From Anaerosomatales bacterium (GTDB lineage: Bacteria > Actinomycetota > Coriobacteriia > Anaerosomatales > SLCP01): 64,000 nucleotides of DNA. The position numbers and the translations under genes are program-made. Of this stretch, positions 1 to 64,000 are shown piece by piece; within the stretch, counting starts at the first letter, position 1, and every line of letters begins with the position of its first letter. The stretch lies in the NCBI GenBank assembly GCA_029210645.1, contig JARGFT010000011.1, forward strand, positions 9,519 through 73,518, read 5' to 3'. Below the pieces are notes generated by a model, which saw only the letters and a program-made list of their open reading frames with translations, had not been told where the DNA came from and ran no database searches.

Positions 1-335
1 ACCTCGGCCACGACGATGCCCCGCTCGGTCTCGGCAATCTCACCGAAGATGCGCGCGATCTCGCCGAGCGTGTCGGTATGACCTCTCTCGACTGCCAGGG
101 TGACCACCGACAAGACCTCGGGCGTCACCTTCTCGCCGAAGATGTCGCGCATGACGTCGCGCTTCTTCTCGGCAGGGATGCCGCTGTCGGTAAGCGCGGT
201 ACGCAGGTCGATGTGACCGCGGACCGCTTCGGCAGCGGCGCTCACACCCTCGTCGGCCGCGTCGACCGCATCGGCAGCGGAGGCGAGGTCGAAGAGGACC
301 CGTGCATAGGTCCTTGCGATCTCGCTAGTTGTCAT
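1..335 (-). CDS. atpH: ATP synthase F1 delta (OSCP) subunit, partial (C-terminus beyond window start)
   Basis: My translation from the ATG at 335 gives MTTSEIARTYARVLFDLASAADAVDAADEGVS..., a delta/OSCP-like N-terminus. The ATG overlaps the atpF stop. Position after atpB-E-F fits. Confidence 0.8.
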   Translation of the reverse strand, partial: MTTSEIARTYARVLFDLASAADAVDAADEGVSAAAEAVRGHIDLRTALTDSGIPAEKKRDVMRDIFGEKVTPEVLSVVTLAVERGHTDTLGEIARIFGEIAETERGIVVAE

Positions 336-867
336 TGAGGCTGCCCACCTCGGCGACGTACTTCTCGATGAGGCTCGCATGATCGGCCGTGGAGAGCTTC
401 TCGCCGATCAGCTTGCCGGCCACCGCGACCGAAAGATCGGCCACCGATGCCTGCAACTCGCCGATGGCGGCCTTTTTCTCGGCCTCCATGGCCTCGTGCG
501 CCTTGGCGACGATAGCCTCTGCGTCCTTGTTGGCCTGCGCGACGATCTCGGCCTTCATCGACTCTGCGACCTTGCGGCCCTGCTCGATGACCTTGCCGGC
601 CTCACCGCGCGCCTCGGCCATCTGCTGCTTGTACTCCTCGAGCATGCGCTCGGCCTCGACCTTGGTCTGCTCGGCCTTCTCGAGGGACTCCTTGATGGTG
701 GCCGCACGCTTGTCCAGTGTGGACGAGATGGGGCCGAACGCGAACTTCCTGAGCAGGAAGAACAGCAAGAGGAACGCAAGGATCGACGGCCAGATGTCGG
801 CCAGTACCGGCACGACCGAGATCGACGATCCGCCTTCCTCAGCTGCGTAGGCGACTCCTACAAACAT
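325..867 (-). CDS. atpF: ATP synthase F0 subunit b
   Basis: 180 aa with an N-terminal TM helix followed by a long charged A/E/K coiled coil. Lies between atpE and atpH. Confidence 0.9.
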   Translation of the reverse strand: MFVGVAYAAEEGGSSISVVPVLADIWPSILAFLLLFFLLRKFAFGPISSTLDKRAATIKESLEKAEQTKVEAERMLEEYKQQMAEARGEAGKVIEQGRKVAESMKAEIVAQANKDAEAIVAKAHEAMEAEKKAAIGELQASVADLSVAVAGKLIGEKLSTADHASLIEKYVAEVGSLNDN

Positions 868-900
868 GGCTCTACTACCTCCACTCTCGGTAGCGCGGAC

Positions 901-1170
<270 letters not shown>

Positions 1171-1208
1171 TCAATCCATACCGGCGTGTGCCGGCCAGAA
1201 ACCTGTCT

Positions 1209-2015
1209 CTAGTGCTCCGATGCGTGGAGCGCACCACCGATGTAGACGGAGGTGAGGATTGCGAACACGTATGCCTGGATGAACGCGACGAAGACCTTGA
1301 AGCCGTACATGATGACCAACATCATGAAGCCGAAGCCGGTCATGGTGATGCCGAGCGCACCGAGCTGCTGAGCGCCGAGGATCATGAAGATCCCGAAGAT
1401 GCCGAGGATGATGCCGCCGGCGAACATGTTGGCGTAGAGACGGACGGCGAGCGTCAGGGGACGCAGGAAGTGTCCGACCAGCTCGAGAACGAAGATGAAG
1501 GGCCCCAGGGTGAACCGGCCGCCCGGACCCATCTCCCTCACGCCGCTCGGGACGAAGCTCTTGAGGTATCCGATGACGCCGTTCTTCTTGAAGCCGATGG
1601 CGTTATACACGATGAAGACCATCAGGGCCCAGGTCGCGGTCACGCCGATGGAACCGGTACCGGGCAATGCGCCGGGAACCAGTCCAATCACGTTGTTGAA
1701 GAGGATGAAGAAGAAGAGCGTGCCGATGAACGGCGCGTACTTCGCCCCGTCCTTGCCCATGTTGTCCACGCACAGGTTGCGGATGAACTCGTATCCGGCC
1801 TCGGCGACCTGACCGATGCCCTGGGGCACGATCGAGACCCGCCTCGCAGCGACGAGGAAGAATGCGAGCGTGATGACGAACGCGATGATCAGGAAGAACG
1901 TGTAGTTGGTGAGAACGAACGGGTCCACCGCGTCTACCGTCCCGTTGACGTCACTGAACGGCAGAACAGAGTAGTGATGAAGCTTGGATGCCAGTTTCTC
2001 AGCAAAACCATCCAC
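1209..2015 (-). CDS. atpB: ATP synthase F0 subunit a
   Basis: 268-aa polytopic protein carrying the conserved ...LAVRLYANMFAGG... arginine motif. Confidence 0.95.
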   Translation of the reverse strand: MDGFAEKLASKLHHYSVLPFSDVNGTVDAVDPFVLTNYTFFLIIAFVITLAFFLVAARRVSIVPQGIGQVAEAGYEFIRNLCVDNMGKDGAKYAPFIGTLFFFILFNNVIGLVPGALPGTGSIGVTATWALMVFIVYNAIGFKKNGVIGYLKSFVPSGVREMGPGGRFTLGPFIFVLELVGHFLRPLTLAVRLYANMFAGGIILGIFGIFMILGAQQLGALGITMTGFGFMMLVIMYGFKVFVAFIQAYVFAILTSVYIGGALHASEH

Positions 2016-2030
2016 GCGGTCGTTCCTCCT

Positions 2031-2387
2031 TTACCGGGGTCGGGCGAGCACCTTGCCGTATCGCACGAGTTCCACCGTGTACAGCACGACAAAGCCGCCC
2101 GCTACTCCTGCAGCGAACGGCACGAATCCCTCAGATATGAAACGGAAGTACAGGAACAGGACGGCGGCGGCGAGCGCCATTCGAACGAACAGGGATATCG
2201 CCGCGAAGATGAGACCGGACTCCATCGAGTCCGGGGTGATGGCCTTGAAGCTCGCCCGGGAGGTCAGCAGAAGCCCGGCGCCCAATGCGATGCCGAGTAC
2301 TGCCGCGACGACCGGGTGGCCGAGCAGCGCGAGTACGCTATCGACGAGTGCGGGAGACAGCGACGGACCCCTCCGGTTAGGACTCAT
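2031..2387 (-). CDS. Small membrane protein, AtpI-like (ATP synthase protein I)
   Basis: The hydrophobic C-terminal 118 aa of ORF 2031..2546 sit immediately upstream of atpB. Start trimmed to the internal ATG (MSPNRRG...). The longer TTG start at 2546 would run through a strong hairpin. Confidence 0.5.
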   Translation of the reverse strand: MSPNRRGPSLSPALVDSVLALLGHPVVAAVLGIALGAGLLLTSRASFKAITPDSMESGLIFAAISLFVRMALAAAVLFLYFRFISEGFVPFAAGVAGGFVVLYTVELVRYGKVLARPR

Positions 2388-2450
2388 CGGTACATGACGC
2401 ACACTGTGAGACCAACCGCGGAGGCGGGTGCGCGAGCGACCTGGGCGAAA

Positions 2451-2474
2451 GGCGTGACCGAAACCGGTCACGCC
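2451..2474 (-). terminator. GC-rich hairpin downstream of wecA-like gene (putative intrinsic terminator)
   Basis: Minus strand reads GGCGTGACCG-GTTT-CGGTCACGCC, a perfect 10-bp stem followed by TTTCG. Lies 88 nt after the stop at 2562. The U-tract is short. Confidence 0.4.
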
Positions 2475-2561
2475 GCCGTTGACCGCTTGTCCGACGGGGG
2501 TCTCGGAAAGCTTGCCCATCGTACACGAACACCTCGGAGCGGGCAAGAAGCGAATGCGGGG

Positions 2562-3701
2562 TCAGTCACCCTCGCAGGACACGTCCCCGGACGGGGCGTT
2601 GTCGGTCCCCGAAAACGCATCTTCGGGCAGCTCATCGGCGTGGTAATGCGCCATCTCGAAGAGGCCGAGCCAGTGCGCCATGAACACCGAGAGACCTGCC
2701 AGCACCCCGAAGGTGAGAAGCTTCACCGAAGTGGCCGCCCAGCGCATGGCGTATGCGCCCACGCCCAGCCCCGCCGACCACACATAGATGATGAGCACCG
2801 TCTGCCGCTGCCCGAAACCCCGTCCCAGCAGCCGGTGGTGGATGTGACCCCGGTCGGCCTCCTGGATCGGCCGCTTGTGCCGCACCCGCCGCACGATCGC
2901 GCTTGCCGTGTCGAAGATCGGCACGCCGATGATGAGCAAGGGCACCACCAGCGTGATGGCCGCAACCGATTTCATCACGCCGAGAAGCGAGATGGCCGCG
3001 AGCGAGAAGCCAAGGAACATCGCCCCCGAGTCGCCCATGAAGATACTCGCAGGGTGGAAGTTGTGACGTAGGAAGCCGACACACGCACCGATGAGCGCCG
3101 CAGCGAACACCGCTGCGTCAGGCCGGTTCCCCTGCAGCGCGAGCACCAGCATCGTCGTACCCGCGATCGCGCTGACGCCGGCTGCCAGGCCGTCGAGCCC
3201 GTCGATGAGGTTGATGACGTTCGTGAAGGCGACGACGTAGACAGCGGTGATCGGGATACTGAGCAGCCCGAGCATGATCAGCCCGCCGAACGGGTTGCCG
3301 ATGAACTCGATCCGCAGGCCGAATGCGATAAGCACCCCTGCTGCGGCGACCTGACCGATCAGTTTCTGTCCGGCGTTGAGACCGAAGATGTCGTCGATAA
3401 GTCCGGTGACAAAGATGATGGCCAGACCGATGGCGCAACCGACGATCTGCGAGTCTGAGTCGGCAAGTGCCGTGCTCCACCCGAGCTGCCACTCCCCCAC
3501 TAGCTGCAGGGCGATTGCAGCCGCGATGCCCACTACGATGGCGATGCCGCCCAACCGCGACACGTCGCGCGTATGCACCTTGCGCTCCCCCGGCCGGTCA
3601 ACCAGCCCGAACCGTAGCGACACCTTCCGGACCACCGGGGTAAGCAGGAGTGTCACCACCGCGGCAACACCCACGAGCAGCGCGATGTGTTGCACGGTCA
3701 C
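2562..3701 (-). CDS. wecA: Glycosyltransferase family 4 (MraY/WecA-type undecaprenyl-phosphate GlcNAc-1-phosphate transferase)
   Basis: 379-aa polytopic protein with ...[10 protein letters not shown]... and ...FMGDSG... motifs. Sits at the rfe/wecA position upstream of the atp operon, as in actinobacteria. Confidence 0.85.
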
Positions 3702-4156
3702 CCGCTCTCACCGCCGCCGATGCGGCGCGGAGTCACACCCGCCTCTCCGAGAAGCTCCTCGGAGAGCGGGTCCGGGTAGGAATCGCGGTACGCGATGTCC
3801 ACGACACCTGCGTTGATCAGGATCTTTGCGCACAGGGAGCAGGGTTGATGGGTACTGTACACGGTAGAACCGTCGATCGTGATGCCGTGCTTCGCGGCCT
3901 GGATGACAGCGTTCTGCTCGGCATGGATGCCCCGGCAGAGTTCGTGATGACTGCCCGAAGCGATGTTGCGCTGCTCGCGCAGACACCCGACCTCCTCGCA
4001 GTGGCGCAAGCCCGCAGGCGTGCCGTTATAGCCGGTGGCGAGGATGCGCCGGTCCTTGACCAGTACCGCGCCGGTCTGCCGACGCAGGCAGGTCGACCTT
4101 CCGGCCACCTGCTCGGCGATGCTCATGAAGTAGTTGTCCCATGACGGCCGTGGCAT
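3698..4156 (-). CDS. dCMP deaminase (cytidine/deoxycytidylate deaminase family)
   Basis: Zinc motifs HAEQNA and PCSLCAKIL. Start trimmed to [10 protein letters not shown]..., since the longer ORF would overlap upp. Confidence 0.85.
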
Positions 4157-4173
4157 GCGCGGGGCCCCTGCCG

Positions 4174-4821
4174 CTACTTGGTGCCGAAGAGGCGGTCGCC
4201 GGCGTCCCCGAGACCGGGCACGATATACCCGTGGTCGTTGAGGTGGCTGTCCACGCAGCACGTGTAGATGCACACATCTTCGCAGTTCTTGACGACCTCT
4301 TCGATGCCCTCGGGGGCGGCGATGAGGACGAGAAGGTTGATCGAGCGCGCTCCGCGGGCGCGCAGGAACTGGACTGCCGCGGCAGCAGAGCCACCGGTGG
4401 CGAGCATCGGGTCGACGATGAGGATGTCGCGTTCGCCGATGTCCTCGGGAAGCTTGCAGTAGTACTCGACCGGCTGCAGCGTCTCCGGGTCGCGGTAGAG
4501 CCCCACGTGCCCCACCCGCGCTGCGGGGATCAGCTCGAGAATGCCCTCCACCATGCCAAGTCCGGCGCGGAGGATCGGGATGACAGCGACCTTCTTGCCC
4601 GCGAGCACGTACGTGGTGGTCTCGGTGATCGGCGTGGTGACGGTGGTCTCGGTGAGCTGGAAGCCCCGGGTCGCCTCGAAGGCCATGAGCATGGCGAGCT
4701 CCTTGACGAGCTCGCGGAACACCTTGGCGCCGGTTCCGACGTCCCGCAGGATCGACAGCTTGTGCTGGATGAGCGGGTGGTCCATCACCATGACGTTCGG
4801 GTACTGGGTGTTGCTCTTCAT
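4174..4821 (-). CDS. upp: Uracil phosphoribosyltransferase
   Basis: 215 aa with the PRPP-binding ...[13 protein letters not shown]... motif and a ...[12 protein letters not shown]... C-terminus. Confidence 0.95.
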
Positions 4822-4869
4822 CGGGCCGATACCTCCGTCACCGTCGGTTCGCGGGGCTGGGATTGCGGA

Positions 4870-6117
<1,248 letters not shown>

Positions 6118-6176
6118 GAGTGTCGTGCTCCCCTTCTCATCGTGCGGCGCACACTGCCGCACACACCGGTCACGTA

Positions 6177-6623
6177 CTAGGCGCGATCCCTCTCGAGCGC
6201 CGCTATCTTATCCACGCGGCGCTGGTGCCGACCGCCTTCGAATGCTGTTGCGAGGAACGTGTCGACGATCTCGCGCGCGGTCTCCTCGGGCAGGTAGCGC
6301 CCGCCCATGGTGACGACGTTCGCATCGTTGTGAAGCCGCGACATCTTCGCCATCTCGGGATCGTAGACGTTGGCCGCCCGAACGCCGTCCATCTTGTTGG
6401 CGGCTATCGCGACGCCGATTCCCGAGCCACAGACGAGCACTCCGCGCTCCGCCTCGCCACGCGCAACGGCCGCTCCGACTGCTGCGGCGAGATCCGGATA
6501 GTCGACCGAATCGTTGGTGTGAGTGCCGACGTCAGTGACCTCGTGCCCGAGCTCTCTGAGGTGCTCCTCGAGCTTCTCCTTCAGCTCGAAACCCGCATGG
6601 TCACTGCCGATGGAGATACGCAT
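6177..6623 (-). CDS. rpiB: Ribose-5-phosphate isomerase B
   Basis: 148 aa, [15 protein letters not shown]... with the ...VLVCGSGIG... motif. Confidence 0.92.
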
Positions 6624-6731
6624 GCCCGAGGGCCCCTTTCAGCCGTGAGAACGGATCGGCGGTGGCATCCGACCGGACACCACCGCCGATTGTATACCAC
6701 TCAGAAGGCACACGCCCCGACACGACGGCCG

Positions 6732-7379
6732 CTATACTCCACCCCGCGCGGCCGCCATGATCTGGTCGGTCGGGATGGCCCCCCCACGCAGGACCACGGG
6801 CTCGGGACCGGTGCAGTCCACGACCGTCGAAGCCGTGCGGTGCGCAGTCTCCCCGCCGTCGAGAACGACGTCGGCGGCCGCGAGGATCCGCTCCTCGACC
6901 TCGGCGAAGTCGCCCGGTGCGGGCATGCCGCTCGTGTTGGCCGACGTGGCGATGATCGGACCGCCGGATGCCTGGATGAGCTCCATGACGACTTCGTGAT
7001 CGGGGCTCCTCAGCGCCACGGTGCCATCGTCGGCACGGAAGTCCGGACCGACGACGTCAGAGGCCTTGACCACGAGGCTCAACGCTCCGGGCCAGAACGC
7101 CTTGGCGAGATTGTGCGCATACTCCGGGACTTCAACACCGTAGATATCGAGGGCATCCTCGTCCTCGACGAGCCAGGGCAGAGGCTTCTCGAGGGGGCGG
7201 ACCTTGATGTCGAAGATCTCGTGGGGACCGAAACACGAGTGTGCAGCCGCCCCGATGCCGTAGACGGTTTCCGTCGGGAACACGACGATCCCGCCGTCTC
7301 GCAGCACCGTGGCGGCGAGGTTTATCACTTCTGCTGACGGGTTCTCCGGGTCGATGTGGAACACCTTGCTCATCGCCAA
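6732..7379 (-). CDS. tsaC: L-threonylcarbamoyladenylate synthase (YrdC/Sua5 family)
   Basis: 215 aa with ...FPTETVYGIGA... and ...SANTSG... motifs. Conserved position after prmC. Confidence 0.88.
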   Translation of the reverse strand: MAMSKVFHIDPENPSAEVINLAATVLRDGGIVVFPTETVYGIGAAAHSCFGPHEIFDIKVRPLEKPLPWLVEDEDALDIYGVEVPEYAHNLAKAFWPGALSLVVKASDVVGPDFRADDGTVALRSPDHEVVMELIQASGGPIIATSANTSGMPAPGDFAEVEERILAAADVVLDGGETAHRTASTVVDCTGPEPVVLRGGAIPTDQIMAAARGGV

Positions 7380-7418
7380 CCGCCTCCGATCATCCTGGAC
7401 TGCCCTGGCTGGACGAAC

Positions 7419-8285
7419 CTATCTCCTCCGGCCGACCACCACTCGGTCCCGGCCGGCAAGATCCCTTACTGTCCTTACTTCTTGATACCACTCCCGTACT
7501 CCTTCGGAAGCATCCTTCGCGCATGTTTCGTCTATCTCCATCGCAACCACACCCTCCGGCCCGAGCCATTCGCACGCCTGCTCGGCGATTCGTCGCACGA
7601 CGTCAAGACCGTCCGGACCGCCGTCAAGCGCGAGACGCGGCTCGAAGCCGAGCACCTCGGCGGGCAGCGTCGGCAGATCACAGGTCGGGACGTAAGGCGG
7701 ATTCGCTATCACGAGATCGACTTCGCCCCGCAGCTCGTCAGGTACCCCCGCGAACAGGTCGCCTTCGAGCACCGTGACCCGGTCGGCCACCCCGAGCCGC
7801 TCGGCGTTCGCGCGCGCGACACCGACGGCGACGGGCGTGATCTCCGTGGCCACCACGCGGGCATCGGGGCGCTCCGTCGCGATGGCGCAGGCGATGCACC
7901 CCGATCCGCTGCACATCTCCAGCACCACAGGGCCCTCCACGTCTGCGATCATCTCGAGGGCAACGTCGACAAGGACCTCGGTCTCCGGCCTAGGGATGAA
8001 GACGCCGGGCTCGACGCGCACCACTATGTGACGGAAGGGCATCTCGCCGGTGACGTACTGCAGCGGCTCGCCGGCCGCACGGCGCTTCACGCCCTCGCGC
8101 AGCGTCGTGCGCTCCTCGTCGGAGAGAGGTCGCTCGTGGTACGCATACACCTCGACCCTCGACAGCCCCGTGGCCGCGGAGAGCAGCCATTCGGCGGAGC
8201 GTCGGGGCGACTCGATACCCTCCCGCTCGAAGTAGGCCACCGTCCAGTCGAGCGCGTCTTTGATCGTCCAGACGCGCGTCCCCAT
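7419..8285 (-). CDS. prmC: Release-factor glutamine N5-methyltransferase
   Basis: SAM motif ...LEMCSGSGCIA... and the NPPY motif (...VIANPPYVP...). Directly follows prfA. Confidence 0.93.
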   Translation of the reverse strand: MGTRVWTIKDALDWTVAYFEREGIESPRRSAEWLLSAATGLSRVEVYAYHERPLSDEERTTLREGVKRRAAGEPLQYVTGEMPFRHIVVRVEPGVFIPRPETEVLVDVALEMIADVEGPVVLEMCSGSGCIACAIATERPDARVVATEITPVAVGVARANAERLGVADRVTVLEGDLFAGVPDELRGEVDLVIANPPYVPTCDLPTLPAEVLGFEPRLALDGGPDGLDVVRRIAEQACEWLGPEGVVAMEIDETCAKDASEGVREWYQEVRTVRDLAGRDRVVVGRRR

Positions 8286-8288
8286 GCG

Positions 8289-9356
8289 TCAGACCACCGA
8301 GGCCAGACGCTCGGCGCGATCGGCGGCAGCGAGCGCGTCGATCACCGGCCCGATCTCCCCCATCATGATCGCGGGGAGGTTGTGCACGGTAAGCCCGATG
8401 CGGTGGTCGGTCAGCCGGTCCTGCGGGAAGTTGTAGGTACGGATCTTCTCCGAGCGCCCGCCCGAGCCGATCTGGCTGCGGCGCGCATCGCCGAGCTCGG
8501 CCTGCTGCCGTTCGAGCTCCATCTCGTACAGGCGCGCGCGCAGGACGCGCATCGCGTTCTCCTTGTTCTGCAGCTGCGACTTCTGGTTCTGCGACTGGAC
8601 TACGAGCCCGGTGGGCAGGTGAGTGATCCGCACCGCGGAGTCTGTGGTGTTGACCGACTGGCCCCCGGGCCCGCTGGACCGGTAGACGTCAATGCGCAGG
8701 TCGTTCTGGTTGACCTCGACTTCCACGTCCTCGACCTCGGGGAGGACCGCGACGGTGGCGGTCGACGTGTGGATGCGCCCGCCCGACTCGGTGGCAGGGA
8801 TCCGCTGCACGCGGTGAACGCCGGACTCGAACTTCAGCTTCGAGTAGACGCTCGCCCCTTTGACCATGAACGAGACCTCTTTGAACCCGCCGACCTCGTT
8901 CTCCGAGGCGTCGATCTCCTCGGCCTTCCAGCGCTGCGACTCGGCGAACCGCGTATACATCCGGTAGAGGTCGGCCGCGAACAGTCCCGCTTCGTCACCC
9001 CCGGCCCCGGCGCGGATCTCGACGATGACGTTCTTGTCGTCATTCGGGTCGGTCGGAAGCATCATGACCTTGAGGTCTTCCTCGAGCACATGCTTGCGCT
9101 GCTCCAACTCGCCGAGCTCCTCACGGGCAAGCTCGCGCATCTCCGGATCGCTCTCGGAGCGCACGATCTCCTCGGCGTCGGCGATCCCGTCGAGCACGCC
9201 GAAGTACGCCACGATTGCGTTGGCGAGCGGTGTCTGCGAGGCCTGCTCCTTGGCCAGCCGCGCGTAGGTCTTCTGATCGGAGTGCAGTGCCGGATCGCCG
9301 AGGCGATCGGTCAGCTCCCGGTAGGAAGAGAGTATCGATTCGAGCTTCTCGCGCAT
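8289..9356 (-). CDS. prfA: Peptide chain release factor 1
   Basis: 355 aa with the GGQ motif (...[11 protein letters not shown]...) and the PAT tripeptide (...RIPATES...). Confidence 0.97.
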
Positions 9357-9426
9357 GCGGAGTGAGTCCTAACGTCAGCGAAGTCTGTTCGATGCAAGCG
9401 TAGCATGATGGGCCGGTCATGCGGGG

Positions 9427-9981
9427 TCAGCCGAGCGTACTCCAGCCGCGTCCCAGGACCCGCCAGTACGTGCGGCTTGCAAACACGAGCGCCGTCGCGA
9501 TCGCGACGTACAGAACGCCGAGGACGGGCCGCGGAGTCGCCGTGAGCCGCAGCGCATGCCCGCCCGCCATCATGATGACGACCACGACCCACGAGCGCAC
9601 CGACAGGAAGCCGACGATCGAGGCATCCGGTCCCCGGTCGTGGATGCGGCGGGCTACCCCACGGGCTACACGATCGAGGAGGAAGCGAGCCTTCACGGTG
9701 CCGACCAGTACGCCGGTGCCGGCGAGCAGCAGCGTCCACGCCACGGGAAGCAACCAGCCGATGCCGCGAATGCCGAGTATCGCCGCGGCCACCAGCCACA
9801 GTCCTCCGGCGAGAACGAGCTGGATGCGCTCGCCGGCAACGAGCGATGCCCTGACGAGTGCCGCGGGCACGGCATCAGCAAAGGATGGGATACCCGCGGA
9901 TGCGGTCATGGTGCCTGATGCCTCGGACGGTATCGAGACCGTCGCGCGCGGCTCTACGGTGCGTTTCATGGTGCGGTGCAC
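9427..9981 (-). CDS. Hypothetical polytopic membrane protein
   Basis: 184 aa with about 4 hydrophobic helices and no motif I recognise. The start could be GTG 9981 or ATG 9969. Confidence 0.55.
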   Translation of the reverse strand: MHRTMKRTVEPRATVSIPSEASGTMTASAGIPSFADAVPAALVRASLVAGERIQLVLAGGLWLVAAAILGIRGIGWLLPVAWTLLLAGTGVLVGTVKARFLLDRVARGVARRIHDRGPDASIVGFLSVRSWVVVVIMMAGGHALRLTATPRPVLGVLYVAIATALVFASRTYWRVLGRGWSTLG

Positions 9982-9995
9982 AGCAAACTCCGCGC

Positions 9996-11021
9996 CTACG
10001 AGAGGATGACCGGCTCGACCTCGTCAGGAGCCAGATCCCCGGAGGACGGATCGCCACCGCACATGCCGACCGGAGGCGCCGCCTTGCCGCGGGCGAGCGC
10101 GGCCTCGCGCTCCTCGCAGGCGATGACCGCATTCATCGCCACCACAGCGACCTCCACCATGCTGTCATCGGGCTCCCTCGTCGTCATCCGCTGGAGCTGG
10201 AGTCCCGGCCACAGCACGACCTTGACCACGGGGTTGTCGGGCGCCTTGCCGGCCCACTTGATGACCTCGTATGCAAGCCCGGCGATGAGCGGGAGCAGGA
10301 GGATCCGGAATGAGATCGCAACGAGCAGCGTGATGATGCGGTGGTCGGTGCCGAGCAGGCCGGTGACCGCCTTGACGGGGATGAGCGAGAACACCAAGAT
10401 CGCGATGACCATCACCATCAGCAGGAACGAAGTCCCGCAGCGCACGTGCATGGTCTGGTAGCGCTGGATGATCTCGGCATCGAGCGGCAGCCCCCGCTCG
10501 TAGGCGTGGATGGTCTTGTGCTCGGCCCCGTGATAGGCGAAGACACGCTGGATGTCCTTGATGCGGCTGATCGCCCAGATGTAGATGAAGAAGGCCGCGA
10601 CGCGCAGCACTCCGTCGACCACGTTCCACGTGAACGGGCGCTCTGTGGCCTGTCCCACCATGAAGTTGGTGAGAACGGCCGGCAGCACGATGAAGAGCAC
10701 CACGGCAAGCCCGATGCCGAGGACCATAGAGAGCGCGATCTCCTTGCTCGAGAGCTGCTCCTCCTCAGTCTCACCGGCATACTCGGCCGAGATGGCGAAC
10801 GCCTTCATAGCGAGCACGAGACTCTCGTAGAGACCGACGACACCGCGGATGACCGGCTTGCCGAGGTTAGGGTGCTTGGAGACGGCGGTGCGCAGCTCGT
10901 GCTCCTCGACGTGGATCTCGCCATCCGGCTTGCGGATGGCCACCGCCCAGTTGTGTCTGCCTCTCATCATGACGCCCTCGAGGACCGCCTGGCCCCCGAT
11001 GTGCGTGTGCTTGACCGGCAT
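9996..11021 (-). CDS. DUF1385 family membrane protein (often linked to prmC/prfA)
   Basis: MPVKHTHIGGQAVLEGVMMRG... and ...YHGAEHKTI... are hallmarks of DUF1385. Start trimmed to the ATG at 11021, which shares 1 nt with the upstream stop. Confidence 0.8.
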   Translation of the reverse strand: MPVKHTHIGGQAVLEGVMMRGRHNWAVAIRKPDGEIHVEEHELRTAVSKHPNLGKPVIRGVVGLYESLVLAMKAFAISAEYAGETEEEQLSSKEIALSMVLGIGLAVVLFIVLPAVLTNFMVGQATERPFTWNVVDGVLRVAAFFIYIWAISRIKDIQRVFAYHGAEHKTIHAYERGLPLDAEIIQRYQTMHVRCGTSFLLMVMVIAILVFSLIPVKAVTGLLGTDHRIITLLVAISFRILLLPLIAGLAYEVIKWAGKAPDNPVVKVVLWPGLQLQRMTTREPDDSMVEVAVVAMNAVIACEEREAALARGKAAPPVGMCGGDPSSGDLAPDEVEPVILS

Positions 11022-11503
11022 CAGCGTTCGTCCTTCCCTCCGAGAAGTATGGTCCACCCACGCTTGACCTCGATGGGCACGGACGAGTAGGTCGCAAGCC
11101 ATACGAGATAGACAGCCACCGCGGCGAGCAGAAGTGCCGCAGTGGGCTGGTTGAGCCAGTGAGGACTGCCGGGCAGCCTGAAGACGTCCATGATAGCAAG
11201 CCCGGTGATCGACATCGTCACGAGCGAGACGTTGGCAGCGTTGTCGCGGCGCTCCAGGTAGCGGACGCTGCGAATCTTCTGGCTTTCGCGCATCCGTGCC
11301 GCGATGCCCCACACCGCCGGGCGCAGGCCGACCGCGAGCAGCGGCAGGAATGTGGCGAAGAGCGGCCAGGACCACCCTTCGGCCAGAAGACCGGCGAAAA
11401 TCGCCGCGAAGACCACGGGAACCGCGAGATGGGCGATGACGACCCCGCGGTCGGGGTCGTAGACATCGCGCCCCGCGTCCCCGGGCAGCACGACCCTACT
11501 CAC
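11021..11503 (-). CDS. Hypothetical membrane protein
   Basis: 160 aa with about 4 TM helices. Overlaps the thyX stop and the DUF1385 start, which suggests translational coupling. Confidence 0.55.
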   Translation of the reverse strand: MSRVVLPGDAGRDVYDPDRGVVIAHLAVPVVFAAIFAGLLAEGWSWPLFATFLPLLAVGLRPAVWGIAARMRESQKIRSVRYLERRDNAANVSLVTMSITGLAIMDVFRLPGSPHWLNQPTAALLLAAVAVYLVWLATYSSVPIEVKRGWTILLGGKDER

Positions 11504-12179
11504 GTCGGGGCGCCCGCTCGTACGGCTCGCCGCAGGTCATCTTTCCCTCGCGGCACGGCCCGCGCCTGCACGACGCGCCCGCGTCCATGAAGACGTAGGG
11601 CGCGGTGGGCTCGGCGAGTGCGAGCATGCGCAGCGCGAGGTCACGGATCTCCCACTGGGCCCGCTTGCAGCACCTCAGCTCGAAGAAGTGCAGCAACTCG
11701 CGCACGTTCATGGTGATGACGATCTTCGTCTCCATGGCGTTGGGCAGCAGATAGCGGGCATCCTCTGCGGGGATCCCGGAGTCGACGAGCTCGCGGTAGG
11801 CAGCGAACGCGGCGGAGGCCGCGGCATCGAAACGCTCGCGAATCCCCGGATCGTCCGTCACGCTCGGCGGGACGATGAAGGTGGGCTCCTCGTCGTAGGC
11901 GACGTAGCGCTGCGACTGCTGGTTGTACGAGGCGAGGCGGTGACGGACGAGCTGGTGGGTCATCGCCCGGGAGACCCCGTCGACCGCGAAGGTGTAGGAG
12001 ACGTGCTCGAGCGCGGAGAAGTGGCCCGAGTTCATGATGGTGCGCAGGACCTTGCGCACGCTCTCGGCGGTCATGTCCTCGAAGAGCGCCGCGGCGCCCA
12101 CCGGCGCGTAGCAGAGCCGGGCGGCCGCGGCGATCGCACGCTCGGGATCGGGTGTGTGATAGAGCAGGCGAACGTCCAC
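11496..12179 (-). CDS. thyX: FAD-dependent thymidylate synthase
   Basis: ThyX signature ...RHRLASYNQQSQRY... Start placed at the GTG (VDVRLLYHTPDPE). The ORF could extend to 12251. Confidence 0.88.
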   Translation of the reverse strand: MDVRLLYHTPDPERAIAAAARLCYAPVGAAALFEDMTAESVRKVLRTIMNSGHFSALEHVSYTFAVDGVSRAMTHQLVRHRLASYNQQSQRYVAYDEEPTFIVPPSVTDDPGIRERFDAAASAAFAAYRELVDSGIPAEDARYLLPNAMETKIVITMNVRELLHFFELRCCKRAQWEIRDLALRMLALAEPTAPYVFMDAGASCRRGPCREGKMTCGEPYERAPRRE

Positions 12180-12278
12180 GCGGTGCCTCTCGGAACGCGG
12201 GGCCGTCGGGCCCCGATACGGCAAGGGAGGCGAGTCGCCTCGCCTCCCCATTCTAGCAGTGCCGGTGCGGCAGAACGC

Positions 12279-12716
12279 CTACTCGGCGCTCTCCTCGGCG
12301 GGGGCCTCCTCGGCGACCGGTTCCTCGGCGGGAACCTCGTCGCCAACCGCATCAGCCACGCCCTGGGCCGCCGCAACCTTCGTCTCGTGCTTAGCTGCCT
12401 TGGCGGCCTTCTCGGCATCCTTCGCGGCGCGGGCCTCGCGGGCGGCAAGAGCAGCTTCCTCGTGCGCCTTCTGACGTGCGGCGCGCTCGGCGGCCTCCTT
12501 CTCGATGACGTTGGATGCCGAGGCACCGAATTTGTCGGCGAAACGCTGGACGCGACCGCCGGAGTCGACGAGCTTCTGGGTGCCGGTGTAGAACGGGTGG
12601 CACTTGGAGCAGAGCTCGACGTGGAGCTCTGCCTTGGTGGAGCGGGTCTTGAACGACTCGCCGCACGAACACGTCACCGTACTCTCGACGTAGTCCGGGT
12701 GGATACCCTCACGCAC
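12279..12716 (-). CDS. rpmE: Ribosomal protein L31 (zinc-ribbon type) with ~75-aa Ala/Glu/Lys-rich C-terminal extension
   Basis: N-terminal 70 aa reads REGIHPDY...CSCGES...[13 protein letters not shown] start lies 6 nt after a GGAGGTGA SD. The tail is low-complexity ([35 protein letters not shown]...). Confidence 0.92.
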
Positions 12717-12737
12717 GTGCAGTCACCTCCGATAAGC

Positions 12738-12760
12738 GGCCCTGGTTTCCGACCAGGGCC
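12738..12760 (-). terminator. Hairpin between rho and rpmE (rho terminator or rpmE leader stem)
   Basis: Minus strand reads GGCCCTGGT-CGGAA-ACCAGGGCC, a perfect 9-bp stem. It lies 7 nt upstream of the rpmE SD and has no U-tract. Confidence 0.35.
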
Positions 12761-12833
12761 TGAGCAAGCCGAGCAAGTGTAGCACGCGTCCTGCAGGTGG
12801 GCAACGAGATATTGCAGCGCTCTCCGGGGGTCC

Positions 12834-14183
12834 CTACAGATCGACCCCGTTGCTCTTCTCGGCAGCCTTCTTGGCCATCCGGTGCAGGAACTCCTGGTTC
12901 GTCGGCACCTGGCGCAATCCCTTGATGAGCATCTCGATGGCGCGCTCGGAGTTGTCCACCCCGTGCAGGATGCGCCGCACGCCCCACACGAACGGTGCCT
13001 CCATCGGATCGAGGAGCAGCTCCTCCTTGCGCGTGCCGCTGGTGACCACGTCGATGGCCGGGAAGATCCGGCGGTCGGCGAGGCGACGATCGAGGCGCAG
13101 CTCCATGTTACCCGTGCCCTTGAACTCCTCGAAGATCACCTCGTCCATCTTCGAGCCGGTCTCGACGAGCGCGGTTGCCATGATGGTGAGCGATCCGCCG
13201 TGCTCGATGTTGCGGGCCGCGCCGAAAAAGCGCTTGGGCGGGTAGAGAGCGGTCGAATCGACACCACCAGAGAGGATACGCCCGCTCGCCGGGGTGGCGA
13301 GGTTGTAGGCGCGCGCGAGGCGGGTGATCGAGTCGAGCAGGATGACAACGTCGTACCCGCTTTCGACGAGGCGCTTCGCGCGCTCCATCAGGAGTTCGGC
13401 CACGGCGATGTGGTTGTCGGCCGGCATATCGAAGGTCGAGGAGACGACCTCGCCCTTGATCGAACGCTCCATGTCGGTGACTTCCTCGGGCCGCTCGTCA
13501 ACCAGCAGGCACATGAGGTGGACGTCCGGGTCGTTAGCCGAGATCGACGCGGCGATCTCCTTGAGGATGGTGGTCTTGCCGGCCTTGGGCGGCGAGACGA
13601 TGAGCCCGCGCTGCCCCTTGCCGATGGGCGCCACCAGATCGATGATGCGGGCGGTGAGCTCGTCCTTGCCCGTCTCCAGCCGGAAGCGCTCGTCGGGGTA
13701 GACCGGCGTCAGGTCGCGGAAGTGCTTGCGCCCGCGCGCCTGCTCCGGGCTCAGCCCGTTGACCGTGTCGATGCGCTGGAGGGCCGCGTACTTCTCGTTG
13801 TCCTTCGGTGGCCGCACCTGTCCGCGGATCAGGTCGCCGCGGCGCAGCTCGCCCCGGCGGATCTGCGACATCGAGCAGTAGACATCCGAATCACCCGGGA
13901 GGTAGCCAGCCGTGCGGATGAAACCGTAGCCCTCGGGAAGAACGTCGAGGATGCCGCCGATCTCGACGAATCCCTCGGCCTTGACCTTGGCCTCGAGGAC
14001 GACATCGATGAGTTCGTCCTTCTTCTTGAGCGCCTTGACGTCGAGGCCCAGTTCGGCCGCCATCTCTCTGAGCTCGACGACCTTCTTCGGCTCGAGGTCG
14101 GCGCGGGTTATCGAGGGCTGGGGCGGCTGCTGGGCAGGACCACCTCCGCCGCGGCGGCCGCGCTTACGGGGTCGTGCGCTCAT
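12834..14183 (-). CDS. rho: Transcription termination factor Rho
   Basis: Rho N-domain, Walker A ...PPKAGKTT... and a conserved C-terminus. Start trimmed to MSARPRKRGRRGGGG..., whose ATG forms an ATGA overlap with the fsa stop. Confidence 0.95.
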   Translation of the reverse strand: MSARPRKRGRRGGGGPAQQPPQPSITRADLEPKKVVELREMAAELGLDVKALKKKDELIDVVLEAKVKAEGFVEIGGILDVLPEGYGFIRTAGYLPGDSDVYCSMSQIRRGELRRGDLIRGQVRPPKDNEKYAALQRIDTVNGLSPEQARGRKHFRDLTPVYPDERFRLETGKDELTARIIDLVAPIGKGQRGLIVSPPKAGKTTILKEIAASISANDPDVHLMCLLVDERPEEVTDMERSIKGEVVSSTFDMPADNHIAVAELLMERAKRLVESGYDVVILLDSITRLARAYNLATPASGRILSGGVDSTALYPPKRFFGAARNIEHGGSLTIMATALVETGSKMDEVIFEEFKGTGNMELRLDRRLADRRIFPAIDVVTSGTRKEELLLDPMEAPFVWGVRRILHGVDNSERAIEMLIKGLRQVPTNQEFLHRMAKKAAEKSNGVDL

Positions 14184-14842
14184 GAGTTCTTTACCTTCTC
14201 CCAGTCGGCCAGGAACGACTCCAGGCCGCGATCGGTCAGCGGGTGCTTGATGCACTGCTGCAGGATCTTGAAGGGAACGGTCGCGATGTCCGCCCCCAGA
14301 AGCGCGGCACCCACCACGTGGCCGGGATGACGCACGCTCGCCGCGATGATCTCGACGTCGTGTCCGAAGTCGTAGTTGTTGATCGCGGCGACGGTGTTGC
14401 CGAGGTGCTCCAGCCCGTCCTCGGAGATGTCGTCGAAGCGGCCGATGAACGGCGAGATGTAGGCGGCTCCCGCGCGGGCGGAAAGCAGCGCTTGGGGCAC
14501 GGTGAAGCAGAGTGTCATGTTGACCTTGATGCCGCGCTCGAAGAGCTCGCGGGTCGCGGCGAGCCCCTCGGGCATCGTCGGGACCTTGACAACGACGTGC
14601 TCGTGCAACGCGGCGAGCTCGACGCCCTCGGCGACGATCTCGTCACGCTTCAGACTGACCGTCTCGGCCGAGACCGGCCCGTCCACGATCTCGCAGATTC
14701 GCACGATGTGCGCGTGGAAGTCGGCAAGCTTGCCGCCTTCGCGCGCGTAGAGCGTGGGGTTGGTGGTGACTCCCGAAACCGCTCCCCAGCTCGCGGCTTC
14801 CTCGATTTCGGCGATGTTCGCCGTGTCCAAGAAGAACTTCAC
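14180..14842 (-). CDS. Fructose-6-phosphate aldolase / transaldolase (type 3B, Fsa/TalC family)
   Basis: 220 aa, MKFFLDTANIAEI...GVTTNPTL...VKVP (Schiff-base Lys context). Confidence 0.88.
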   Translation of the reverse strand: MKFFLDTANIAEIEEAASWGAVSGVTTNPTLYAREGGKLADFHAHIVRICEIVDGPVSAETVSLKRDEIVAEGVELAALHEHVVVKVPTMPEGLAATRELFERGIKVNMTLCFTVPQALLSARAGAAYISPFIGRFDDISEDGLEHLGNTVAAINNYDFGHDVEIIAASVRHPGHVVGAALLGADIATVPFKILQQCIKHPLTDRGLESFLADWEKVKNS

Positions 14843-15792
14843 GTCCGGTCTTCCTCCTTCATAGTCACGCCGCTTTCAGGCGTATCTTCCGTGTTGCGCA
14901 GAACCTCGTTCACAACGTGCTCGAGCGTGTCTGCGACTGTGTGGTCGAGCTGATGGCTGTAGATGATCGGGACCCCGTGCTTGTCGGCCTGGTCCTCGAT
15001 GTAGAGACCGAGCATCCGGATGTTGTCGAAGTTGGACCGGTACCGCTCGAAGGGCCTGAGCCCGTCGGTCTGCACCTCGCGGATGTAGAAGTGGCTGCGA
15101 TGCGAGTCCTCGTCCTCGACAGCTATCAGGATCTGGACGACCCGGGCACCCGGGAAGTCCGACGGTTCGATGTATCCGGGAACGAGGTGGATACCTTCGA
15201 CTACCAGGCTGACGCCCTCTTTCATGCTCCGCTCGATGAGCGCCTTGACCCCGGATACGACCACTGCCGTCTGCTCCCGGAACCCGACGATGACCGGATC
15301 GGCTCCACGGGGTACCGGGACTCGGAGGCTGCGCCACGCTTCAAATGCGCTTGCATGGAGCGCGGGCATGAGTTCCTCGGTAAAGATAGCACGCATGACC
15401 TCACGAATGGAATCCGTCGACACGAAACGCGTGATGCCGAGCCGGTGTGCGACCTCTGCTGCGATGGTCGACTTGCCCACACCGGTGGTTCCGCCGATGA
15501 GCACGATCACGGGCGTGTCGATCCTGCTCAGCTCGTCCAGGTGCTGGTAGCGCTCGGCAAAGGACTCGCCCGCCATACGCTGCAGGTAGTCAACGGCAAG
15601 GTCCTTGAGCCGGCCCATCGTGATCGAGAGCTCGTCGCGCTCACGCAGGTCGTCCTGGATGGCCTGGGCCACCTCGTACGCCTTGCTCGGAGGCAGTCCG
15701 GTCGCCGTGAACGACTGGGCGAGGAGCCCCTTGGAGAACGGGAGCCCGTGTCGCTTGTCAGAAAGCGTGATGATCTTTCCCGTCGGGGGCAC
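14839..15792 (-). CDS. 2-phosphoglycerate kinase (archaeal Pgk2-type)
   Basis: P-loop ...LIGGTTGVGKSTIA... and overall resemblance to methanogen 2PGK. GTG start at 15792 lies 1 nt after the cpgS stop. The longer ORF to 15942 would overlap cpgS. Confidence 0.75.
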   Translation of the reverse strand: MPPTGKIITLSDKRHGLPFSKGLLAQSFTATGLPPSKAYEVAQAIQDDLRERDELSITMGRLKDLAVDYLQRMAGESFAERYQHLDELSRIDTPVIVLIGGTTGVGKSTIAAEVAHRLGITRFVSTDSIREVMRAIFTEELMPALHASAFEAWRSLRVPVPRGADPVIVGFREQTAVVVSGVKALIERSMKEGVSLVVEGIHLVPGYIEPSDFPGARVVQILIAVEDEDSHRSHFYIREVQTDGLRPFERYRSNFDNIRMLGLYIEDQADKHGVPIIYSHQLDHTVADTLEHVVNEVLRNTEDTPESGVTMKEEDRT

Positions 15793-15793
15793 G

Positions 15794-17137
15794 CTAAGCT
15801 CCCCTCTCTGCGCCGCGCTCGAGCGCGAGGCGCGACGCTTCCAGCAGCACTCCGTCAAGATCGCCCCCGTCCACCGGGACGGGCACGTTGTCACAGAGCA
15901 CGGTCGGCACCCCTGCCTCCTCGCCCGCGGTGGCCACCACATCGATCGCCGCAGCCTTGAGCTCGGTCAGGAGCAGGTCGTACTCCCCGGCGCATCGCTG
16001 CATGTCCCGTCTGAGCAGCGAGCGGTTCGACAGGTGGGAACTCGCGCCCACCACGGTGCAGCCGTACTCCTCCTCGAGATGGGCTGAGAGCTTGTCGAGC
16101 ACGGCCTCTGGTGCGGTGGTCGCGAAGAACACGCGGGCGCCGTCGACCGGCTCGATCGGCGCGGGCCGGAAGGTGGTCGTGGCAACCGGGAGTCCGGGGC
16201 GGGCCTCCTCTACGGCCTGCCGGACCGTCTCGATCTCCGCTGCCGACGCGTTGGGCTCCTCGGCCGTTGCGAGCACCACCGCATCAGCCTTGCCGAGCCG
16301 AAACGGCCCAAAGTAGTCGCGCACGTAGGTCAGACCGCGCCCGGCTCCCACTACGAGGATCGACGCATCCGCGTGGACCGGCGGGATCGCCGCGCCGGAA
16401 CCCTCGAGTACGAGCAGCTCCTTGCCGAGCGAGTCGGCAAGCCGCGCCCCCTCCACTACGTTGCTGAAGTAGGTCTCCCCTGCCATCCCGCCTCCGCAGC
16501 GGCGGCAACCAACCGTCGTGACCCGGCTCATGACGGCGTCCTCGTAGTTGTCCGAGGAGGCATGCTTGCCCTGCTTGGCGAGCTCGAGCAGTTCGGGCGT
16601 GGTCAGTGCGACCTCGTCGCCCCGGATGAGCTCGGGCTCGGCCGGACCGCCCCGGCCCATCGCGAGCACCACGATGTCGTGGCCCCGGGCTTTCAGCAGG
16701 CGCGCGACGTACGCCGAGATCGCCGTCTTGCCGACCCGCTTGCCGGTGCCGATGAGCCCCAGCGTGGGCGTCACGGTGTGCAGCGCGGCGGTGGGCGGCG
16801 AGAAGTGGAAGTCCGCGCCCCGGTACTCCACGCCGTGTGCGAGCGCGATGCCCGCGAGGCGGAAGCGGTCCGCGGAAGTCACGACCGGCTCGTCGGACAG
16901 GTCGACGACCAGGTCCGGGCTGTATCGCTCGACCGCCTCGGTCACGGCCCCCTCGGCGTCCGGAGCCGAGACGAGCGGCACGCCGTAGGTCTCGTGCCCG
17001 CCGTCGAGGTCGACCTTCTCGGTCCCACCGAGGAAGGCAGCTGCGACGACCTCATGCTCGGCAGCCAACTCCTCGAGCGCGAAGCGAACGACCGGCGGGT
17101 AGTGCTCGCCATCGATGAGCGCGACGACACGGCTCAC
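15794..17137 (-). CDS. Cyclic 2,3-diphosphoglycerate synthetase-like protein
   Basis: About 447 aa. N-terminus ...VVALIDGEHYPPVV... and P-loop-like ...GTGKRVGKT... fit my memory of methanogen cDPGS (~460 aa). GTG start forms a GTGA overlap with the upstream stop. Confidence 0.72.
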   Translation of the reverse strand: MSRVVALIDGEHYPPVVRFALEELAAEHEVVAAAFLGGTEKVDLDGGHETYGVPLVSAPDAEGAVTEAVERYSPDLVVDLSDEPVVTSADRFRLAGIALAHGVEYRGADFHFSPPTAALHTVTPTLGLIGTGKRVGKTAISAYVARLLKARGHDIVVLAMGRGGPAEPELIRGDEVALTTPELLELAKQGKHASSDNYEDAVMSRVTTVGCRRCGGGMAGETYFSNVVEGARLADSLGKELLVLEGSGAAIPPVHADASILVVGAGRGLTYVRDYFGPFRLGKADAVVLATAEEPNASAAEIETVRQAVEEARPGLPVATTTFRPAPIEPVDGARVFFATTAPEAVLDKLSAHLEEEYGCTVVGASSHLSNRSLLRRDMQRCAGEYDLLLTELKAAAIDVVATAGEEAGVPTVLCDNVPVPVDGGDLDGVLLEASRLALERGAERGA

Positions 17138-17931
17138 ACCGTCACCTCCCCGGCATCCGGGCGCCACCGGCAGTAGGTGCGGTGGACGTCATGGAAGTCC
17201 GCGACGCACTCGGCACCCGCGAAGGGCTCCTTGAGCAGCACGCGAACGCGCTCTCGGTGGTGGATCTCGACGATGTTGTAGCAGGGGCGCACCCGGCCGC
17301 GCAGGCGATGCGAACACGCCGTCCCCGCGTTGACGATGAGCATGTCCTCGAGCCGCCAGACGTTGGGCACGTGCTTGTGGCCGCAGAGCACCAGATCGGT
17401 GCCGCAGTTCGAGAGCACCCTGAGCATGTCTCCGGCGTCGTAGACGATGTTGCGTTCGCGTCCGGTGCCCGGCACCGGCACGAGATGGTGATGCAAGCAG
17501 ACGACCTTGAACTCGTCGGGCTCGCTGAAGCGCTCCTCGATCCAGCGGTACCGCTCGCGACCCACGCGACCGCTGTCGAGATCGGGCTCGGAGGAGTCCA
17601 GGCCGAGGAGGCGGATGCCCCCTGCCAGCAGCTCGCGACTGCGCGCACCGAAGAGCTCCGTGAAGTGCTCGTCGCCGACGTTTCGCGAGTCATGGTTGCC
17701 CATCAGCACGAGGCGGTTCGGGCACTCGATCCGGTCGAGCAGCCGCTGCGCCTGCGCGAACTCCTGACGAAACCCCATATCGGTGAGGTCGCCTGTCACG
17801 ACCACCACATCGGGCTCGAGCTCGTTGAGCTCGTCGATCACCCGGGTGGCCAGGCTCGGGATGTGGTAACGCGACCCGCAGTGCAGGTCGGAGATGTGGG
17901 CGATGACGAAAGGTGCGTTCTCGCTCACCAT
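17134..17931 (-). CDS. Calcineurin-like metallophosphoesterase
   Basis: Motifs ISDLHCG, VTGDLTD, GNHD, LHHH and GHKH are all present. Confidence 0.85.
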   Translation of the reverse strand: MVSENAPFVIAHISDLHCGSRYHIPSLATRVIDELNELEPDVVVVTGDLTDMGFRQEFAQAQRLLDRIECPNRLVLMGNHDSRNVGDEHFTELFGARSRELLAGGIRLLGLDSSEPDLDSGRVGRERYRWIEERFSEPDEFKVVCLHHHLVPVPGTGRERNIVYDAGDMLRVLSNCGTDLVLCGHKHVPNVWRLEDMLIVNAGTACSHRLRGRVRPCYNIVEIHHRERVRVLLKEPFAGAECVADFHDVHRTYCRWRPDAGEVTV

Positions 17932-17943
17932 CGACTCCCCCTC

Positions 17944-18936
17944 CTAGTGCGGAAGCGTGCGGCGGACAGCGTCGGCATCGGGCGCGAAGATGCCGAGGCG
18001 CTCGAGACGACTGCCGAATCCGATGAGGCTTCGCAGCAACCCGCTGTAGTCGTCGGCAATGTAGGTGACGACGTTCGGCTCGCCCTCGATACCACCCAGC
18101 TCGGCGGCACGGTCGAGCGCATCGTTGAAGGTGCCGAGGGAATCGACCAGCCCCATCTCGCGGGCGACCATGCCCGGCCACATCCAACCGGTCGCCATCT
18201 CCTCGACCTCATCGGCGGGAAGCGAACGACCTTCCGCAACGATGTCGATGAACTCGCGGTAGGCGACGTCGATGTACTCCTCGAAGAGCGCGGTCTCCGT
18301 TGCAGTCATGCTCCGGTACGCGCTCCCCGCATCCTTGTACTCGCCTGCGGTGAGCACGGTGAACTCGATGCCGAGCGTGTCCAGCAGGCCCTCGACGTTG
18401 GGTATCTGGGCGATCACGCCGATGCTGCCCACCGAGGAGGTGGGGGTGGCGACGATCTCGTCGCACTGCGAGGACACCATGTAGGCGCCCGAAGCGCAGA
18501 TGTCGCCGACGCTGACCACTATGGGCTTCTCGATGCGGGCGATCTCCATCGCGATCTCTTGCGACGCGGCCACCGTGCCTCCGGGAGAGTCGACCCGGAT
18601 AAGGATCGCCCTGACGGAGGGATCCTCATCGGCCTGCTGGAGCTGGTCGACGAAGTACTCGGGTGTGATGATTCCGCTGTAGACGTTTCCCGTCCCCGCG
18701 ATCACGCCGTCGAGATAGAGAAGCGCCACCGAGCCACCGGAGGTCCGGACCGTCGGGCCGCTATCGTATGCCCAGAATGCGACGAACGAGCACGCAAAGG
18801 CGGCGAGCAGCAGCACGACCACTGCGCCGATGAACCAGCGCCACCCCGTGCTCGATCGCTCCGGAGCAGGAGGAGCGGCAGGCGCGACGGGCTGCTCGGG
18901 GAGGTGTAGTGCGGAAGTGGTGCCCTGGTGTTCCAT
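17944..18936 (-). CDS. sppA: Signal peptide peptidase SppA (36K type)
   Basis: N-terminal TM helix followed by a ClpP/crotonase-like fold, with ...DICASGAYM... (catalytic Ser context). Confidence 0.85.
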   Translation of the reverse strand: MEHQGTTSALHLPEQPVAPAAPPAPERSSTGWRWFIGAVVVLLLAAFACSFVAFWAYDSGPTVRTSGGSVALLYLDGVIAGTGNVYSGIITPEYFVDQLQQADEDPSVRAILIRVDSPGGTVAASQEIAMEIARIEKPIVVSVGDICASGAYMVSSQCDEIVATPTSSVGSIGVIAQIPNVEGLLDTLGIEFTVLTAGEYKDAGSAYRSMTATETALFEEYIDVAYREFIDIVAEGRSLPADEVEEMATGWMWPGMVAREMGLVDSLGTFNDALDRAAELGGIEGEPNVVTYIADDYSGLLRSLIGFGSRLERLGIFAPDADAVRRTLPH

Positions 18937-19040
18937 GGATTCCTCCGCGCGAGGTGTGGATGTCGCGGCTGCGACAGCGGATGGCGGTGCTCTCTATATT
19001 CCCTGACCGTGGATTGTCCGGTCAACAACCGCAGCACACT

Positions 19041-19967
19041 TCAGGCCAGGGTGGCGCCCGAGCGCGATATCCCGACGGCGAGCGGCTCGCACCTTCCCTC
19101 GAGCCGCTCGATCGCGGGACGCGCCCGAGCGGCGATCTCCACCGCATGCGCGAGCGCGCTTGCATCATCGGCTTCGGCGACGAGCCCGATCACCGTCGGA
19201 CCGGCACCCGAGAGCGCGGCGCCGGTGGCCCCCGCGGCGAGCAAGGCGGAGCGCACCGCCTCCAGATCGCCCACCGCGGCAGCACGGTACGGCTCGTGGA
19301 TCCGGTCGGCCAGACCGGCGGCGAGTGCGCCTGCGTCGCCGAGCGCGATCCCCGCGACGAGCAGGCCGGCGCGACCGGCGCTGAACGCTGCGTCGGCGTG
19401 GGGCACTGTTGCGGGGAGCAGCTCTCGCGCGTCGGGCGTAGCGAGCTGAGCGTGCGCGCTCACGACAACGGCCGCAAGACCCCGGGCCGGCTCGAGTCGC
19501 ATACATCGTGGCGTCCCGTCACTCAGTGCCCAGCTCACGGTGAACCCGCCATAGAGTGCAGCCGCAACGTTATCGGGATGGCCTTCGATCTCGGTCGCGA
19601 GCGCCAGCAGGGTCTCGCGGTCCAGATCGCTCCCGCACAGCGCGTCTCCCAGGATGAGCCCGCCGACGATCGCCGCCGCCGACGAACCGAGCCCGGCACC
19701 CGGGGGAATGTTGTTCTCGCACCGCAGCGATGCGGCGAGTCCGGGACGGCCCGCCTCGGCGAACACCCGCGCCACCGAGCGCGCCACGCGGTTGTCGGCT
19801 CCGCTGGAGAGCAGCCCCTCACCCTCGCCGGCGACCTCGACGTGCCACTCCTCGGCGAGCTCGGCGCTGAACCGGTTGTGCAGCGCGAGCGCCAGGCCGA
19901 AGGAGTCGAATCCCGGACCGAGATTGGCGCTGGTCGCGGGTATCGTGACGGTGTGCACGCGTGGCAC
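19041..19967 (-). CDS. thrB: Homoserine kinase
   Basis: GHMP kinase motifs ...PATSANLGPGFD... and ...IPPGAGLGSSAA... Start at GTG 19967 or 19958, just after the hom stop. Confidence 0.92.
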   Translation of the reverse strand: MPRVHTVTIPATSANLGPGFDSFGLALALHNRFSAELAEEWHVEVAGEGEGLLSSGADNRVARSVARVFAEAGRPGLAASLRCENNIPPGAGLGSSAAAIVGGLILGDALCGSDLDRETLLALATEIEGHPDNVAAALYGGFTVSWALSDGTPRCMRLEPARGLAAVVVSAHAQLATPDARELLPATVPHADAAFSAGRAGLLVAGIALGDAGALAAGLADRIHEPYRAAAVGDLEAVRSALLAAGATGAALSGAGPTVIGLVAEADDASALAHAVEIAARARPAIERLEGRCEPLAVGISRSGATLA

Positions 19968-19974
19968 CGGGTTC

Positions 19975-21261
19975 CTAGAGGTCCTCGACGCGGAGGACCG
20001 AGTCGACCGACTCGACGATGTCGAGCTGCTCGATCTCGGCAAGCGCCGCCCGTACGGCCCGCTCGGTCGCACGATGCGTCACGTAGACGATCTCGGCTGT
20101 CGGTTCGTCGGCGCCCTTCTGGATGACGCTCGCGAGCGACACGCCGTGATCTCCGAAGGACGTGGCCACCCGGCCGAACACACCCGGCTGGTCGACGACG
20201 CGCAGCCGCAGGTAGTAGGAGGTCTCGAGGTCTCCCATGTCACGCACGGGCAGCTCCTCGTTGCAGGTGCAGCCGACCAGGCCGAGGCAGCCGCGGGAGA
20301 TGTGACGGGCCACCTCGATCACGTCGCCGACCACCGCGCTCGCCGCCGGCAGCGACCCGGCGCCCTCGCCGAAGAACATCGTCTCGCCGACCGAATCCCC
20401 GACGACATAGATCGCGTTGTAGACACCGTTGACGCCCGACATCGGGTGCGACATGCGAATCATCGTCGGGTGGACCCTGATGTCGATGCCGGCCTCTGTG
20501 CGCCGCGCGATCGCCAGCAGCTTGATCGCGTAGCCCATCTCCGCGGCGTAGGCGACGTCGGCCGCCGAGATCGAGCGGATACCCTCGGCCGGCACCTGGT
20601 CCATCACGACGCGGCTGTTGAACGCGATCGAAGCGAGGATGGCAATCTTGGCTGCAGCGTCGAGCCCGTCGACGTCAGCGGTCGGGTCCGCCTCGGCAAA
20701 CCCTTTATCCTGGGCCTCGGCAAGCGCGGAGTCGTAGTCGAGCCCGTCCTCGGCCATCCGTGTGAGCATGTAGTTCGTGGTGCCGTTGACGATGCCCATG
20801 ATGCTGGTGATCTCGTTGGACACGAGGCAGTGCTTGAGCGGACTTATGATCGGGATACCGCCGCCCACACTCGCCTCGAACGCGATGTCCACGCCGTGCT
20901 CCGCGGCAGTGTCCATGACCTCCTGGCCGTGGCTTGCCATGAGCGCTTTGTTGGCGGTCACCACGCTCTTGCCCGATGTGAGAGCCGTGAGTACCACGTC
21001 CCGCGCCACTCCGGTGCCACCGATGAGCTCGATCACGATGTCGAGTTCGGGGTCGGAGATGAGTTCGAACGCGTCCGTGGTGAACGTCTTCTCAGGCAGG
21101 CCGAGGGCCTCCGCGCGGCCGGCATCGCGATCCGCGAACCGCGTGAGACGGATGTCGACGCCGGCCCGCCTCCGGAAGTCCCCGGCATGCCGACCGAAGA
21201 TCTCCACGACTCCGGAGCCGACGGTTCCAAGGCCGATCAGGCCGACGTTGACGGTGCGCAT
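19975..21261 (-). CDS. hom: Homoserine dehydrogenase (with C-terminal ACT domain)
   Basis: 428 aa with Rossmann motif ...VGLIGLGTVGSG... and a conserved catalytic core. Confidence 0.95.
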   Translation of the reverse strand: MRTVNVGLIGLGTVGSGVVEIFGRHAGDFRRRAGVDIRLTRFADRDAGRAEALGLPEKTFTTDAFELISDPELDIVIELIGGTGVARDVVLTALTSGKSVVTANKALMASHGQEVMDTAAEHGVDIAFEASVGGGIPIISPLKHCLVSNEITSIMGIVNGTTNYMLTRMAEDGLDYDSALAEAQDKGFAEADPTADVDGLDAAAKIAILASIAFNSRVVMDQVPAEGIRSISAADVAYAAEMGYAIKLLAIARRTEAGIDIRVHPTMIRMSHPMSGVNGVYNAIYVVGDSVGETMFFGEGAGSLPAASAVVGDVIEVARHISRGCLGLVGCTCNEELPVRDMGDLETSYYLRLRVVDQPGVFGRVATSFGDHGVSLASVIQKGADEPTAEIVYVTHRATERAVRAALAEIEQLDIVESVDSVLRVEDL

Positions 21262-21436
21262 GACTTCCTCCGGTGCAGACTGCGGGACGGACCGGCGGTT
21301 GCCCGGTCAGAGCGTATTGTACCCGAGTCCCGGGCCGGGCCGGGTCGCGCCGCAGTGGTCAGACAACGGTCAGATGTGGTTGGCACCCATGTGGATACTC
21401 GGCATCGAACATACGTTTGACCGAGGGAGGCGGCCG

Positions 21437-22081
21437 ATGAAACGGAGACATGCAACCACAAGAGCGGTCACGGCACTGCTGATCGTGCTCGGCGTCCTCG
21501 TGCCCGCATACGCGTTCGCGGCGTACAGGATGGTGCCGACGACGTGCACGAGCAGGTGTGCCAAGCAGCAGACGACCTACTGGTGCGGCCCCGCGAGCAC
21601 ACATTTCGTACTGCACTCGCAGGGACGCAACCTCGCGCAGTCGACCCTCGCTCGAGAGCTGAAAGGGTACCGCGGGGCGACCGCGATCGAGAACATCCCC
21701 GCCGTGCTCAACAGGTACAAGAGGGTCTCCATCAAGTACGTGCACGTGCCCCGCCGCTACATCACGAGCACCTCGCTCGTGAGAAGCATCATCACCTACG
21801 CAGTCGATCGCAAGTCCAGCGCGATCCCCTGCGTCAACCCGTACCCATACACCAACACCGCAGGGTACTACTCACCGGGCCTCCCGACCTATAGCGGCAC
21901 GAAGGCCGGCGGACACTACGTGGTGATTCGCGGGTACAACATCTCCTCGACCAGCGACTACGTCTACTACTTCGATCCGCACTACAGCTCCACACATTAC
22001 GGGAAGAGGCGCGCGAGCGTGTGGGCGATGGCCCGATCGATCCGGGTGAAGAACTATGGCAGCCAGGGCATCGTCTACTAG
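21437..22081 (+). CDS. Secreted papain-fold cysteine peptidase, C39-like
   Basis: 214 aa. Sec signal MKRRHATTRAVTALLIVLGVLVPAYA/FA, Cys motif QQTTYWCGPAS, His motif GGHYVVIRGY, then YYFDPH. Start chosen at ATG 21437. The long ORF from 20777 is antisense to hom. Confidence 0.7.
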   Translation: MKRRHATTRAVTALLIVLGVLVPAYAFAAYRMVPTTCTSRCAKQQTTYWCGPASTHFVLHSQGRNLAQSTLARELKGYRGATAIENIPAVLNRYKRVSIKYVHVPRRYITSTSLVRSIITYAVDRKSSAIPCVNPYPYTNTAGYYSPGLPTYSGTKAGGHYVVIRGYNISSTSDYVYYFDPHYSSTHYGKRRASVWAMARSIRVKNYGSQGIVY

Positions 22082-22976
22082 CGCCGCCGCGGAGCGGCCG
22101 AGCGGCAGCGCACGTACCGCCGGGCGCGGGAGGAGAGCTGCCATCGGCATCGCCTGGGGGCAGGCATGCCTCTTCGCGGCGAGCACTCTGGTGCCGGCCC
22201 AGGGCATACGGGCTGGAGCGGAGCTCGGCTCACCGGCGCTGCGCGTTCTCGAGTGGACGCTGTTGCTTCCGCTGAGCCTGAGCGTTGCCGCGGTGTACCG
22301 GACTGCGAACACGACAGAAGCGCTCGCCGCCCACGGCCTGCCGCAGACGGCGCTCCCGCTGCCCGCGCTCGCCGGCTGGACGCTCGTGGCGTTTTTCGCC
22401 GCGCTTCTTGCCTCCCGTGGGCAGATGGTGGCCCGCGCGGCGCTCGCGATCGCCGTGGTTGCCGGGTGCGTGGCGGCCGGGGTGCACGTTCCTGCGACCG
22501 CCGAGGCGCGCGATGCCGAGCAGATCTTCCTGCGCATGGTCAAGACCGATCTCGACCCTTGGGACGACCCGGTCTCGCGCTCCGCGGCCAGGGCACTGGC
22601 GACTCGCTATCCCGATTCGCGCTGGGCGTCCGAGGCCTGGAGGGTCATTGCCATCGACGCGGAACGGCGTGACAGCGTGTCGGAGGCACTCGCCGCCTGG
22701 CAGTCCTTCGGAGAGTGCTTCGACAACACATCGGCACCGGGGCGGTCGCTGGCCGCGCTCAACTCCGCCCGCCTGTTGGAGCGGTCGGCCCCTGCGGACG
22801 TCGCCGCGGCCCACTACGCACGAGCGCTCCGCTCGATCGGAACGGGCGAGGACGCCGTACAGGCATGGATCGCCCCAGAAGCTGCGGGCAGCCTCGCGCG
22901 GCTCTCGCAGCGCAGCGGACTCTATGCGACCGCGGCGTACTGGCAGCGCAGAACGCAGCCAGACCCTGGAAAATGA
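22056..22976 (+). CDS. Hypothetical membrane protein with TPR/YbgF-BamD-like C-terminal half
   Basis: 306 aa with high GC3 in this frame. About 3-4 hydrophobic segments are followed by ...ATRYPDSRWASEAW... helical repeats. Start uncertain; ATG 22056 overlaps the peptidase gene by 26 nt. Confidence 0.55.
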   Translation: MAARASSTSAAAERPSGSARTAGRGRRAAIGIAWGQACLFAASTLVPAQGIRAGAELGSPALRVLEWTLLLPLSLSVAAVYRTANTTEALAAHGLPQTALPLPALAGWTLVAFFAALLASRGQMVARAALAIAVVAGCVAAGVHVPATAEARDAEQIFLRMVKTDLDPWDDPVSRSAARALATRYPDSRWASEAWRVIAIDAERRDSVSEALAAWQSFGECFDNTSAPGRSLAALNSARLLERSAPADVAAAHYARALRSIGTGEDAVQAWIAPEAAGSLARLSQRSGLYATAAYWQRRTQPDPGK

Positions 22977-23001
22977 CCCATTCGAAACAAGGAGGTCTGA
23001 G

Positions 23002-24111
23002 ATGAGTACGTCTCGCAACATGCCCCGGATCGTCGGGGCGACGGTACTGGCAGCACTCATGATCGCCGTCGTCGTCGCCACGGCGTCCGCCGGCCGAGCG
23101 CGCGTGGCAAGCGCGTTTGCCGACGACGTAAAGGCGGAGATGGCACGAACCTATCGCGATGCATCGACGTGGCGCGCGCACATCGAGGAGCGGGAACTCG
23201 TCGCTGACGGCGCCTACCGCACCACCAGACACCGCGTGGCGGTAGGCGGCCCGAACCGGTACCGCATCGAGACGATCGAGCAGGACGCGAGTGGCAGGGA
23301 GGTCACCTCGGTCACCCTGAGAAACGGCAACACCGTCTACGCGGCCATGCCGACGGAGGACGGAGGCGTACACGTCCTCGAGCTGCGCAACGCACCGCCG
23401 AGCCTCGGCGCGCTGGCCGACAACATGCTCGGCCAACGAGTGCGCGACCTCGCGCGTGCGGGTGAGATGCGCTATGCCGGTCGCGACCGAATCCGTGGGA
23501 ACGCGGCACTCAAGCTCGTGGTCGAGCCCGACCACCTCGCCTGGGTCGATGCGACCACCAACATACCGCTGCGCGAGCAGTTCCTCGCGGACGGTGCGCC
23601 CGTCCACGAGATCGAGTTCCTGTCGTTCGAGACGAACCGCCGGATCGAGGAGGCCGAGTTCGACCCCTCATCGCTGGGGGCGGTACCGTCGGCGACCGAG
23701 GACCTCGGGTTCCGCAGCGCCGACCTGCGCTCCGCACCCACACTACTCGGGTTCACGCCGCGGGAGTTCTCGGCCCCCGACGAGTGGCGGCTTCTCGAGT
23801 CCGGCTATGTCGAGCCGACCGCGGCGTTCGACGAAGTCCCGGGCACGCACACGTGGATCTCTCACTACAGCACACCCGTCGGACCCGTGATCATCACCCA
23901 GTCCGCGGTGGACGAGGAGTTCGTGCTCTCGCCCGAGGCCGGAGATGGGACAGAGGGGCCGCTGCTCACCGAGGTCGGCGGTCATCGTGTCGCCTACTAC
24001 ACCGATCCGTGGCGGACCCACGCGACGATGCACGTGGGCGATACGATCGTTTCGGTCGAGGGGGTACTGCCGTTCGAGACGGTGCTCGATGCACTGGCAC
24101 GGGTACGATGA
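23002..24111 (+). CDS. Membrane-anchored LolA/RseB-like lipoprotein-sorting fold + DUF4367-like C-terminal domain
   Basis: ATG lies 6 nt after AAGGAGG. N-terminal anchor ...IVGATVLAALMIAVVVATASA. The middle region resembles LolA/MucB-RseB-type proteins and the C-terminal ~100 aa resembles DUF4367. Confidence 0.65.
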   Translation: MSTSRNMPRIVGATVLAALMIAVVVATASAGRARVASAFADDVKAEMARTYRDASTWRAHIEERELVADGAYRTTRHRVAVGGPNRYRIETIEQDASGREVTSVTLRNGNTVYAAMPTEDGGVHVLELRNAPPSLGALADNMLGQRVRDLARAGEMRYAGRDRIRGNAALKLVVEPDHLAWVDATTNIPLREQFLADGAPVHEIEFLSFETNRRIEEAEFDPSSLGAVPSATEDLGFRSADLRSAPTLLGFTPREFSAPDEWRLLESGYVEPTAAFDEVPGTHTWISHYSTPVGPVIITQSAVDEEFVLSPEAGDGTEGPLLTEVGGHRVAYYTDPWRTHATMHVGDTIVSVEGVLPFETVLDALARVR

Positions 24112-25064
24112 GGAGGGCGGGGGTGGTGCGCATGCCGGAGACCACAGGGGCGAGACGCTTCGCGATCATCATCGGGACCCTTCTGCTCGCGTTCGCCCTC
24201 GGCGCGTCCGCAGGTTGCTCTCAAGCGGGGGGCGAATCCGGCGACGCGCCGGGAAGCGGATCAGCGGGACCCGTGGCGGTCGACACCAACGGCGAGCCAT
24301 ATCCCCAGCTGGAGGGGCTCGTGTTCGTCAGACAGGGGTCGATCTGGGCAGTCGAGGACGGTATCGCCCGTCAGGTTATCGATATCGCGTCGCCATGGTC
24401 TCTCCGTGACGCGCGGAGCGGAGACGCCATCACCTACGCTTCGCTCGAGGGCACGAACGCCCACGTCTACACGGCTGCACGAGGCGACTGGCGGCCCGAG
24501 TCGATGTGGGAGACGGAGATGGGCTCGCTGCTCGTCGAGAGCTCACACGACGATATCGCCGATGCGCTCTGGTTCTCGGTGAGCGGCGAACAGACTGCCA
24601 CTATCGGGGTGCGCGACGGGACGGGCACTGCGGGCACGCTGGAGATGGCGGTGGAAGCCTCCCCGTACTTCGCGGTCCGCTACGAGGATGGGACTATCTT
24701 CGTAGTGGGGGCTTCGCAGGAACCGGCACGGCTCTACGAAGTAGGAGTGGAGACACGAGAGCTGCTCGTTGCGGGCACACTCTTCTCTCCACGCCTGTCC
24801 CCGGACGGGACCCGGGTGCTGCTGACCGGATCGGATCAGGGCACCGGCACGTTCCACCTCTGGGTCGTCGACACCTCGTCCGGATCGCTCGCCGATATCG
24901 GAGTCGGTGCGGGTGTGCCCACCGATCCGGTCTGGTCTCGCGACGGCACGCGCATCGCGTTTCGGGACACGCACACCGGCACGGTGTGGATCGTGCCCGC
25001 CACCGAAGGTGGTGCTGCTCACGACACCGGTCTACTCGCAGATGAGGGAGGGCTCGCCTGGTAG
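24108..25064 (+). CDS. Lipoprotein with TolB-like (PD40/WD40-like) beta-propeller repeats
   Basis: Lipobox ...LAFALGASAGC. Repeated ...SPDGTRVLL.../...SRDGTRIAF... motifs are typical of PD40 repeats. ATGA overlap with the upstream stop. Alternative ATG at 24132. Confidence 0.65.
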   Translation: MRRAGVVRMPETTGARRFAIIIGTLLLAFALGASAGCSQAGGESGDAPGSGSAGPVAVDTNGEPYPQLEGLVFVRQGSIWAVEDGIARQVIDIASPWSLRDARSGDAITYASLEGTNAHVYTAARGDWRPESMWETEMGSLLVESSHDDIADALWFSVSGEQTATIGVRDGTGTAGTLEMAVEASPYFAVRYEDGTIFVVGASQEPARLYEVGVETRELLVAGTLFSPRLSPDGTRVLLTGSDQGTGTFHLWVVDTSSGSLADIGVGAGVPTDPVWSRDGTRIAFRDTHTGTVWIVPATEGGAAHDTGLLADEGGLAW

Positions 25065-25138
25065 ACCGGCACGTGCGCTGCGAGCAGCGTGATGTGGTGG
25101 CGTGCGCCGGGTACCAACCCCGGAGGAGGTGCCCCAGG

Positions 25139-25804
25139 GTGGAAACCGCAACAGCTCTTGCGCCGTTCGTCGTCGCCGGATCGATACTGCCGACATGGAC
25201 GATCGTCGTCATCGCCCTGCTCGGCACCGCTCGGCCGGTCGCGAACAGCACCGCGTTCGTTCTCGGGAATGCTGCGTTTCGCGCGTTGCTCGGGATCGCC
25301 GTGCTGTTCGTGATCCCGCTCCCCGACAGCGAGAGTTTCCGGCTCGACTCCGGCGCCTGGGACGCGCGCGCGGTGATCGTGTTCGGCGTGGGGCTTCTCG
25401 CACTCGCGGCGTGGCTCTGGACGCGGCCCCCGGCGCCGGAGGGCGACAGCTGGGTCGAGCGGGCGGAGCAGATCCGCCCGCGGACCGCATTCGTGGTCGG
25501 CGCTCTGATGACCGCCTCTCCGGGCGTGCAATACGCCTACCTGCTCGGCGGGTTGGCCGCTGTGCTCGAAACCACTGGCGGTCCTGTCGAGCGCGTCGTC
25601 GCCCTGGGGGTGTTCGTCCTTGCCCTGCAGTGGATGCTCGCAACGCCGATTGCGATCTACCTGCTCTTCCGCGAGGGCGCGAAGCGCATCCTGCAGCGGA
25701 TGAAGGCATGGCTGAGAGCCTACGGCCAACGGCTGATAGCGGGTGTGCTCGGGGTCGCGGGCGCCTACGTGACGGTCATAGGCGTCCAGCAGCTGCTGGC
25801 CTGA
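25139..25804 (+). CDS. Polytopic membrane protein (GAP/Sap-like family, tentative)
   Basis: About 6 TM helices. GTG start lies 9 nt after GGAGGAGG. Family assignment is from memory and is weak. Confidence 0.5.
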   Translation: METATALAPFVVAGSILPTWTIVVIALLGTARPVANSTAFVLGNAAFRALLGIAVLFVIPLPDSESFRLDSGAWDARAVIVFGVGLLALAAWLWTRPPAPEGDSWVERAEQIRPRTAFVVGALMTASPGVQYAYLLGGLAAVLETTGGPVERVVALGVFVLALQWMLATPIAIYLLFREGAKRILQRMKAWLRAYGQRLIAGVLGVAGAYVTVIGVQQLLA

Positions 25805-25815
25805 GTCGCGCGCTC

Positions 25816-26307
25816 CTAGAACGTGTCACCGAGCCCGGCGCCGAGCCCTACGGTCCCTGAGACCGAGGAGGCGTCCTCACCGAGTTCGCGCACGGTGATG
25901 ATCGATTGGGCGCCGGCACCCTTGAAGAGATAGAGCACCACGCCCTGGGAGTCTGCGCCGGAGAGCCTCTCTTCCCGGTCGAGCACCCAGTTCGCCCCCG
26001 CATAGGCAAGGCGGTACCATTCGCTCACGAGATCAACCGGCTCGGCTGCCTCGAGATCGTAGCCCCAGACCGAGCCCGGGGTCACGACCTGCGTGCCGGT
26101 CACGATGGCATCGAACACCGGCACCTGGAACGGGAACCCCTCGGCGAGTTCGGTCGACTTGCGCTCCATGGACATCGCGTGGGCGGGAACGTCGACCGCC
26201 GGACGCTCCACGGCAGCGGTGTCGACCGGCGGATTCGCAGTGCAGCCGAGGAGCAGTACGATCATCGACACGACCAGGGCAGCGGCTGAGGTCGTGCGTC
26301 GGAACAT
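25816..26307 (-). CDS. Small lipoprotein, function unknown
   Basis: Start trimmed to MFRRTTSAAALVVSMIVLLLGC (lipobox LLGC). About 163 aa, directly downstream of lysA. Confidence 0.6.
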   Translation of the reverse strand: MFRRTTSAAALVVSMIVLLLGCTANPPVDTAAVERPAVDVPAHAMSMERKSTELAEGFPFQVPVFDAIVTGTQVVTPGSVWGYDLEAAEPVDLVSEWYRLAYAGANWVLDREERLSGADSQGVVLYLFKGAGAQSIITVRELGEDASSVSGTVGLGAGLGDTF

Positions 26308-26312
26308 CCGCC

Positions 26313-27683
26313 TCACCCCCCGAGCACGTCGTTGCGCATGAGGTCGTCGTAGGTCTCGCGCTTGATGACCCAGCGCCACTGCCCGTCGCGCACGAACACC
26401 ACGCCGGGACGCACCTGCTTGTTGTAGTTGCTCGCCATCGACTGGCAGTATGCGCCGGTCGCGCAGACGCACAGCACGTCACCGGGCTCCGGGCACTGCA
26501 GCGAGGCATCGTTGACCACGATGTCCCCGCTCTCGCAGTGCTTGCCGGCCACGGTCGCGACCATCTCGCGCGGCTGGTCGGCCTTGTTGGCGAGCAGCGC
26601 CTCGTAGTGTGCGTCGTAAAGCGAGGTTCGGATGTTGTCGGACATGCCCCCGTCCACCGCCACGTACGTGCGGATGTCCGGGATCTCCTTGATTGAGCCG
26701 ACGGTGTAGAGCGTCACGCCGGCGTTCGCCACGATGGAGCGCCCCGGCTCGACGGCCATGCGCGGCACCGCCAGTCCGTGTTTCTCGCACTCCTCCTTGA
26801 TGCCGTCGACCACCACCTTGCCGAAGTCCTTGACGGTCGAGGGTTCGTCCGGCGCACCGTACGCGACGCCGAGCCCGCCCCCGACGTCGAGCATGCGTAC
26901 CGGTTGGCCCGTCCCGCTCTCGATCTCGCGCATGAACGCGACGATGACCTCGATGGCGCGGGCGAAACTGTGGAGCGCGAAGATCTGCGAACCGATGTGC
27001 ATGTGCAGGCCCTCGAAGTCGATGCCGGGCAGGCCGATGGCACGCTTGACCGCCTCCATCGCGAGTCCCTGGTTCAACCCGAATCCGAACTTGGAGTCCT
27101 CGGCACCGGTCATGATGAAGTCGTGGGTGTCCGCCTCGACACCCGGCGTGACGCGGATGAGCACCTTCTGCGACGCGCCGCGCGCTGACGCGAGTGCGGA
27201 GAGCCGTTCCATCTCCTCGAAGTTGTCCACGACGATGCGCCCAACTCCGGCATCGAGACATTCGGCGAGCTCGGCAGGGGTCTTGTTGTTGCCGTGCACC
27301 TGCACGCGCTCGGCCGGGAAGCCGGCGCGGATCGCGTACGCGAGCTCTCCTCCGGACGCACACAGCAGGCAGCAGTCCTCCTCGGCGACGATCCTGATCA
27401 TCGCGAGCGAGAGGAACGCCTTGCCCGCGTACACGACGTCCACGTCGGGCCAGTGGAAGCGCGTCCAGCGCACGTACTCCGCGAGCTGGTGGCGGATCGT
27501 CGCCTCGTCCATGACGTAGAGTGCGGTGCCCGCCTCGCGGGCCAGGTCGACCATGTCGACGCCGCCGATCCACAGGTGTCCGTCGCGCACCTCGGCCGTC
27601 ATCGGCAGCACCGGAGCGAGGTCGGCCGCGGTCTTCAGGTCGGGAACCGCCCGCGGGCGGGGCGTGCTCGGCTTGGCGGCCAT
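26313..27683 (-). CDS. lysA: Diaminopimelate decarboxylase
   Basis: 456 aa, fold-III PLP decarboxylase with ...YAGKAF... (PLP Lys) and ...CESGD... motifs. Confidence 0.95.
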   Translation of the reverse strand: MAAKPSTPRPRAVPDLKTAADLAPVLPMTAEVRDGHLWIGGVDMVDLAREAGTALYVMDEATIRHQLAEYVRWTRFHWPDVDVVYAGKAFLSLAMIRIVAEEDCCLLCASGGELAYAIRAGFPAERVQVHGNNKTPAELAECLDAGVGRIVVDNFEEMERLSALASARGASQKVLIRVTPGVEADTHDFIMTGAEDSKFGFGLNQGLAMEAVKRAIGLPGIDFEGLHMHIGSQIFALHSFARAIEVIVAFMREIESGTGQPVRMLDVGGGLGVAYGAPDEPSTVKDFGKVVVDGIKEECEKHGLAVPRMAVEPGRSIVANAGVTLYTVGSIKEIPDIRTYVAVDGGMSDNIRTSLYDAHYEALLANKADQPREMVATVAGKHCESGDIVVNDASLQCPEPGDVLCVCATGAYCQSMASNYNKQVRPGVVFVRDGQWRWVIKRETYDDLMRNDVLGG

Positions 27684-27693
27684 GGTGCTCCTC

Positions 27694-29406
27694 CTACATC
27701 CGTTCGGGCGCGCTCACGCCCACCAGACCGAGCACGGTAGCGAGCGCGATCCGGGTGGCGTCGACGGCGTACAGGCGGGCTGCGGTGAGATCGGTGTCGT
27801 CCGGGTCGACCACCCGGCACTGCGTGTAGAACTGGTGGAACGATGCCGCAAGCTCCTCGGCGTAGCGGGTGAGCTTGTTCGGGGCGAGTTGGCGCGCGGC
27901 CACCTCGACCACGTCGGGGAACGCGGCGAGCTTGCGCATGAGCGCGAGCTCGGGCTCGCTCGCGAGCAGGTGGAGAGGTGCGTCTCCCGCCACGAGCGCC
28001 GTGGCGGTCGCTGCGATGTCCACACTCGTGTCGGCGGTGTCGGCGCCGGCGGCCTTGCGCAGGATCGCGCAGATGCGGGCGTGCGCGTACTGCACGTAGT
28101 AGACCGGGTTGTCGCTCGACTGTTCCTTGGCGAGCACGATGTCGAAGTCGAGCGCCTGGTCGGTCGAGCGCCTCAGGAAGAAGTAGCGCGCCGCGTCGGG
28201 GCCGACCTCGTCGAGCAGGTCCTCGAAGGTCACCATCTCCCCGGTACGCTTGCTCATCCGGACAACCTCACCGGCGCGGAACAGGTTGACGAGCTGGCCG
28301 ATGACGATGGTGAGCTTGCCCTCGTGGCCGAGCGCGGCGACGGCCGCTTCCATCCGCTTCACGTAGCCGTGGTGGTCCGCCCCCCAGATATTGATGACGC
28401 GGTCGAAGCCGCGGTCGTACTTGTCGGCATGGTACGCGATGTCGGCCGCGAAGTAGGTGTAGGAGCCGTCGGCCTTCTTGAGCACGCGGTCTTTGTCGTC
28501 GCCGAGCGCGGTGGACCGGAACCACAGCGCGCCCTCGTGCTCGTAGGTGTGACCGGCCTCCTTCAGGCGCGCCAGCGTACGCTCCACCGCGGTCACGCCG
28601 TCGGCGGAAGACGCGACGTGCAGGCTCCGCTCGGAGAACCACACGTCGAAGTCCACACCCATGCCGTGCAAGACGTGCTCGAGATGCGCCAGCACCTGGG
28701 CGTAGGCCCGCTCGAGGAAGTGCGACTCACGCCCGGACGGCTCGGCATCTGCCCACTTCTCGCCTTCGTCCTGGAGGATCTCGCGAGCGATCTCGGTGAT
28801 GTATGCCCCGCGGTACCCCTCCTCGGGAAACTCCACCTCGCGCCCGCACAGCTCGAGGTAGCGCGCGGCAACCGACTTGGCGAAGGTGTCCATCTGGACG
28901 CCCTGGTCGTTGATGTAGAACTCGCGCTCGACGAGCCATCCCGCGTGAGCGAGCACGCGGGCCATGCTGTCGCCGAGCGCTGCCCACCGGCCGTGGCCGA
29001 CGTGCATCGGCCCAACGGGGTTGGCCGAGACGAACTCGACCTGGACGCGCCTGCCGCCACCCTCGTCGATGCGCCCGTAGCCGGAACCCGCCAGCCGCAC
29101 CTCGGTGAGCACGCGCTGAAGGGCGTTCGCCGAGAGCCGGATGTTGATGAACCCCGGACCGGCGACCTCGACGGCGGCGACATCCGGGTGCCCGCTCATC
29201 CGCGTCGCAACCGCCTCGGCAAGCTGCCGCGGATTCATGGCGGCCGCCTTGGCCGAGACCATGGCGACGTTGGTCGCCCAGTCGCCATGCGATGGGTCGC
29301 GGGGATGCTCGACCCGTACCTCCGGCACATCGGCGAGCACCACATCACCCGCGTCGATGGCGGCGGCGAGCGCATCACGAACGAGCGTGGCGGCGAGCTC
29401 TCTCAC
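27694..29406 (-). CDS. argS: Arginine--tRNA ligase
   Basis: 570 aa with a HIGH-like ...ANPVGPMHVGHGR... motif and a conserved DALR anticodon-binding C-terminus. GTG start lies 10 nt after GGAG. Confidence 0.96.
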   Translation of the reverse strand: MRELAATLVRDALAAAIDAGDVVLADVPEVRVEHPRDPSHGDWATNVAMVSAKAAAMNPRQLAEAVATRMSGHPDVAAVEVAGPGFINIRLSANALQRVLTEVRLAGSGYGRIDEGGGRRVQVEFVSANPVGPMHVGHGRWAALGDSMARVLAHAGWLVEREFYINDQGVQMDTFAKSVAARYLELCGREVEFPEEGYRGAYITEIAREILQDEGEKWADAEPSGRESHFLERAYAQVLAHLEHVLHGMGVDFDVWFSERSLHVASSADGVTAVERTLARLKEAGHTYEHEGALWFRSTALGDDKDRVLKKADGSYTYFAADIAYHADKYDRGFDRVINIWGADHHGYVKRMEAAVAALGHEGKLTIVIGQLVNLFRAGEVVRMSKRTGEMVTFEDLLDEVGPDAARYFFLRRSTDQALDFDIVLAKEQSSDNPVYYVQYAHARICAILRKAAGADTADTSVDIAATATALVAGDAPLHLLASEPELALMRKLAAFPDVVEVAARQLAPNKLTRYAEELAASFHQFYTQCRVVDPDDTDLTAARLYAVDATRIALATVLGLVGVSAPERM

Positions 29407-29410
29407 GGGT

Positions 29411-29473
29411 CACGGACTCCTCGGAACGGGACGGAAACAGCGGGCTCTCCAGAATAGCGTGAGGAGTCCCGTG
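29411..29473 (-). promoter_or_regulatory. argS leader hairpin whose 3' arm contains the Shine-Dalgarno sequence
   Basis: mRNA reads 5'-CACGGGACUCCUC-(38 nt)-GAGGAGUCCGUG-ACCC-GUG. The stem is 12 bp with one bulge. The 3' arm includes GAGGAG, the only SD for argS. Confidence 0.35.
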
Positions 29474-29499
29474 CGGCAACGCAGCGAAACGCATGCGCC

Positions 29500-29751
29500 T
29501 CAGCGAATGGCCCTGCCGATGGCGAGCAGGATGATCGCTCCGATGGTCGCCACGATGATCGACCACAGGTCCACCCCGCCAACGCCGCTGAACCCGAACA
29601 GTCCCATCACGAACCCGCCTACGAGCGCCCCGATGATACCGAGGATGACAGTGACGATGCACCCTTTGCGCTCTCCCCCGCCCATGATCACCTGGGCGAG
29701 TAGTCCCGCAACCAGACCCACCGCCACCCAGCTCAGCAGACCCATCGTCAT
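29500..29751 (-). CDS. GlsB/YeaQ/YmgE family transglycosylase-associated membrane protein
   Basis: 83 aa, Gly-rich with 3 TM helices: MTMGLLSWVAVGLVAGLLAQ...GIIGALVGGF... Confidence 0.75.
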   Translation of the reverse strand: MTMGLLSWVAVGLVAGLLAQVIMGGGERKGCIVTVILGIIGALVGGFVMGLFGFSGVGGVDLWSIIVATIGAIILLAIGRAIR

Positions 29752-29820
29752 CTCCCTTCGCTCGCGTACGGGCATGCCAGGAAGATACCCGTTCGGGAGC
29801 GAACGACCGACACCACGCGT

Positions 29821-30285
29821 CTAGCGGTGGTACGGCTCGCCGCGCACGATGCGGAAGGCCCGATAGATCTGCTCGAGCAGGACCACGCGCGCGAGCTGGT
29901 GCGGCAGCGTCATCGGGCCGAGACTGAGGCGGGAGTCGGCACGTGCGAGCACTCCCGGTGCCAGGCCCGCCGCCCCGCCGAGAACGAACGCCACGTGACT
30001 GCGGCCGCCCACCATGTGATCGGCAAGATCGTCGGCGAAGCCCTCCGAGGACAGCGCGCGGCCTGAGATCTCGAGTGCGACAACGTGGGCGCCGTCGGGC
30101 AGCGCCCGCAGCACATCGGCAGCCTCCTCGGAAAGAGCGCGCGCCTCGTCGCGGGTCACATCACGGTCGGGCACTTCGATCACCTCGACGGTGGCATACG
30201 GCCGCAACCGCTTCAGGTACTCGGCAGCACCATCGCGCCAGTACGCCTCCTTGAGACGCCCGACGGCGACAAGCGTGACCCTCAT
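29821..30285 (-). CDS. rlmH: 23S rRNA (pseudouridine1915-N3)-methyltransferase
   Basis: 154 aa SPOUT protein, MRVTLVAVGRLKE...GGAAGL... Confidence 0.9.
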   Translation of the reverse strand: MRVTLVAVGRLKEAYWRDGAAEYLKRLRPYATVEVIEVPDRDVTRDEARALSEEAADVLRALPDGAHVVALEISGRALSSEGFADDLADHMVGGRSHVAFVLGGAAGLAPGVLARADSRLSLGPMTLPHQLARVVLLEQIYRAFRIVRGEPYHR

Positions 30286-31565
30286 CAGCGGTCGGCGTCG
30301 GAGCCGAGCGTGACCGTGAGGTCCCGCTCGGTATCGGCCCTGATCACGGTCACCTCGAGCGTGTCTCCCACACCCGCTGCCCGAACGACAGCGACCAGGT
30401 CCTCGGCACGGGCGATGTCCCGGCCTCCCGCCTCAACGATGATGTCGCCCCGTTGCAGGCCACCCGAATCAGCGGGCGAGCCGGGCTCCACGAACTGAAC
30501 GAGCGCACCCGCGCGCGCCGGCAGGTCGAACTGGACCGACAGGTTCTCGTCGATCGTCACCGACTGGACGCCGAGGTAGGGGTGGATGGCCTCCCCGGTC
30601 TCGATCAGCTGGTCGGCGACGTTGCGCGCGAAGTCGGAGGGTATGGCGAAACCGATGCCTGCCGAGGAGCCCGACGTGGACTGGATGAGCGTGTTGATCC
30701 CGATAAGCCTGCCCTCGGCGTCGACGAGCGCCCCGCCGGAGTTGCCGGGGTTGATGGCCGCATCGGTCTGGATGAGGTTGGTGTAGCGAGCGATCCCGAG
30801 GCCTTTGCCGTCGGGCGTGCGCTGGAGTGCGGAGATGATGCCGGCGGTCACCGTCTTCTCGAGCCCGAAGGGACTGCCGACCGCGACCACGAACTGGCCG
30901 ACCTCGAGGTCTGCCGAGGGGGCGAACGCGATGGCGGGGTGATCGTTACCCGGGATCTTGAGCAGCGCGAGGTCCGTGGACGGGTCCACGCCGCTCACCT
31001 CGGCCTCCATGTCCTGCACTCCGACGGTCACGACCACCCGGTCGGCTCCCTCGATCACGTGGTAGTTGGTCAGGATGTAGCCGTCCTCGCGGACGATGAC
31101 TCCACTGCCGTTGCCGACCTCACGCAGCTCCACGCTTCCGGTAAACACGTTCCTGAACTGCTGTTGAACCGAGACGTTGACCACCGAGGGGGTGACCTTG
31201 GACGCGACGGCGACCGCAGCATTGACGTTGCCGTCCACCGTGATCTGCGTCTCGCTCGGCCGGGTATTGGTCGGCGCCTCGGTGCGGGTCAGTGGCCGGA
31301 CGCCCGGAACGAGCCCGATCGCCCACATGATCGCCGCAGCCACCAGGACGCCACCGACGATGGCGCCGAGTCCTGCCGAGATGATGACGGCAGCACTCGA
31401 CCACCGTTTGACAAGCGCCGGCTCCTCACAGGGCTCATCGTCGGGGGATCCCGTGTACTCGCACACGGGAAGGGGGCCCTCTACCGTGACGTAGGCGGGC
31501 TCGGGTTGTCCGGTCGTCTCGCCGGGAGCATCCGGCTCAATGGTGTCGTCGCGCTCGTCGCTCAT
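30285..31565 (-). CDS. HtrA/DegP-family serine protease with PDZ domain
   Basis: N-terminal TM helix, trypsin fold with ...TDAAINPGNSGGALV..., and a C-terminal PDZ domain. Confidence 0.92.
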   Translation of the reverse strand: MSDERDDTIEPDAPGETTGQPEPAYVTVEGPLPVCEYTGSPDDEPCEEPALVKRWSSAAVIISAGLGAIVGGVLVAAAIMWAIGLVPGVRPLTRTEAPTNTRPSETQITVDGNVNAAVAVASKVTPSVVNVSVQQQFRNVFTGSVELREVGNGSGVIVREDGYILTNYHVIEGADRVVVTVGVQDMEAEVSGVDPSTDLALLKIPGNDHPAIAFAPSADLEVGQFVVAVGSPFGLEKTVTAGIISALQRTPDGKGLGIARYTNLIQTDAAINPGNSGGALVDAEGRLIGINTLIQSTSGSSAGIGFAIPSDFARNVADQLIETGEAIHPYLGVQSVTIDENLSVQFDLPARAGALVQFVEPGSPADSGGLQRGDIIVEAGGRDIARAEDLVAVVRAAGVGDTLEVTVIRADTERDLTVTLGSDADR

Positions 31566-31608
31566 GATCGTCCTCGGAATCGCGGGTGGTCACTATGGAT
31601 ACGCGGTG

Positions 31609-31639
31609 AGTATACCCGCGGGGCCGGGCGGACTGTGAA
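31609..31639 (-). promoter_or_regulatory. Possible sigma70-type promoter for htrA (TTCACA-N19-TATACT)
   Basis: Read in the nuoN-htrA spacer. The -10 is good, but the spacer is long and the -35 is moderate. Confidence 0.25.
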
Positions 31640-31690
31640 GCGTCAGCATCTTCTCCACCACAAGAGCACGCAGGCCAGCGCGGTGCGCTC

Positions 31691-33070
31691 CTAGCCGAGC
31701 AGCGCTCCGAGCCCTCTGAGAAGCGGGGAGGCACCCAGACCGATCACAACGGTGCCGGCCACGAGCGCGACGAGCGCCACGGTGGCCGCCGGAGAGGCGA
31801 TACCCTCCCCCGAAACGCCTACCGGTTCGCCGAAGAACATCTCCCTCACCACCCGGAAGTAGTACCCGGCTGAGACCACACTCGTCAGGATGCCGAGCAC
31901 CACGAGCAACCAGAGCGAGGAGTCGACCGCGGCGCCGAACAGGTAGAGCTTGCCGAAGAAGCCCGCGAGCGGCGGGATCCCGATGAGCGAGAGCAGCCAG
32001 ATGACCACCGACCAGGCAAGCCACGGACGCCGTGCCGCCAACTGCGCCAGATCGGTGATCTCCGTACCCTCCTCGGCAGCGACCAGCATGACCGCCATCG
32101 AGGGCAGTGCGTACGCCACGGCATAGAAGACAGCGGCGGCATATCCCGTGTCCGTACCCGGCGCGAGCGCCATCAAGAGGTAGCCCGTGTGGGCCACGCC
32201 CGAGTACGCCATGAGACGGCGCAGATCGCTTTGGGGCAGCGCGGCGAGGTTGCCGAGGAGCATCGAGGCAACGGAGGCAACCGCCACGAGCGTGACGAGC
32301 GTCGGCATGTCGGGGGCGATCGCCGAAAGCAGGCGTGCGATGACCGTGATGCCCGCGATCTTGGGTACGGTGGATACGAACGCCACCGATGCGGGGGCCG
32401 CCCCCGCGTAGGCGTCGGGAGCCCAGTAGTGGAAGGGCGCGGCCGACATCTTGGCGAGCAGGCCAACGAGCGTCAGCAACACGGCGACGAGTCCGAGAAC
32501 ACCCGCCCCCTCGATCGAAAGTTCGGCAAACGCGGTCGAGCCGGAGATGCCGTAGAGGAACGACAGACCGTAGAGCATGACGATGCTCGTGAGCATCGAC
32601 AGCAGGAAGTACTTAAGCGCGCCTTCCAACCCCGAGACATCGCGCCGGCGGTAGCCCATGAGGATGTAGGCGGGCATGGTCGAGAGTTCGAGGGCGATGT
32701 ACATGACGATCAGATCGCGGGCCATGCACAGAAGCATGCCGCCTGCGGCCGCGAAGAGCGCGAGCGCGACGGCATCGCGCCGGCGCTCGTCAGACATCCC
32801 TCTGCCTGCGACCCAGAGTGCCCATACGGCGGTCAGACCCGCAACGCCCGTGCGTGCGAAGCGCGCGACGCTATCGGGCTCCACCTGCCCGAACACCATC
32901 GGGCCTCCCGTGCCTCCGACGGCCACCAGGAGTGCTGCCGCGCCGGCGAGAGCGGCAGCGATATATGCGGCTCCCTTGTCGCGCCCGGGCAGGAACTCAC
33001 CGAAGAGCACTGCCAGCGCACCCGCTACGACGAGTGCCTCCGGGACGAAGTGCCAGTAACCCGAGAGCAT
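31691..33070 (-). CDS. nuoN: NADH-quinone oxidoreductase subunit N
   Basis: 459-aa antiporter-like subunit, last gene of the nuo operon. Confidence 0.9.
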   Translation of the reverse strand: MLSGYWHFVPEALVVAGALAVLFGEFLPGRDKGAAYIAAALAGAAALLVAVGGTGGPMVFGQVEPDSVARFARTGVAGLTAVWALWVAGRGMSDERRRDAVALALFAAAGGMLLCMARDLIVMYIALELSTMPAYILMGYRRRDVSGLEGALKYFLLSMLTSIVMLYGLSFLYGISGSTAFAELSIEGAGVLGLVAVLLTLVGLLAKMSAAPFHYWAPDAYAGAAPASVAFVSTVPKIAGITVIARLLSAIAPDMPTLVTLVAVASVASMLLGNLAALPQSDLRRLMAYSGVAHTGYLLMALAPGTDTGYAAAVFYAVAYALPSMAVMLVAAEEGTEITDLAQLAARRPWLAWSVVIWLLSLIGIPPLAGFFGKLYLFGAAVDSSLWLLVVLGILTSVVSAGYYFRVVREMFFGEPVGVSGEGIASPAATVALVALVAGTVVIGLGASPLLRGLGALLG

Positions 33071-34543
33071 CTACACGGCTCCCATCGTCGCGAGAAGCGC
33101 GGTGACCGCCGGGTCCACGTAGCGCAGGATGCTCGACCAGTAGACCCCCATGACCACGGTAATCACCACGAGGGGGACGAGTATCCCGATCTCCAGGCGG
33201 TTCAGGTCGGTGATGCCCTCGACCGCACTGCTCGGCGTACCGAGCACGGTCCGTTGCACCATCCAGAGCATGTAGGCCGCCGCAAGCAGCACACCGATGG
33301 CAGCCGCTACCACGAAGCCCGGCGCAACGAGCTCGGAGCGCCACGCGCCCACCAGGCTCAGGAACTCCCCGACAAAGCCCGCCAGTCCGGGCAGGCCGAG
33401 CGAAGCGAAGGATGCGAAGGCGAGCATTCCCGCCGCTACCGGAGCCTGCTTGGAGAGCCCCGAAACGTCGGCGATCGTGCGGGTGTGGGTGCGCTCGTAG
33501 ACCATGCCCACCAGAAGGAAGAGCATGCCCGTGATGACCCCGTGAGCGAACATGATCGCCACAGCGCCGTTGAGACCCTCCGGTGTACCGGCTGCGATGC
33601 CGAGCATCACGAAGCCCATGTGCGACACCGACGAGTAGGCCACAAGCTTCTTCAGATCGGTCTGGGCGAAGGCCACGGCGGCTCCGTACAGGATCGAGAT
33701 CACACCCAGCAGCGCGACGAACCACGCCCATGACTCGGCAGCGTCAGGTAGCATCGGCAAGCTGACACGCACGAACCCGTACGTTCCCATCTTCAGCAGG
33801 ATTCCGGCGAGCAGAACCGAGCCGGCCGTCGGCGCCTCGACGTGGGCGTCGGGCAGCCACGTGTGGAACGGGAAGACCGGCACCTTGACCGCGAAGCCGA
33901 GGAAGAACGCGGCGAAGACCCACCACTGGAAGCTCGCGGGAAGACCGGTCGATGCGGCCAGCACGGTCATGTCGAACGTACCGCCCGCAGGATGCAGATA
34001 GAGCGCCAGGATACCGACGAGCATAAACACCGAGCCGAAGAGCGTGTAGAGGAAGAACTTGATCGCGGCGTACTCGCGCCTCGGTCCGCCCCACACCGCG
34101 ATCAGGAAGTACATCGGCACCAGCACGAGCTCCCAGAACACGTAGAAGAGCACGAAGTCCAGCGCGACGAACACTCCGTTCATGCCCACCGCGAGCAGCA
34201 GGATCATCGTGAAGTAGAAGGAGGGCCTCTCGGTCACCTTCCAGGACGCGAGGATCGCGATCGGCAACAGCAGCGCCGAGAGGAAGAGCAGCGGCAGGGA
34301 GATGCCGTCCACGCCGAGGAAGTACTGGATGTTCGCCTCGGGGATCCAGCGCGCCCGCTCGATGAACTGCAGCCCGGCGGCGACGTCGAAGCGCGCCGCG
34401 AGCCAGAGCACGAGAGCGAGATCGACCAGGGAGACGACAAGCGCCACCAGGCGCGGCAGGTCGGTGCGCTCCTTGGGCAGGAGTGCGGTGACCGCCGCAC
34501 CCACGAGCGGCAGGAACACGATGATCGTCAGGAGTGGCAACAT
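33071..34543 (-). CDS. nuoM: NADH-quinone oxidoreductase subunit M
   Basis: 490-aa antiporter-like subunit with ...FPFHTWLPDAHVEAPT... Confidence 0.93.
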   Translation of the reverse strand: MLPLLTIIVFLPLVGAAVTALLPKERTDLPRLVALVVSLVDLALVLWLAARFDVAAGLQFIERARWIPEANIQYFLGVDGISLPLLFLSALLLPIAILASWKVTERPSFYFTMILLLAVGMNGVFVALDFVLFYVFWELVLVPMYFLIAVWGGPRREYAAIKFFLYTLFGSVFMLVGILALYLHPAGGTFDMTVLAASTGLPASFQWWVFAAFFLGFAVKVPVFPFHTWLPDAHVEAPTAGSVLLAGILLKMGTYGFVRVSLPMLPDAAESWAWFVALLGVISILYGAAVAFAQTDLKKLVAYSSVSHMGFVMLGIAAGTPEGLNGAVAIMFAHGVITGMLFLLVGMVYERTHTRTIADVSGLSKQAPVAAGMLAFASFASLGLPGLAGFVGEFLSLVGAWRSELVAPGFVVAAAIGVLLAAAYMLWMVQRTVLGTPSSAVEGITDLNRLEIGILVPLVVITVVMGVYWSSILRYVDPAVTALLATMGAV

Positions 34544-34546
34544 CCC

Positions 34547-36454
34547 CTAGGCCCCTTTCACCACGATCCACAGCATGAGGAGCACGAGCGCTCCCAGGAC
34601 AGAGCGTTGGTAGGTCTGCACCCGGCCGGCCTGGATGCGGCGGAGTGCGCCACCCGAAGCACGGGCGGCGCGCGCTACACCGTTGACGAAACCGTCGATG
34701 ACGCGGCCGTCGAAGCTCCACGCGACCTCGGTCAGGCGCTTCCAGGCCCCAGCCGCTCCGTTCACGGCACCGTCGACCGCACTGCCGTCGAAGCGGGAGA
34801 GGGACTCGGCTGCGCGCATGTACGGGCGGATGATGAAGTGCTCGTACGTCACGTCGAAGTAGTACTTCTGCGTGAGCACGGTGTAGGCGTGGCCGCTTCG
34901 CTCCTTGAGCGAGCGGGTGTTGAGCACGAGGCGCGTGCGCCCGTAGGCCCACCAACCCAGCGCGAGACCGGAGAGTGACACCGCGCTCGACGAGATAGCC
35001 ATCGCCGGATCGGGCCAGTGTCCCGCGTGGCCGAGGAACTCCGAGAAGAAGGGTGCGGAGAAGCCGATCACCGCGGTGATCGCAGCCAGCACACCCATCG
35101 GAGCGAGCATCTCGGCGTGACCCTCGGCAAGGTTCTCGGTCTGAACCGGGCCGGTGAAGACGCGGAACCACAGGCGCGCCACGTAGAAGGCGGTCACGAA
35201 AGCCGCCAACAGTGCGACGGCGAACGTGACGTAGTGCCCGTCGTGCCACACGGCATACAGGATCTCGTCTTTGGACCAGAACCCGGAGAACGGGAAGATG
35301 CCTGCAAGCGCGAGAGCGCCGATGCCGAAGGTGACCGAGGTCACCGGCAGATGGCGTGCGAGCCCGCCCATCTCGCGCATGTCCTGGGTGTGAGCGGCGT
35401 GGATGATGACACCCGCGCCGAGGAAGAGCAGCGACTTGAAGAACGCGTGTGTCACGAGGTGGAACATGCCGGCGATCGCCCCGCCGGCGCCGATGGCGAG
35501 GAACATGTACCCCAGCTGGCTGATCGTCGAGTAGGCCAGCACCTTCTTCACGTCGTGCTGCACCGCGGCGAGCAGCCCTCCGAGCAGCGCGGTGATCGCT
35601 CCGACCGCCATGGTGACGGTGAGGGCCACCCCGCTCGCCTCGAAGATCGGCAGCGCCCGGGCCACGAGGAAGACGCCGGCCGCGACCATGGTCGCCGCAT
35701 GGATGAGCGCCGAGGCAGGTGTCGGGCCCGCCATGGCGTCGGGCAGCCATACGTGCAGGGGCACCTGTGCCGACTTGCCCATCGCGCCGAAGAGCAGCAG
35801 CAGGGCCACCGCGGTCGCGACACCCGGGGCCCAGGCGCCCGCGGAGCCGAGCACGACGTCGAAGTCGAACGAGCCGACCGTCGCGTACATGATCGCGAGC
35901 CCGATCGCGAAGCCGACGTCTCCGACACGCGTGGTGAGGAACGCCTTCTGCGATGCCTTCCTCGGCGCTTCCTGCTCGTGCCAGAACCCGATGAGCAGGT
36001 ACGAGCAGAGCCCCATGACCTCCCACGCCATGTAGAACATGAGGAAGTTGTCGGAGAGCACGAGCGCGAGCATCGCCGCCGTGAAGAGCGTGAGCACGGC
36101 GAAGTACCATCCCACCCGCTCGTCTCTGTGCATGTAGCCGAGCGAATAGACCTGCACGCACACGCCGACGATGGTGACCACAAGCAGCATGATGGCGGCG
36201 AGCGGGTCGAGCAGGATGCCGAGCGAGAGGTCGACTCCGCCTATCTGCGCGATCGGCCAGGAAGCGTGGTACGCCGCCTCACCCTCGTGCCCGCCCGGCC
36301 ACACGGAGGCGAACGCGACCAGCGAGAGCAGCAGCGCGCCGCCCACGCCCGCGACGCCGAGCCAGCGCACGCGATTGCGCACGCCCCGCGAGAGCGGTGC
36401 CATGACCGCGAAGGCCAGCGCCGGGAGCAACGGTATGAGAGCGACGTAGGCCAC
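34547..36454 (-). CDS. nuoL: NADH-quinone oxidoreductase subunit L
   Basis: 635 aa with ...PLHVWLPDAMAGPTPASALIHAATMV... and a long C-terminal lateral-helix region. Confidence 0.93.
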   Translation of the reverse strand: MAYVALIPLLPALAFAVMAPLSRGVRNRVRWLGVAGVGGALLLSLVAFASVWPGGHEGEAAYHASWPIAQIGGVDLSLGILLDPLAAIMLLVVTIVGVCVQVYSLGYMHRDERVGWYFAVLTLFTAAMLALVLSDNFLMFYMAWEVMGLCSYLLIGFWHEQEAPRKASQKAFLTTRVGDVGFAIGLAIMYATVGSFDFDVVLGSAGAWAPGVATAVALLLLFGAMGKSAQVPLHVWLPDAMAGPTPASALIHAATMVAAGVFLVARALPIFEASGVALTVTMAVGAITALLGGLLAAVQHDVKKVLAYSTISQLGYMFLAIGAGGAIAGMFHLVTHAFFKSLLFLGAGVIIHAAHTQDMREMGGLARHLPVTSVTFGIGALALAGIFPFSGFWSKDEILYAVWHDGHYVTFAVALLAAFVTAFYVARLWFRVFTGPVQTENLAEGHAEMLAPMGVLAAITAVIGFSAPFFSEFLGHAGHWPDPAMAISSSAVSLSGLALGWWAYGRTRLVLNTRSLKERSGHAYTVLTQKYYFDVTYEHFIIRPYMRAAESLSRFDGSAVDGAVNGAAGAWKRLTEVAWSFDGRVIDGFVNGVARAARASGGALRRIQAGRVQTYQRSVLGALVLLMLWIVVKGA

Positions 36455-36455
36455 G

Positions 36456-36767
36456 CTACCCCTTCAGCGAGTCGATGGAGGACAGTTCGATGGAGCGGGT
36501 CTGGCGGTAGATCGCGAGCACGAGCGCCAGACCGAGACCGATCTCGGCCGCCGAGACCACCATCGTGAACATGGCGAAGAACTGGCCGGTCATCTCGGTC
36601 GGCGTGACGAAGCGCGAGAGCGCGACCATGTTGAGGTTGACCGCCACCGCCATGAGCTCGAGCGACATCAGCACCATGACCGCGCTGCGACGCGCAACGG
36701 CACCGTAGAGACCGAGCGCGAAGAGCACGGCGGCGAGCCCGAGGAAGGCCGAGGGTCCGATCGTCAC
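36456..36767 (-). CDS. nuoK: NADH-quinone oxidoreductase subunit K
   Basis: 103 aa, 3 TM helices, ...SAAEIGLGLALV... Confidence 0.9.
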   Translation of the reverse strand: MTIGPSAFLGLAAVLFALGLYGAVARRSAVMVLMSLELMAVAVNLNMVALSRFVTPTEMTGQFFAMFTMVVSAAEIGLGLALVLAIYRQTRSIELSSIDSLKG

Positions 36768-37267
36768 CGGTCATCCCCCTCCCTGGACCACCACACGGCG
36801 CCTACGAGCGCCACGAGCAAGACGAGCGACGCGACTTCGAAGGGTAGTGCCCACTGCGTGAAGAGCAGCTCGCCGAGGGCCGCGGTATCGGGCACGACGA
36901 TGGGCATCTCACCGACGCGGTCACCGTACCGGGCGATCGCCACGTACATCACCGTTCCGAAGACCGCGGCCAGGATCCCACCACCGATCGACACCTCGAC
37001 CGGGCGAACGGAGTCCTCACGGCGGCGCAGGGTGAGCATGATCACGAAGAGCATCAGGACCGAGACCGCTCCCGCGTAGATGAGGATCTGCACGACAGCG
37101 AGGAACTCCGCGGAGAGCAGAAGGTAGAGACCGCCCACGGCCACCATGACCTCGAGCAGCCAGAACGCCGCGTGAATGATGTTGCGCGTCGTGAGCATCC
37201 CCACCGCGCCGCCGATCGAGGCGAACGCGAGGATAACGAAGGCCACGCCGTTCACGCTCTCACTCAT
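36764..37267 (-). CDS. nuoJ: NADH-quinone oxidoreductase subunit J
   Basis: Start trimmed to MSESVNGVAFVILAF... About 167 aa, sitting between nuoI and nuoK. Confidence 0.85.
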   Translation of the reverse strand: MSESVNGVAFVILAFASIGGAVGMLTTRNIIHAAFWLLEVMVAVGGLYLLLSAEFLAVVQILIYAGAVSVLMLFVIMLTLRRREDSVRPVEVSIGGGILAAVFGTVMYVAIARYGDRVGEMPIVVPDTAALGELLFTQWALPFEVASLVLLVALVGAVWWSREGDDR

Positions 37268-37763
37268 CGCTGGCCTCCTCTCGGGAAAGCTCGGCCGGGG
37301 AGGAATCGGCCCGGGCAAGTTCGGCCTTCGGTGTGGCTGCGGGACGCGCGCGCTTGACCGGCACCGCGTCCACGTCGGCGAGCAGATCGTAGGTGAGCTC
37401 GGCGGGGTCAAGGCGCGCCAGCTCGTAGTCGTGGCTCATCTCGATCGCATCGAACGGGCAGGCCTCCACGCACAGGCCGCACATCATGCACGCGCCGATC
37501 TCGTAGGAGTAGCGCTCGATGTGCTTGCTCTTGTCCTCGCGGGTCGTGAATTCGAGATCGAGGATATGGTCCGGGCACGCGCGTACGCACGCCATGCACG
37601 CGGTGCACTTCGGCTTGCCCTCCCCGTCGTACTTTGGCACGACCGCCCAGCGGGCACGCTCGGGGATCTCGAGCCTCTCGTAGGGGTACTTCACGGTGAT
37701 CGGCCCGCGCAGCATGTTGCGCATCGTGATACGCATACCGGTGAGGATGCCCTTGCCCCACAT
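37260..37763 (-). CDS. nuoI: NADH-quinone oxidoreductase subunit I (2x[4Fe-4S]) with ~35-aa charged C-terminal tail
   Basis: CTACMACVRACP and CMMCGLCVEACP ferredoxin motifs. Start trimmed to MWGKGILTG..., overlapping the nuoH stop. Confidence 0.92.
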   Translation of the reverse strand: MWGKGILTGMRITMRNMLRGPITVKYPYERLEIPERARWAVVPKYDGEGKPKCTACMACVRACPDHILDLEFTTREDKSKHIERYSYEIGACMMCGLCVEACPFDAIEMSHDYELARLDPAELTYDLLADVDAVPVKRARPAATPKAELARADSSPAELSREEASDE

Positions 37764-38773
37764 CAGGCGACACCCCCGGGAGCCACGAGCTTCACGACAA
37801 CGCCGACGAGCATCAGCCACGCAAGCGAGATCGGGATAAGCCACTTCCAGCCGAGGTTCATGAGGTGGTCGATGCGCACGCGGGGCAGCGTCCCGCGTAT
37901 CCACATGAAGACGAAGATGCCGATGTAGGTCTTCAAGACGAACACCACCGGGGCGATCGGCGCGAGCACCGAATCCGGAACGAACGGCAGCGTCCACCCA
38001 CCGAAGAAGAGCGTGACCGCGAGCGCCGAGATGACAAACGAGTTGCTGAACTCGGAGAGGAAGATCAGGCCGAACTTCATCGACGAGTACTCGGTGGCAA
38101 AGCCGGACACGAGTTCGGACTCGGCCTCGGACATGTCGAAGGGCGTCTGGTTGAGCTCGCACAGCGCCGCGATCATGAAGATGACGAACGAGGGGATGAG
38201 CAGGACCACGAACCACCTCGGAACCACTCCGAGCCAGACGCCGGTCTGGAACGCCACGATCTCGGCAAGGTCCATCGAGCCGACGATCATCACCACCGGC
38301 AGCACCGACAGTAGCAGCGGGACCTCGTACGCGACCTGCTGCGCCGCGGCCCGAAGCGCGCCGATGAGCGCGTACTTGTTCGCCGAGGACCATCCCGCCA
38401 TGATCACGCCGAGCGGGACCACGGAGAGCACCGCGAACGTGTAGAGCAGACCGGTGTCGAGCCGCGTGATGCGCAGCGTCTCAGAAAACGGCAGTGCTGC
38501 GTAGGCCATGAGCGACGGCACGAACACGACCACCGGCGCCAGGACGTACATCCAGCGGTCGACGCCGTTGGGCCTGATGTCCTCCTTGGAGAGCAGCTTC
38601 AGCACGTCGGCGGTGGTCTGGACGATACCCTTGGGGCCGACATGGACCGGACCGAGGCGTAGGTGCAGGTGCCCGAGTACCTTGCGCAGCATGTAGATGA
38701 GCACCACACCGTTGGCCAGCATGAGGCCGATAGCCGCCAGCACGGGCAGTATGGGGGCGAGCACCTGACTCAT
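37763..38773 (-). CDS. nuoH: NADH-quinone oxidoreductase subunit H
   Basis: 336-aa polytopic protein with ...PFDMSEAESELVSGF... Confidence 0.93.
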   Translation of the reverse strand: MSQVLAPILPVLAAIGLMLANGVVLIYMLRKVLGHLHLRLGPVHVGPKGIVQTTADVLKLLSKEDIRPNGVDRWMYVLAPVVVFVPSLMAYAALPFSETLRITRLDTGLLYTFAVLSVVPLGVIMAGWSSANKYALIGALRAAAQQVAYEVPLLLSVLPVVMIVGSMDLAEIVAFQTGVWLGVVPRWFVVLLIPSFVIFMIAALCELNQTPFDMSEAESELVSGFATEYSSMKFGLIFLSEFSNSFVISALAVTLFFGGWTLPFVPDSVLAPIAPVVFVLKTYIGIFVFMWIRGTLPRVRIDHLMNLGWKWLIPISLAWLMLVGVVVKLVAPGGVA

Positions 38774-39975
38774 CGGTCTATCTCCCCGAGGACGATGTCC
38801 ACACTGCCGATCAGCATGATGGCGTCGGCAAGCAGGTGACCGGGGAGTATCTCCTCGAGGACTTGCATCGCGAAGAGCGACGGGGCCCGGTAGTGGAACC
38901 GGTAGGGCGTGTCGGAGCCGTCAGCTACCAGGTGAACGCCGAGCTCGCCGCGGGGCGACTCCACGCACGCGTAGGTCTCTCCCGCCGGCGGGCGGAGCAC
39001 CCTGGGGACCTTTGCCATCACATCTCCTTCGGGCAGCCCCTCGATGCACTGGCGGCACATGCGCGCTGCCTGCCGCATCTCCTCCATGCGCACGAGATAG
39101 CGGTCCCACGCGTCCCCGGTCGCACCGAGCGGCACGTCGAAGTCGAGCTCGGTGTAGGCGGCGTAGGGCTTGTCGCGGCGTACGTCGTACGGGACGCCGC
39201 TTCCCCGCAGGTTGGCGCCGGTCAGACCGAACGCAAGCCCGGTCTCGCGATCGATGACGCCGACCCCGCGGACACGCTTCTGAAAGATCTCGTTGCCGCC
39301 GAGCAGCGCGTGATGCTCGTCGAGGTACGAGTCGATGGTACGCAGAAAGGTCCGGAGCTTCTGCTCGGCATCGGGCGTGATATCGTCGAGAACGCCGCCC
39401 GGCCGCACGTAGTTGAACATCATCCGCTGCCCGGTGACCGACTCGAGCACGTCGAGCAGCGCCTCCCTCTCGCGCATCGCGTAGAGGAACTGCCCCATCG
39501 CACCGCAGTCCAGTCCGAACGTCCCGAACCACACCAGGTGGCTTGCGATGCGGTTGACCTCGCTCATGAGGCTCCGGAGCCACTGGCCCCTGGGCGGCAC
39601 CTCGACCTCGAGCAGCTGCTCGGCCGCGAGCGCGGCGGCAAGCTCACCGTGGATCCCCGAGACGTAGTCGCCGCGGTCCATCAACGTTCCGAGCTGGTGG
39701 TAGCGCCGGTGCTCCCCGAGCTTCTCGATGCCGCGGTGCAGGTAGCCGACGGCCACCTCTACGTTCATGACCTCCTCGCCGTCGAGCTCGGCAACGAGGC
39801 GCAGCACGCCGTGGGTCGACGGGTGCTGGGGGCCGATGTTGACGACGAGGTGCTCGGTAGCAAGCCCGTCGACACCGCTCGGGATACGCTTGATGCCGGC
39901 GGGCGCCCTGCCCGGATCGAAGGTTCCCTCGGCCTGCAGAGCGTGCGTGAGAACGGTGTCGCGCGGGTCGGTCAC
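38770..39975 (-). CDS. nuoD: NADH-quinone oxidoreductase subunit D
   Basis: 401 aa with ...NIGPQHPSTHGVLR... Confidence 0.95.
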   Translation of the reverse strand: MTDPRDTVLTHALQAEGTFDPGRAPAGIKRIPSGVDGLATEHLVVNIGPQHPSTHGVLRLVAELDGEEVMNVEVAVGYLHRGIEKLGEHRRYHQLGTLMDRGDYVSGIHGELAAALAAEQLLEVEVPPRGQWLRSLMSEVNRIASHLVWFGTFGLDCGAMGQFLYAMREREALLDVLESVTGQRMMFNYVRPGGVLDDITPDAEQKLRTFLRTIDSYLDEHHALLGGNEIFQKRVRGVGVIDRETGLAFGLTGANLRGSGVPYDVRRDKPYAAYTELDFDVPLGATGDAWDRYLVRMEEMRQAARMCRQCIEGLPEGDVMAKVPRVLRPPAGETYACVESPRGELGVHLVADGSDTPYRFHYRAPSLFAMQVLEEILPGHLLADAIMLIGSVDIVLGEIDR

Positions 39976-40401
39976 CGGTCGCGCACCTCCTTAAGCGTGC
40001 GGATCGGCACCGAGCGGCGCAGCAGAGGTTGCTCTCCGTCGGTGGTGAGCAGCCGTGCCGGGTTCGGATGGCCGGCGAGTGTGAGCCCGAACAGTTCGGC
40101 TGTCTCGCGCTCGGGCAGCAGCGCCGAGGCGTACACGTTCCAGACCGAGTGTAGAACGCCGTCGTGGGGCAGCGAGCACTTCACGTAGAGCTCCTCGTCG
40201 CGAGCGAACGAGCGCAGGTGGTAGGTGAGCTCGACGTCTTCGTCGGTGTCGGTACCGAGCAGGTCGACGAGCATCACGAATCCCAGGTCGCTGGACTTGA
40301 GCGCGGAGAGCACGGCGGCCGTGTCCTCGTGAGGCACGCGCACGACCACGCCCAGGGACGTCGCCGTCACCTCGGCCCGCGCCACTCCTGTGAGTACCGT
40401 C

Positions 40402-40427
<26 letters not shown>
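39972..40427 (-). CDS. nuoC: NADH-quinone oxidoreductase subunit C
   Basis: About 150 aa of the 30-kDa family (...[10 protein letters not shown]...). Start uncertain: GTG 40427 overlaps nuoB, and GTG 40385 is the alternative. Confidence 0.8.
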
Positions 40428-40926
<499 letters not shown>

Positions 40927-41467
40927 GCATAGAGCAGGCCGAGCACGAGGATACCGACGAATACGGCCATCTCAACCAGGATGAAGGGGCCCATCCGCCC
41001 GAAGACGACCGCCCACGGGTAGAGAAAGACCGTCTCGATGTCGAAGACGACGAAGAGTAGCGCGTAGACGTAGTAGCCGATGCGGAACTGCACCCACGGC
41101 GGACCGATCGGTTCCACGCCGCACTCGTAGATACGGCCCTTCTCGAACGAGGGCCTCTGGTGGCTCAGAAGGTTTGAGAGGGTGACCGTCACCATAACGA
41201 AGACGACGCCCACGAGAACGAAGGTGCCGAGTACAACATAGTCGGATGCCATGTCCCGGAACTGCCGTCCTCTCCACCTCACACACCACTGCGGGTGCGC
41301 CCAAATCAGGATACGACAACGCCCGTCGAGCGGCGAGGGGCCGCTGGCCCGGGCGTAGAGTTCGCGACAAGGTAACACAAGTCACATCACCGCTCAAGAG
41401 TACCTGAGTACCTCGGCTCCGATGCGGTATCGTAGAGAACGAAGGCGACGTACGGGAGGAGGCAGCC

Positions 41468-41581
41468 GTGAGCGACGTGGTCAAGCTGATCGCCGGGCTG
41501 GCGCTCGTCCTCGTCCTCGCGTGGGCTGTCGTCAACGTGATGCAGCTCGTCGCGAGCGCGCTCGGCTTCACGATGGGTTGA
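41468..41581 (+). CDS. Candidate 37-aa hydrophobic small protein (not in ORF track)
   Basis: GTG lies 5 nt after GGAGGAGG. Translation is VSDVVKLIAGLALVLVLAWAVVNVMQLVASALGFTMG*, a single TM helix. A strong hairpin follows at 41641. Confidence 0.4.
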   Translation: MSDVVKLIAGLALVLVLAWAVVNVMQLVASALGFTMG

Positions 41582-41640
41582 GCGGTCTGAGCTGGCCCGT
41601 GGGGCCGGCACGACACCCGGAGACAGCCGGACAGATGCAC

Positions 41641-41671
41641 GAGGCCCGCCGGAGCGGATCCGACGGGCCTC
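41641..41671. terminator. Strong hairpin between small ORF and tRNA-Thr (possible bidirectional terminator)
   Basis: GAGGCCCGCCGGA-gcgga-TCCGACGGGCCTC, 12 bp with one mismatch. It lies 12 nt beyond the tRNA 3' end on the minus strand. On the plus strand it is followed by GATCGTGTTGTGTGG. Confidence 0.45.
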
Positions 41672-41683
41672 GATCGTGTTGTG

Positions 41684-41759
41684 TGGAGCCGACGAGGGGA
41701 CTCGAACCCCTGACCTGCGCATTACGAGTGCGCTGCTCTACCAGCTGAGCTACGTCGGC
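41684..41759 (-). tRNA. tRNA-Thr (anticodon CGU), CCA encoded
   Basis: Minus strand reads GCCGACG-TA-GCTC-AGCTGGTA-GAGC-A-GCGCA-CTCGTAA-TGCGC-AGGTC-AGGGG-TTCGAGT-CCCCT-CGTCGGC-T-CCA. This folds by hand as a clean cloverleaf. Confidence 0.93.
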
Positions 41760-41775
41760 GTCTCTGTGCCCGGGT

Positions 41776-42972
41776 CTAGCCCTGGGCGTTGTCATCCGTC
41801 TTCGGCGAAGACCTGCGCCTGCGCCTGCGACGTCCCTGCGACGAGCCGCCTGAGGCCGGCTGCTCGCCACTGCGATCGGCTCCGGCCTTCGCCTCGCCTC
41901 CCGAGCCTCCCGCCTGCTGTTGGCCGGCCGCCTTCTCCTGGCCTGCCGCCTGCTCCTGGCCGGCCGCCTGCTGCTTGCTCTTGCCCTTACGCCGCGACCG
42001 GCGCTTGCCGCCTCCGCCGCCGCCTCCGCCTTCCTCGCCGCGGCGCTCGTCAGCGCTCTTGGCCTCCGGCTTCGACTCGCCGAGCTCCCGCACCGGGCCC
42101 GTGAGCGCACTCGGCGCCGCCGGACCCGCCAGCGCTTCCATCGTCTCGGCCGAGATCCGGCACGGACACCCGCCACCGGGACACTCGACGCCCTCGATCG
42201 GCACCGAGAGCGATCCTCCCGCGGCGAGTCTGATCTGCACGGTCTCGCGCGGGGTGTTCAGCCCCGTCACCTTACCCTCGCCGACCGGCGTCTCGACCTT
42301 GGCGCCACGCTTGGGAGCACGGGACTTAAAGTCCTTGTAGGCCTCGTACTCGTAGCGCAGACAGCACATGAGTCTTCCACACAGGCCGCTGATTTTCAAG
42401 GGATTGAGCGGTAGGTCCTGTTCCTTGGCCATGCGGATCGAAACGGGCTGGAAATCGCCCGCGAAGCGCACACAGCACAGCTGCTGGCCACAGTGCCCGA
42501 GACCGCCCACCATGCGGGCCTCGTCGCGCACCCCGACCTGGCGCATGTCGATGCGCACCTTGAAGCGCGACGCGAGTTCGCGCACGAGCTCGCGGAAGTC
42601 CACACGCTCCTCGGCGACGAAGTAGAAGACGACCTTGTCGCCGCCGAAGAGATACTCGACGTCGACCGGCTTCATGTCGAGGCGATTCTCCTCGATGAGC
42701 TGCCGGTACACCCGCATCGCCTCGCGCTCCTTCTCGGCGAGTTCCTCCGCGAGAGCAAGGTCCTCGTCGGTGGCGATGCGCTCGACCGGCATCGGCGCCG
42801 CAGGAAGGCTGGCCTTGTCGATCTCGCAGGGAACGTCGACGACCTGTCCCATCTCGGTTCCGCGCTCCGTCTGGACCACGACCGCCTGACCGGGTACCGG
42901 CTCGGTACCCGCAGGATCAAAGAACAGCACCTTAGGTGCGAATCGAAGCTTGACTCCCACTACCGTGGGCAT
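41776..42972 (-). CDS. PSP1 domain protein (RicT/YaaT-like) with long low-complexity C-terminal tail
   Basis: N-terminal ~280 aa is PSP1 with the Cys cluster ...GHCGQQLCCVRF...GLCGRLMCCLRYE... Conserved position upstream of holB-tmk. Confidence 0.88.
   Translation of the reverse strand: MPTVVGVKLRFAPKVLFFDPAGTEPVPGQAVVVQTERGTEMGQVVDVPCEIDKASLPAAPMPVERIATDEDLALAEELAEKEREAMRVYRQLIEENRLDMKPVDVEYLFGGDKVVFYFVAEERVDFRELVRELASRFKVRIDMRQVGVRDEARMVGGLGHCGQQLCCVRFAGDFQPVSIRMAKEQDLPLNPLKISGLCGRLMCCLRYEYEAYKDFKSRAPKRGAKVETPVGEGKVTGLNTPRETVQIRLAAGGSLSVPIEGVECPGGGCPCRISAETMEALAGPAAPSALTGPVRELGESKPEAKSADERRGEEGGGGGGGGKRRSRRKGKSKQQAAGQEQAAGQEKAAGQQQAGGSGGEAKAGADRSGEQPASGGSSQGRRRRRRRSSPKTDDNAQG
41905..41973 (-). 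repeat. ~3.5 tandem copies of an 18-nt unit inside the PSP1-protein tail
   Basis: Encodes QQAAGQ-EQAAGQ-EKAAGQ-QQAGG. Flanked by a Gly8 run (42007..42030) and an Arg7 run (41812..41832). Confidence 0.7.
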
Positions 42973-44087
42973 CTTAGGACCTCCCGGATATCGAAGAGCA
43001 TGGCCTCGATGGCCAGCTGGGGGCTCACATTATACGAGATGCGCCGCCGCGCCTCCTTGACCGCGGCAAGCGCGCGTGCGGCGGCGGCCGGTGCGATCAC
43101 CGCCGCCACCTCCTCCATCGCATCGATCTCATCCCTGTTGGCCACGAGATCTCCCACACCCTGGGACATCACCAGGCAGTCCCTCAACCAGCTCTCGGCG
43201 ATGTTAAGCACCTCGGCCACACCCTCCCGCTCCCGTGCGGTGAGCTGACGCTTCTGGCGGTCCTCCAGCGCTTTCACACCCTTGCTGCCGAGGAAGTCCG
43301 CTCGCTCCCGCGCCTCGTCCGCGTGGGTCGCCTTGAGATCGTCCAGGGGTGCTTTGACGGCGGCGAGAAGCGTCTTGGCTGCCCGGAGCACGTCGTGCTC
43401 GTCGGAGACGGTGAGGTCCTTGAGCGTCGTCAGCATCCGGCCCCGTGCGGCACGCCGCACCGGCGAGTCGAGGAACTCGACCGCACGGGCGAGTACCCCG
43501 CCGGTCGCTGCCAGCGCGGCCAGTGCCTCGTCCTCGTCGGCTCCCGTGCGCTCGATCAGCAGCCGGATGGACTCCTGCGGGGCCATCCTGCGGAAGCGGA
43601 CCACCTGGCAGCGCGACGCGATGGTCGGCAGCACCCCGTCGTAGGTAGTCGCGAGCAGGATGATGATGACGTCGTCCGGGGGCTCCTCGAGGGTCTTCAG
43701 GAACGCGTTGGCCGACCCGTCGTTGAACGAGTCGGCGGCTTCGACGATGAAGATCTTGCGGTTGGTCTCCACGGGGGAGAGGTGAACGTCGCGAATGATC
43801 TCGCGAACCTGCTCGACCATGTAGGTGGCAGCACCCTCGGGAGCGATCACCCGCACGTCCGGGTGCGCTCCTCGCTTGACGCGACGGCATGCCGAGCACT
43901 CGCCGCAGGCATCGTCGTCACAGAGGATGGCGCACGCGAGCGCACGCGCGGTGCTCTTCTTGCCGGCGCCTGCCGGCCCCACGAAGAGATAGGCGTGCGA
44001 GACCGCACCGCGGCGCACCGCCGCGGCGAGGTGGTCGGCCACCTGGCGCTGACCGACGAGCTCCTCCCACACGCACGGCTTCGTCAT
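42960..44087 (-). CDS. holB: DNA polymerase III delta' subunit
   Basis: Start trimmed to MTKPCVWEELVGQ... Walker A ...GPAGAGKKS... and zinc module CDDDACGECSACRR. Confidence 0.9.
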   Translation of the reverse strand: MTKPCVWEELVGQRQVADHLAAAVRRGAVSHAYLFVGPAGAGKKSTARALACAILCDDDACGECSACRRVKRGAHPDVRVIAPEGAATYMVEQVREIIRDVHLSPVETNRKIFIVEAADSFNDGSANAFLKTLEEPPDDVIIILLATTYDGVLPTIASRCQVVRFRRMAPQESIRLLIERTGADEDEALAALAATGGVLARAVEFLDSPVRRAARGRMLTTLKDLTVSDEHDVLRAAKTLLAAVKAPLDDLKATHADEARERADFLGSKGVKALEDRQKRQLTAREREGVAEVLNIAESWLRDCLVMSQGVGDLVANRDEIDAMEEVAAVIAPAAAARALAAVKEARRRISYNVSPQLAIEAMLFDIREVLRCPR

Positions 44088-44094
44088 AGCCGCG

Positions 44095-44733
44095 CTAGTG
44101 TAGCACGGCCGCGAGTACCGGCAGCCTGCGTACCGCCTCGAGTACCCTCTGCGAGGCCTCGGCAGGCGTGCCGGTCGCGGATACCACGACGACCCGCTCG
44201 GGGTCGTCGGCGGCGATCTCGAGGAAGCCACGTCTCACTCGCTCGTGGAAGCTCAGGGCCTCGGCCTCCAGGCGATCGGCACCGCCGCCGGTGGCGCGGG
44301 CGAGGCCCTCGGCCGGATCGAGGTCGAGCACGATGGTGATGTCCGGGACCATGCCGGAAGTCGCGAACTGGTTGAGGCGAACCACCTGGTCGAGCGGGAG
44401 TCCGCGCCCGTAGCCCTGATAGGCGGTCGTGGAGTCGAAGAAACGGTCGCACACAACGGCACCGCCGGAGGCGAGCGCGGGCCGGATCACCCGGCTCACG
44501 AGCTCTGCCCGGCTGGCTTCGTAGAGCAGGATCTCGGCGCGGGGGTCGAGCCCGTCGTGGGCCGGGTCCAGCAGGAGGTCCCGGACCGCCTCGCTCACGA
44601 GCGTGCCGCCCGGTTCGCGCACCTCGGTCACTGACAGACCGGCCTCGCGCAGCGCCTCGGCGAGCAGGGCAGCCTGCGTAGACTTGCCGGTGCCCTCGCA
44701 CCCTTCGATCGTGATGAACACGCCACGCACCAT
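44095..44733 (-). CDS. tmk: Thymidylate kinase
   Basis: Start trimmed to MVRGVFITIEGCEGTGKST... Its ATG overlaps the upstream stop. Confidence 0.93.
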   Translation of the reverse strand: MVRGVFITIEGCEGTGKSTQAALLAEALREAGLSVTEVREPGGTLVSEAVRDLLLDPAHDGLDPRAEILLYEASRAELVSRVIRPALASGGAVVCDRFFDSTTAYQGYGRGLPLDQVVRLNQFATSGMVPDITIVLDLDPAEGLARATGGGADRLEAEALSFHERVRRGFLEIAADDPERVVVVSATGTPAEASQRVLEAVRRLPVLAAVLH

Positions 44734-45341
44734 CACGCATCTCCTCCGTCGATACCGGCGGCGCCGCGCCACTCGAGCGCCGCGGTCAGGTACAGGTCCT
44801 CGCCACGGGCATCGATTGCGACGAATGCCGGGAACCGGTCGAGCTGCAGGCGCACGAGCGCCTCGGTCCCGAGCTCCGGGTAGGCGACGGTCTCCGCCGC
44901 AGTGACATGCATCGCGAGCAGGGCCGCCGCACCCCCCACCGCCGCGAAGTAGACCGAGCCGTACTCGGCGCACGCCCGCCGCACCTCCGCCGAGCGAGGG
45001 CCCTTGCCGATGGTGGCGACGATGCCTGCTTCGAGGAGCGCAGGAGTCGCCCTGTCCATCCGCTTGGCCGTGGTCGGCCCGAGAGCGCCGGACGGGCGCC
45101 CGGCGGCAGGCGGTGTCGGGCCCGCGTAGAGAAGCGTCTGACCGGCGAGCCCGTGGGGCAGCTCGCCTGCGCTCCTGAGCCCGGCGAGAAGTCGCTCGTG
45201 GGTCGCGTCGCGGGCGGTGTAGACCGGGCCGGTGAGCACGACCTCATCGCCGGCACGAAGCGTTGCCAGCACCTCACGGGTCGCCGGGAGCGACACCTCT
45301 GTCGGTCCCGTGCCGCCGGGACCGCGCCTCGCCTCACTCAT
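44733..45341 (-). CDS. Class I (Fe-S type) fumarate/tartrate hydro-lyase, beta subunit
   Basis: About 202 aa with ...LTGPVYTARDATHERL...GPTT..RMD...IGKG... typical of FumB/TtdB-type beta subunits. Confidence 0.82.
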   Translation of the reverse strand: MSEARRGPGGTGPTEVSLPATREVLATLRAGDEVVLTGPVYTARDATHERLLAGLRSAGELPHGLAGQTLLYAGPTPPAAGRPSGALGPTTAKRMDRATPALLEAGIVATIGKGPRSAEVRRACAEYGSVYFAAVGGAAALLAMHVTAAETVAYPELGTEALVRLQLDRFPAFVAIDARGEDLYLTAALEWRGAAGIDGGDA

Positions 45342-46815
45342 CCAGACACGCCTCCCCGCACCTGCGCCACTCCAGCGTCCGATAAGCATACCCCGCGGCG
45401 GCCAGCACGATGAGCGCCGCGAGCTGCAGCGCGACTTGTGGCCCGGTCAGCCCCAGCGTGCCGAGCGAGTCGGGGTACGCGCGCAGCAGCCGCTCCACCC
45501 CGCGCGCGATGACATCGCCGAGCGGGGCCATCACGAGCATCGAGGCGAGCAGTGAGACCTTGATCACCGACTCCAGTGCGGTGAATACGCGCCCACGGAT
45601 CTCGTCGGCAACGGTCGCAACCACGTACGTGTTCCCGGCCACGGTGACCGTCGCCACGCATGCGCCGGCCACGAGCGCGAGCAGGCCGGCAACCGCGTAG
45701 CTGCGGGCCAGCGCGAAGGTGAACATCGCCAGGCCGAACCCACCGATACCGCCGAGAAAGAGCAGTTGCAGCGTAAGGTGTTGCGCCAATCGCGGGACGA
45801 GCAGCGCCCCTCCCACCATCCCTGCTGCCAGGAAGACGAGCATGAACGAGGTGGGTGCGGCAGCCAGTTGCTGCAGCCAGGGAACCTCGTCGCCGAAGGG
45901 TACGCCGCCGACCAGCTGCTGCGGGACGAAGACCATGCCGATCGTCACGATGGCACCGCCTCCGAAGATCGCGAGCCCGATCGTCACGAGCAACCCCCGC
46001 AGCTCCCGGTGGTCACGCAGGAAACGGAAAGCGTCAACGACGTCGGCCCCGATGAGTCGCAGGTCGAGGCGCACCCTTTCGCGCTCGGACTCCGAGACGA
46101 GCGGGATGCTCGCGATGATCGCCGCCGAGACCAGGAAGGTGAGCGAGTTGAGGAACACGCCCGCGCGCGGACCGAGCAGCGCGGGTGCGACCAGGCCGCC
46201 GAGCAGGTCGATAAGGGGCAGGCCGCTCTCGAGCACCATGCGGACCAGCCGCTCGAACAGCGCCAGCAGCGCACCGGACGCCGTAAGCCCCACGAGCATC
46301 GCCGCCTGCTGGGTGGTGTAGGAGACGCCGTTGGCAACAGCGACGTCCTCCTCGGACACCAGATGGGGTATGAGCGCGTTCTTCGCCGGGTAGAAGAAGA
46401 GCGAGCCGATCTCCATCAGCAGCACGATGAGGTAGATCACGGCAAGGCTGTTGGTGACGAGCAGGCCGAGCGTGAGCGCGGCGCGCGCGAGGTCGCACGC
46501 GATCATCAGGCGCCGCCGGTCGAACCGGTCGACCAGCACGCCGGTGAGCGAACTCAACACGAGCGCGGGCAGCAGCTTGGCGACGAGTATCCCGGCGACC
46601 GCGAATGACGAACCGCCGGAGAGCGAGGTGACGAGCGGCATGAGCAGACCGATGACGAGCCAGTCGCCGATACCGCTCACGAACTGGCTCACCCAGAGGC
46701 GGCGGAAGCCGGGGTTGCCTGCAAGCCGTCGGTAGGCGCCCCTCGGGGTAGCCGCGGGTTCTCCGGCAGGCACCTCGAGTGCGGTGGGGTCTCCCATCTC
46801 AGGCGACCTCGACAC
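45334..46815 (-). CDS. MFS transporter (12-14 TM)
   Basis: 493 aa with ...FRRLWVSQFVSGIGDW... and ...DRFDRRR... motifs. Overlaps both fumarase subunit genes. Alternative ATG at 46797. Confidence 0.85.
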   Translation of the reverse strand: MSRSPEMGDPTALEVPAGEPAATPRGAYRRLAGNPGFRRLWVSQFVSGIGDWLVIGLLMPLVTSLSGGSSFAVAGILVAKLLPALVLSSLTGVLVDRFDRRRLMIACDLARAALTLGLLVTNSLAVIYLIVLLMEIGSLFFYPAKNALIPHLVSEEDVAVANGVSYTTQQAAMLVGLTASGALLALFERLVRMVLESGLPLIDLLGGLVAPALLGPRAGVFLNSLTFLVSAAIIASIPLVSESERERVRLDLRLIGADVVDAFRFLRDHRELRGLLVTIGLAIFGGGAIVTIGMVFVPQQLVGGVPFGDEVPWLQQLAAAPTSFMLVFLAAGMVGGALLVPRLAQHLTLQLLFLGGIGGFGLAMFTFALARSYAVAGLLALVAGACVATVTVAGNTYVVATVADEIRGRVFTALESVIKVSLLASMLVMAPLGDVIARGVERLLRAYPDSLGTLGLTGPQVALQLAALIVLAAAGYAYRTLEWRRCGEACLDE

Positions 46816-47638
46816 TCGCGGATCGCACGGCCGAGCAGCCCACGTTCACCGCGACCGGCAACGATGCGATGTGACAGGGTGCCGTGACGACGTGCACGCC
46901 CAGAGCCGTCACCGTTCCACCGAGCCCGCCGGGGCCGATGCCCAGCGCGTCGACCTTGGCGGCGATCCGGCGCTCGAGTGCGGCGACCCGGGGGTCGCGG
47001 TGCGCGGTACCGATCGGGCGCAGCAGTGCGCGCTTCGCGAGCGAGGCGACCTTGTCGAAGGTCGCCCCCACGCCCACGCCCACGAGCAGGGGCGGGCACG
47101 CCGAGGCCCCGGTGCGAGCGACAGTCTCGGTCACGAAGCGAACGACCCCGTCCTCGCCATCGCCCGGCGCGAGCATGCTCACCGCCGAGGCGTTGTCCGA
47201 GCCCCCACCCTTGAGCATCACCGTGACGGTGACGCCGGTTCCGGAGCGAAATCCGATGTCGATGAAGGCCGGGGTGTTGTCCTTCGTGTTGGCGCGGTCC
47301 ATGAGCGCGTCGCGGACGATACTCATCCTCAAGTGAGCGTCGGCGTACGCCGCGGCGACCGCAGCATTCACCGCGTCAGGGACGTCGCCGCCCACGCACT
47401 CGCCCTCCCCCACCTCGAGGAGGACCCATACCGAGCCCGTGTCCTGGCACAGCGGCACCGCGTCGTCTGCGGCAATCCGAGCGTTCTCGAGGAGCTGGCC
47501 GAGGATGGCGCGGCCCCTCGGGGAGCGCTCCCTCGCCTCCGCGTCGCGCATCGCGGCGAGCGCATCGGGCCGGAGCGTGGTGGCGGCACGTACGATCGCG
47601 TCGTAGACAGCGCTTCCGATGGCCTCGGCGCCAACCAT
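46799..47638 (-). CDS. Class I (Fe-S type) fumarate/tartrate hydro-lyase, alpha subunit
   Basis: 279 aa with ...PLCQDTGS... and ...KGGGSDN... motifs, plus a Cys in the ...ACPP... context. Confidence 0.85.
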   Translation of the reverse strand: MVGAEAIGSAVYDAIVRAATTLRPDALAAMRDAEARERSPRGRAILGQLLENARIAADDAVPLCQDTGSVWVLLEVGEGECVGGDVPDAVNAAVAAAYADAHLRMSIVRDALMDRANTKDNTPAFIDIGFRSGTGVTVTVMLKGGGSDNASAVSMLAPGDGEDGVVRFVTETVARTGASACPPLLVGVGVGATFDKVASLAKRALLRPIGTAHRDPRVAALERRIAAKVDALGIGPGGLGGTVTALGVHVVTAPCHIASLPVAVNVGCSAVRSASVEVA

Positions 47639-47647
47639 CTCCGCTCC

Positions 47648-48577
47648 TTACAATCCCAGCGCCGAGACGGCCTCGGCGACGGTATCCGCTGACGCTTGCA
47701 GGGCGGCGAGTTCAACGTCGTCGAGATCGATCTCGACCACACCTCGCACACCCTGCCTGCCCAGCGACGCGGGAATGGACATGTAGACGCCGGAGATCCC
47801 ATACTCGCCGTCCAGATGGACGCAGCTGGGTAGGACCGCGCCCGTGTCGCCCAAGACCGCCTCGACCATCGCGGTGACCGACGCTGCCGGCGCATAGAAA
47901 GCGCTGCCGGTCTTCAGGAGCGCGACGACTTCGGCCCCGCCGAAGATCGTCCGCTTCACGAGTGCGCCGATGCGCTCCGGAGTCAGCAGCTCGGTCAGCG
48001 GCGTGCCCGCGACCGTCGAGTGACGCGGCAGGGGCACCATGGCGTCACCGTGAGCGCCCACCGCAAGCGCGGTGATGGTGTCGATCCCGGCACCGGTCTC
48101 CTCGGCGATGGCATAGGCGAAGCGCGCCGAGTCCAGCACGCCGCCCATCCCGAAGATGCGCTCGGCCGGCAACCCGGAGACCCTCCATGCGAGGTAGGTC
48201 ATCACGTCGAGGGGGTTGGTCACGCAGATGACGATCGCATCGGGTGAGGCCTCGACCGCAGCGCCGATCACCGAGCGCACGATCGCGCCGTTGGCCGCAA
48301 GCAGGTCGTCGCGGGTCATACCCGGCTTGCGCGGAAGCCCCGCGGTCACCACGACCACGTCGGACCCGGCGGTGTCGGCGTAGTCGTTGGTGCCGGTGAC
48401 GACCGGTGCGAACCGCTCGACGGAGCGGGAGTGCATCATGTCCAGCGCCTTGCCCTGGGGGAGCCCCTCGGCCACGTCGACCATCACCACATCGGCGATA
48501 CCTTTGTTGAGCAGGAGGAACGCCGTTGTGGCGCCCACCTGTCCGGCACCTACGACGGTCACCTTCGGCAGCGTCAT
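47648..48577 (-). CDS. mdh: Malate dehydrogenase (LDH-like family)
   Basis: 309 aa with ...VVGAGQVG... and ...AGLPRKPGMTRDDL... The Arg at the substrate-discriminating position favours MDH over LDH. Confidence 0.9.
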   Translation of the reverse strand: MTLPKVTVVGAGQVGATTAFLLLNKGIADVVMVDVAEGLPQGKALDMMHSRSVERFAPVVTGTNDYADTAGSDVVVVTAGLPRKPGMTRDDLLAANGAIVRSVIGAAVEASPDAIVICVTNPLDVMTYLAWRVSGLPAERIFGMGGVLDSARFAYAIAEETGAGIDTITALAVGAHGDAMVPLPRHSTVAGTPLTELLTPERIGALVKRTIFGGAEVVALLKTGSAFYAPAASVTAMVEAVLGDTGAVLPSCVHLDGEYGISGVYMSIPASLGRQGVRGVVEIDLDDVELAALQASADTVAEAVSALGL

Positions 48578-48685
48578 CCGTAACCCCTCTCGTCATGGCG
48601 GACGCCACAGGCGACCGGAAAGCGCGTGCGACGGGCGGCCGCGTGGCCGACACCCTCGAACGTGGATTCTACCACCGGCAGGAGT

Positions 48686-49369
48686 TCAGGACAGGTCGGC
48701 CGGATAGTCGACCGGCGGTCTGCGTCCTTCGTGGACGGCAAGACGCTGGACGAGGATCGGAGGCAGTGCGGGCAGGGGCATCCCGGGCTCGGGAGGCGAG
48801 AGCGACACCTCGACCTCGGCGAACAGCACCTCGTCGTCGGGGCCCGTCGCCTCGGCGACCAACTCCCCCGCGTGGATGATCGCACTCGTCCCGCAACACC
48901 CGTCGTGCCGCTGGCCGCCCGAGCACTCGGCGAGCAGCAGGAGCCCCGCGAGCGCTGAAGAGCACCCGAGCGCGTACTCGAGGATGGCCTCGGCCTGCAG
49001 CTCGGACTCGGCGCCGGGACGCCAGACAAGAGCCTGCGCCCCCTCGGCAACCATCGACCGCAGCACGTTCTCGCGCAGGCAGTCATCTCCGCCGACGAGC
49101 GCGGTGCGACCGAGCGGGGTATCCGCGACACGCGGCTCGGCGTCCTCCTCGACAAAGGAGAGAAACAACGTGGATCCTTCTGTGCAGCCCGCGATGCGCG
49201 CCAGCAGGGCTTCGCGGGCTGTGGCGTCCAGGCCGGCCAACGAGGGCGCCCTGGGACCGACGATCACGCGAGCGCCGACCGCGCATGCGTGTCGCGCAGC
49301 GTCCACGAGCGCATCTGCGTCGGCAGCAGCGTCGCCGCGCACGCGGTGGTGTATCACGGCGATCTTCAC
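48686..49369 (-). CDS. Hypothetical protein, weakly carbon-nitrogen hydrolase-like (possibly degenerate)
   Basis: 227 aa with good GC3 periodicity. Overall alpha-beta pattern and a ...GGDDCLRE... Cys. I cannot find the usual N-terminal catalytic Glu context. Confidence 0.4.
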   Translation of the reverse strand: MKIAVIHHRVRGDAAADADALVDAARHACAVGARVIVGPRAPSLAGLDATAREALLARIAGCTEGSTLFLSFVEEDAEPRVADTPLGRTALVGGDDCLRENVLRSMVAEGAQALVWRPGAESELQAEAILEYALGCSSALAGLLLLAECSGGQRHDGCCGTSAIIHAGELVAEATGPDDEVLFAEVEVSLSPPEPGMPLPALPPILVQRLAVHEGRRPPVDYPADLS

Positions 49370-49437
49370 GGCGACCTCCCCGATCGGGCGAAACGGCTAC
49401 ACAGGAGATACCCCGAACTCCCGCCGTTCCCCTGCTC

Positions 49438-51849
49438 TCAGGAGGTCTTCTTGGTGTTCCGCTTGGCGGGTGAGCGGCCCTTCGCCGAAGCCTTGCGCGT
49501 GCCCCGGCCCTTTGCGGCGCTCCCCTTCTTGGGGTCCTTGGCTCGTGCGGAGCACTCGGGATCGATGCATATCTTCCACGGCCCCTTCTTGGTGTGGACG
49601 ACGACCTTCGGCGCTCCGCACGGCTCGCAGACCTCGTCGGTCGCCTCGATCTCACCCGACTGGGGAAGCGGGTAGGAGACAGGATGTTCCTTCGCGTCGT
49701 AGTTGACGCAGCGAACGTAGCGGCTGCCGACCGGCGAGTAGCGCACGCGCAACTCTGCCCCATCGACGGGACAGCGACCGACGAGTATCTCGGGACCCTT
49801 CTTGGTGGGGCACTGAGTGTTGAGGCACATGTTCCGCGCGGGCCGCTTGAACTGCATGACCTTGACCTGATGGCTGCCGCACACCTCGCACATCTCCTCG
49901 ACCGCCGCATAGCGGGCGTTCTTGGGCAGCGGGTAGGTGACGGTGCACTCGGGGTAACCCTGGCAGCCGACGAAGTACGAGCGGGTCTTCGGCGAGTACT
50001 TGATGAGGAGGTCGTGGCCGGACTGCGGGCACGTGCCGACCTTGGCGTCCTCGTCGGCGGCTGCCTTGAGAAGCTCACCGACCTCGGGCACGTGCGCAAG
50101 CAGCGCGGTCATCACATCGGCAAGCAGCGTGCGCGAGTGACCGACGACCTGCTTGCGCTGCGCCTTGGCGCGTGCGATCTCATCCATCTCGCGATCGAGC
50201 TCGGCGGTCATCTCGGGAGTCGTGATGCGCTCCGCATGCGTGAGGAGCGCGTTGATGACGCTGATCCCTTTGCAGGTGGGCTGGATGGGGTCGCCCGTGA
50301 CGTACTTGCGATCGTAGAGCGTCTGGATGATGTCGTGGCGGGTGGCTTTGGTGCCCAGACCGAGCTTCTCCATCTCCTGGATCATCTTGCCCTGGCTGTA
50401 GCGCGCGGGCGGCTGCGTCTGCTTGGCGTCCATCTCGGCACCGAGGAAGTCGACTGAGACACCCTCGTCGAGCAAGGGCAGGTACTCCTCTTTCTTCATG
50501 CCGTACGGGTAGACGGCGCGAAAGCCCGCCGAGACCACCACGTCACCGCGCGCCACGAAGCGCTCGCCTGCGACGTCGATACCGATCTTGGTGCTCTCCA
50601 GCACCGCGGCGTCTGAAAGCGTGGCCATGAAGCGCCGCGCGATGAGGTTGTAGATCTTGAACTCCTCGGGCTTGAGCTTCTCGGGATTGGCCGCGCCGGT
50701 GGGGTGGATCGGAGGATGGTCGGTGGTCTCCTTGGCGCCGCGCGTCGGCTTGAGCGCCCCCTTCTTCAGAAGCGCCGACGCGTACTGGTGGTACGCCGGC
50801 ACCTTGTCGAGCTCGCGCAGGATCGTGTGCAGCTCGAGGCTGGGGGGGTAGACGGTGTTGTCGACGCGCGGATAGGACACCAGGCCGCTCATGTAGAGCG
50901 ACTCTGCGATGCGCATCGTGCGGGACGGGGAGATGCCCTCATTGGCGGCCGCGGCCTGCAGGGCCGTCGTGTTGAAAGGCGTCGGCGGCTTGACGGTGCG
51001 CCTGGTCTTGGTGACCTCGGCCACCGTGCCCTCACTGGCGCCCGACACGGCCGCCATGGCCCGCTCGGCCTCAGCCACGTCCTTGAAGCGCTCCGTAGCG
51101 TGCGAGGCGCCGAACTCGCTCTCGGCGTCGCCGTGCGGCGCAAACCGCGCGCGCACCGTCCAGTAGTCCTCGGGCACGAAGGCGTCGCGCTCGGCCTCGC
51201 GGTCGACGATGAGCTTGAGCGTGGGCGTCTGCACGCGGCCGGCCGAGAGCATGTCACCCCACGCGCGCTTCGAAGCGGCGTTCGACGCGAGTGTCAGGTA
51301 GCGCGTGAGCACCGCACCCCACACCAGGTCGATGTCCTGGCGGGTGGCCCCTGCGTCGGCGAGTTCCTCGGAGAGCTCGCCGGGCTCGGCAAACGCGCGC
51401 TCGATCTCGTCTTTGGTGATGGCGGAGAATCGCACGCGCGAGACGGGCACGTCCGCGTTGACTCGCCGCACGACATCGCGCGCGTCCGCGCCGATGAGCT
51501 CGCCCTCGCGGTCGAAGTCGGTGGCGATCATGACCTGCTCGGCCTTCTTGGCGAGGTTCTCGATCGACCGGATGATGCCCTTCTCGGCACCCTCCTTGAG
51601 CACGGGAGCGCCCACGAGCGTGGGCAGCGAGTCGAGCTTCCACTTCTTCAGGTCGACCCCGTCGAGTTCCTCGGGGAAGTCGACCTTCATGATGTGGCCC
51701 TTCAGCCCGATGCTGACCCAGTCCTCGCCGTCGCGGCGGAACCGGTAGACCGGGGTGGAGTAGACCTTGTCGGTGGTTGGCTTGCCCACGGCGAGGATCT
51801 CGGCGATCCTGCGCGCGGCGATGTTCTTCTCTGAGACGACCAGTCGCAT
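49438..51849 (-). CDS. topA: Type IA DNA topoisomerase with 4 C-terminal zinc ribbons and Lys-rich tail
   Basis: TOPRIM ...ATDFDREGELIG... and active-site Tyr context ...GLVSYPRVDNTVY... Four Cys4-type ribbons. I prefer ATG 51849 (MRLVVSEKNIAARRIAEIL) over the track's TTG start at 51879. Confidence 0.9.
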   Translation of the reverse strand: MRLVVSEKNIAARRIAEILAVGKPTTDKVYSTPVYRFRRDGEDWVSIGLKGHIMKVDFPEELDGVDLKKWKLDSLPTLVGAPVLKEGAEKGIIRSIENLAKKAEQVMIATDFDREGELIGADARDVVRRVNADVPVSRVRFSAITKDEIERAFAEPGELSEELADAGATRQDIDLVWGAVLTRYLTLASNAASKRAWGDMLSAGRVQTPTLKLIVDREAERDAFVPEDYWTVRARFAPHGDAESEFGASHATERFKDVAEAERAMAAVSGASEGTVAEVTKTRRTVKPPTPFNTTALQAAAANEGISPSRTMRIAESLYMSGLVSYPRVDNTVYPPSLELHTILRELDKVPAYHQYASALLKKGALKPTRGAKETTDHPPIHPTGAANPEKLKPEEFKIYNLIARRFMATLSDAAVLESTKIGIDVAGERFVARGDVVVSAGFRAVYPYGMKKEEYLPLLDEGVSVDFLGAEMDAKQTQPPARYSQGKMIQEMEKLGLGTKATRHDIIQTLYDRKYVTGDPIQPTCKGISVINALLTHAERITTPEMTAELDREMDEIARAKAQRKQVVGHSRTLLADVMTALLAHVPEVGELLKAAADEDAKVGTCPQSGHDLLIKYSPKTRSYFVGCQGYPECTVTYPLPKNARYAAVEEMCEVCGSHQVKVMQFKRPARNMCLNTQCPTKKGPEILVGRCPVDGAELRVRYSPVGSRYVRCVNYDAKEHPVSYPLPQSGEIEATDEVCEPCGAPKVVVHTKKGPWKICIDPECSARAKDPKKGSAAKGRGTRKASAKGRSPAKRNTKKTS

Positions 51850-51926
51850 ACGGGTCGGGTCCTGTTCTTCAGGCGGCAAGTCTTTGCGAGTATATACTGC
51901 GCGTCAACCCACGCCCTACCGAACCC

Positions 51927-52478
51927 TTACAGTCCCAGCTCCTCCGAGCGTGCCTGCATCGCTTCGAGAGCGACGGTGAGGAACTCCTCACGCGTGATGC
52001 CGAGCGAGGCGCACGTGTCCATCTGCTCGCGGTTCGCACCGCGCGCAAACGCCTTCTCCTTCCAGCGCTTCTTCAGCGAGCGCACCTCGACGCCGGCAAG
52101 CGACTTGTCCGGCCTGACGAGCGCGGCGGCGACGACGAAACCGGTGAGCGGGTCGGCTGCGTACAGTGCGCGGTCCATGTCGGTCTCGAGCTCCACGTGA
52201 CAGGCGTGCGCCAGGATCGCGTGCACGATCTCGTCGTCAACGACGCCTGCGAGTTCTTCAGCGGCGCCACGGGCGTGACGCTGCGGGTCCTCGGCGGTCT
52301 CGGCGTAGTCCAGATCGTGCAGCAGACCGGCAAGGCCCCACCGCGCCACGTCCTCCTCGGGCAGGCCGAGGTGGCGCGCGAGCGCCTCCATGATGACTTC
52401 TGCGGCGATGCAGTGGTTGACGAGGTTGCGGTTCGGGATGCGCTCGCGGACGAGCGCCAGTGCTGCCTCGCGGTCCAT
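51927..52478 (-). CDS. HD-domain (HDIG-like) metal-dependent phosphohydrolase
   Basis: Start trimmed to MDREAALALVRE... Contains the ...LLHDLDY... motif. Confidence 0.75.
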   Translation of the reverse strand: MDREAALALVRERIPNRNLVNHCIAAEVIMEALARHLGLPEEDVARWGLAGLLHDLDYAETAEDPQRHARGAAEELAGVVDDEIVHAILAHACHVELETDMDRALYAADPLTGFVVAAALVRPDKSLAGVEVRSLKKRWKEKAFARGANREQMDTCASLGITREEFLTVALEAMQARSEELGL

Positions 52479-52506
52479 GGGGGCTCCTTCCTGCCGGTGG
52501 CCGGGC

Positions 52507-53184
52507 TCAGTCCGTTGGGATGTCCGCCCGCGCCCGCTGCGACTCGATGCGCGCGGCAAGCCACTCGGCCCACTCGGCGACACCCTGGTCCTTGGTCGCT
52601 GCCATCGGGAAGACGGGCACCGTAGCGTTGAGGCGACGCACGACCTCCCGGAACTCGTCCTCATCGAAGTCGAAGACCGGCATCGTGTCGTACTTGTTGA
52701 GGATGACCGCCTCGGCCCGCGCGAAGATGTTCGGGTACTTGTAGGGTTTGTCGTGGCCCTCGGGCACCGAGAGGATCATGACCTTGGCGTGCTCTCCGAG
52801 GTCGAAGTCAGTGGGGCACACCAGGTTGCCGACGTTCTCGATGATAAGCAGGTCGATCTCGGCGATCTCGAGCGTGTCGACCGCGCGGCGGATCATGTCG
52901 CTTTCGAGGTGGCACGCGCCGCCGGTATTGATCTGGACCGCCGGCACCCCGTGCTCCTTGATCTTCTGCGCATCGACGTCGCTCGCGATATCTCCCTCGA
53001 TGACCGCGATGCGATAGCGGTCACGCAGTACGGCGATCGTGGCGAGGATCGTCGAGGTCTTGCCCGCCCCCGGAGAGGCCAGCAGGTCGAGCACGAAGAC
53101 GCCGTGCTCGTCGAAGAGCGCGCGGTTCTCGGCGGCGAACCGCTCGTTGCGATCGAGGATCGGCTTTGACAGGTCAACCTTCAT
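52507..53184 (-). CDS. hypB: Hydrogenase nickel-incorporation GTPase HypB
   Basis: 225 aa with P-loop ...SPGAGKTS... and ...ENVGNLVCP... Confidence 0.92.
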   Translation of the reverse strand: MKVDLSKPILDRNERFAAENRALFDEHGVFVLDLLASPGAGKTSTILATIAVLRDRYRIAVIEGDIASDVDAQKIKEHGVPAVQINTGGACHLESDMIRRAVDTLEIAEIDLLIIENVGNLVCPTDFDLGEHAKVMILSVPEGHDKPYKYPNIFARAEAVILNKYDTMPVFDFDEDEFREVVRRLNATVPVFPMAATKDQGVAEWAEWLAARIESQRARADIPTD

Positions 53185-53555
53185 GATGTCTCCCCGGCTT
53201 CTGTCTCATCGGGCAGGTCGATGTCGATCGACTCGATCTCCAGTTCGCGGCCCTCAACCAGTTCGCAGAAGTAGTTCTTGCACGAAGGGCATTCGACGTC
53301 GAAGCGGCCGTGGTTGAAGGTAGTACCGCACTCGACGCACCTCGATCGTCCGGGCACGCGCTCCACGACAAGCGTCGCTCCCTCGGCGAGCGTGCCCGGG
53401 CTCAGCGCCTCGAACGCGAAGTGAAGCGCATCGTCCACGATCTCGGTGAGCTCGCCGACGCGGATGCGAATCTCGTTGATGCGCGTCGCATTCTCCCGCG
53501 CTGCGGTCTCGACAGAGGCCGTCAGGATCCCGCTGACGATTCCCATCTCGTGCAC
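53181..53555 (-). CDS. hypA: Hydrogenase nickel-insertion protein HypA
   Basis: MHEMGI... N-terminus and zinc site CVECG...CPSC. ATGA overlap with hypB. Confidence 0.92.
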   Translation of the reverse strand: MHEMGIVSGILTASVETAARENATRINEIRIRVGELTEIVDDALHFAFEALSPGTLAEGATLVVERVPGRSRCVECGTTFNHGRFDVECPSCKNYFCELVEGRELEIESIDIDLPDETEAGETS

Positions 53556-53570
53556 GTGTCCGGCCCTCCG

Positions 53571-54323
53571 CTAGTAGCCCTGTGTACGGCGCCGCTCGAT
53601 GCGCTTGACGAGTACGACACGGGCGAGCGCCATGCTGATCTCGTACAAACCGACAAGCGCCGCGAACAGCGCGAGCATCGTCACCGGCGACCAGTCGGGC
53701 GTCGCGCCTGCCGCCAACACGATCAACACCGTGTAGACCACGCGCCAGTTCGCCCGCAACTTGTCGTAGGGAACGATATTGAAGATCATGAGATAGAAGA
53801 TGACCACCGGCAGCTGGAAGGCGAGCCCGAACCCGAGCATCAGCATGATGGCGCCCTGGAAGTAGGTGCTCGCCTCGGGCATCTGCGTGACGCCCTCCCA
53901 CGCCTGCCCCACGATCCACTCGAATGCGGTGCCGAGGATCACCTGGTGCGCGAAGACGACACCACCTGCGAACAGCACCACCATCGCAAGGAACGTCGGG
54001 ACCACCCACTTGCGCTCGTTGGGCTTAAGGGCAGGAAGGAAGAACGCCATGACCTGCCAGATGATGATGGGGCTGCCCACGACGAGCGTGGCGTAGAGGG
54101 CGACCTTGAAGCGCAGAGTGAACGTCTCGAACGGGTTGAGGACCACGAGTTGCTGGTCCCCGAAGATGTGCAGGATCGGCTGCATCGCAAGGTTGTAGAA
54201 GTACGGCGCGGGGAAGTACAGGACGATCGAGCCCGCGAAGACGACGATGGCGATGATGATGAGCCGGTGGCGCAGTTCCCGGAGGTGCTCGGTGATGGGA
54301 AGTCGCTTGGGTCCTATCGGCAT
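53571..54323 (-). CDS. tatC: Twin-arginine translocase subunit TatC
   Basis: 250 aa, 6 TM helices, ...LPITEHLRELRHRL... Confidence 0.93.
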   Translation of the reverse strand: MPIGPKRLPITEHLRELRHRLIIIAIVVFAGSIVLYFPAPYFYNLAMQPILHIFGDQQLVVLNPFETFTLRFKVALYATLVVGSPIIIWQVMAFFLPALKPNERKWVVPTFLAMVVLFAGGVVFAHQVILGTAFEWIVGQAWEGVTQMPEASTYFQGAIMLMLGFGLAFQLPVVIFYLMIFNIVPYDKLRANWRVVYTVLIVLAAGATPDWSPVTMLALFAALVGLYEISMALARVVLVKRIERRRTQGY

Positions 54324-54350
54324 GATGTGGTCCGAGGAAGCGCCCGGGGG

Positions 54351-54668
54351 CTACTCCTCTTCCTCCTCGTCCTCATCCTCGGGCACCGAATCGTCCGCGA
54401 GGAGCGGCGTGCCGGGAACCCGGGTCGGCGGGACGGCCTCCTCGTCTTCGCCCTCCTCGTCGCTCTCCACATCGGCCAGGTTGCCCGGCGTACGCTTGTC
54501 AGCGTAGACCTCGGCCCGGATAACGGACTCCATAGTCTCCTGGGCACGCTTGAACTCGCGCATCATCTGACCGATCGTCCGCCCGAACTGAGGAAGCTTG
54601 TCGGGGCCGAAGATGAGCAGCACGAAGACGACGATAATGAAGAGCTCGGTTCCGCCGATGCCGAACAC
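54351..54668 (-). CDS. tatA: Twin-arginine translocase subunit TatA/E with long acidic tail
   Basis: MFGIGGTELFIIVVFVLLIFGPDKLP... The C-terminus ends ...EDEDEEEEE. Confidence 0.92.
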   Translation of the reverse strand: MFGIGGTELFIIVVFVLLIFGPDKLPQFGRTIGQMMREFKRAQETMESVIRAEVYADKRTPGNLADVESDEEGEDEEAVPPTRVPGTPLLADDSVPEDEDEEEEE

Positions 54669-54711
54669 AGAAACACCCTTTCGAGAGGACCTTGCCGGTG
54701 ATCCCCGGTCG

Positions 54712-55047
54712 CTAGAACTCCCGCGCCTCCGCGGCGTCGGGGAATATAGCGAACACCTTGTCCAGACCTGTTATGCGGAATATCTTCAGGATGTTCTCAC
54801 GCGTGCACACGAGACGGATGGCCCCGTCGCGCTCATTTGCACGTCGCAAGCCGCCGACGAGCACGCCGAGGCCGGAGCTGTCGATGAAGCCGACGCCTTC
54901 GAGATCGACGATGATACGGGAGCACCCCGATTCGATCTGATCGATGAGAGTCTCCTTGAGCCGGGGAGCGGTGTAGACGTCGACCTCACCCTCGAGCGAC
55001 ATCGTGCACACCCCGTCCGCCTGCACCGCGGTGATCTCAAGTTCCAT
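54712..55047 (-). CDS. STAS-domain anti-sigma-factor antagonist (SpoIIAA/RsbV-like)
   Basis: Start trimmed to MELEITAVQADG... Retains the phosphorylatable-Ser motif ...FIDSSGLGVL... Confidence 0.85.
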   Translation of the reverse strand: MELEITAVQADGVCTMSLEGEVDVYTAPRLKETLIDQIESGCSRIIVDLEGVGFIDSSGLGVLVGGLRRANERDGAIRLVCTRENILKIFRITGLDKVFAIFPDAAEAREF

Positions 55048-55088
55048 GGCGCGCTTCGCTCCCTCTCGTTGCCGGAATAGCCTGAAAG

Positions 55089-55118
55089 ATTGTACCGTGC
55101 TTCCACCCCCCGTACCAA
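55089..55118 (-). promoter_or_regulatory. Candidate promoter for the minus-strand STAS gene (TTGGTA-N18-TACAAT)
   Basis: Read in the divergent spacer. The -10 is at 55094..55089 and the -35 at 55118..55113. A GAGGGAG SD lies further downstream. Confidence 0.35.
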
Positions 55119-55242
55119 CCAGACCCGTTGCCGGACCGGTGCGGTCGGGCGCAGGGCAGGGCATCTGCTCGGACGTTACTCGGTATCGGTCGGAGGAATA
55201 CGGGTACCATTGTGGTGAATCCGCCCGAAAGAAAGGATCCCG

Positions 55243-55593
55243 ATGTCGCTCACGATAGACCTCACACAGGAGCCCACCTACTGGCTCCTGAAACTCGCGG
55301 GGGATCTGGACTACGGTGAGTGCGCTGCGTTCCGGGTCAACATCGACCGGATCCTGAAGAACTCGCCACCTGCGGCGATCGTCGATCTATCGAACCTCGA
55401 GTATCTGGACAGCTCCGGTCTCGGGCTGCTCTTGAGCCTGTCCAAGGAGTTCGGCGCCCAGGGAGGCCGTCTCGTGCTGGTCACCAACGAAACGGTCGAC
55501 AACATCCTGTCGCTGACCCGGCTGAACGGTATCTTCTCCACCGCATCGTCGATGGAGGATGCGCTGGCAACCGTCTCGGAGCAGCCGCTTTAG
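55243..55593 (+). CDS. STAS-domain anti-sigma-factor antagonist (SpoIIAA/RsbV-like)
   Basis: 116 aa with ...YLDSSGLGLLLS... Divergent from the other STAS gene. Confidence 0.85.
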   Translation: MSLTIDLTQEPTYWLLKLAGDLDYGECAAFRVNIDRILKNSPPAAIVDLSNLEYLDSSGLGLLLSLSKEFGAQGGRLVLVTNETVDNILSLTRLNGIFSTASSMEDALATVSEQPL

Positions 55594-55665
55594 CAGGTGC
55601 CAGGGCCGGACCGAAGATGGCGCCGTCACCGGCGCCATCTTGTTGGTTCCTATGCGCGCGGCACC

Positions 55666-56322
55666 CTACGGCGTGGTCGTCGCCTCGCCTGACGGCGTCG
55701 CCGGTAACTCAGCAAGCATGCTCTGGGCGGCCGATGCACTCTGGCCGTCCGGCTCTATCTCGAGGTAGCGCGTGAACGCCACTGCCGCATCGTCCATCCG
55801 CCCGGCGGCCCGGTAGAAGATCCCGGCGTTGAAGTAGGCGGGGGCAAACTCGGGCACATCGGCCATCACCTGCTCCGCCACCTCGATGGCGCGTGAGGTC
55901 TGTCCCGAGTAGAAGTACGCGATGGCCATGTCGACCGATACGTTCGGGTCGCCGGGCTGCTGGGCCAGCGCCCGCTCGTAGGCGGTCGTCGCCGAGGCCC
56001 AGTACGGCAGGTCGTGTCCCGTGTTGGGACCGAGCCCCTGCTGGATCTGGACTCCCCAGTCGAAGTACGTGTTGCCCAGCCCCACCAGTGCCGTATAGCT
56101 CGTCGGCTCGCTGGCCAGCATCGCCGTATACGAGTTCACGGCGGGCAGGTGATCGTTGGCGATACGCTCCAGGGTCGCACCGGTCTCCGTCGCGCCGGTC
56201 GCCTGTTGGGTGTTGCCGCCGCCCATGAACAGTGCGGGAACCAGGCTCGCCACGAAGGCGACCACGACGAATACCAGGACGACCTTCACCCAGAGCGATG
56301 ACTGCTTCTTGTTGATAGCCAC
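55666..56322 (-). CDS. Membrane-anchored TPR-repeat protein
   Basis: N-terminal TM helix (...LWVKVVLVFVVVAFVASLVPALF) followed by about 3-4 TPR-like repeats. Confidence 0.75.
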   Translation of the reverse strand: MAINKKQSSLWVKVVLVFVVVAFVASLVPALFMGGGNTQQATGATETGATLERIANDHLPAVNSYTAMLASEPTSYTALVGLGNTYFDWGVQIQQGLGPNTGHDLPYWASATTAYERALAQQPGDPNVSVDMAIAYFYSGQTSRAIEVAEQVMADVPEFAPAYFNAGIFYRAAGRMDDAAVAFTRYLEIEPDGQSASAAQSMLAELPATPSGEATTTP

Positions 56323-56325
56323 GTC

Positions 56326-56733
56326 TTACTCGCTCTCGCCCTCGGGAGCAGCGGTGTCCGTCGCCTCTCCACCGGTCATGTCATCGATCGGAGGATGTCC
56401 CGGAGGCATCTCGCCCTGCAGTTCCTGTTCGGAGAGCGGAGGCGCTTGCGTGCCGCCGGTACCCATGCTGGGAACGCCCACGCTCGGCGACGTCACCTGC
56501 GGGCTGCCGGTAGGGATGAGGATACCGATGATGATGCCGACGAGCAGCGCGACCACGCCGATAAGACCGGCAACGCTCATCGTCACGCTCTGTGCTCCGG
56601 CGGGAGCGGCAGCCGTCTTGGTGCGGGGAGCGCTCGCCCGGGCCTTGGCACCGGCAGGCTTGGCCGCCGACTTGGCTGCGGGCTTATCAGCCTGAGCCTC
56701 GTCGTCGTCGAAGAAGAAGTCCTGGTCACTCAC
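56326..56733 (-). CDS. Hypothetical single-pass membrane protein (acidic N-terminus, external PPGHPP motif)
   Basis: 135 aa with a low-complexity Ala/Lys-rich cytoplasmic part, one TM helix, then ...GEMPPGHPPIDDM... Ends 3 nt before the TPR gene start. Confidence 0.6.
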   Translation of the reverse strand: MSDQDFFFDDDEAQADKPAAKSAAKPAGAKARASAPRTKTAAAPAGAQSVTMSVAGLIGVVALLVGIIIGILIPTGSPQVTSPSVGVPSMGTGGTQAPPLSEQELQGEMPPGHPPIDDMTGGEATDTAAPEGESE

Positions 56734-56768
56734 GGGTCGATTCCCTCCTACTCTGATATGACAGGCCG

Positions 56769-57224
56769 TCAGTCCTCTCCGGAATCCCCCGGAAAGCGGC
56801 TGCGACCCCGCGCGATTATAGCACGCACCCTCGCTTGTACCTCCGCGCCTTCGAATGAGCGCTCGTAGCGCCTCAGGGATACGAGGGATGCGGCCCCGGC
56901 CGATATGGCGAGCACGGCGCCGGCGACGTCCGGTGCGAGTTGCACCCAGTTTGCCAGCAAGAAGCCAGCCAGATACCCGAGCACCACTGCCGCCACAGGA
57001 ACTACATAGACGAGTCGCTGCGCCCGTCGCCGGGCAGCGGCAGGAGTCTCGACCTCCACGGTGTCACCAGGGCGGGCACCGTGCGTGTCTACGATGCTTT
57101 CGAGCAGGCGTTTCCCGCCCGCACCCTCGGCACAGGCACCGCACGTCGCGCACGATTCGGACGGCACGATGGCGACCGAAACGCGTCCGTCGGCGGCCGA
57201 GACGACCGTGCCACACTCGCGCAT
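56769..57224 (-). CDS. RseC/MucC (SoxR-reducing system) family protein
   Basis: Start trimmed to MRECGTVVSAADGRVSVAIV...CATCGACA, followed by two TM helices. This is the typical RseC architecture. Confidence 0.75.
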   Translation of the reverse strand: MRECGTVVSAADGRVSVAIVPSESCATCGACAEGAGGKRLLESIVDTHGARPGDTVEVETPAAARRRAQRLVYVVPVAAVVLGYLAGFLLANWVQLAPDVAGAVLAISAGAASLVSLRRYERSFEGAEVQARVRAIIARGRSRFPGDSGED

Positions 57225-57226
57225 GT

Positions 57227-58579
57227 CTAGACGATCCTCAACTTGATGCGCATCTCCTCGGCCCGAGCCTGGATGCGGTCGATGTCGAGCAGGCTCCAAC
57301 GGCCCGAATCGTAGAGCACCTGACCTGCGACCATGGTGAACATCACGTTCTCCTGATTCGCGGTATGCACGAGCGTGCTGTACGGGTAAAGCGTCGGGAT
57401 CTGGTGGCTGTGCGAGATGTCGACGGCGATGATGTCCGCCTGCTTGCCCGGTTCCAGCGAACCCACCCGATCGTCGAGGCCAAGGGCTCGTGCGGCGTCG
57501 AGGGTTCCCATCTTGATGAACTGGCGGGCGATCAAGTGTGACTCGTAGCCAGAGAGTGCGCGCTGGATGAGCAGGCCTATCCGCATCTCATCGAACATGT
57601 CCAGCGTGTTGTTCGATGCGGGCGAGTCGGTCCCGATCCCCACCTCTATCCCCCGCTCGAGGAAGCTGCCGAGCGGGGCGACACCCATGCCGAGCTTGGC
57701 GTTGCAGCGCGGGCAGTACGCCACGGCCACCTCGCGACCGGCGAGGATCTCCATGTCGGCGTCGTCGACCTGCGTGCAGTGCACCGCGAGCATCCGTGGG
57801 ACCTCGAAGAGCCCCCACTGGTCGATGTAGCGCACGGGGCTCACGCCGGTGGGCAGCCACCCGAGATCGACACCGGTGAATGTGTCCCGGTAATCCACCG
57901 CAAGACGGGAGCTGCCGTACTTCACGAAGTCGTACTCGTCCTTCGAGCCTGCCACGTGCATCGCGACCGGCAGGTCCTCGGCGATCGCCTTCTCGGCGAC
58001 CTGACGGTAGACCTCGGGGTGACAGCTGTACGCCGCGTGCGGCGCGATCCCAATGGTCAGACGCGACGGGTCCCCGTACTCGCGCCATGCCGCGATGTCC
58101 TCGGCTGCGCGGGCCATCAGCCCCGCTACCTGTCGCTTTTCCATCGTGGAGACTTCCCGGTACGCGACCGCGCGAAGGCCGGACCCCGCCGCCGCGCGCG
58201 CCGATGCGCCCGTCTCGGTGATGTCGGCGACCGTCGTGATGCCGGACTGCAGGGCCTCGGCGGCGCCGAGCCGGGCGGCGTCCTCCCAGTCCTCGTCATC
58301 GAGGTACTGTTCCTTCTCGAGCAGCTGGAGTTTCCACTGCGAGTAGGGCAGGTCGTCGACGAGTCCGCGCATCGCCGAGTACTCGAGGTGGGTGTGCAGG
58401 TCGACGAAGCCGGGCATGAGCACGGCAAGGCCGAAGTCGCGGATCTCCTCGTCGGGATGGGCCGCTTTGAGCTTCTCGAGCTCCCCGATCTCCACGATGT
58501 GGTCGCCGTGCACGAGCACGGCGCCATCGACGATGTGCGGCGCGGCTATCGGAAGGACGTACCGGGCGGCGAGTAGCAT
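57227..58579 (-). CDS. Amidohydrolase (COG0402-type: MTA/SAH, guanine or aminofutalosine deaminase-like)
   Basis: Start trimmed to MLLAARYVLPIA... (ATG 58579). Metal motifs ...GFVDLHTHLEYS..., ...VAMHVAGS... and ...IGTDSPASN... Confidence 0.85.
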   Translation of the reverse strand: MLLAARYVLPIAAPHIVDGAVLVHGDHIVEIGELEKLKAAHPDEEIRDFGLAVLMPGFVDLHTHLEYSAMRGLVDDLPYSQWKLQLLEKEQYLDDEDWEDAARLGAAEALQSGITTVADITETGASARAAAGSGLRAVAYREVSTMEKRQVAGLMARAAEDIAAWREYGDPSRLTIGIAPHAAYSCHPEVYRQVAEKAIAEDLPVAMHVAGSKDEYDFVKYGSSRLAVDYRDTFTGVDLGWLPTGVSPVRYIDQWGLFEVPRMLAVHCTQVDDADMEILAGREVAVAYCPRCNAKLGMGVAPLGSFLERGIEVGIGTDSPASNNTLDMFDEMRIGLLIQRALSGYESHLIARQFIKMGTLDAARALGLDDRVGSLEPGKQADIIAVDISHSHQIPTLYPYSTLVHTANQENVMFTMVAGQVLYDSGRWSLLDIDRIQARAEEMRIKLRIV

Positions 58580-58632
58580 GCACGTCTCCTCGGAGTCGGT
58601 GTGTCGCCATTCTAGCAGCACGGAGACGCTCT

Positions 58633-58746
58633 GGGAGCGACGGGGAGGGTTGCCCGGCGAGTTCTGCAGCGCGGAGGGAGGCGCTTCGCGCCGAGGGCCC
58701 CTCCGCGCGAAGCTGTCTGAGTCGGGGAACCCTCCCCGTCGCTCCC
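58633..58746. repeat. 114-nt nested inverted repeat (long GC-rich hairpin) between menG/ubiE and the amidohydrolase gene
   Basis: Outer arms are a perfect 19 bp (58633..58651 GGGAGCGACGGGGAGGGTT pairing with 58728..58746). Inner arms are a perfect 10 bp (58669..58678 with 58699..58708). The apical hairpin GGCGC-TTC-GCGCC lies at 58680..58692. Confidence 0.8.
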
Positions 58747-58752
58747 CCGCCC

Positions 58753-59499
58753 CTACTTCACGGCGGTGTGGATGGCGACGATGCCGCCGGTGCGGTCCTC
58801 CCAGGAGATCGCGGTGAAGCCCGCGGCCCGCAACTCGGCCGCAAGCTGGGCCTGCGGCGGGAAGGAGCGGATCGAGTCGTTGAGGTAGACGAACGAGGCG
58901 CGGTCGCGCGTGAGCAGTCCGCCGATCGCCGGGATGACGACACGCAGGTAGAGGTGGTAGAACCAACGCCACGGCGCAAAGGAAGGACGCGAGAACTCGA
59001 GGATGACGTAGCGCCCGCCCGGTTTGAGGACCCGCAGGACCTCGGAGAAGTTGGCTGCGCGGTCGGGCAGGTTGCGCACCCCGAAGGCCACTGTCGCTAC
59101 GTCGAACGAGGAGTCCGGGAAGGGCAGGTCCTGGGCGTCTGCGACGGAGAAGGACACCTTGGTGCGGCCCGAGAAGCCACGCCCCTTCTGCTCGGCGACC
59201 GCAAGCATCTCGGGTACGAAGTCGGTGCCGACGACCTCGGCCGGCCTGCCCTGCTTCGCGAGGGCAAGCGAGAGGTCACCGGTGCCGGCGCACAGGTCGA
59301 GCACCCGGCTCGTGGTCTTGAGGTTTGCCGCCTGCACCGCAGCGCGCCGCCAGGACCGGTCGATGCCGAAGCTCGAGAGGATGTTGAACAGGTCGTAGCG
59401 GTCCGCGATCAGCGAGAAGATGCCATGCACGCGCTCGGCGGTCGGCTCGCCCGGCGCTGGAGCGCCGGGCGCATCTCGTTCGTCGTTCACGTCGGGCAT
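58753..59499 (-). CDS. menG: Demethylmenaquinone/ubiquinone C-methyltransferase (UbiE/MenG family)
   Basis: ...YDLFNILSSFGIDRSWRR..., SAM motif ...VLDLCAGTGDL... and ...LKPGGRYVILEFS... The ATG shares 1 nt with the radical-SAM gene stop. Confidence 0.88.
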   Translation of the reverse strand: MPDVNDERDAPGAPAPGEPTAERVHGIFSLIADRYDLFNILSSFGIDRSWRRAAVQAANLKTTSRVLDLCAGTGDLSLALAKQGRPAEVVGTDFVPEMLAVAEQKGRGFSGRTKVSFSVADAQDLPFPDSSFDVATVAFGVRNLPDRAANFSEVLRVLKPGGRYVILEFSRPSFAPWRWFYHLYLRVVIPAIGGLLTRDRASFVYLNDSIRSFPPQAQLAAELRAAGFTAISWEDRTGGIVAIHTAVK

Positions 59500-61289
59500 C
59501 AGGCCTCCGGGGGTTCGCACACGGGCTGTGGACGGGGCGCGGGGCGCCTCCGGGACCCGAACAGGTTAGCTAGGTTCTCCCGCAGCCACAACATGAAGAC
59601 GTGGCGAACGTTACGGAGGCCCACCGAACGAGGCCAGTTCAGCTCGGACTTCTCGCAGACCGTCGACTCGCTCAGGCGATCGATCTCCTCCTTGAGAGCA
59701 TCGAGTTCGCGCCCGCGGACAGCAGGGTCCCGCTCGCCCATCACCTCATCGATGCGCGCCATGGCCTCACGAGCCTGAAGAATGCGGTCCTCGGTGCACG
59801 CCACGACGTCCGGCTCGATGGTGCCCAGGCGCCCCTTGAGGCGGTTCAGGCGCAGGCCCACCTCGTACATCGTGTCGACCATCTCGTCTTTGGGAAGCGA
59901 GTGGCTCTCGTAGTTCATGATGTACTTCCAGGAGGGCTGCACGAGCAGCTGGCGGTGCTCCTCGAGCGTGTCGGCCAGCCGCGTGTAGCCGTACTTCTCG
60001 GGATTGTCGTAGACCATCGAGCCGGGATCGAGGAACGGCGCCATGGGCGACGAGAAGCACAGCAGCCGCTTATCGTTGCCCACCTTCTCGTAGAGCGACT
60101 CGATGTAGGCCGGCGTCTCGAGCACGGAAGCGGCGGTCTGGGTCGGGATGCCGGTCATCATGTAGAGGTCGAAGCGCGAACAGCCGTTGCGCAGCGCCGC
60201 GGCGATCGACTCCTCTACCTGCGCGGTGGTGTAGTGGTGCTTGCCGAAGGCCGCGCGCACATCGTCGTCGTGCGTCTCGATGCTGATCTCGACCGAGTAG
60301 TCGTCGAGGTGCTCGTTGAGGAACCAGTAGAACTCCTCGGCGGGCGGCTTGAAGAACTCGAACCCGATCGGATTGCGCAGGTTGATCTTAGAGAGCCCGC
60401 GTATGAATGCGGCGGTGTAGTCGCGCCCGGCCTGCAGGAAGTCGTTGAGCACGAAGACCGGCCCCGGGATGTACTTCTGGAAGTGTTCGATATCGCGGAC
60501 CAGCAGCTCCGGATCGCGGAACGCCACGCGGTCGCGGCCGTAGTGGTTTCTGAACGCGTATGCCGAGCCGCCGCACGTCACGCAGTTGTGCGTGCAACCC
60601 CGGCAGGTGAGCGAGGCACACACCGGGTACTGCAGCCAGTCCTTGAAGGGCACAGAGCCCATCATGTCCCGGTAGCGGATGACCGACTTCATGCTGTAGG
60701 AGTAGTCGAGCGAGATGTCGTTCATGTCGCCCGGGACCCACTCGAACGGCGTCGAGTGCACAGACCCGTCGCGCGTGGTGTAGGTCAGGTTCGGGATGTC
60801 ATCGACCCGTCCCTTCCCCTTGAGCGCGTAGAGCAGGCGCGTCATCGGCTCCTCGGTCGAATCGCCGCGCACCACGTAGTCCACGCTCGGGTAGCTCGCG
60901 AGCTCCTCGTGGAAGAAGCTGGCCGAGAGGCCGCCGAAGATCACCGGCGTGTCCGGATGGTACTTCTTGCAGATCTTCGAGATCTCGACCGAGCCGTGGG
61001 CGTGTGGCAGCCAGTGCAGGTCGATGCCGAATGCGACCGGGTTCATCTCCCGGATCGCCCGCTCGACGTCGAAACCGGGCTTGTTGAGCATGAGGACGGC
61101 CAGGTTCACGATGCGGACCTTCAGCCCGTGGCGCTCCATGTACTCGGCCATGGTCGTGAAACCGAGGGGGTACATCTCGAAGACAGGGGTCGAGGGCACC
61201 ATGTCGGACACCGGTCCGAACATGATGGAGCGCTCTCTGAAGTCATACACGCTGGGAGCGTGGAGCAACACGAGGTCGACTCGCGACAT
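59499..61289 (-). CDS. B12-binding-domain / radical SAM protein (~596 aa)
   Basis: Start trimmed to MSRVDLVLLHAPSVYDF... An N-terminal Rossmann-like cobalamin-binding domain is followed by the radical SAM cluster motif CTHNCVTC (CxxxCxxC). Confidence 0.82.
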   Translation of the reverse strand: MSRVDLVLLHAPSVYDFRERSIMFGPVSDMVPSTPVFEMYPLGFTTMAEYMERHGLKVRIVNLAVLMLNKPGFDVERAIREMNPVAFGIDLHWLPHAHGSVEISKICKKYHPDTPVIFGGLSASFFHEELASYPSVDYVVRGDSTEEPMTRLLYALKGKGRVDDIPNLTYTTRDGSVHSTPFEWVPGDMNDISLDYSYSMKSVIRYRDMMGSVPFKDWLQYPVCASLTCRGCTHNCVTCGGSAYAFRNHYGRDRVAFRDPELLVRDIEHFQKYIPGPVFVLNDFLQAGRDYTAAFIRGLSKINLRNPIGFEFFKPPAEEFYWFLNEHLDDYSVEISIETHDDDVRAAFGKHHYTTAQVEESIAAALRNGCSRFDLYMMTGIPTQTAASVLETPAYIESLYEKVGNDKRLLCFSSPMAPFLDPGSMVYDNPEKYGYTRLADTLEEHRQLLVQPSWKYIMNYESHSLPKDEMVDTMYEVGLRLNRLKGRLGTIEPDVVACTEDRILQAREAMARIDEVMGERDPAVRGRELDALKEEIDRLSESTVCEKSELNWPRSVGLRNVRHVFMLWLRENLANLFGSRRRPAPRPQPVCEPPEA

Positions 61290-61365
61290 GAAGTCAGGCC
61301 CTTCTGTCTGCAGCGGCCCTACGGCGGCCCCCCGGCAGGGCAACGGCCGAGGCCGAACGGCCGGA

Positions 61366-61374
61366 AGTATAGCA
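61366..61374 (-). promoter_or_regulatory. Extended -10 element (TGCTATACT) upstream of the radical-SAM/menG operon
   Basis: Lies in the 120-nt spacer between the cytochrome stop (61410) and the rSAM start (61289). I see no convincing -35. Confidence 0.3.
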
Positions 61375-61409
61375 CGAGCCGTGCCTGTTAGGCGGCCGCG
61401 ACGTTGGCT

Positions 61410-62618
61410 CTACTGGGAGACGGATCCCCTCACGTGGCACTCGGCGCAGTACGTCGGGTTGTGGCAGTCGAAGCACTGCTGTGCTCCGCCCTCGCGCACC
61501 GGCTCCATGTGCTGCGGGATCCACGCGCGGTTCGGATCGGCGCCCTCGTGGTGGCAGTCGTTGCAGAAGTCCGATCCCGGCGCACTCGCATGGCAGTTCT
61601 CGCAGACCTCGGGACGGGTCCGTCCGTCCTCGCCATGCTCCTTGGCAAAGCCCTCGGGGTGCGGCATCTGCACGCCGTGGCAACCGTCGCAGAACACGCG
61701 CTCGTTGTGGCAGGTCTGGCAGTAGCCGACCGCCGCCACCGGCGGGAGATGCTGGAGCTGCTCGTACATCGGCGCGTCGGTGTGCGGCTCTTCGAGATCG
61801 GCGCGGGCCGCTGTATAGGCGGCGAAGTCCTCGTTGGCCATCGCCGCGTGGCCACCGCTCTCGCCGTACGGCTCGTAGAAGCCCGGTTCGCTGTGGTTCG
61901 CCGGCATGAGCTCGAAGTCAGGCGTGTGGCATGCCTCGCACTCGGCGGGGGCCACGATCCCGCTCACGGACTCGCCGCTCGTGGTGTGGCACCGGTAGCA
62001 GGCCGCCATGAGCATGAAGTCCTCGTGCGGCTGGTTGGGCTCGCCGGTGCCCGGGTCGGTGAGCGTGAGCTCGAAGTCCTCGACGTGCGCGGTGCGGTTG
62101 TGGCACACCGTGCAGTGGATCTCGGCCTCATCGTGGACGGCGTGGTCGATGACGATCCCCGGGCTGGGGGTCACGGTGCGGTTCTCGAGCCAGTGGCACT
62201 GGTTGCACTGCTCCGGACCCATGTACTTCTGGCTGAGCGCGAGATGAGAGCCGTGATTGAGGGGCAGTTCGAACTTGTTGGTGGCCGTGAGATACAGCTC
62301 GCCGAGGGCCTCGGCCTTGTGCAGCAGGAAGGTGACCGGATCGGCGTTCACCGGCATGTGGCACGCCATGCACGACACTTCGGAGTGCGGCGAGCGGTCG
62401 TAGGCGATGATCGTGTCGTCCTGCACCTTGTGACACACGTTGGCGCAGAACCAGTACGTCGAGGTAACGCCGAGTGCGACGACAACGAATGCCGCCAGAC
62501 CGAGGACGACCGCACCTGTCCAGATGAGATAGCGGGGACGCCGCATCGGGTCGGCGTAACCGGAGAAGAACGTCTTCAGCTTCGGCATGCGCTCCTGTCC
62601 TGTCTCACGAGGCTCCAT
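61410..62618 (-). CDS. Membrane-anchored dodecahaem c-type cytochrome with NapC/NirT (NrfH/CymA)-like N-terminal module
   Basis: 402 aa. TM anchor ...YLIWTGAVVLGLAAFVVVALGV, then FCANVCH...SPHSEVSCMACHMP (NapC/NirT pattern). I counted 12 CxxCH motifs in total. Confidence 0.85.
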   Translation of the reverse strand: MEPRETGQERMPKLKTFFSGYADPMRRPRYLIWTGAVVLGLAAFVVVALGVTSTYWFCANVCHKVQDDTIIAYDRSPHSEVSCMACHMPVNADPVTFLLHKAEALGELYLTATNKFELPLNHGSHLALSQKYMGPEQCNQCHWLENRTVTPSPGIVIDHAVHDEAEIHCTVCHNRTAHVEDFELTLTDPGTGEPNQPHEDFMLMAACYRCHTTSGESVSGIVAPAECEACHTPDFELMPANHSEPGFYEPYGESGGHAAMANEDFAAYTAARADLEEPHTDAPMYEQLQHLPPVAAVGYCQTCHNERVFCDGCHGVQMPHPEGFAKEHGEDGRTRPEVCENCHASAPGSDFCNDCHHEGADPNRAWIPQHMEPVREGGAQQCFDCHNPTYCAECHVRGSVSQ

Positions 62619-62657
62619 AGTAACTCAATTCACAACCCTACCATGAAAAAGGGGGGG

Positions 62658-64000
62658 CTACGTCCCACTCGAAACCGTGAAGAAGACCGTCTTTGGCGGG
62701 AACTCGACGTTGCCGGACCAGTCCTCGGACCAGAACTCGAGGTTGTAGGTCTCCATCCCACTCACTGGCGGCGGCACTTCGATTACCGTTCCGTACCGGA
62801 GAGCGCCACCGTTCAGGCGGTAGTACGTGTACCTGGATCCGAGATAACCGTCGTCGGTCGGACCCAGAACCACAGTCGCCGTAGCCTCATACGAGCTACG
62901 AACGTTCGACGTCGTGACCGGCGCGAGTGTGTCCGGGACGACCGTGAACGTCGCCGTCCTCGACGGCGATTCGTAGACACCCGATAGGCTCTCTGACCAG
63001 AACTCGAGCGAGTGTACGCCTGGCTCACTGACAAAGACTCCGGGTCCGGCCATGAGCCGGCCCCCATCCAAACGGCGATACGTCCGGCCATCCGCGGCTT
63101 CGCCATCCACGGTGATGGCAAACGAGATGTATGCGGGGCCGACGTAGGATACCTGCACATCGGCGACGGTGACCGGGGGGGTCGCCTCTACAGATGAGAA
63201 CCTGCTCGCCAGGGCGGTGGTAGCCGCCGGCACTACATGGCAGTTGAGACAGAAGCCGGGATCCAACAGAGCTCCGACGCCGGCCGTATGGCAACTGTCA
63301 CAGTAATCCCGTGCGAGCGGGTTTGATGCGTAGGGGTCATGACTCACGAAGGCATCACCGTGATACGCGACATGACAGCCGCTCTGTTGGCAGCCCTTGT
63401 CCGGCTCATACGTGTCCCAGGTAGCCGGGTGACACGTCAGACACTCCGAACCGTGAGCGGTCACCAGGTCGTCCGCGTGACAGCCTATCCCGCAGTCGAC
63501 CGTATCGACGAGCCAGGCAGTTCGTGGCCGCCCAAGGTGACTATCCGTGAAGAAGTCCATGGTGTCCGGCACAAGCGTAAGCGTATGATCCACCTCGGCG
63601 TGCGGATCGGTGCCGTGACAAGACCCGCACTCTGCCGTGCGGGGCTCACCCGGAAGGTGGCACGCCTCACAGCCCGTGACGGTGCCGGCGTGGATGTCGA
63701 TGGGGTCGCCTGCGTCGTGACACCCGAGGCACTCATCGAACCCTTCAGGCAGCTCGTGCAGGAGGGAGTGACAGTTCAGGCAGAGCGCATGCCCTGCCGT
63801 AACGGTTACCTCGTGCGAAGACTCGACCGGTCGCACGAGAAAGCGCTCGGCACTGCTCTCGTGAGGAAACACGTGGAATTCCGGGTTGCCGGTGGACTCC
63901 GCGCTGACCGGGGACGAGTACACGCTCACGGCGAATGTCTGTTCCGCGCCGAGCATAGGGTTGGTGCCCCTCTCGGAGGGTCCGATATCGCGGGCGTCCT
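62658..64000 (-). CDS. Multihaem c-type cytochrome with two C-terminal Ig-like/beta-sandwich repeats; 5' end probably outside window
   Basis: 7 CxxCH motifs plus CGIGCH (CX3CH) and CQQSGCH (CX4CH). The C-terminal ~170 aa holds two similar modules (...YRRLDGG...HSLEFWSES... and ...YYRLNGG...YNLEFWSEDWSGNVE...). The frame stays open upstream of Met 63956 to the window edge, and no signal peptide is visible. Confidence 0.8.
   Translation of the reverse strand, partial: DARDIGPSERGTNPMLGAEQTFAVSVYSSPVSAESTGNPEFHVFPHESSAERFLVRPVESSHEVTVTAGHALCLNCHSLLHELPEGFDECLGCHDAGDPIDIHAGTVTGCEACHLPGEPRTAECGSCHGTDPHAEVDHTLTLVPDTMDFFTDSHLGRPRTAWLVDTVDCGIGCHADDLVTAHGSECLTCHPATWDTYEPDKGCQQSGCHVAYHGDAFVSHDPYASNPLARDYCDSCHTAGVGALLDPGFCLNCHVVPAATTALASRFSSVEATPPVTVADVQVSYVGPAYISFAITVDGEAADGRTYRRLDGGRLMAGPGVFVSEPGVHSLEFWSESLSGVYESPSRTATFTVVPDTLAPVTTSNVRSSYEATATVVLGPTDDGYLGSRYTYYRLNGGALRYGTVIEVPPPVSGMETYNLEFWSEDWSGNVEFPPKTVFFTVSSGT

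Follow-up and report, generated by a model that had tools for sequence, protein, structure and literature searches.

For monoderm bacteria, notably Actinomycetota, there is no more than an outline, drawn from a few Firmicutes, of how the menaquinone pool is linked with minerals, electrodes or partner cells. The locus described here raises this question in an Anaerosomatales bacterium. Within the window (the whole stretch of 64,000 nucleotides that was analysed), an initial annotation described a 402-residue reading frame that joins a NapC/NirT-type membrane anchor to a chain of twelve haems, and proposed it to be a quinol dehydrogenase fused to its own haem wire. We asked whether the gene is real, how it is built and which electron pathway it might serve.

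The reading frame is intact and lies on the minus strand, as do all features given below, exactly at 61410..62618 (402 codons, with the stop codon at 61410-61412). Translation likely starts at M11 (ATG, 62586-62588) to give a product of 392 residues, since an AGGAG Shine-Dalgarno sequence (62592..62596) lies 3 nt upstream and both the N-termini of homologues and the NCBI record begin at the M11 equivalent. That record (P0001, "NapC/NirT family cytochrome c [Anaerosomatales bacterium]"), which comes from an Anaerosomatales MAG, is 100% identical, and the gene is called as 392 aa on contig JAVVDZ010000017.1. The 402-aa frame contains 24 cysteines and 12 haem c motifs, at residues 58, 83, 138, 169, 207, 227, 300, 310, 339, 352, 382 and 391 (402-aa numbering); this amounts to about one haem per 29 extracytoplasmic residues, in line with the one per 30 originally estimated. 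Eleven of the motifs are CXXCH, as had been listed, and the first (CANVCH) is CX3CH and not the FCxxCH first described.

Such a gene could in principle arise from a frameshift or misassembly joining two reading frames, or from chance clustering of CXXCH in a GC-rich frame, but we regard the probability of this as practically negligible. Dozens of assemblies, made independently in many studies, show the same colinear layout at 44-93% identity, and none of the 12 motifs varies among 41 short (12-haem) forms. Composition is unbroken along the gene, and shuffles that preserved composition (n=5000) contained a mean of 0.1 and a maximum of 3 CXXCH motifs, compared with the 11 observed. The gene is real and not an assembly artefact. 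The window has a GC content of 66.8%, which yields many spurious long reading frames in other frames. A compositional anomaly or horizontal island was also considered and rejected, as no composition break crosses the gene, and a scan for promoters and terminators returned nothing exceeding shuffle expectation.

The architecture is shared by a large, uncharacterised family of uncultured Coriobacteriia, hosted by hundreds of subsurface, sediment and bioreactor species. Searching for homologues of the fusion recovered the same colinear arrangement at at least 567 loci (GTDB species genomes), and 1,031 clusters at 50% identity match the query protein. Haem number follows 6 + 6n, with 12-, 18- and 24-haem forms, the 18- and 24-haem relatives carrying a hexahaem module two or three times. 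Conservation counts given below refer to 120 close homologues that are 43-100% identical to the query.

At the N-terminus, a hydropathy scan places a single transmembrane helix, YLIWTGAVVLGLAAFVVVALGVT, at 62463..62531 (residues ~30-52). AlphaFold2 models it as a helix at 17-42 with a pLDDT of 89-95, and it aligns with the transmembrane helix of NrfH. A basic segment (RRPR) precedes the helix, which predicts an N-in/C-out topology. Pfam family PF03264 matches residues 35-178 (62085..62516) with 47.6 bits (E 2e-12; gathering cutoff 24.1), and scores 56 bits in a long-form homologue (L059). This tetrahaem core of NapC/NirT type holds haem 1 (CANVCH, 62430-62447, six residues past the helix), haem 2 (CMACH, 62358-62372), haem 3 (CNQCH, 62193-62207) and haem 4 (CTVCH, 62100-62114), and the S-x-H histidine and CMACH-x-P noted at the outset are present together with the helix. 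The best relative of solved structure, found with the single sequence and with two family profiles, is NrfH (2j7a_C). Both phmmer and profile alignments to it run from the helix through the four core motifs, which are colinear with those of NrfH haems 1-4, so that the N-terminal similarity is not spurious; haems 1-4 form the NapC/NirT core and haems 5-12 an extension. AlphaFold2 models were built without haem, and such models of haem-packed proteins are poorly defined: pLDDT was 74 and pTM 0.59 for the full protein, and pLDDT 67 for the N-terminal 239 residues. Foldseek searches of the PDB gave no significant match for either model, and the mapping of the fold onto NrfH consequently comes from sequence and profile alignments.

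The first haem site departs from the canonical one. FCxxxCH is found in 120/120 homologues, followed by an invariant K-V-Q-D-D in place of the canonical x-M, with Gln at H+3 and Asp at H+5 each in 120/120. The canonical CXXCH-x-M motif is absent, the column aligned to NrfH Met49 being Gln in every one of the 120 homologues. CX3CH at haem 1 is thus a signature of the family and not an error, and distant relatives display CxxCHxM and CxxxCHxM intermediates at this position, which connect ImcH-type with NapC/NirT-type quinol oxidases. Because the site is not CXXCHxM, its quinol chemistry could differ. Two residues align with NrfH Lys82 and Asp89, namely Lys101 (62316-62318) and Glu107 (62298-62300; both in 402-aa numbering); Lys is conserved in 120/120 homologues and Glu in 107/120, and we infer a quinol-site role for both. 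With CX3CH, they outline a clearly defined putative quinol site. Candidates for distal haem ligands are eleven invariant histidines outside the motifs and a conserved Met.

The atypical haem 1, with CX3CH and no Met at +2, might instead indicate that the head is a structural remnant in a tethered carrier that makes no quinol contact and is fed by another membrane complex. Long forms of the family do stand alone, without partner cytochromes, and the authors who described the biocathode actinobacterium EMTCatB1 envisaged links to a membrane hydrogenase and formate dehydrogenase. We nevertheless consider a remnant head very unlikely. Across the 120 homologues, the Lys, the acidic residue and a W-F-C motif beside the membrane vary little or not at all, a degree of conservation that would be difficult to account for if the site had no function, and ImcH, which likewise carries CX3CH, reacts with menadiol (bioRxiv 10.1101/2023.05.03.539133).

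Beyond the core, haems 5 (CYRCH) and 6 (CEACH) form a dihaem extension (61926..62000) with weak c7-like similarity, seen as a profile match to the c7-like domain 8k9e_A; the corresponding region of a long-form homologue matches Pfam Cytochrome_C7 with 48 bits. A linker between haems 6 and 7 (61722..61925) follows, with a net charge of -0.14 per residue and an invariant histidine (His257 in 402-aa numbering, H247 in the 392-aa product). Its length varies from 36 to 101 residues in short forms and from 57 to 102 in long forms. Haems 7-12 make up a C-terminal hexahaem module (61413..61721) of three CXXCH-x(4-8)-CXXCH pairs with conserved MPHP, CHH and W-x3-H, and this paired layout scores at the borderline of Pfam PF09699. 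The module is 39-50% identical to the three modules of homologue P0008, and an HMM of the module matches once in 12-haem frames and three times in 24-haem frames. Given the variable, acidic linker, the last six haems may constitute a tethered module and not a rigid chain; the same linker counts against a rigid, continuous 12-haem wire.

The genes around the locus bear on what the protein might serve. Immediately upstream lies the 3' part of another multihaem cytochrome gene (62658..64000), which runs off the window end. On the full contig it encodes 753 aa with 15 haem motifs, a signal peptide and a C-terminal OmpL47-like beta-barrel domain, and its product is a likely electron-transfer partner. 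This arrangement is conserved, as in 46/52 loci the gene directly ahead of the 12-haem form encodes another multihaem cytochrome, on the same strand and ending <400 nt upstream, and that cytochrome has 15 motifs in 35 of the 46. The 15-haem partner is MtrA/DmsE-like, with matches to paired-CXXCH (five times) and DmsE/GSU2203 decahaem families. The 24-haem form had a neighbouring cytochrome gene in 0/22 loci. Fission or fusion of the 15-haem partner with the extra modules of the 24-haem form was considered and rejected, the BLASTP similarity being only gapped and CXXCH-driven (27% identity, 36% gaps); the same applied to the 753-aa neighbour. A literature search for TIGR04190 returned no papers. 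The gene cluster repeatedly includes Rex, TPR and NHL genes, and a menaquinone methyltransferase gene (MenG/UbiE) lies two genes downstream. ResB/CcsA cytochrome-maturation genes adjoin the homologue in other genomes, and none was found within the 64-kb window. In Gram-positive iron reducers, the described pattern is a multihaem cytochrome (MHC) with a CymA-like protein, NHL/TPR proteins and a regulator, as here.

This context also weighs on the canonical role of NapC, NrfH, TorC and DorC, in which the anchor would feed a dedicated soluble or extracytoplasmic terminal reductase, for instance one for sulfur compounds or nitrite, the extra haems would only bridge the two, and extracellular electron transfer would play no part. 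Thiosulfate and sulfur do serve Anaerosomatales as respiratory acceptors, and EMTCatB1 has genes for nitrite reduction. However, no catalytic reductase gene, neither a CXXCK pentahaem NrfA nor a molybdoenzyme, is adjacent at any examined locus; the neighbours encode non-catalytic multihaem cytochromes, NHL and TPR proteins, and the NrfH equivalog model fails. We therefore judge a classical anchor role to be distinctly unlikely.

Judged from its sequence, the protein is a putative ImcH/CymA-like quinol:cytochrome oxidoreductase with a built-in haem extension, and the most likely role of the family is to carry respiratory electrons between membrane and cell exterior. The NapC/NirT-type head joined to extra haems, as first proposed, is borne out by homology and by a recurrent fusion layout, and the terms "quinol dehydrogenase" and "wire", like the electron function they imply, are suggested by that homology and by gene context. 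We infer haem attachment, quinol oxidation, direction of flow, partner proteins and terminal acceptor in the same manner. The reading that we favour, with reasonable though far from full confidence, is a membrane-anchored, quinol-oxidising 12-haem conduit for extracellular electron transfer in monoderm Anaerosomatales. One N-terminal helix would anchor the cytochrome in the cytoplasmic membrane, with all 12 haems outside it. Within the quinol-interacting core of NrfH/CymA/ImcH-like type formed by haems 1-4, haem 1 would sit at the membrane surface beside the conserved Lys/Glu pair and exchange electrons with the menaquinol pool, protons being released outside. Haems 5-6 and then the hexahaem module would lead electrons off the membrane to the predicted receivers encoded immediately upstream, two 15-haem proteins of which one is MtrA/DmsE-like and the other bears a beta-barrel domain of surface type; an NHL beta-propeller and a TPR protein may act as accessory factors. 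The whole would form the extracellular electron-transfer conduit of a monoderm actinobacterium.

Electrons might also flow the other way, in that the protein could act as a quinone reductase whose haem chain delivers outside electrons, supplied by Fe(II), a cathode or a syntrophic partner, to the menaquinone pool. A 24-haem homologue in Coriobacteriaceae EMTCatB1 corresponds to gene 1d0898, a mapping backed by matching gene order. On a current-consuming biocathode 1d0898 reached 2347 TPM, compared with 137 and 130 TPM in controls (~17-fold), which favours uptake; these are the family's only expression data, from a 49% identical member of the long-form class under electron-uptake conditions, opposite in direction to our proposal. 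Fe(III) reducers and Fe(II) oxidisers alike have proteins of CymA and CbcL type, which are considered reversible (PMC6295460). Against a role in uptake, cultured Anaerosomatales reduce Fe(III), sulfur or thiosulfate with H2 or formate, and ImcH-type proteins, which also carry CX3CH, were found only in Fe(III) reducers (PMC6295460). Uptake as the main function thus appears unlikely, although sequence alone does not fix direction and both directions may operate. For the favoured outward conduit, cultured Anaerosomatales have been described as reducing Fe(III) and as encoding "putative quinol-oxidizing multihemes" clustered with an MtrA homologue (Khomyakova et al.); one cultured strain has comparable cytochrome clusters but shows no Fe(III) reduction. 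The induction of 1d0898 under current, though recorded during uptake, also counts for a part of the family in extracellular electron transfer.

The haem series invites a further, tentative and rather doubtful idea, that hexahaem copy number acts as a molecular ruler setting how far a single polypeptide reaches across the thick monoderm envelope. The 24-haem form would be self-sufficient, and the 12-haem form would dock on an MtrA-like 15-haem partner, with flow in either direction, as exemplified by cathodic uptake in EMTCatB1. A self-sufficient conduit from quinone to surface would explain why the 24-haem form always occurs without neighbouring cytochrome genes. If true, this would be a porin-free electron route through a Gram-positive wall, unlike the Thermincola relay of separate cytochromes. 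With one, two or three hexahaem modules, the family offers a natural series of wire lengths, and comparing its forms with and without a partner cytochrome would give a direct test of hypotheses on haem-chain length and envelope crossing. In an actinobacterium that dominates a biocathode, one paralogue ranks among the genes that current induces most strongly, and the family is a compact candidate, well suited to experiment, for the point at which electrons enter or leave the membrane in such a pathway.

Among known cytochromes, the canonical NapC/NirT members NrfH, CymA and NapC (2J7A/2VR0) share with this protein a single N-terminal transmembrane anchor, PF03264, four motifs that agree in order and spacing, histidines at S-x-H and after haem 4, the Lys82 equivalent and an acidic residue at the Asp89 position. 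Canonical members have four haems (five in TorC/DorC), CXXCHxM as the first motif and, except for CymA, a reductase partner encoded nearby, whereas here CX3CH-KVQ comes first, the core is extended by another eight haems and no reductase gene is present. Identity as NrfH itself was rejected, as NCBIfam TIGR03153 scored 34.1 bits against an equivalog cutoff of 134.2 and the cluster contains no nrfA (CXXCK pentahaem) gene.

Likeness to ImcH, ImdcA and the Carboxydothermus ferrireducens Q-oxidase was drawn from published descriptions; ImcH-named models in NCBIfam and Pfam gave no match. CX3CH directly after the transmembrane helix is the hallmark of Geobacter ImcH (GSU3259 in Geobacter sulfurreducens), an inner-membrane quinol oxidase of extracellular electron transfer (PMC6295460). 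Common to both proteins are CX3CH after the last transmembrane helix, first haems like those of NapC/NirT/NrfH, more than four haems, a Lys equivalent to NrfH K82 and other cytochrome genes usually nearby. At Lys+6, ImcH has the haem-1 distal Gln179 (Lys being K173; bioRxiv 10.1101/2023.05.03.539133) and this protein has Glu in its place, a polar residue that may likewise face haem 1, and the haem-1 His lies 38 residues from the Lys, compared with 36 in ImcH. ImcH has three transmembrane helices and seven haems (homologues, 1-3 helices and 6-10 motifs, of which 5-9 CX2CH), while the present protein has one helix, 12 haems and a separate, repeated hexahaem module. ImcH homologues of Actinobacteria and Chloroflexi have one helix, and none has been reported with at least 12 haems (PMC6295460).

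ImdcA of Thermincola (TherJR_1117/Tfer_0070, 10 haems), which retains its N-terminal anchor and has one high-spin haem, and the "putative Q-oxidase" of C. ferrireducens (20 haems) are, as here, membrane-anchored in monoderms, and are proposed to oxidise menaquinol and pass electrons to wall or surface cytochromes. Anaerosomatales cytochromes have already been related to the C. ferrireducens protein (Khomyakova et al.). Both proteins come from Firmicutes and differ in haem count, with no 6+6n series described. GSU1996-type dodecahaem "nanowires" and MtrA/DmsE decahaems share a density of ~1 haem per 27-30 residues and repeated multihaem modules with this family, but are soluble or inserted in porins, with no membrane head to interact with quinol, and are built from c7-type trihaem or MtrA-type pentahaem units, in contrast to the CXXCH-pair/MPHP hexahaem found here.

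The span and length that the initial annotation gave the ORF were confirmed in the window translation, which is uninterrupted over 402 aa (61410..62618); the gene lies on the minus strand, and its start codon is likely M11 instead, as the ATG at 62588 has AGGAG 3 nt upstream and both homologues and the NCBI gene call start at the same point. The translation has 24 cysteines, one strongly hydrophobic segment (residues ~30 to 52), and all 12 of the claimed haem c motifs, at residues 58, 83, 138, 169, 207, 227, 300, 310, 339, 352, 382, and 391. Eleven CXXCH motifs were counted, versus a mean of 0.1 and a maximum of 3 in 5,000 shuffles of the protein's own composition. The first motif, previously read as FCxxCH, is CX3CH (CANVCH).

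The initial annotation allowed that the gene might be a fusion artefact. This reading was ruled out by an identical deposited protein (P0001, "NapC/NirT family cytochrome c [Anaerosomatales bacterium]"), by homologues with the same motifs, and by even GC content, with no GC break seen across the gene. The window is 99.97% identical to contig JAVVDZ010000017.1 (GCA_032251415.1) over a shared 12.6 kb. The homologue search that had been proposed for the fusion, conducted with a word index, returned 571 homologues, and motifs were counted over the best 120 of these. The first motif was FCxxxCH in 120/120; 12 motifs were present in 42/46 short forms (~390 aa), and 24 motifs in 73/74 long forms (~690 aa). 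Across 41 aligned short forms, all 12 haem motifs were invariant, as were eleven non-motif histidines, Lys91, Gln56, and Met192/194 (392-aa numbering). When one genome was scanned for each GTDB species, at least 567 loci encoding homologues were located, nearly all in metagenome-assembled genomes of uncultured Coriobacteriia or Actinomycetota and often with several paralogues per genome. Among 1.84 billion cluster representatives searched exhaustively with HMMER, 1,031 clusters matched at E ≤ 1e-3, and 82 reached E ≤ 1e-30.

The N-terminus is basic and cytoplasmic, carries RRPR, and precedes a single transmembrane (TM) helix. Two 12-haem representatives of 587 to 593 aa (P0121 and P0123) have a low-complexity, Pro/Glu/Ala-rich cytoplasmic extension of ~200 to 250 residues before this helix. 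The proposed NapC/NirT pattern was borne out by a Pfam PF03264 match over residues 35 to 178 (47.6 bits; cutoff, 24.1) and by the best solved relative, the quinol dehydrogenase NrfH (2J7A), which ranked first with the single sequence and with two family profiles. The NrfH alignment takes in the TM helix and all four haem motifs, so haems 1 to 4 of the 12 sites are assigned as the predicted NapC/NirT-type quinol-dehydrogenase core. Lys101 (402-aa numbering) aligns with NrfH Lys82 in a column that is Lys in 120/120 homologues, and Glu107 aligns with NrfH Asp89 in a column that is Glu in 107/120; the column of the NrfH proximal Met49 is an invariant Gln in the same 120. Canonical NapC/NirT proteins carry CXXCHxM at haem 1, and a CX3CH beside the TM domain is not their feature. 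Intermediates were found among more distant representatives, with CxxCHxM in P0170, P0193, and P0202 (12 CXXCH per protein) and CxxxCHxM in P0215, P0194, and P0196, all six having the same type of module after the haem-1 variant.

Beyond this head, haems 5 and 6 form a short c7-like dihaem extension, followed by a variable, net acidic linker (36 to 101 residues in short forms and 57 to 102 in long forms) and a C-terminal hexahaem module. This module comprises three CXXCH-x(4-8)-CXXCH pairs, and its MPHP, CHH, and W-x3-H elements are conserved. Long forms have three tandem modules with 37 to 46% mutual identity and 39 to 50% identity to the window's copy; a local module HMM gave a single match in 12-haem ORFs and three matches in 24-haem ORFs. 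Two copies are present in the 18-haem forms P0124, P0126, and P0129. The family therefore follows the formula 6 + 6n haems, where n is 1, 2, or 3.

Two variations on this architecture were observed. In a short-form subgroup of ~360 aa (P0081, P0106, P0107, and L003:8001-9089), most of the acidic linker is absent and the haem-5 motif is expanded to C-Y-R-A-E-G-C-H, which lowers the count of standard CXXCH/CX3CH motifs to 10 or 11; haem 5 may be bound at an atypical CX5CH or may have been lost. Paralogous architectures reusing the same parts, as adjacent 12-haem plus 10-haem gene pairs and 20-haem proteins that match the N-terminal-domain and hexahaem-module HMMs more weakly, occur at L057:12537-14740, L061, L068, L053, L035, L083, and L018 (downstream of the main cluster) and at L027:8818-10602, L076:6539-8281, and L081:10765-12426. 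In some of these, the first motif is a canonical CXXCH.

On the source contig, the gene follows, in order, genes for a Rex-like regulator, a TPR protein, YceG, a PBP, a 479-aa 15-haem cytochrome with an N-terminal anchor, a membrane-anchored 368-aa NHL beta-propeller, and a 753-aa 15-haem cytochrome. The 479-aa protein matches the paired-CXXCH x5, DmsE, and GSU2203 decahaem families and is thus MtrA/DmsE-like. Among the 15 haem motifs of the 753-aa cytochrome (L001:7670-9931; 3' part at 62658-64000 of the window, minus strand) are a CX3CH (CGIGCH) and a CX4CH (CQQSGCH). The protein also has a signal peptide that may contain a lipobox (LLAC), and its C-terminal region is weakly similar to an OmpL47-type beta-barrel domain; its sequence suggests a wall- or surface-exposed terminal cytochrome. 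A candidate origin of the 15-haem partner as a diverged copy of hexahaem modules was rejected by sequence comparison.

The order Rex, TPR, NHL, multihaem cytochrome, and homologue is kept in other genomes, sometimes with ResB/CcsA maturation genes, another NHL protein, and a ~1050-aa cytochrome 3' of the homologue. Among 80 species-representative loci, a same-strand multihaem gene ended ≤400 nt upstream of 46/52 short forms, with 15 motifs in 35 of the 46 and 7 motifs in 7. In contrast, no other multihaem ORF was found within ±8 kb of long forms at any of 22 loci (including L005, L016, L017, L020, L022, L023, L055, and L059). At L005 and L059, the loci whose neighbors were inspected, a DUF2085 membrane protein lies 3' of the long form; upstream is an MCP-domain protein in L059 and a 384-aa gene without a Pfam match on record in L005.

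Directly downstream of the window's gene are three genes (57227-61343, minus strand; L001:11300-15362). They encode a B12-binding radical-SAM enzyme (TIGR04190, Ta0216; 614 bits versus a cutoff of 500, family uncharacterised), a genuine methyltransferase of the MenG/UbiE type, and a TRZ/ATZ-type deaminase, whose scores reach the cutoff of neither the 5'-deoxyadenosine deaminase model nor the aminofutalosine deaminase model. The same order recurs in a second genome (L002:9365-13300), and the trio may be a menaquinone-modification or menaquinone-biosynthesis cassette beside a quinol-linked cytochrome. A few kilobases downstream of the cytochrome cluster are two divergently oriented STAS-domain (anti-sigma-factor antagonist) genes, then TatA/TatC and HypA/HypB-type genes (54712-55593; L001:16996-19018; conserved in L002).

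The first Anaerosomatales brought into culture oxidise H2 or formate and reduce Fe(III), sulfur, or thiosulfate. They have 17 to 18 multihaem cytochromes, some in clusters where "putative quinol oxidizing multihemes" accompany an MtrA homologue, the only cytochrome cluster common to both strains (PMC9686372). Gram-positive extracellular electron transfer clusters of Dethiobacter have the same make-up of multihaem cytochromes, CymA-like protein, NHL, TPR, and regulator (PMC10376724). The 24-haem long form at L059:7947-10070 (Coriobacteriaceae sp. EMTCatB1, BDLO01000001.1) was identified as locus 1d0898 of Kobayashi et al. 2021 (PMC7943316), because flanking tags match the locus in Pfam content and order: 1d0897 (MCP), 1d0899 ("predicted membrane protein"; DUF2085), 1d0904 (PNP), 1d0906 (Rex), and 1d0908 (GreA). 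It reached 2347 TPM on closed-circuit current-consuming biocathodes versus 137 and 130 TPM in two controls, was one of two cytochromes specifically induced on the current-consuming electromethanogenic biocathode, and was singled out by the authors as a candidate for direct electron uptake; its NapC/NirT head and modular structure are not described there (PMC7943316).

In the best-supported mechanism, the protein would act as a membrane-anchored quinol:cytochrome oxidoreductase (N-in/C-out). Haem 1, at the membrane surface beside Lys101/Glu107, would exchange electrons with menaquinol, a menaquinone-based chain being consistent with the nearby MenG gene. Electrons would then pass along haems 2 to 6 to the hexahaem module and on to the MtrA-like and surface-type cytochromes of the cluster, in a direction that may be reversible. 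The sequence data establish an intact gene with its motifs and TM helix, NapC/NirT homology, conserved key residues, a modular family, and synteny; we infer the haem loading, quinol reactivity, partner proteins, and physiological acceptor or donor in this scheme. The earlier description of a quinol dehydrogenase fused to its own haem wire holds for a NapC/NirT head plus a haem extension; its quinol reactivity is presumptive, and haems 6 and 7 may be in contact or the module may be a tethered shuttle.

The protein is already auto-annotated as NapC/NirT family, and we file it in that superfamily, closest in character to ImcH, on the basis of the CX3CH, the Lys/polar spacing, and the haem-1 intermediates, with ImcH compared by published features. 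In the literature searched, we found no description of the 6 + 6n modular series, of the family-wide CX3CH/Lys/Glu haem-1 site in a one-TM, 12- to 24-haem context, or of the contrast between partnered 12-haem and stand-alone 24-haem forms. Among enlarged quinol oxidases for extracellular electron transfer, ImcH has 7 haems and CbcL has 9. In Geobacter, ImcH oxidises quinol at the inner membrane when the extracellular acceptor has a high potential; its published signature is a CX3CH next to the TM domain, its first haems are NapC/NirT-like, and its homologues from Actinobacteria and Chloroflexi have one TM helix (PMC6295460). Biochemical work assigned His137/Gln179 coordination to its haem 1 and placed K173 at the NrfH K82 position (bioRxiv 10.1101/2023.05.03.539133). 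In our protein, 38 residues separate the haem-1 His from the Lys, compared with 36 in ImcH, and both have a polar residue at Lys+6, Glu in the former and Gln in the latter. In Thermincola, the decahaem ImdcA, which is anchored in the membrane and has one high-spin haem, is proposed to oxidise menaquinol (PMC7911101), and Carboxydothermus ferrireducens has a 20-haem "putative Q-oxidase" (PMC7829351) to which Khomyakova et al. relate the putative quinol-oxidizing multihemes of Anaerosomatales (PMC9686372). Overall, enlarged quinol-oxidising cytochromes of the inner membrane are already an established concept in extracellular electron transfer (ImcH, CbcL, ImdcA, and the C. ferrireducens candidate), and this protein is valuable mainly for the tractable access it offers to extracellular electron transfer in actinobacteria.

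What the first reader, a model, noticed from the sequence alone, without database searches (positions are those of the whole stretch)
62658..64000. Cytochrome with non-canonical CX3CH and CX4CH sites fused to two Ig-like repeats, in a lower-GC gene
Besides 7 CxxCH motifs, the ORF has CGIGCH and CQQSGCH. CX4CH sites are known from cytochrome c3-type proteins, so these may be genuine haem sites, giving 9 in total. The C-terminal third is two copies of a ~75-aa beta-sandwich-like module (Y-[RY]-R-L-[DN]-G-G ... LEFWSE ... TFTV), a pattern I associate with surface-exposed bacterial Ig-like or OmpL47-type domains. By eye the gene is noticeably less GC-rich than its neighbours, which is consistent with horizontal acquisition. 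Its N-terminus lies outside the window.
Basis: partly seen in the sequence, partly recalled or inferred. Interest (0 to 1): 0.6.

Follow-up and report, generated by a model that had tools for sequence, protein, structure and literature searches.

The report
Secreted 15-haem cytochrome with Ig-like tail
The end of the window encodes the back half of an exported 15-haem electron-transfer protein from a Gram-positive subsurface bacterium; it most likely helps pass respiratory electrons out of the cell, and it is an uncharacterised member of a known kind of protein, not a new kind.

Summary
On the minus strand, 62658-64000 encodes the last 446 residues of a 753-aa protein (MDF1543031.1, Anaerosomatales MAG). 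This part has 7 CxxCH, CGIGCH and CQQSGCH, followed by two homologous beta-sandwich repeats.

The full protein has a cleavable signal peptide and 15 haem motifs. All 30 cysteines of the mature protein lie in those motifs.

- **CX4CH site:** it is an invariant family signature (GCQQGGCH), and about 21% of sites in the wider superfamily are CX4CH.
- **CX3CH site:** it is a one-residue insertion in a column that is CxxCH in all other homologues.

Both are therefore very probably real haem sites, and neither motif type is new.

The repeats belong to the OmpL47-type domain family: 38 of 40 family repeats match NF047446, though the target's own copies are sub-threshold. They are modelled with pLDDT above 90 as tandem Ig/FN3-like domains.

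GC3 is lower (0.745 vs 0.855±0.042). Orthologues at the same syntenic locus show the same dip. They are only about 51% identical, while flanking proteins are 82-94% identical. This points to a fast-evolving resident surface gene, not a recent acquisition.

The gene sits in a conserved cluster with a NapC/NirT-type 12-haem protein, a membrane-anchored 15-haem cytochrome and an NHL propeller. Extracellular electron transfer is the most likely role, by inference only.

The parts
62658..64000 (-). 3' part of the cytochrome gene: codons 308-753 of a 753-codon ORF, plus the stop at 62658-62660. The 5' 921 nt lie beyond the window end.
   Evidence: ORF and translation. It is 100% identical to residues 308-753 of P0221 = MDF1543031.1. 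The near-identical contig L001 supplies the rest of the gene.
63237..63782 (-). Haem-binding region encoded in the window, with 9 motifs. CxxCH sites: 63768-63782, 63717-63731, 63657-63671, 63615-63629, 63429-63443, 63288-63302, 63237-63251. The two variant sites are listed separately.
   Evidence: Motif positions. All 18 Cys are in motifs, and 12 further His lie in this region as candidate distal ligands.
63237..63629 (-). Conserved hexahaem core module (protein residues 431-561), shared by the whole family.
   Evidence: Six motifs are invariant, plus His445, 461, 489, 520 and 527, in alignments of 28-62 homologues. A profile of this module finds 915 cluster representatives at E<=1e-3.
63477..63494 (-). 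CGIGCH: CX3CH variant haem-binding site (residues 476-481).
   Evidence: The column is C-x-x-C-H in all 55 other homologues. Only the three closest sequences (P0001-P0003) carry the extra residue. Both Cys and the His are invariant.
63372..63392 (-). CQQSGCH: CX4CH haem-binding site (residues 510-516), the family signature GCQQGGCHxxYH.
   Evidence: C510, C515, H516 and H520 are invariant in 51 sequences. 133 of 140 superfamily representatives have at least one CX4CH, and CxQGGCH is the commonest form.
62934..63179 (-). Ig-like (OmpL47-type) beta-sandwich repeat 1 (residues 581-662).
   Evidence: 41% identical to repeat 2. Family repeat HMM E=9e-30. AF2 pLDDT 89-97, all-beta. It has no direct NCBIfam hit of its own.
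62661..62933 (-). Ig-like (OmpL47-type) beta-sandwich repeat 2 (residues 663-753). The protein ends directly after it.
   Evidence: NF047446 E=2e-4, 21.5-21.7 bits, below the cut-off of 40. 38 of 40 family repeats match NF047446. AF2 pLDDT 94-98. Foldseek gives tandem FN3/Ig domains of extracellular proteins.
61410..62588 (-). Next gene downstream, 69 nt away: membrane-anchored NapC/NirT-family cytochrome of 392 aa, with 11 CxxCH plus CANVCH (CX3CH at 62430-62447).
   Evidence: PF03264 E=2e-12, 47.6 bits, above the cut-off of 24.1. Motifs and the N-terminal hydrophobic segment. No terminator-like site between the two genes. CANVCH is conserved in L002.
58753..61289 (-). Further downstream, same strand: B12-binding radical SAM protein (59499-61289) and UbiE-type methyltransferase (58753-59499). 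Both are syntenic flanking genes.
   Evidence: Pfam families of the called genes in L001. They are 92-94% identical in L002.

Best explanation
The region encodes the C-terminal 59% of a Sec-exported, soluble multihaem c-type cytochrome with 15 haem sites, from an Anaerosomatales (Coriobacteriia, Gram-positive) genome.

Architecture. The protein consists of a signal peptide cleaved at ALA|YP, about 550 residues of c3/c7-type haem modules, and two tandem OmpL47-type Ig-like domains. The haem modules end in a hexahaem core that defines a large uncharacterised family. Both variant motifs bind haem. CX4CH is the ancestral, invariant state of that site. CX3CH is a recent one-residue insertion in an otherwise canonical site.

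Mechanism (inferred). The protein is the outermost, unanchored member of a conserved electron-export cluster. Electrons would leave the membrane through the adjacent membrane-anchored NapC/NirT-type 12-haem protein. They may also pass through the upstream membrane-anchored 15-haem cytochrome. They would then reach this protein, which carries them through or beyond the cell wall to Fe(III) minerals or another external acceptor. The Ig-like tandem would serve as a spacer or attachment module to the wall, to the membrane-anchored NHL propeller, or to the mineral.

Composition. The low GC3 and about 50% divergence from orthologues reflect the fast evolution typical of extracellular cytochromes.

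What is shown and what is inferred. Shown: sequence architecture, conservation, synteny and composition. Inferred: haem occupancy, location at the surface, direction and partners of electron flow, and the role of the Ig domains.

Confidence by part: about 0.9 that it is an exported multihaem cytochrome with 15 genuine sites; about 0.55 that its role is extracellular electron transfer; about 0.3 for the specific role proposed for the Ig-like tandem.
For: Full length and export:
- P0221 and P0001 are 753 aa; the only strongly hydrophobic segment is at the N-terminus, and there is no LPXTG motif.
- The cleavage context AxA|YP is conserved in all full-length homologues, whereas Cys20 is not.

Haem sites:
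- 13 CxxCH + 1 CX3CH + 1 CX4CH. Of 31 Cys, 30 are in motifs and 1 is in the signal peptide. There are 20 non-motif His for 15 haems.
- PF14522, PF14537 and PF09699 all score above their gathering thresholds on the full protein.
- Column-level conservation of both variant sites.
- Across 140 superfamily representatives: 3663 CxxCH, 969 CX4CH and 50 CX3CH.
- Both neighbouring cytochromes also carry one conserved CX3CH each, with every Cys in a motif apart from one in the membrane anchor of the 479-aa protein.
- CX3CH and CX4CH are listed as known haem motifs (PMC11492766).

Ig domains.

Cluster:
- MHC479 (TM anchor, 15 sites), NHL368 (TM anchor), target, NapC392 (TM anchor, 12 sites).
- The same order is found in L002, L003 and L005.
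- No terminator-like site between the target and NapC.

Organism:
- Anaerosomatales are Gram-positive and carry 17-18 multihaem cytochromes. One isolate is an obligate Fe(III) reducer (PMC9686372).
- A Coriobacteria L31 leader lies in the window.

Fast evolution:
- The target is 51% identical to its L002 orthologue, while flanking proteins are 82-94% identical and NapC is 88%. Divergence is even across all regions.
- Extracellular MHCs are reported as the least conserved class (PMC11492766) and as fast-mutating (PMC12977616).
Against: - No experiment bears on this protein or on any family member.
- Homologues in more distant Actinomycetota MAGs are mostly stand-alone genes, without NapC or NHL neighbours within 8 kb. 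The cluster link therefore holds only for the closest clade.
- No orthologue was named among the hits from the two cultured Anaerosomatales, so the link to their Fe(III) reduction is indirect.
- The cultured strains had no detectable respiratory quinones (PMC9686372), which leaves the electron donor to the NapC-type protein unclear.
- AF2 gave low confidence for the haem part (pLDDT <50 in the full-length run; 68 for the core alone). The core model had no Foldseek match in the PDB, so haem packing could not be checked.
- No anchor is evident, so retention at the cell surface is assumed.
Confidence: 0.6

Rival explanations
1. The gene, or the three-gene cytochrome block, was recently acquired horizontally, and the lower GC3 is the un-ameliorated signature of the donor.
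For: - GC3 is 0.745 against 0.855±0.042, the lowest among window genes of at least 250 aa. The upstream MHC479 (0.792) and NHL (0.797) are also lowish.
- The conserved core is shared with Desulfuromonadales, Desulfobulbaceae and Deferrisomatales, so inter-phylum transfer occurred at some point.
- The L002 orthologue is 51% identical while flanks are 82-94% identical. Allele replacement by recombination could produce this.
- High exchange rates are reported for Geobacter cytochromes (PMC12977616).
Against: - The gene has the same position and the same neighbours in L002, L003 and L005.
- Orthologues have the same GC3 dip, 0.750 and 0.752. The dip is therefore a stable property of the gene.
- Total GC is at z=-1.3 and codon-usage likelihood at z=-1.7.
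- No integrase, transposase, tRNA or repeats are annotated at the borders.
- The full-length architecture is found only in Actinomycetota.
- The surrounding DNA is chromosomal core: topA, mdh, holB, nuo.
Confidence: 0.12
2. The CX3CH and/or CX4CH motifs do not bind haem (for example a disulfide or a metal site), so the window part has 7 haems and the protein has 13.
For: No direct evidence of haem occupancy exists. The target's CX3CH is confined to three close sequences. CX3CH is rare in the superfamily, at 50 of 4682 motifs.
Against: - Cys-Cys-His are invariant at both sites.
- The CX3CH column is a canonical CxxCH in all other homologues.
- CX4CH makes up 21% of the superfamily's sites.
- There are no spare cysteines anywhere in the mature protein.
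- Conserved CX3CH sites occur in both neighbouring cytochromes and at a different site in P0018 and P0046.
- Both spacings are known haem motifs (PMC11492766). From my own knowledge, tetrahaem c3 uses CX4CH, and general maturation systems accept CX3CH and CX4CH.
Confidence: 0.06
3. The protein works inside the wall zone as an electron shuttle or reductase for soluble acceptors, or as a multihaem enzyme. It is not a surface-exposed terminal reductase for minerals.
For: - There is no anchor or mineral-binding motif (no [ST]-x-[ST]-P-[ST]).
- The profile has a weak PDB match to an HAO-like octahaem protein (6H5L, 5e-7) and to NrfA-type proteins.
- Many homologues stand alone in their genomes.
Against: - There is no CXXCK or other recognisable catalytic-haem motif, and there are enough conserved His for bis-His ligation.
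- The PDB matches are generic motif-level hits at low scores.
- The tandem Ig-like domains are typical of surface and extracellular proteins.
- 15 haems in one chain is more than a shuttle needs.
Confidence: 0.18
4. The protein is the subunit or precursor of a cytochrome filament (nanowire). The N-terminal OmcE-like part would polymerise, and the Ig-like tail would act as a removable or decorating domain.
For: - Residues 141-230 match OmcE (7TFS) at E=0.006, and the family profile matches it at 2e-5.
- Parvivirga forms thin appendages only on ferrihydrite (PMC9686372).
- The superfamily includes giant wire-like proteins with up to 39 module matches.
Against: The OmcE similarity is weak, short and motif-driven, and it lies outside the window. 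There is no evidence of inter-subunit ligation. No protease gene was seen in the cluster.
Confidence: 0.08

Closest known systems
Class III (c3/c7-type) multihaem cytochromes, e.g. tetrahaem cytochrome c3 and the c7-module dodecahaem GSU1996 (PDB 3OV0)
   Same: - Dense haem packing, about 37 residues per haem.
- Enough conserved His for bis-His ligation.
- CX4CH used alongside CxxCH.
- Pfam Cytochrome_C7, Cytochrom_c3_2 and Paired_CXXCH_1 score above threshold on the full protein.
- The core profile aligns to GSU1996 modules.
   Different: - Much larger: 15 haems in one chain.
- PDB similarity is only motif-level (best 5e-7 to 9e-6).
- The core model has no Foldseek match.
- It carries two C-terminal Ig-like domains.
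- It comes from a Gram-positive organism, not a periplasm.
Cell-surface terminal reductases of Gram-positive metal reducers: OcwA (Thermincola potens) and OmhA (Carboxydothermus ferrireducens)
   Same: These are secreted, unanchored or weakly bound multihaem cytochromes of monoderm bacteria. They are proposed or shown to deliver electrons to Fe(III) minerals and electrodes (PMC6703420 title and abstract; PMC7829351). This is the same proposed working principle.
   Different: No detectable sequence relationship was found: the OcwA structure does not appear among PDB hits at E<=1. They have 9 and 11 haems and no OmpL47-type domains. They have experimental support, and this protein has none.
OmpL47-type beta-barrel domain proteins (NCBIfam NF047446; Leptospira surface protein OmpL47)
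   Same: The repeat family matches the domain model in 38 of 40 copies, best E=3e-15. The repeats occur in tandem in secreted proteins. A beta-sandwich is predicted with pLDDT above 90.
   Different: The target's own repeats are divergent: 21.5 bits against a cut-off of 40 for repeat 2, and no hit for repeat 1. Here the domain is fused to a cytochrome. The function of the domain is not known.
MtrC/OmcA-type outer-surface decahaem cytochromes and porin-cytochrome conduits
   Same: These are extracellular multihaem proteins that combine haem domains with beta-sheet domains. They are fed from a NapC/NirT-family quinol dehydrogenase (CymA); this comes from my own knowledge of the Shewanella pathway.
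   Different: No porin or MtrA/B-type partner is present in the called genes, and the host is monoderm. The beta domains are C-terminal tandem Ig-like modules, not interleaved split barrels. PF22113 is recorded only for some distant family members.

Membership tests
c-type multihaem cytochrome, class III (c3/c7-like) | Several covalent haem-binding motifs (CXnCH) with all motif cysteines paired | tested here: met
   15 motifs in the full protein and 9 in the window part. 30 of the 30 mature-protein Cys are in motifs.
c-type multihaem cytochrome, class III (c3/c7-like) | Curated family HMMs above the gathering score | tested here: met
   Full protein: PF14522 43.7 bits (cut-off 24.8), PF14537 33.4 (25) and PF09699 27.3 (20.6). 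The window fragment alone is sub-threshold: 16.8 and 11.7 bits.
c-type multihaem cytochrome, class III (c3/c7-like) | Export to the extracytoplasmic side, which is required for haem attachment | tested here: met
   The N-terminal signal peptide is the only strongly hydrophobic segment. The AxA|YP cleavage context is conserved across homologues. No dedicated predictor was available.
c-type multihaem cytochrome, class III (c3/c7-like) | Haem actually bound, with bis-His ligation | not testable with these tools
   Only indirect evidence: 20 non-motif His, five of them invariant or nearly so in the hexahaem core.
OmpL47-type beta-barrel domain (NF047446) | Score at or above the curated cut-off (40 bits) | tested here: not met
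   Repeat 2 scores 21.5-21.7 bits, E=2e-4. Repeat 1 has no hit.
OmpL47-type beta-barrel domain (NF047446) | Homology through the family: repeats of homologues match the model | tested here: met
   38 of 40 sampled family repeats match at E<=0.01, best 3e-15. The target's repeats match the family repeat HMM at 9e-30 and 7e-31.
OmpL47-type beta-barrel domain (NF047446) | All-beta sandwich fold | tested here: met
   AF2 pLDDT 89-98 over residues 581-750, all strands. Foldseek gives tandem FN3/Ig-like domains at E~1e-6.
NapC/NirT(CymA)-fed extracellular electron-transfer pathway | Membrane-anchored NapC/NirT-family cytochrome encoded next to the extracellular cytochrome | tested here: met
   PF03264 47.6 bits (cut-off 24.1). 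It has an N-terminal TM segment, lies 69 nt downstream, and has no terminator-like site between.
NapC/NirT(CymA)-fed extracellular electron-transfer pathway | Electron flow from the quinol pool to an external acceptor through these proteins | not testable with these tools
   Inference from gene order and from the physiology of the order (PMC9686372). Quinones were not detected in the isolates.
Porin-cytochrome conduit (Mtr/Pcc) | Outer-membrane beta-barrel porin partner | tested here: not met
   None among the called genes within ±10 kb. Anaerosomatales have a Gram-positive wall (PMC9686372).
Cytochrome nanowire subunits (OmcE/OmcS/OmcZ) | Significant sequence or fold similarity to a solved filament subunit | tested here: inconclusive
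   OmcE (7TFS) matches at E=0.006 for the single sequence and 2e-5 for the profile, in the N-terminal part only. OmcS and OmcZ are not among the hits. The haem-part model is too poor to compare folds.
Recently acquired genomic island | Absent from the syntenic locus of relatives | tested here: not met
   Present at the same locus in L002, L003 and L005.
Recently acquired genomic island | Atypical composition relative to the host genome | tested here: inconclusive
   GC3 z=-2.6 to -3.8, but total GC z=-1.3 and codon usage z=-1.7. Orthologues share the dip. Only 64 kb of the genome served as the reference.
Recently acquired genomic island | Mobility genes, tRNA or repeats at the borders | tested here: not met
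   None in the called genes of L001. The only tRNA in the window is at 41684-41759.

The most novel reading that the evidence does not exclude
The hexahaem CX4CH core plus tandem OmpL47-type domains could be a portable surface-display cassette for electron export, shared between monoderm Actinomycetota and diderm Desulfobacterota. In Anaerosomatales this protein would be the terminal mineral reductase of an undescribed Gram-positive pathway: NapC-type 12-haem protein, then an anchored 15-haem protein, then this secreted 15-haem protein, scaffolded by membrane-anchored NHL propellers. Its roughly 50% divergence at a locus with about 90%-identical flanks would then reflect diversifying selection or allele exchange at the cell surface.
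Probability: 0.25. Interest if true: 0.55.

Novelty: new member of a known kind. Interest (0 to 1): 0.3.

Why it matters
Extracellular electron transfer in Gram-positive bacteria, and in Actinomycetota in particular, is known from very few proteins. Anaerosomatales (formerly OPB41) are widespread in the subsurface, and one isolate lives only by Fe(III) reduction.

A conserved cluster containing a secreted 15-haem cytochrome with an attachment-like tail is a concrete candidate for the outer end of that pathway.

The family signature (GCQQGGCH followed by two OmpL47-type domains) gives a simple handle for finding relatives. At least 335 cluster representatives match the core at E<=1e-10.

The case is also a caution for annotation. 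Counting only CxxCH under-counts haems in this superfamily by about a fifth. A local GC3 dip in a fast-evolving surface gene should not be read as horizontal transfer.

Tried and rejected
- **Look-up of the neighbour.** Using the 402-aa ORF found nothing, because the real start gives 392 aa. The target's homologue P0001 gave the contig instead.
- **Pfam on single repeats.** No hits. Pfam on 40 family repeats gave only scattered weak hits to Flg_new_2, Big_1 and Big_13, so no Pfam family is assigned.
- **First GC3 gene set.** It was contaminated by antisense ORFs, so it was redone with a frame filter.
- **Lipoprotein idea (LLAC lipobox at Cys20).** Rejected. The Cys is not conserved, whereas AxA|YP is.
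- **Hematite-binding motif.** Absent.
- **Sortase signal.** Absent.
- **Terminator between the target and NapC.** None found.
- **L002 assembly.** It has several split genes, probably from frameshift errors, so its gene lengths were not interpreted.
Full report
**What is in the window.**
The minus strand from 62658 to the window end is one open frame; its stop codon is at 62658-62660. It encodes 446 residues with seven CxxCH motifs, one CGIGCH (63477-63494) and one CQQSGCH (63372-63392). Two related segments of about 82 and 91 residues follow.

All 18 cysteines of this part lie in the nine motifs. Composition-preserving shuffles give about 0.03 motifs of each type, and none reached seven CxxCH. 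The two C-terminal segments are 41% identical over 83 residues (E=2e-15).

**The whole protein.**
A protein search found a 753-aa protein that is 100% identical over the window part (P0001). Its cluster mate P0221 (MDF1543031.1, 'hypothetical protein', Anaerosomatales MAG) matches the window residue for residue. The contig carrying P0001 (L001) differs from the window at 4 of 11,343 bases, so it serves as an extension of the window.

The full protein has:
- an N-terminal signal peptide, which is its only strongly hydrophobic segment, and no LPXTG motif;
- the cleavage context AxA|YP, conserved in all full-length homologues, whereas Cys20 is not conserved, so it is not a lipoprotein;
- 13 CxxCH plus the CX3CH and the CX4CH, i.e. 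15 motifs that use all 30 cysteines of the mature chain;
- 20 further histidines available as distal ligands.

On the full sequence, Pfam Cytochrome_C7, Cytochrom_c3_2 and Paired_CXXCH_1 all exceed their gathering scores.

**Are the variant motifs haem sites?**
In an alignment of 58 homologues, the CX4CH site is the family signature GCQQGGCHxxYH. C510, C515, H516 and H520 are invariant.

The CX3CH column is an ordinary CxxCH in every homologue except the three closest sequences, which carry one extra residue. The flanking Cys, Cys and His are invariant. Other members have CX3CH or CX4CH at different sites, for example CTEGCH in P0018 and CTEAGCH in P0004.

A profile of the hexahaem core found 915 cluster representatives at E<=1e-3 among 1.84 billion, and 335 at E<=1e-10. 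In the best 140 of these there are 3663 CxxCH, 969 CX4CH and 50 CX3CH. 133 of the 140 have at least one CX4CH.

The two neighbouring cytochromes each have one CX3CH: CANVCH in the NapC-type protein and CTSTCH in the 479-aa protein. Both are conserved in orthologues, and in both proteins every cysteine is in a motif, apart from one in the 479-aa protein's membrane anchor.

Both spacings are listed as known haem-binding motifs (PMC11492766). From my own knowledge, CX4CH is classical in tetrahaem c3. I therefore regard both sites as real haem sites with high probability, and as unremarkable in kind.

**The repeats.**
AlphaFold2 with 51 homologues models residues 581-750 as two all-beta domains with pLDDT 89-98. 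The haem part was not modelled usefully. Foldseek against the PDB returns tandem FN3/Ig-like domains of extracellular proteins, adhesins and S-layer proteins at E~1e-6.

The target's second repeat hits NCBIfam NF047446 (OmpL47-type beta-barrel domain) only weakly: 21.5 bits against a cut-off of 40. The first repeat has no hit. However, 38 of 40 repeats sampled across the family hit that model, best E=3e-15.

The same module occurs one to six times in non-cytochrome secreted proteins, including ones with recorded S8 and M10 peptidase domains, and in Paenibacillus, Massilia and Duganella genomes.

Most family members carry a further domain of about 100 residues after the second repeat. The target's clade ends directly after the second repeat.

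**Composition and the transfer idea.**
With a frame-filtered set of 53 window genes, GC3 is 0.855±0.042 and the target is at 0.745. That is z=-2.6, and z=-3.8 among genes of at least 250 aa. Total GC is at z=-1.3. Four-fold-site GC3 is 0.734 against 0.838±0.045. A codon-usage likelihood places the gene fourth lowest of 55 (z=-1.7).

So the dip is real but moderate. Several results argue against recent acquisition:
- The gene lies in the same slot (Wzy-like, Rex, TPR, NHL, 15-haem cytochrome, NHL, target, NapC-type, radical SAM, UbiE, amidohydrolase) in L002, L003 and L005.
- The orthologues show the same dip, 0.750 and 0.752.
- No mobility genes or tRNA flank the gene.
- The window is chromosomal core: topoisomerase I, malate dehydrogenase, Pol III delta', complex I.

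What stands out instead is divergence. Between L001 and L002 the flanking proteins are 82-94% identical and the NapC-type protein is 88% identical, but the target is only 51% identical. The divergence is spread evenly over all regions.

This fits reports that extracellular multihaem cytochromes are the least conserved class (PMC11492766) and evolve unusually fast (PMC12977616). Allele exchange among relatives cannot be excluded.

**Context and likely function.**
The cluster encodes three cytochromes with 42 haem motifs in total:
- a 479-aa protein with an N-terminal membrane anchor (15 motifs);
- the target (15 motifs; soluble after signal cleavage);
- a 392-aa NapC/NirT-family protein with a membrane anchor (12 motifs; PF03264 at 47.6 bits).

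It also encodes a membrane-anchored NHL beta-propeller. No terminator-like site separates the target from the NapC-type gene.

NHL-repeat proteins recur next to multihaem cytochromes in the literature on electron-exporting bacteria. Anaerosomatales are Gram-positive and encode 17-18 multihaem cytochromes. They include an obligate Fe(III) reducer that attaches to ferrihydrite (PMC9686372). A Coriobacteria-specific L31 leader in the window agrees with this taxonomy.

The best-supported reading is that this is the outer, unanchored member of an extracellular electron-transfer chain, fed from the membrane by the NapC-type protein. The Ig-like tandem would act as a spacer or attachment module. It would work like OcwA of Thermincola or OmhA of Carboxydothermus without being related to them: neither the sequence nor the profile finds OcwA in the PDB at E<=1.

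Caveats:
- More distant Actinomycetota homologues are mostly stand-alone genes.
- No orthologue from the cultured strains was seen.
- The isolates had no detectable quinones.
- Nothing about haem occupancy, location or partners is shown.

**Relation to known families.**
By sequence the protein is a class III (c3/c7-type) multihaem cytochrome. The nearest solved structures match only at motif level: 6H5L at 5e-7, GSU1996 at 9e-6, a reaction-centre cytochrome at 1e-5 and OmcE at 2e-5. A model of the core with mean pLDDT 68.5 found nothing in the PDB.

Full-length relatives (43-55% identical) occur only in Actinomycetota MAGs. The core plus repeats occurs in Desulfuromonadales, Desulfobulbaceae and Deferrisomatales MAGs. 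The superfamily includes proteins of up to 5264 residues with about 150 motifs.

**Verdict.**
The reading of the haem sites and of the repeats is supported. The horizontal-acquisition inference is not supported. This is an uncharacterised but ordinary-in-kind extracellular multihaem cytochrome, built from known domain types. Interest is modest and rests mainly on its candidacy as the outer component of electron export in a little-studied Gram-positive order.

Noticed in passing
window 62430-62447 (-); L001 7142-8581: Both neighbouring cytochromes also carry exactly one CX3CH site: CANVCH as the first site of the NapC/NirT-type protein, and CTSTCH as the 14th of 15 sites in the 479-aa anchored cytochrome. 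Both sites are conserved in orthologues (L002, L003). A CX3CH first haem site in a NapC/NirT-family protein seems unusual to me.
   Followed up: partly
L001 vs L002 (target 10001-12262 vs 8001-9815): The target is about 51% identical to its syntenic orthologue, while flanking proteins are 82-94% identical. Against L003 the flanks are about 70% identical and the target 53%. Divergence is thus decoupled from that of the neighbours, which suggests either very fast evolution or allele replacement.
   Followed up: partly
P0004, P0013, P0014, P0035, P0050 C-termini (alignment A1): Most family members have a third conserved C-terminal domain of about 100 aa after the two Ig-like repeats (GTGTIRLVWG...W..VDD...PGxxxRLxY). 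The target and its two closest relatives lack it. Its nature was not determined.
   Followed up: no
P0081-P0220; L045 1194-16220: The hexahaem core module is repeated up to 39 times in giant predicted cytochromes, up to 5264 aa with about 150 haem motifs. These include an open frame of about 5000 codons in a Coriobacteriia MAG.
   Followed up: no
window 57227-61289 (-): A B12-binding radical SAM gene, a UbiE-type methyltransferase gene and an amidohydrolase gene lie directly downstream of the NapC-type gene and are highly conserved (92-94%). The cultured Anaerosomatales were reported to have no detectable respiratory quinones, so the donor for a quinol-dehydrogenase-type cytochrome is an open point.
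   Followed up: no
P0001/P0221 residues 141-230 (outside the window): The N-terminal haem region shows weak similarity to the filament-forming cytochrome OmcE (7TFS; E=0.006 for the single sequence, 2e-5 for the profile). This N-terminal part is the best conserved region among full-length homologues (57-63%).
   Followed up: partly
window 12727-12759 (-): Rfam match to the L31-Coriobacteria ribosomal-protein leader (34.6 bits, gathering score 33), consistent with a Coriobacteriia origin of the window.
   Followed up: no
window 31691-39975 (-); 49438-51879 (-): The rest of the window is chromosomal core. It carries complex I subunits (NuoD, H, L, M, N types), DNA polymerase III delta', malate dehydrogenase, topoisomerase I, and TatA/TatC and HypA/HypB-type genes nearer the cluster.
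   Followed up: partly
L002 (JGI 3300076002 contig Ga0645779_05506): Several genes of this syntenic locus are split into two or three ORFs (Rex, NHL, the 15-haem cytochrome, the NapC-type protein and the target's N-terminus). This looks like assembly frameshifts, not biology. The locus also holds an extra fragment resembling the target's N-terminal haem region (2547-3698).
   Followed up: no
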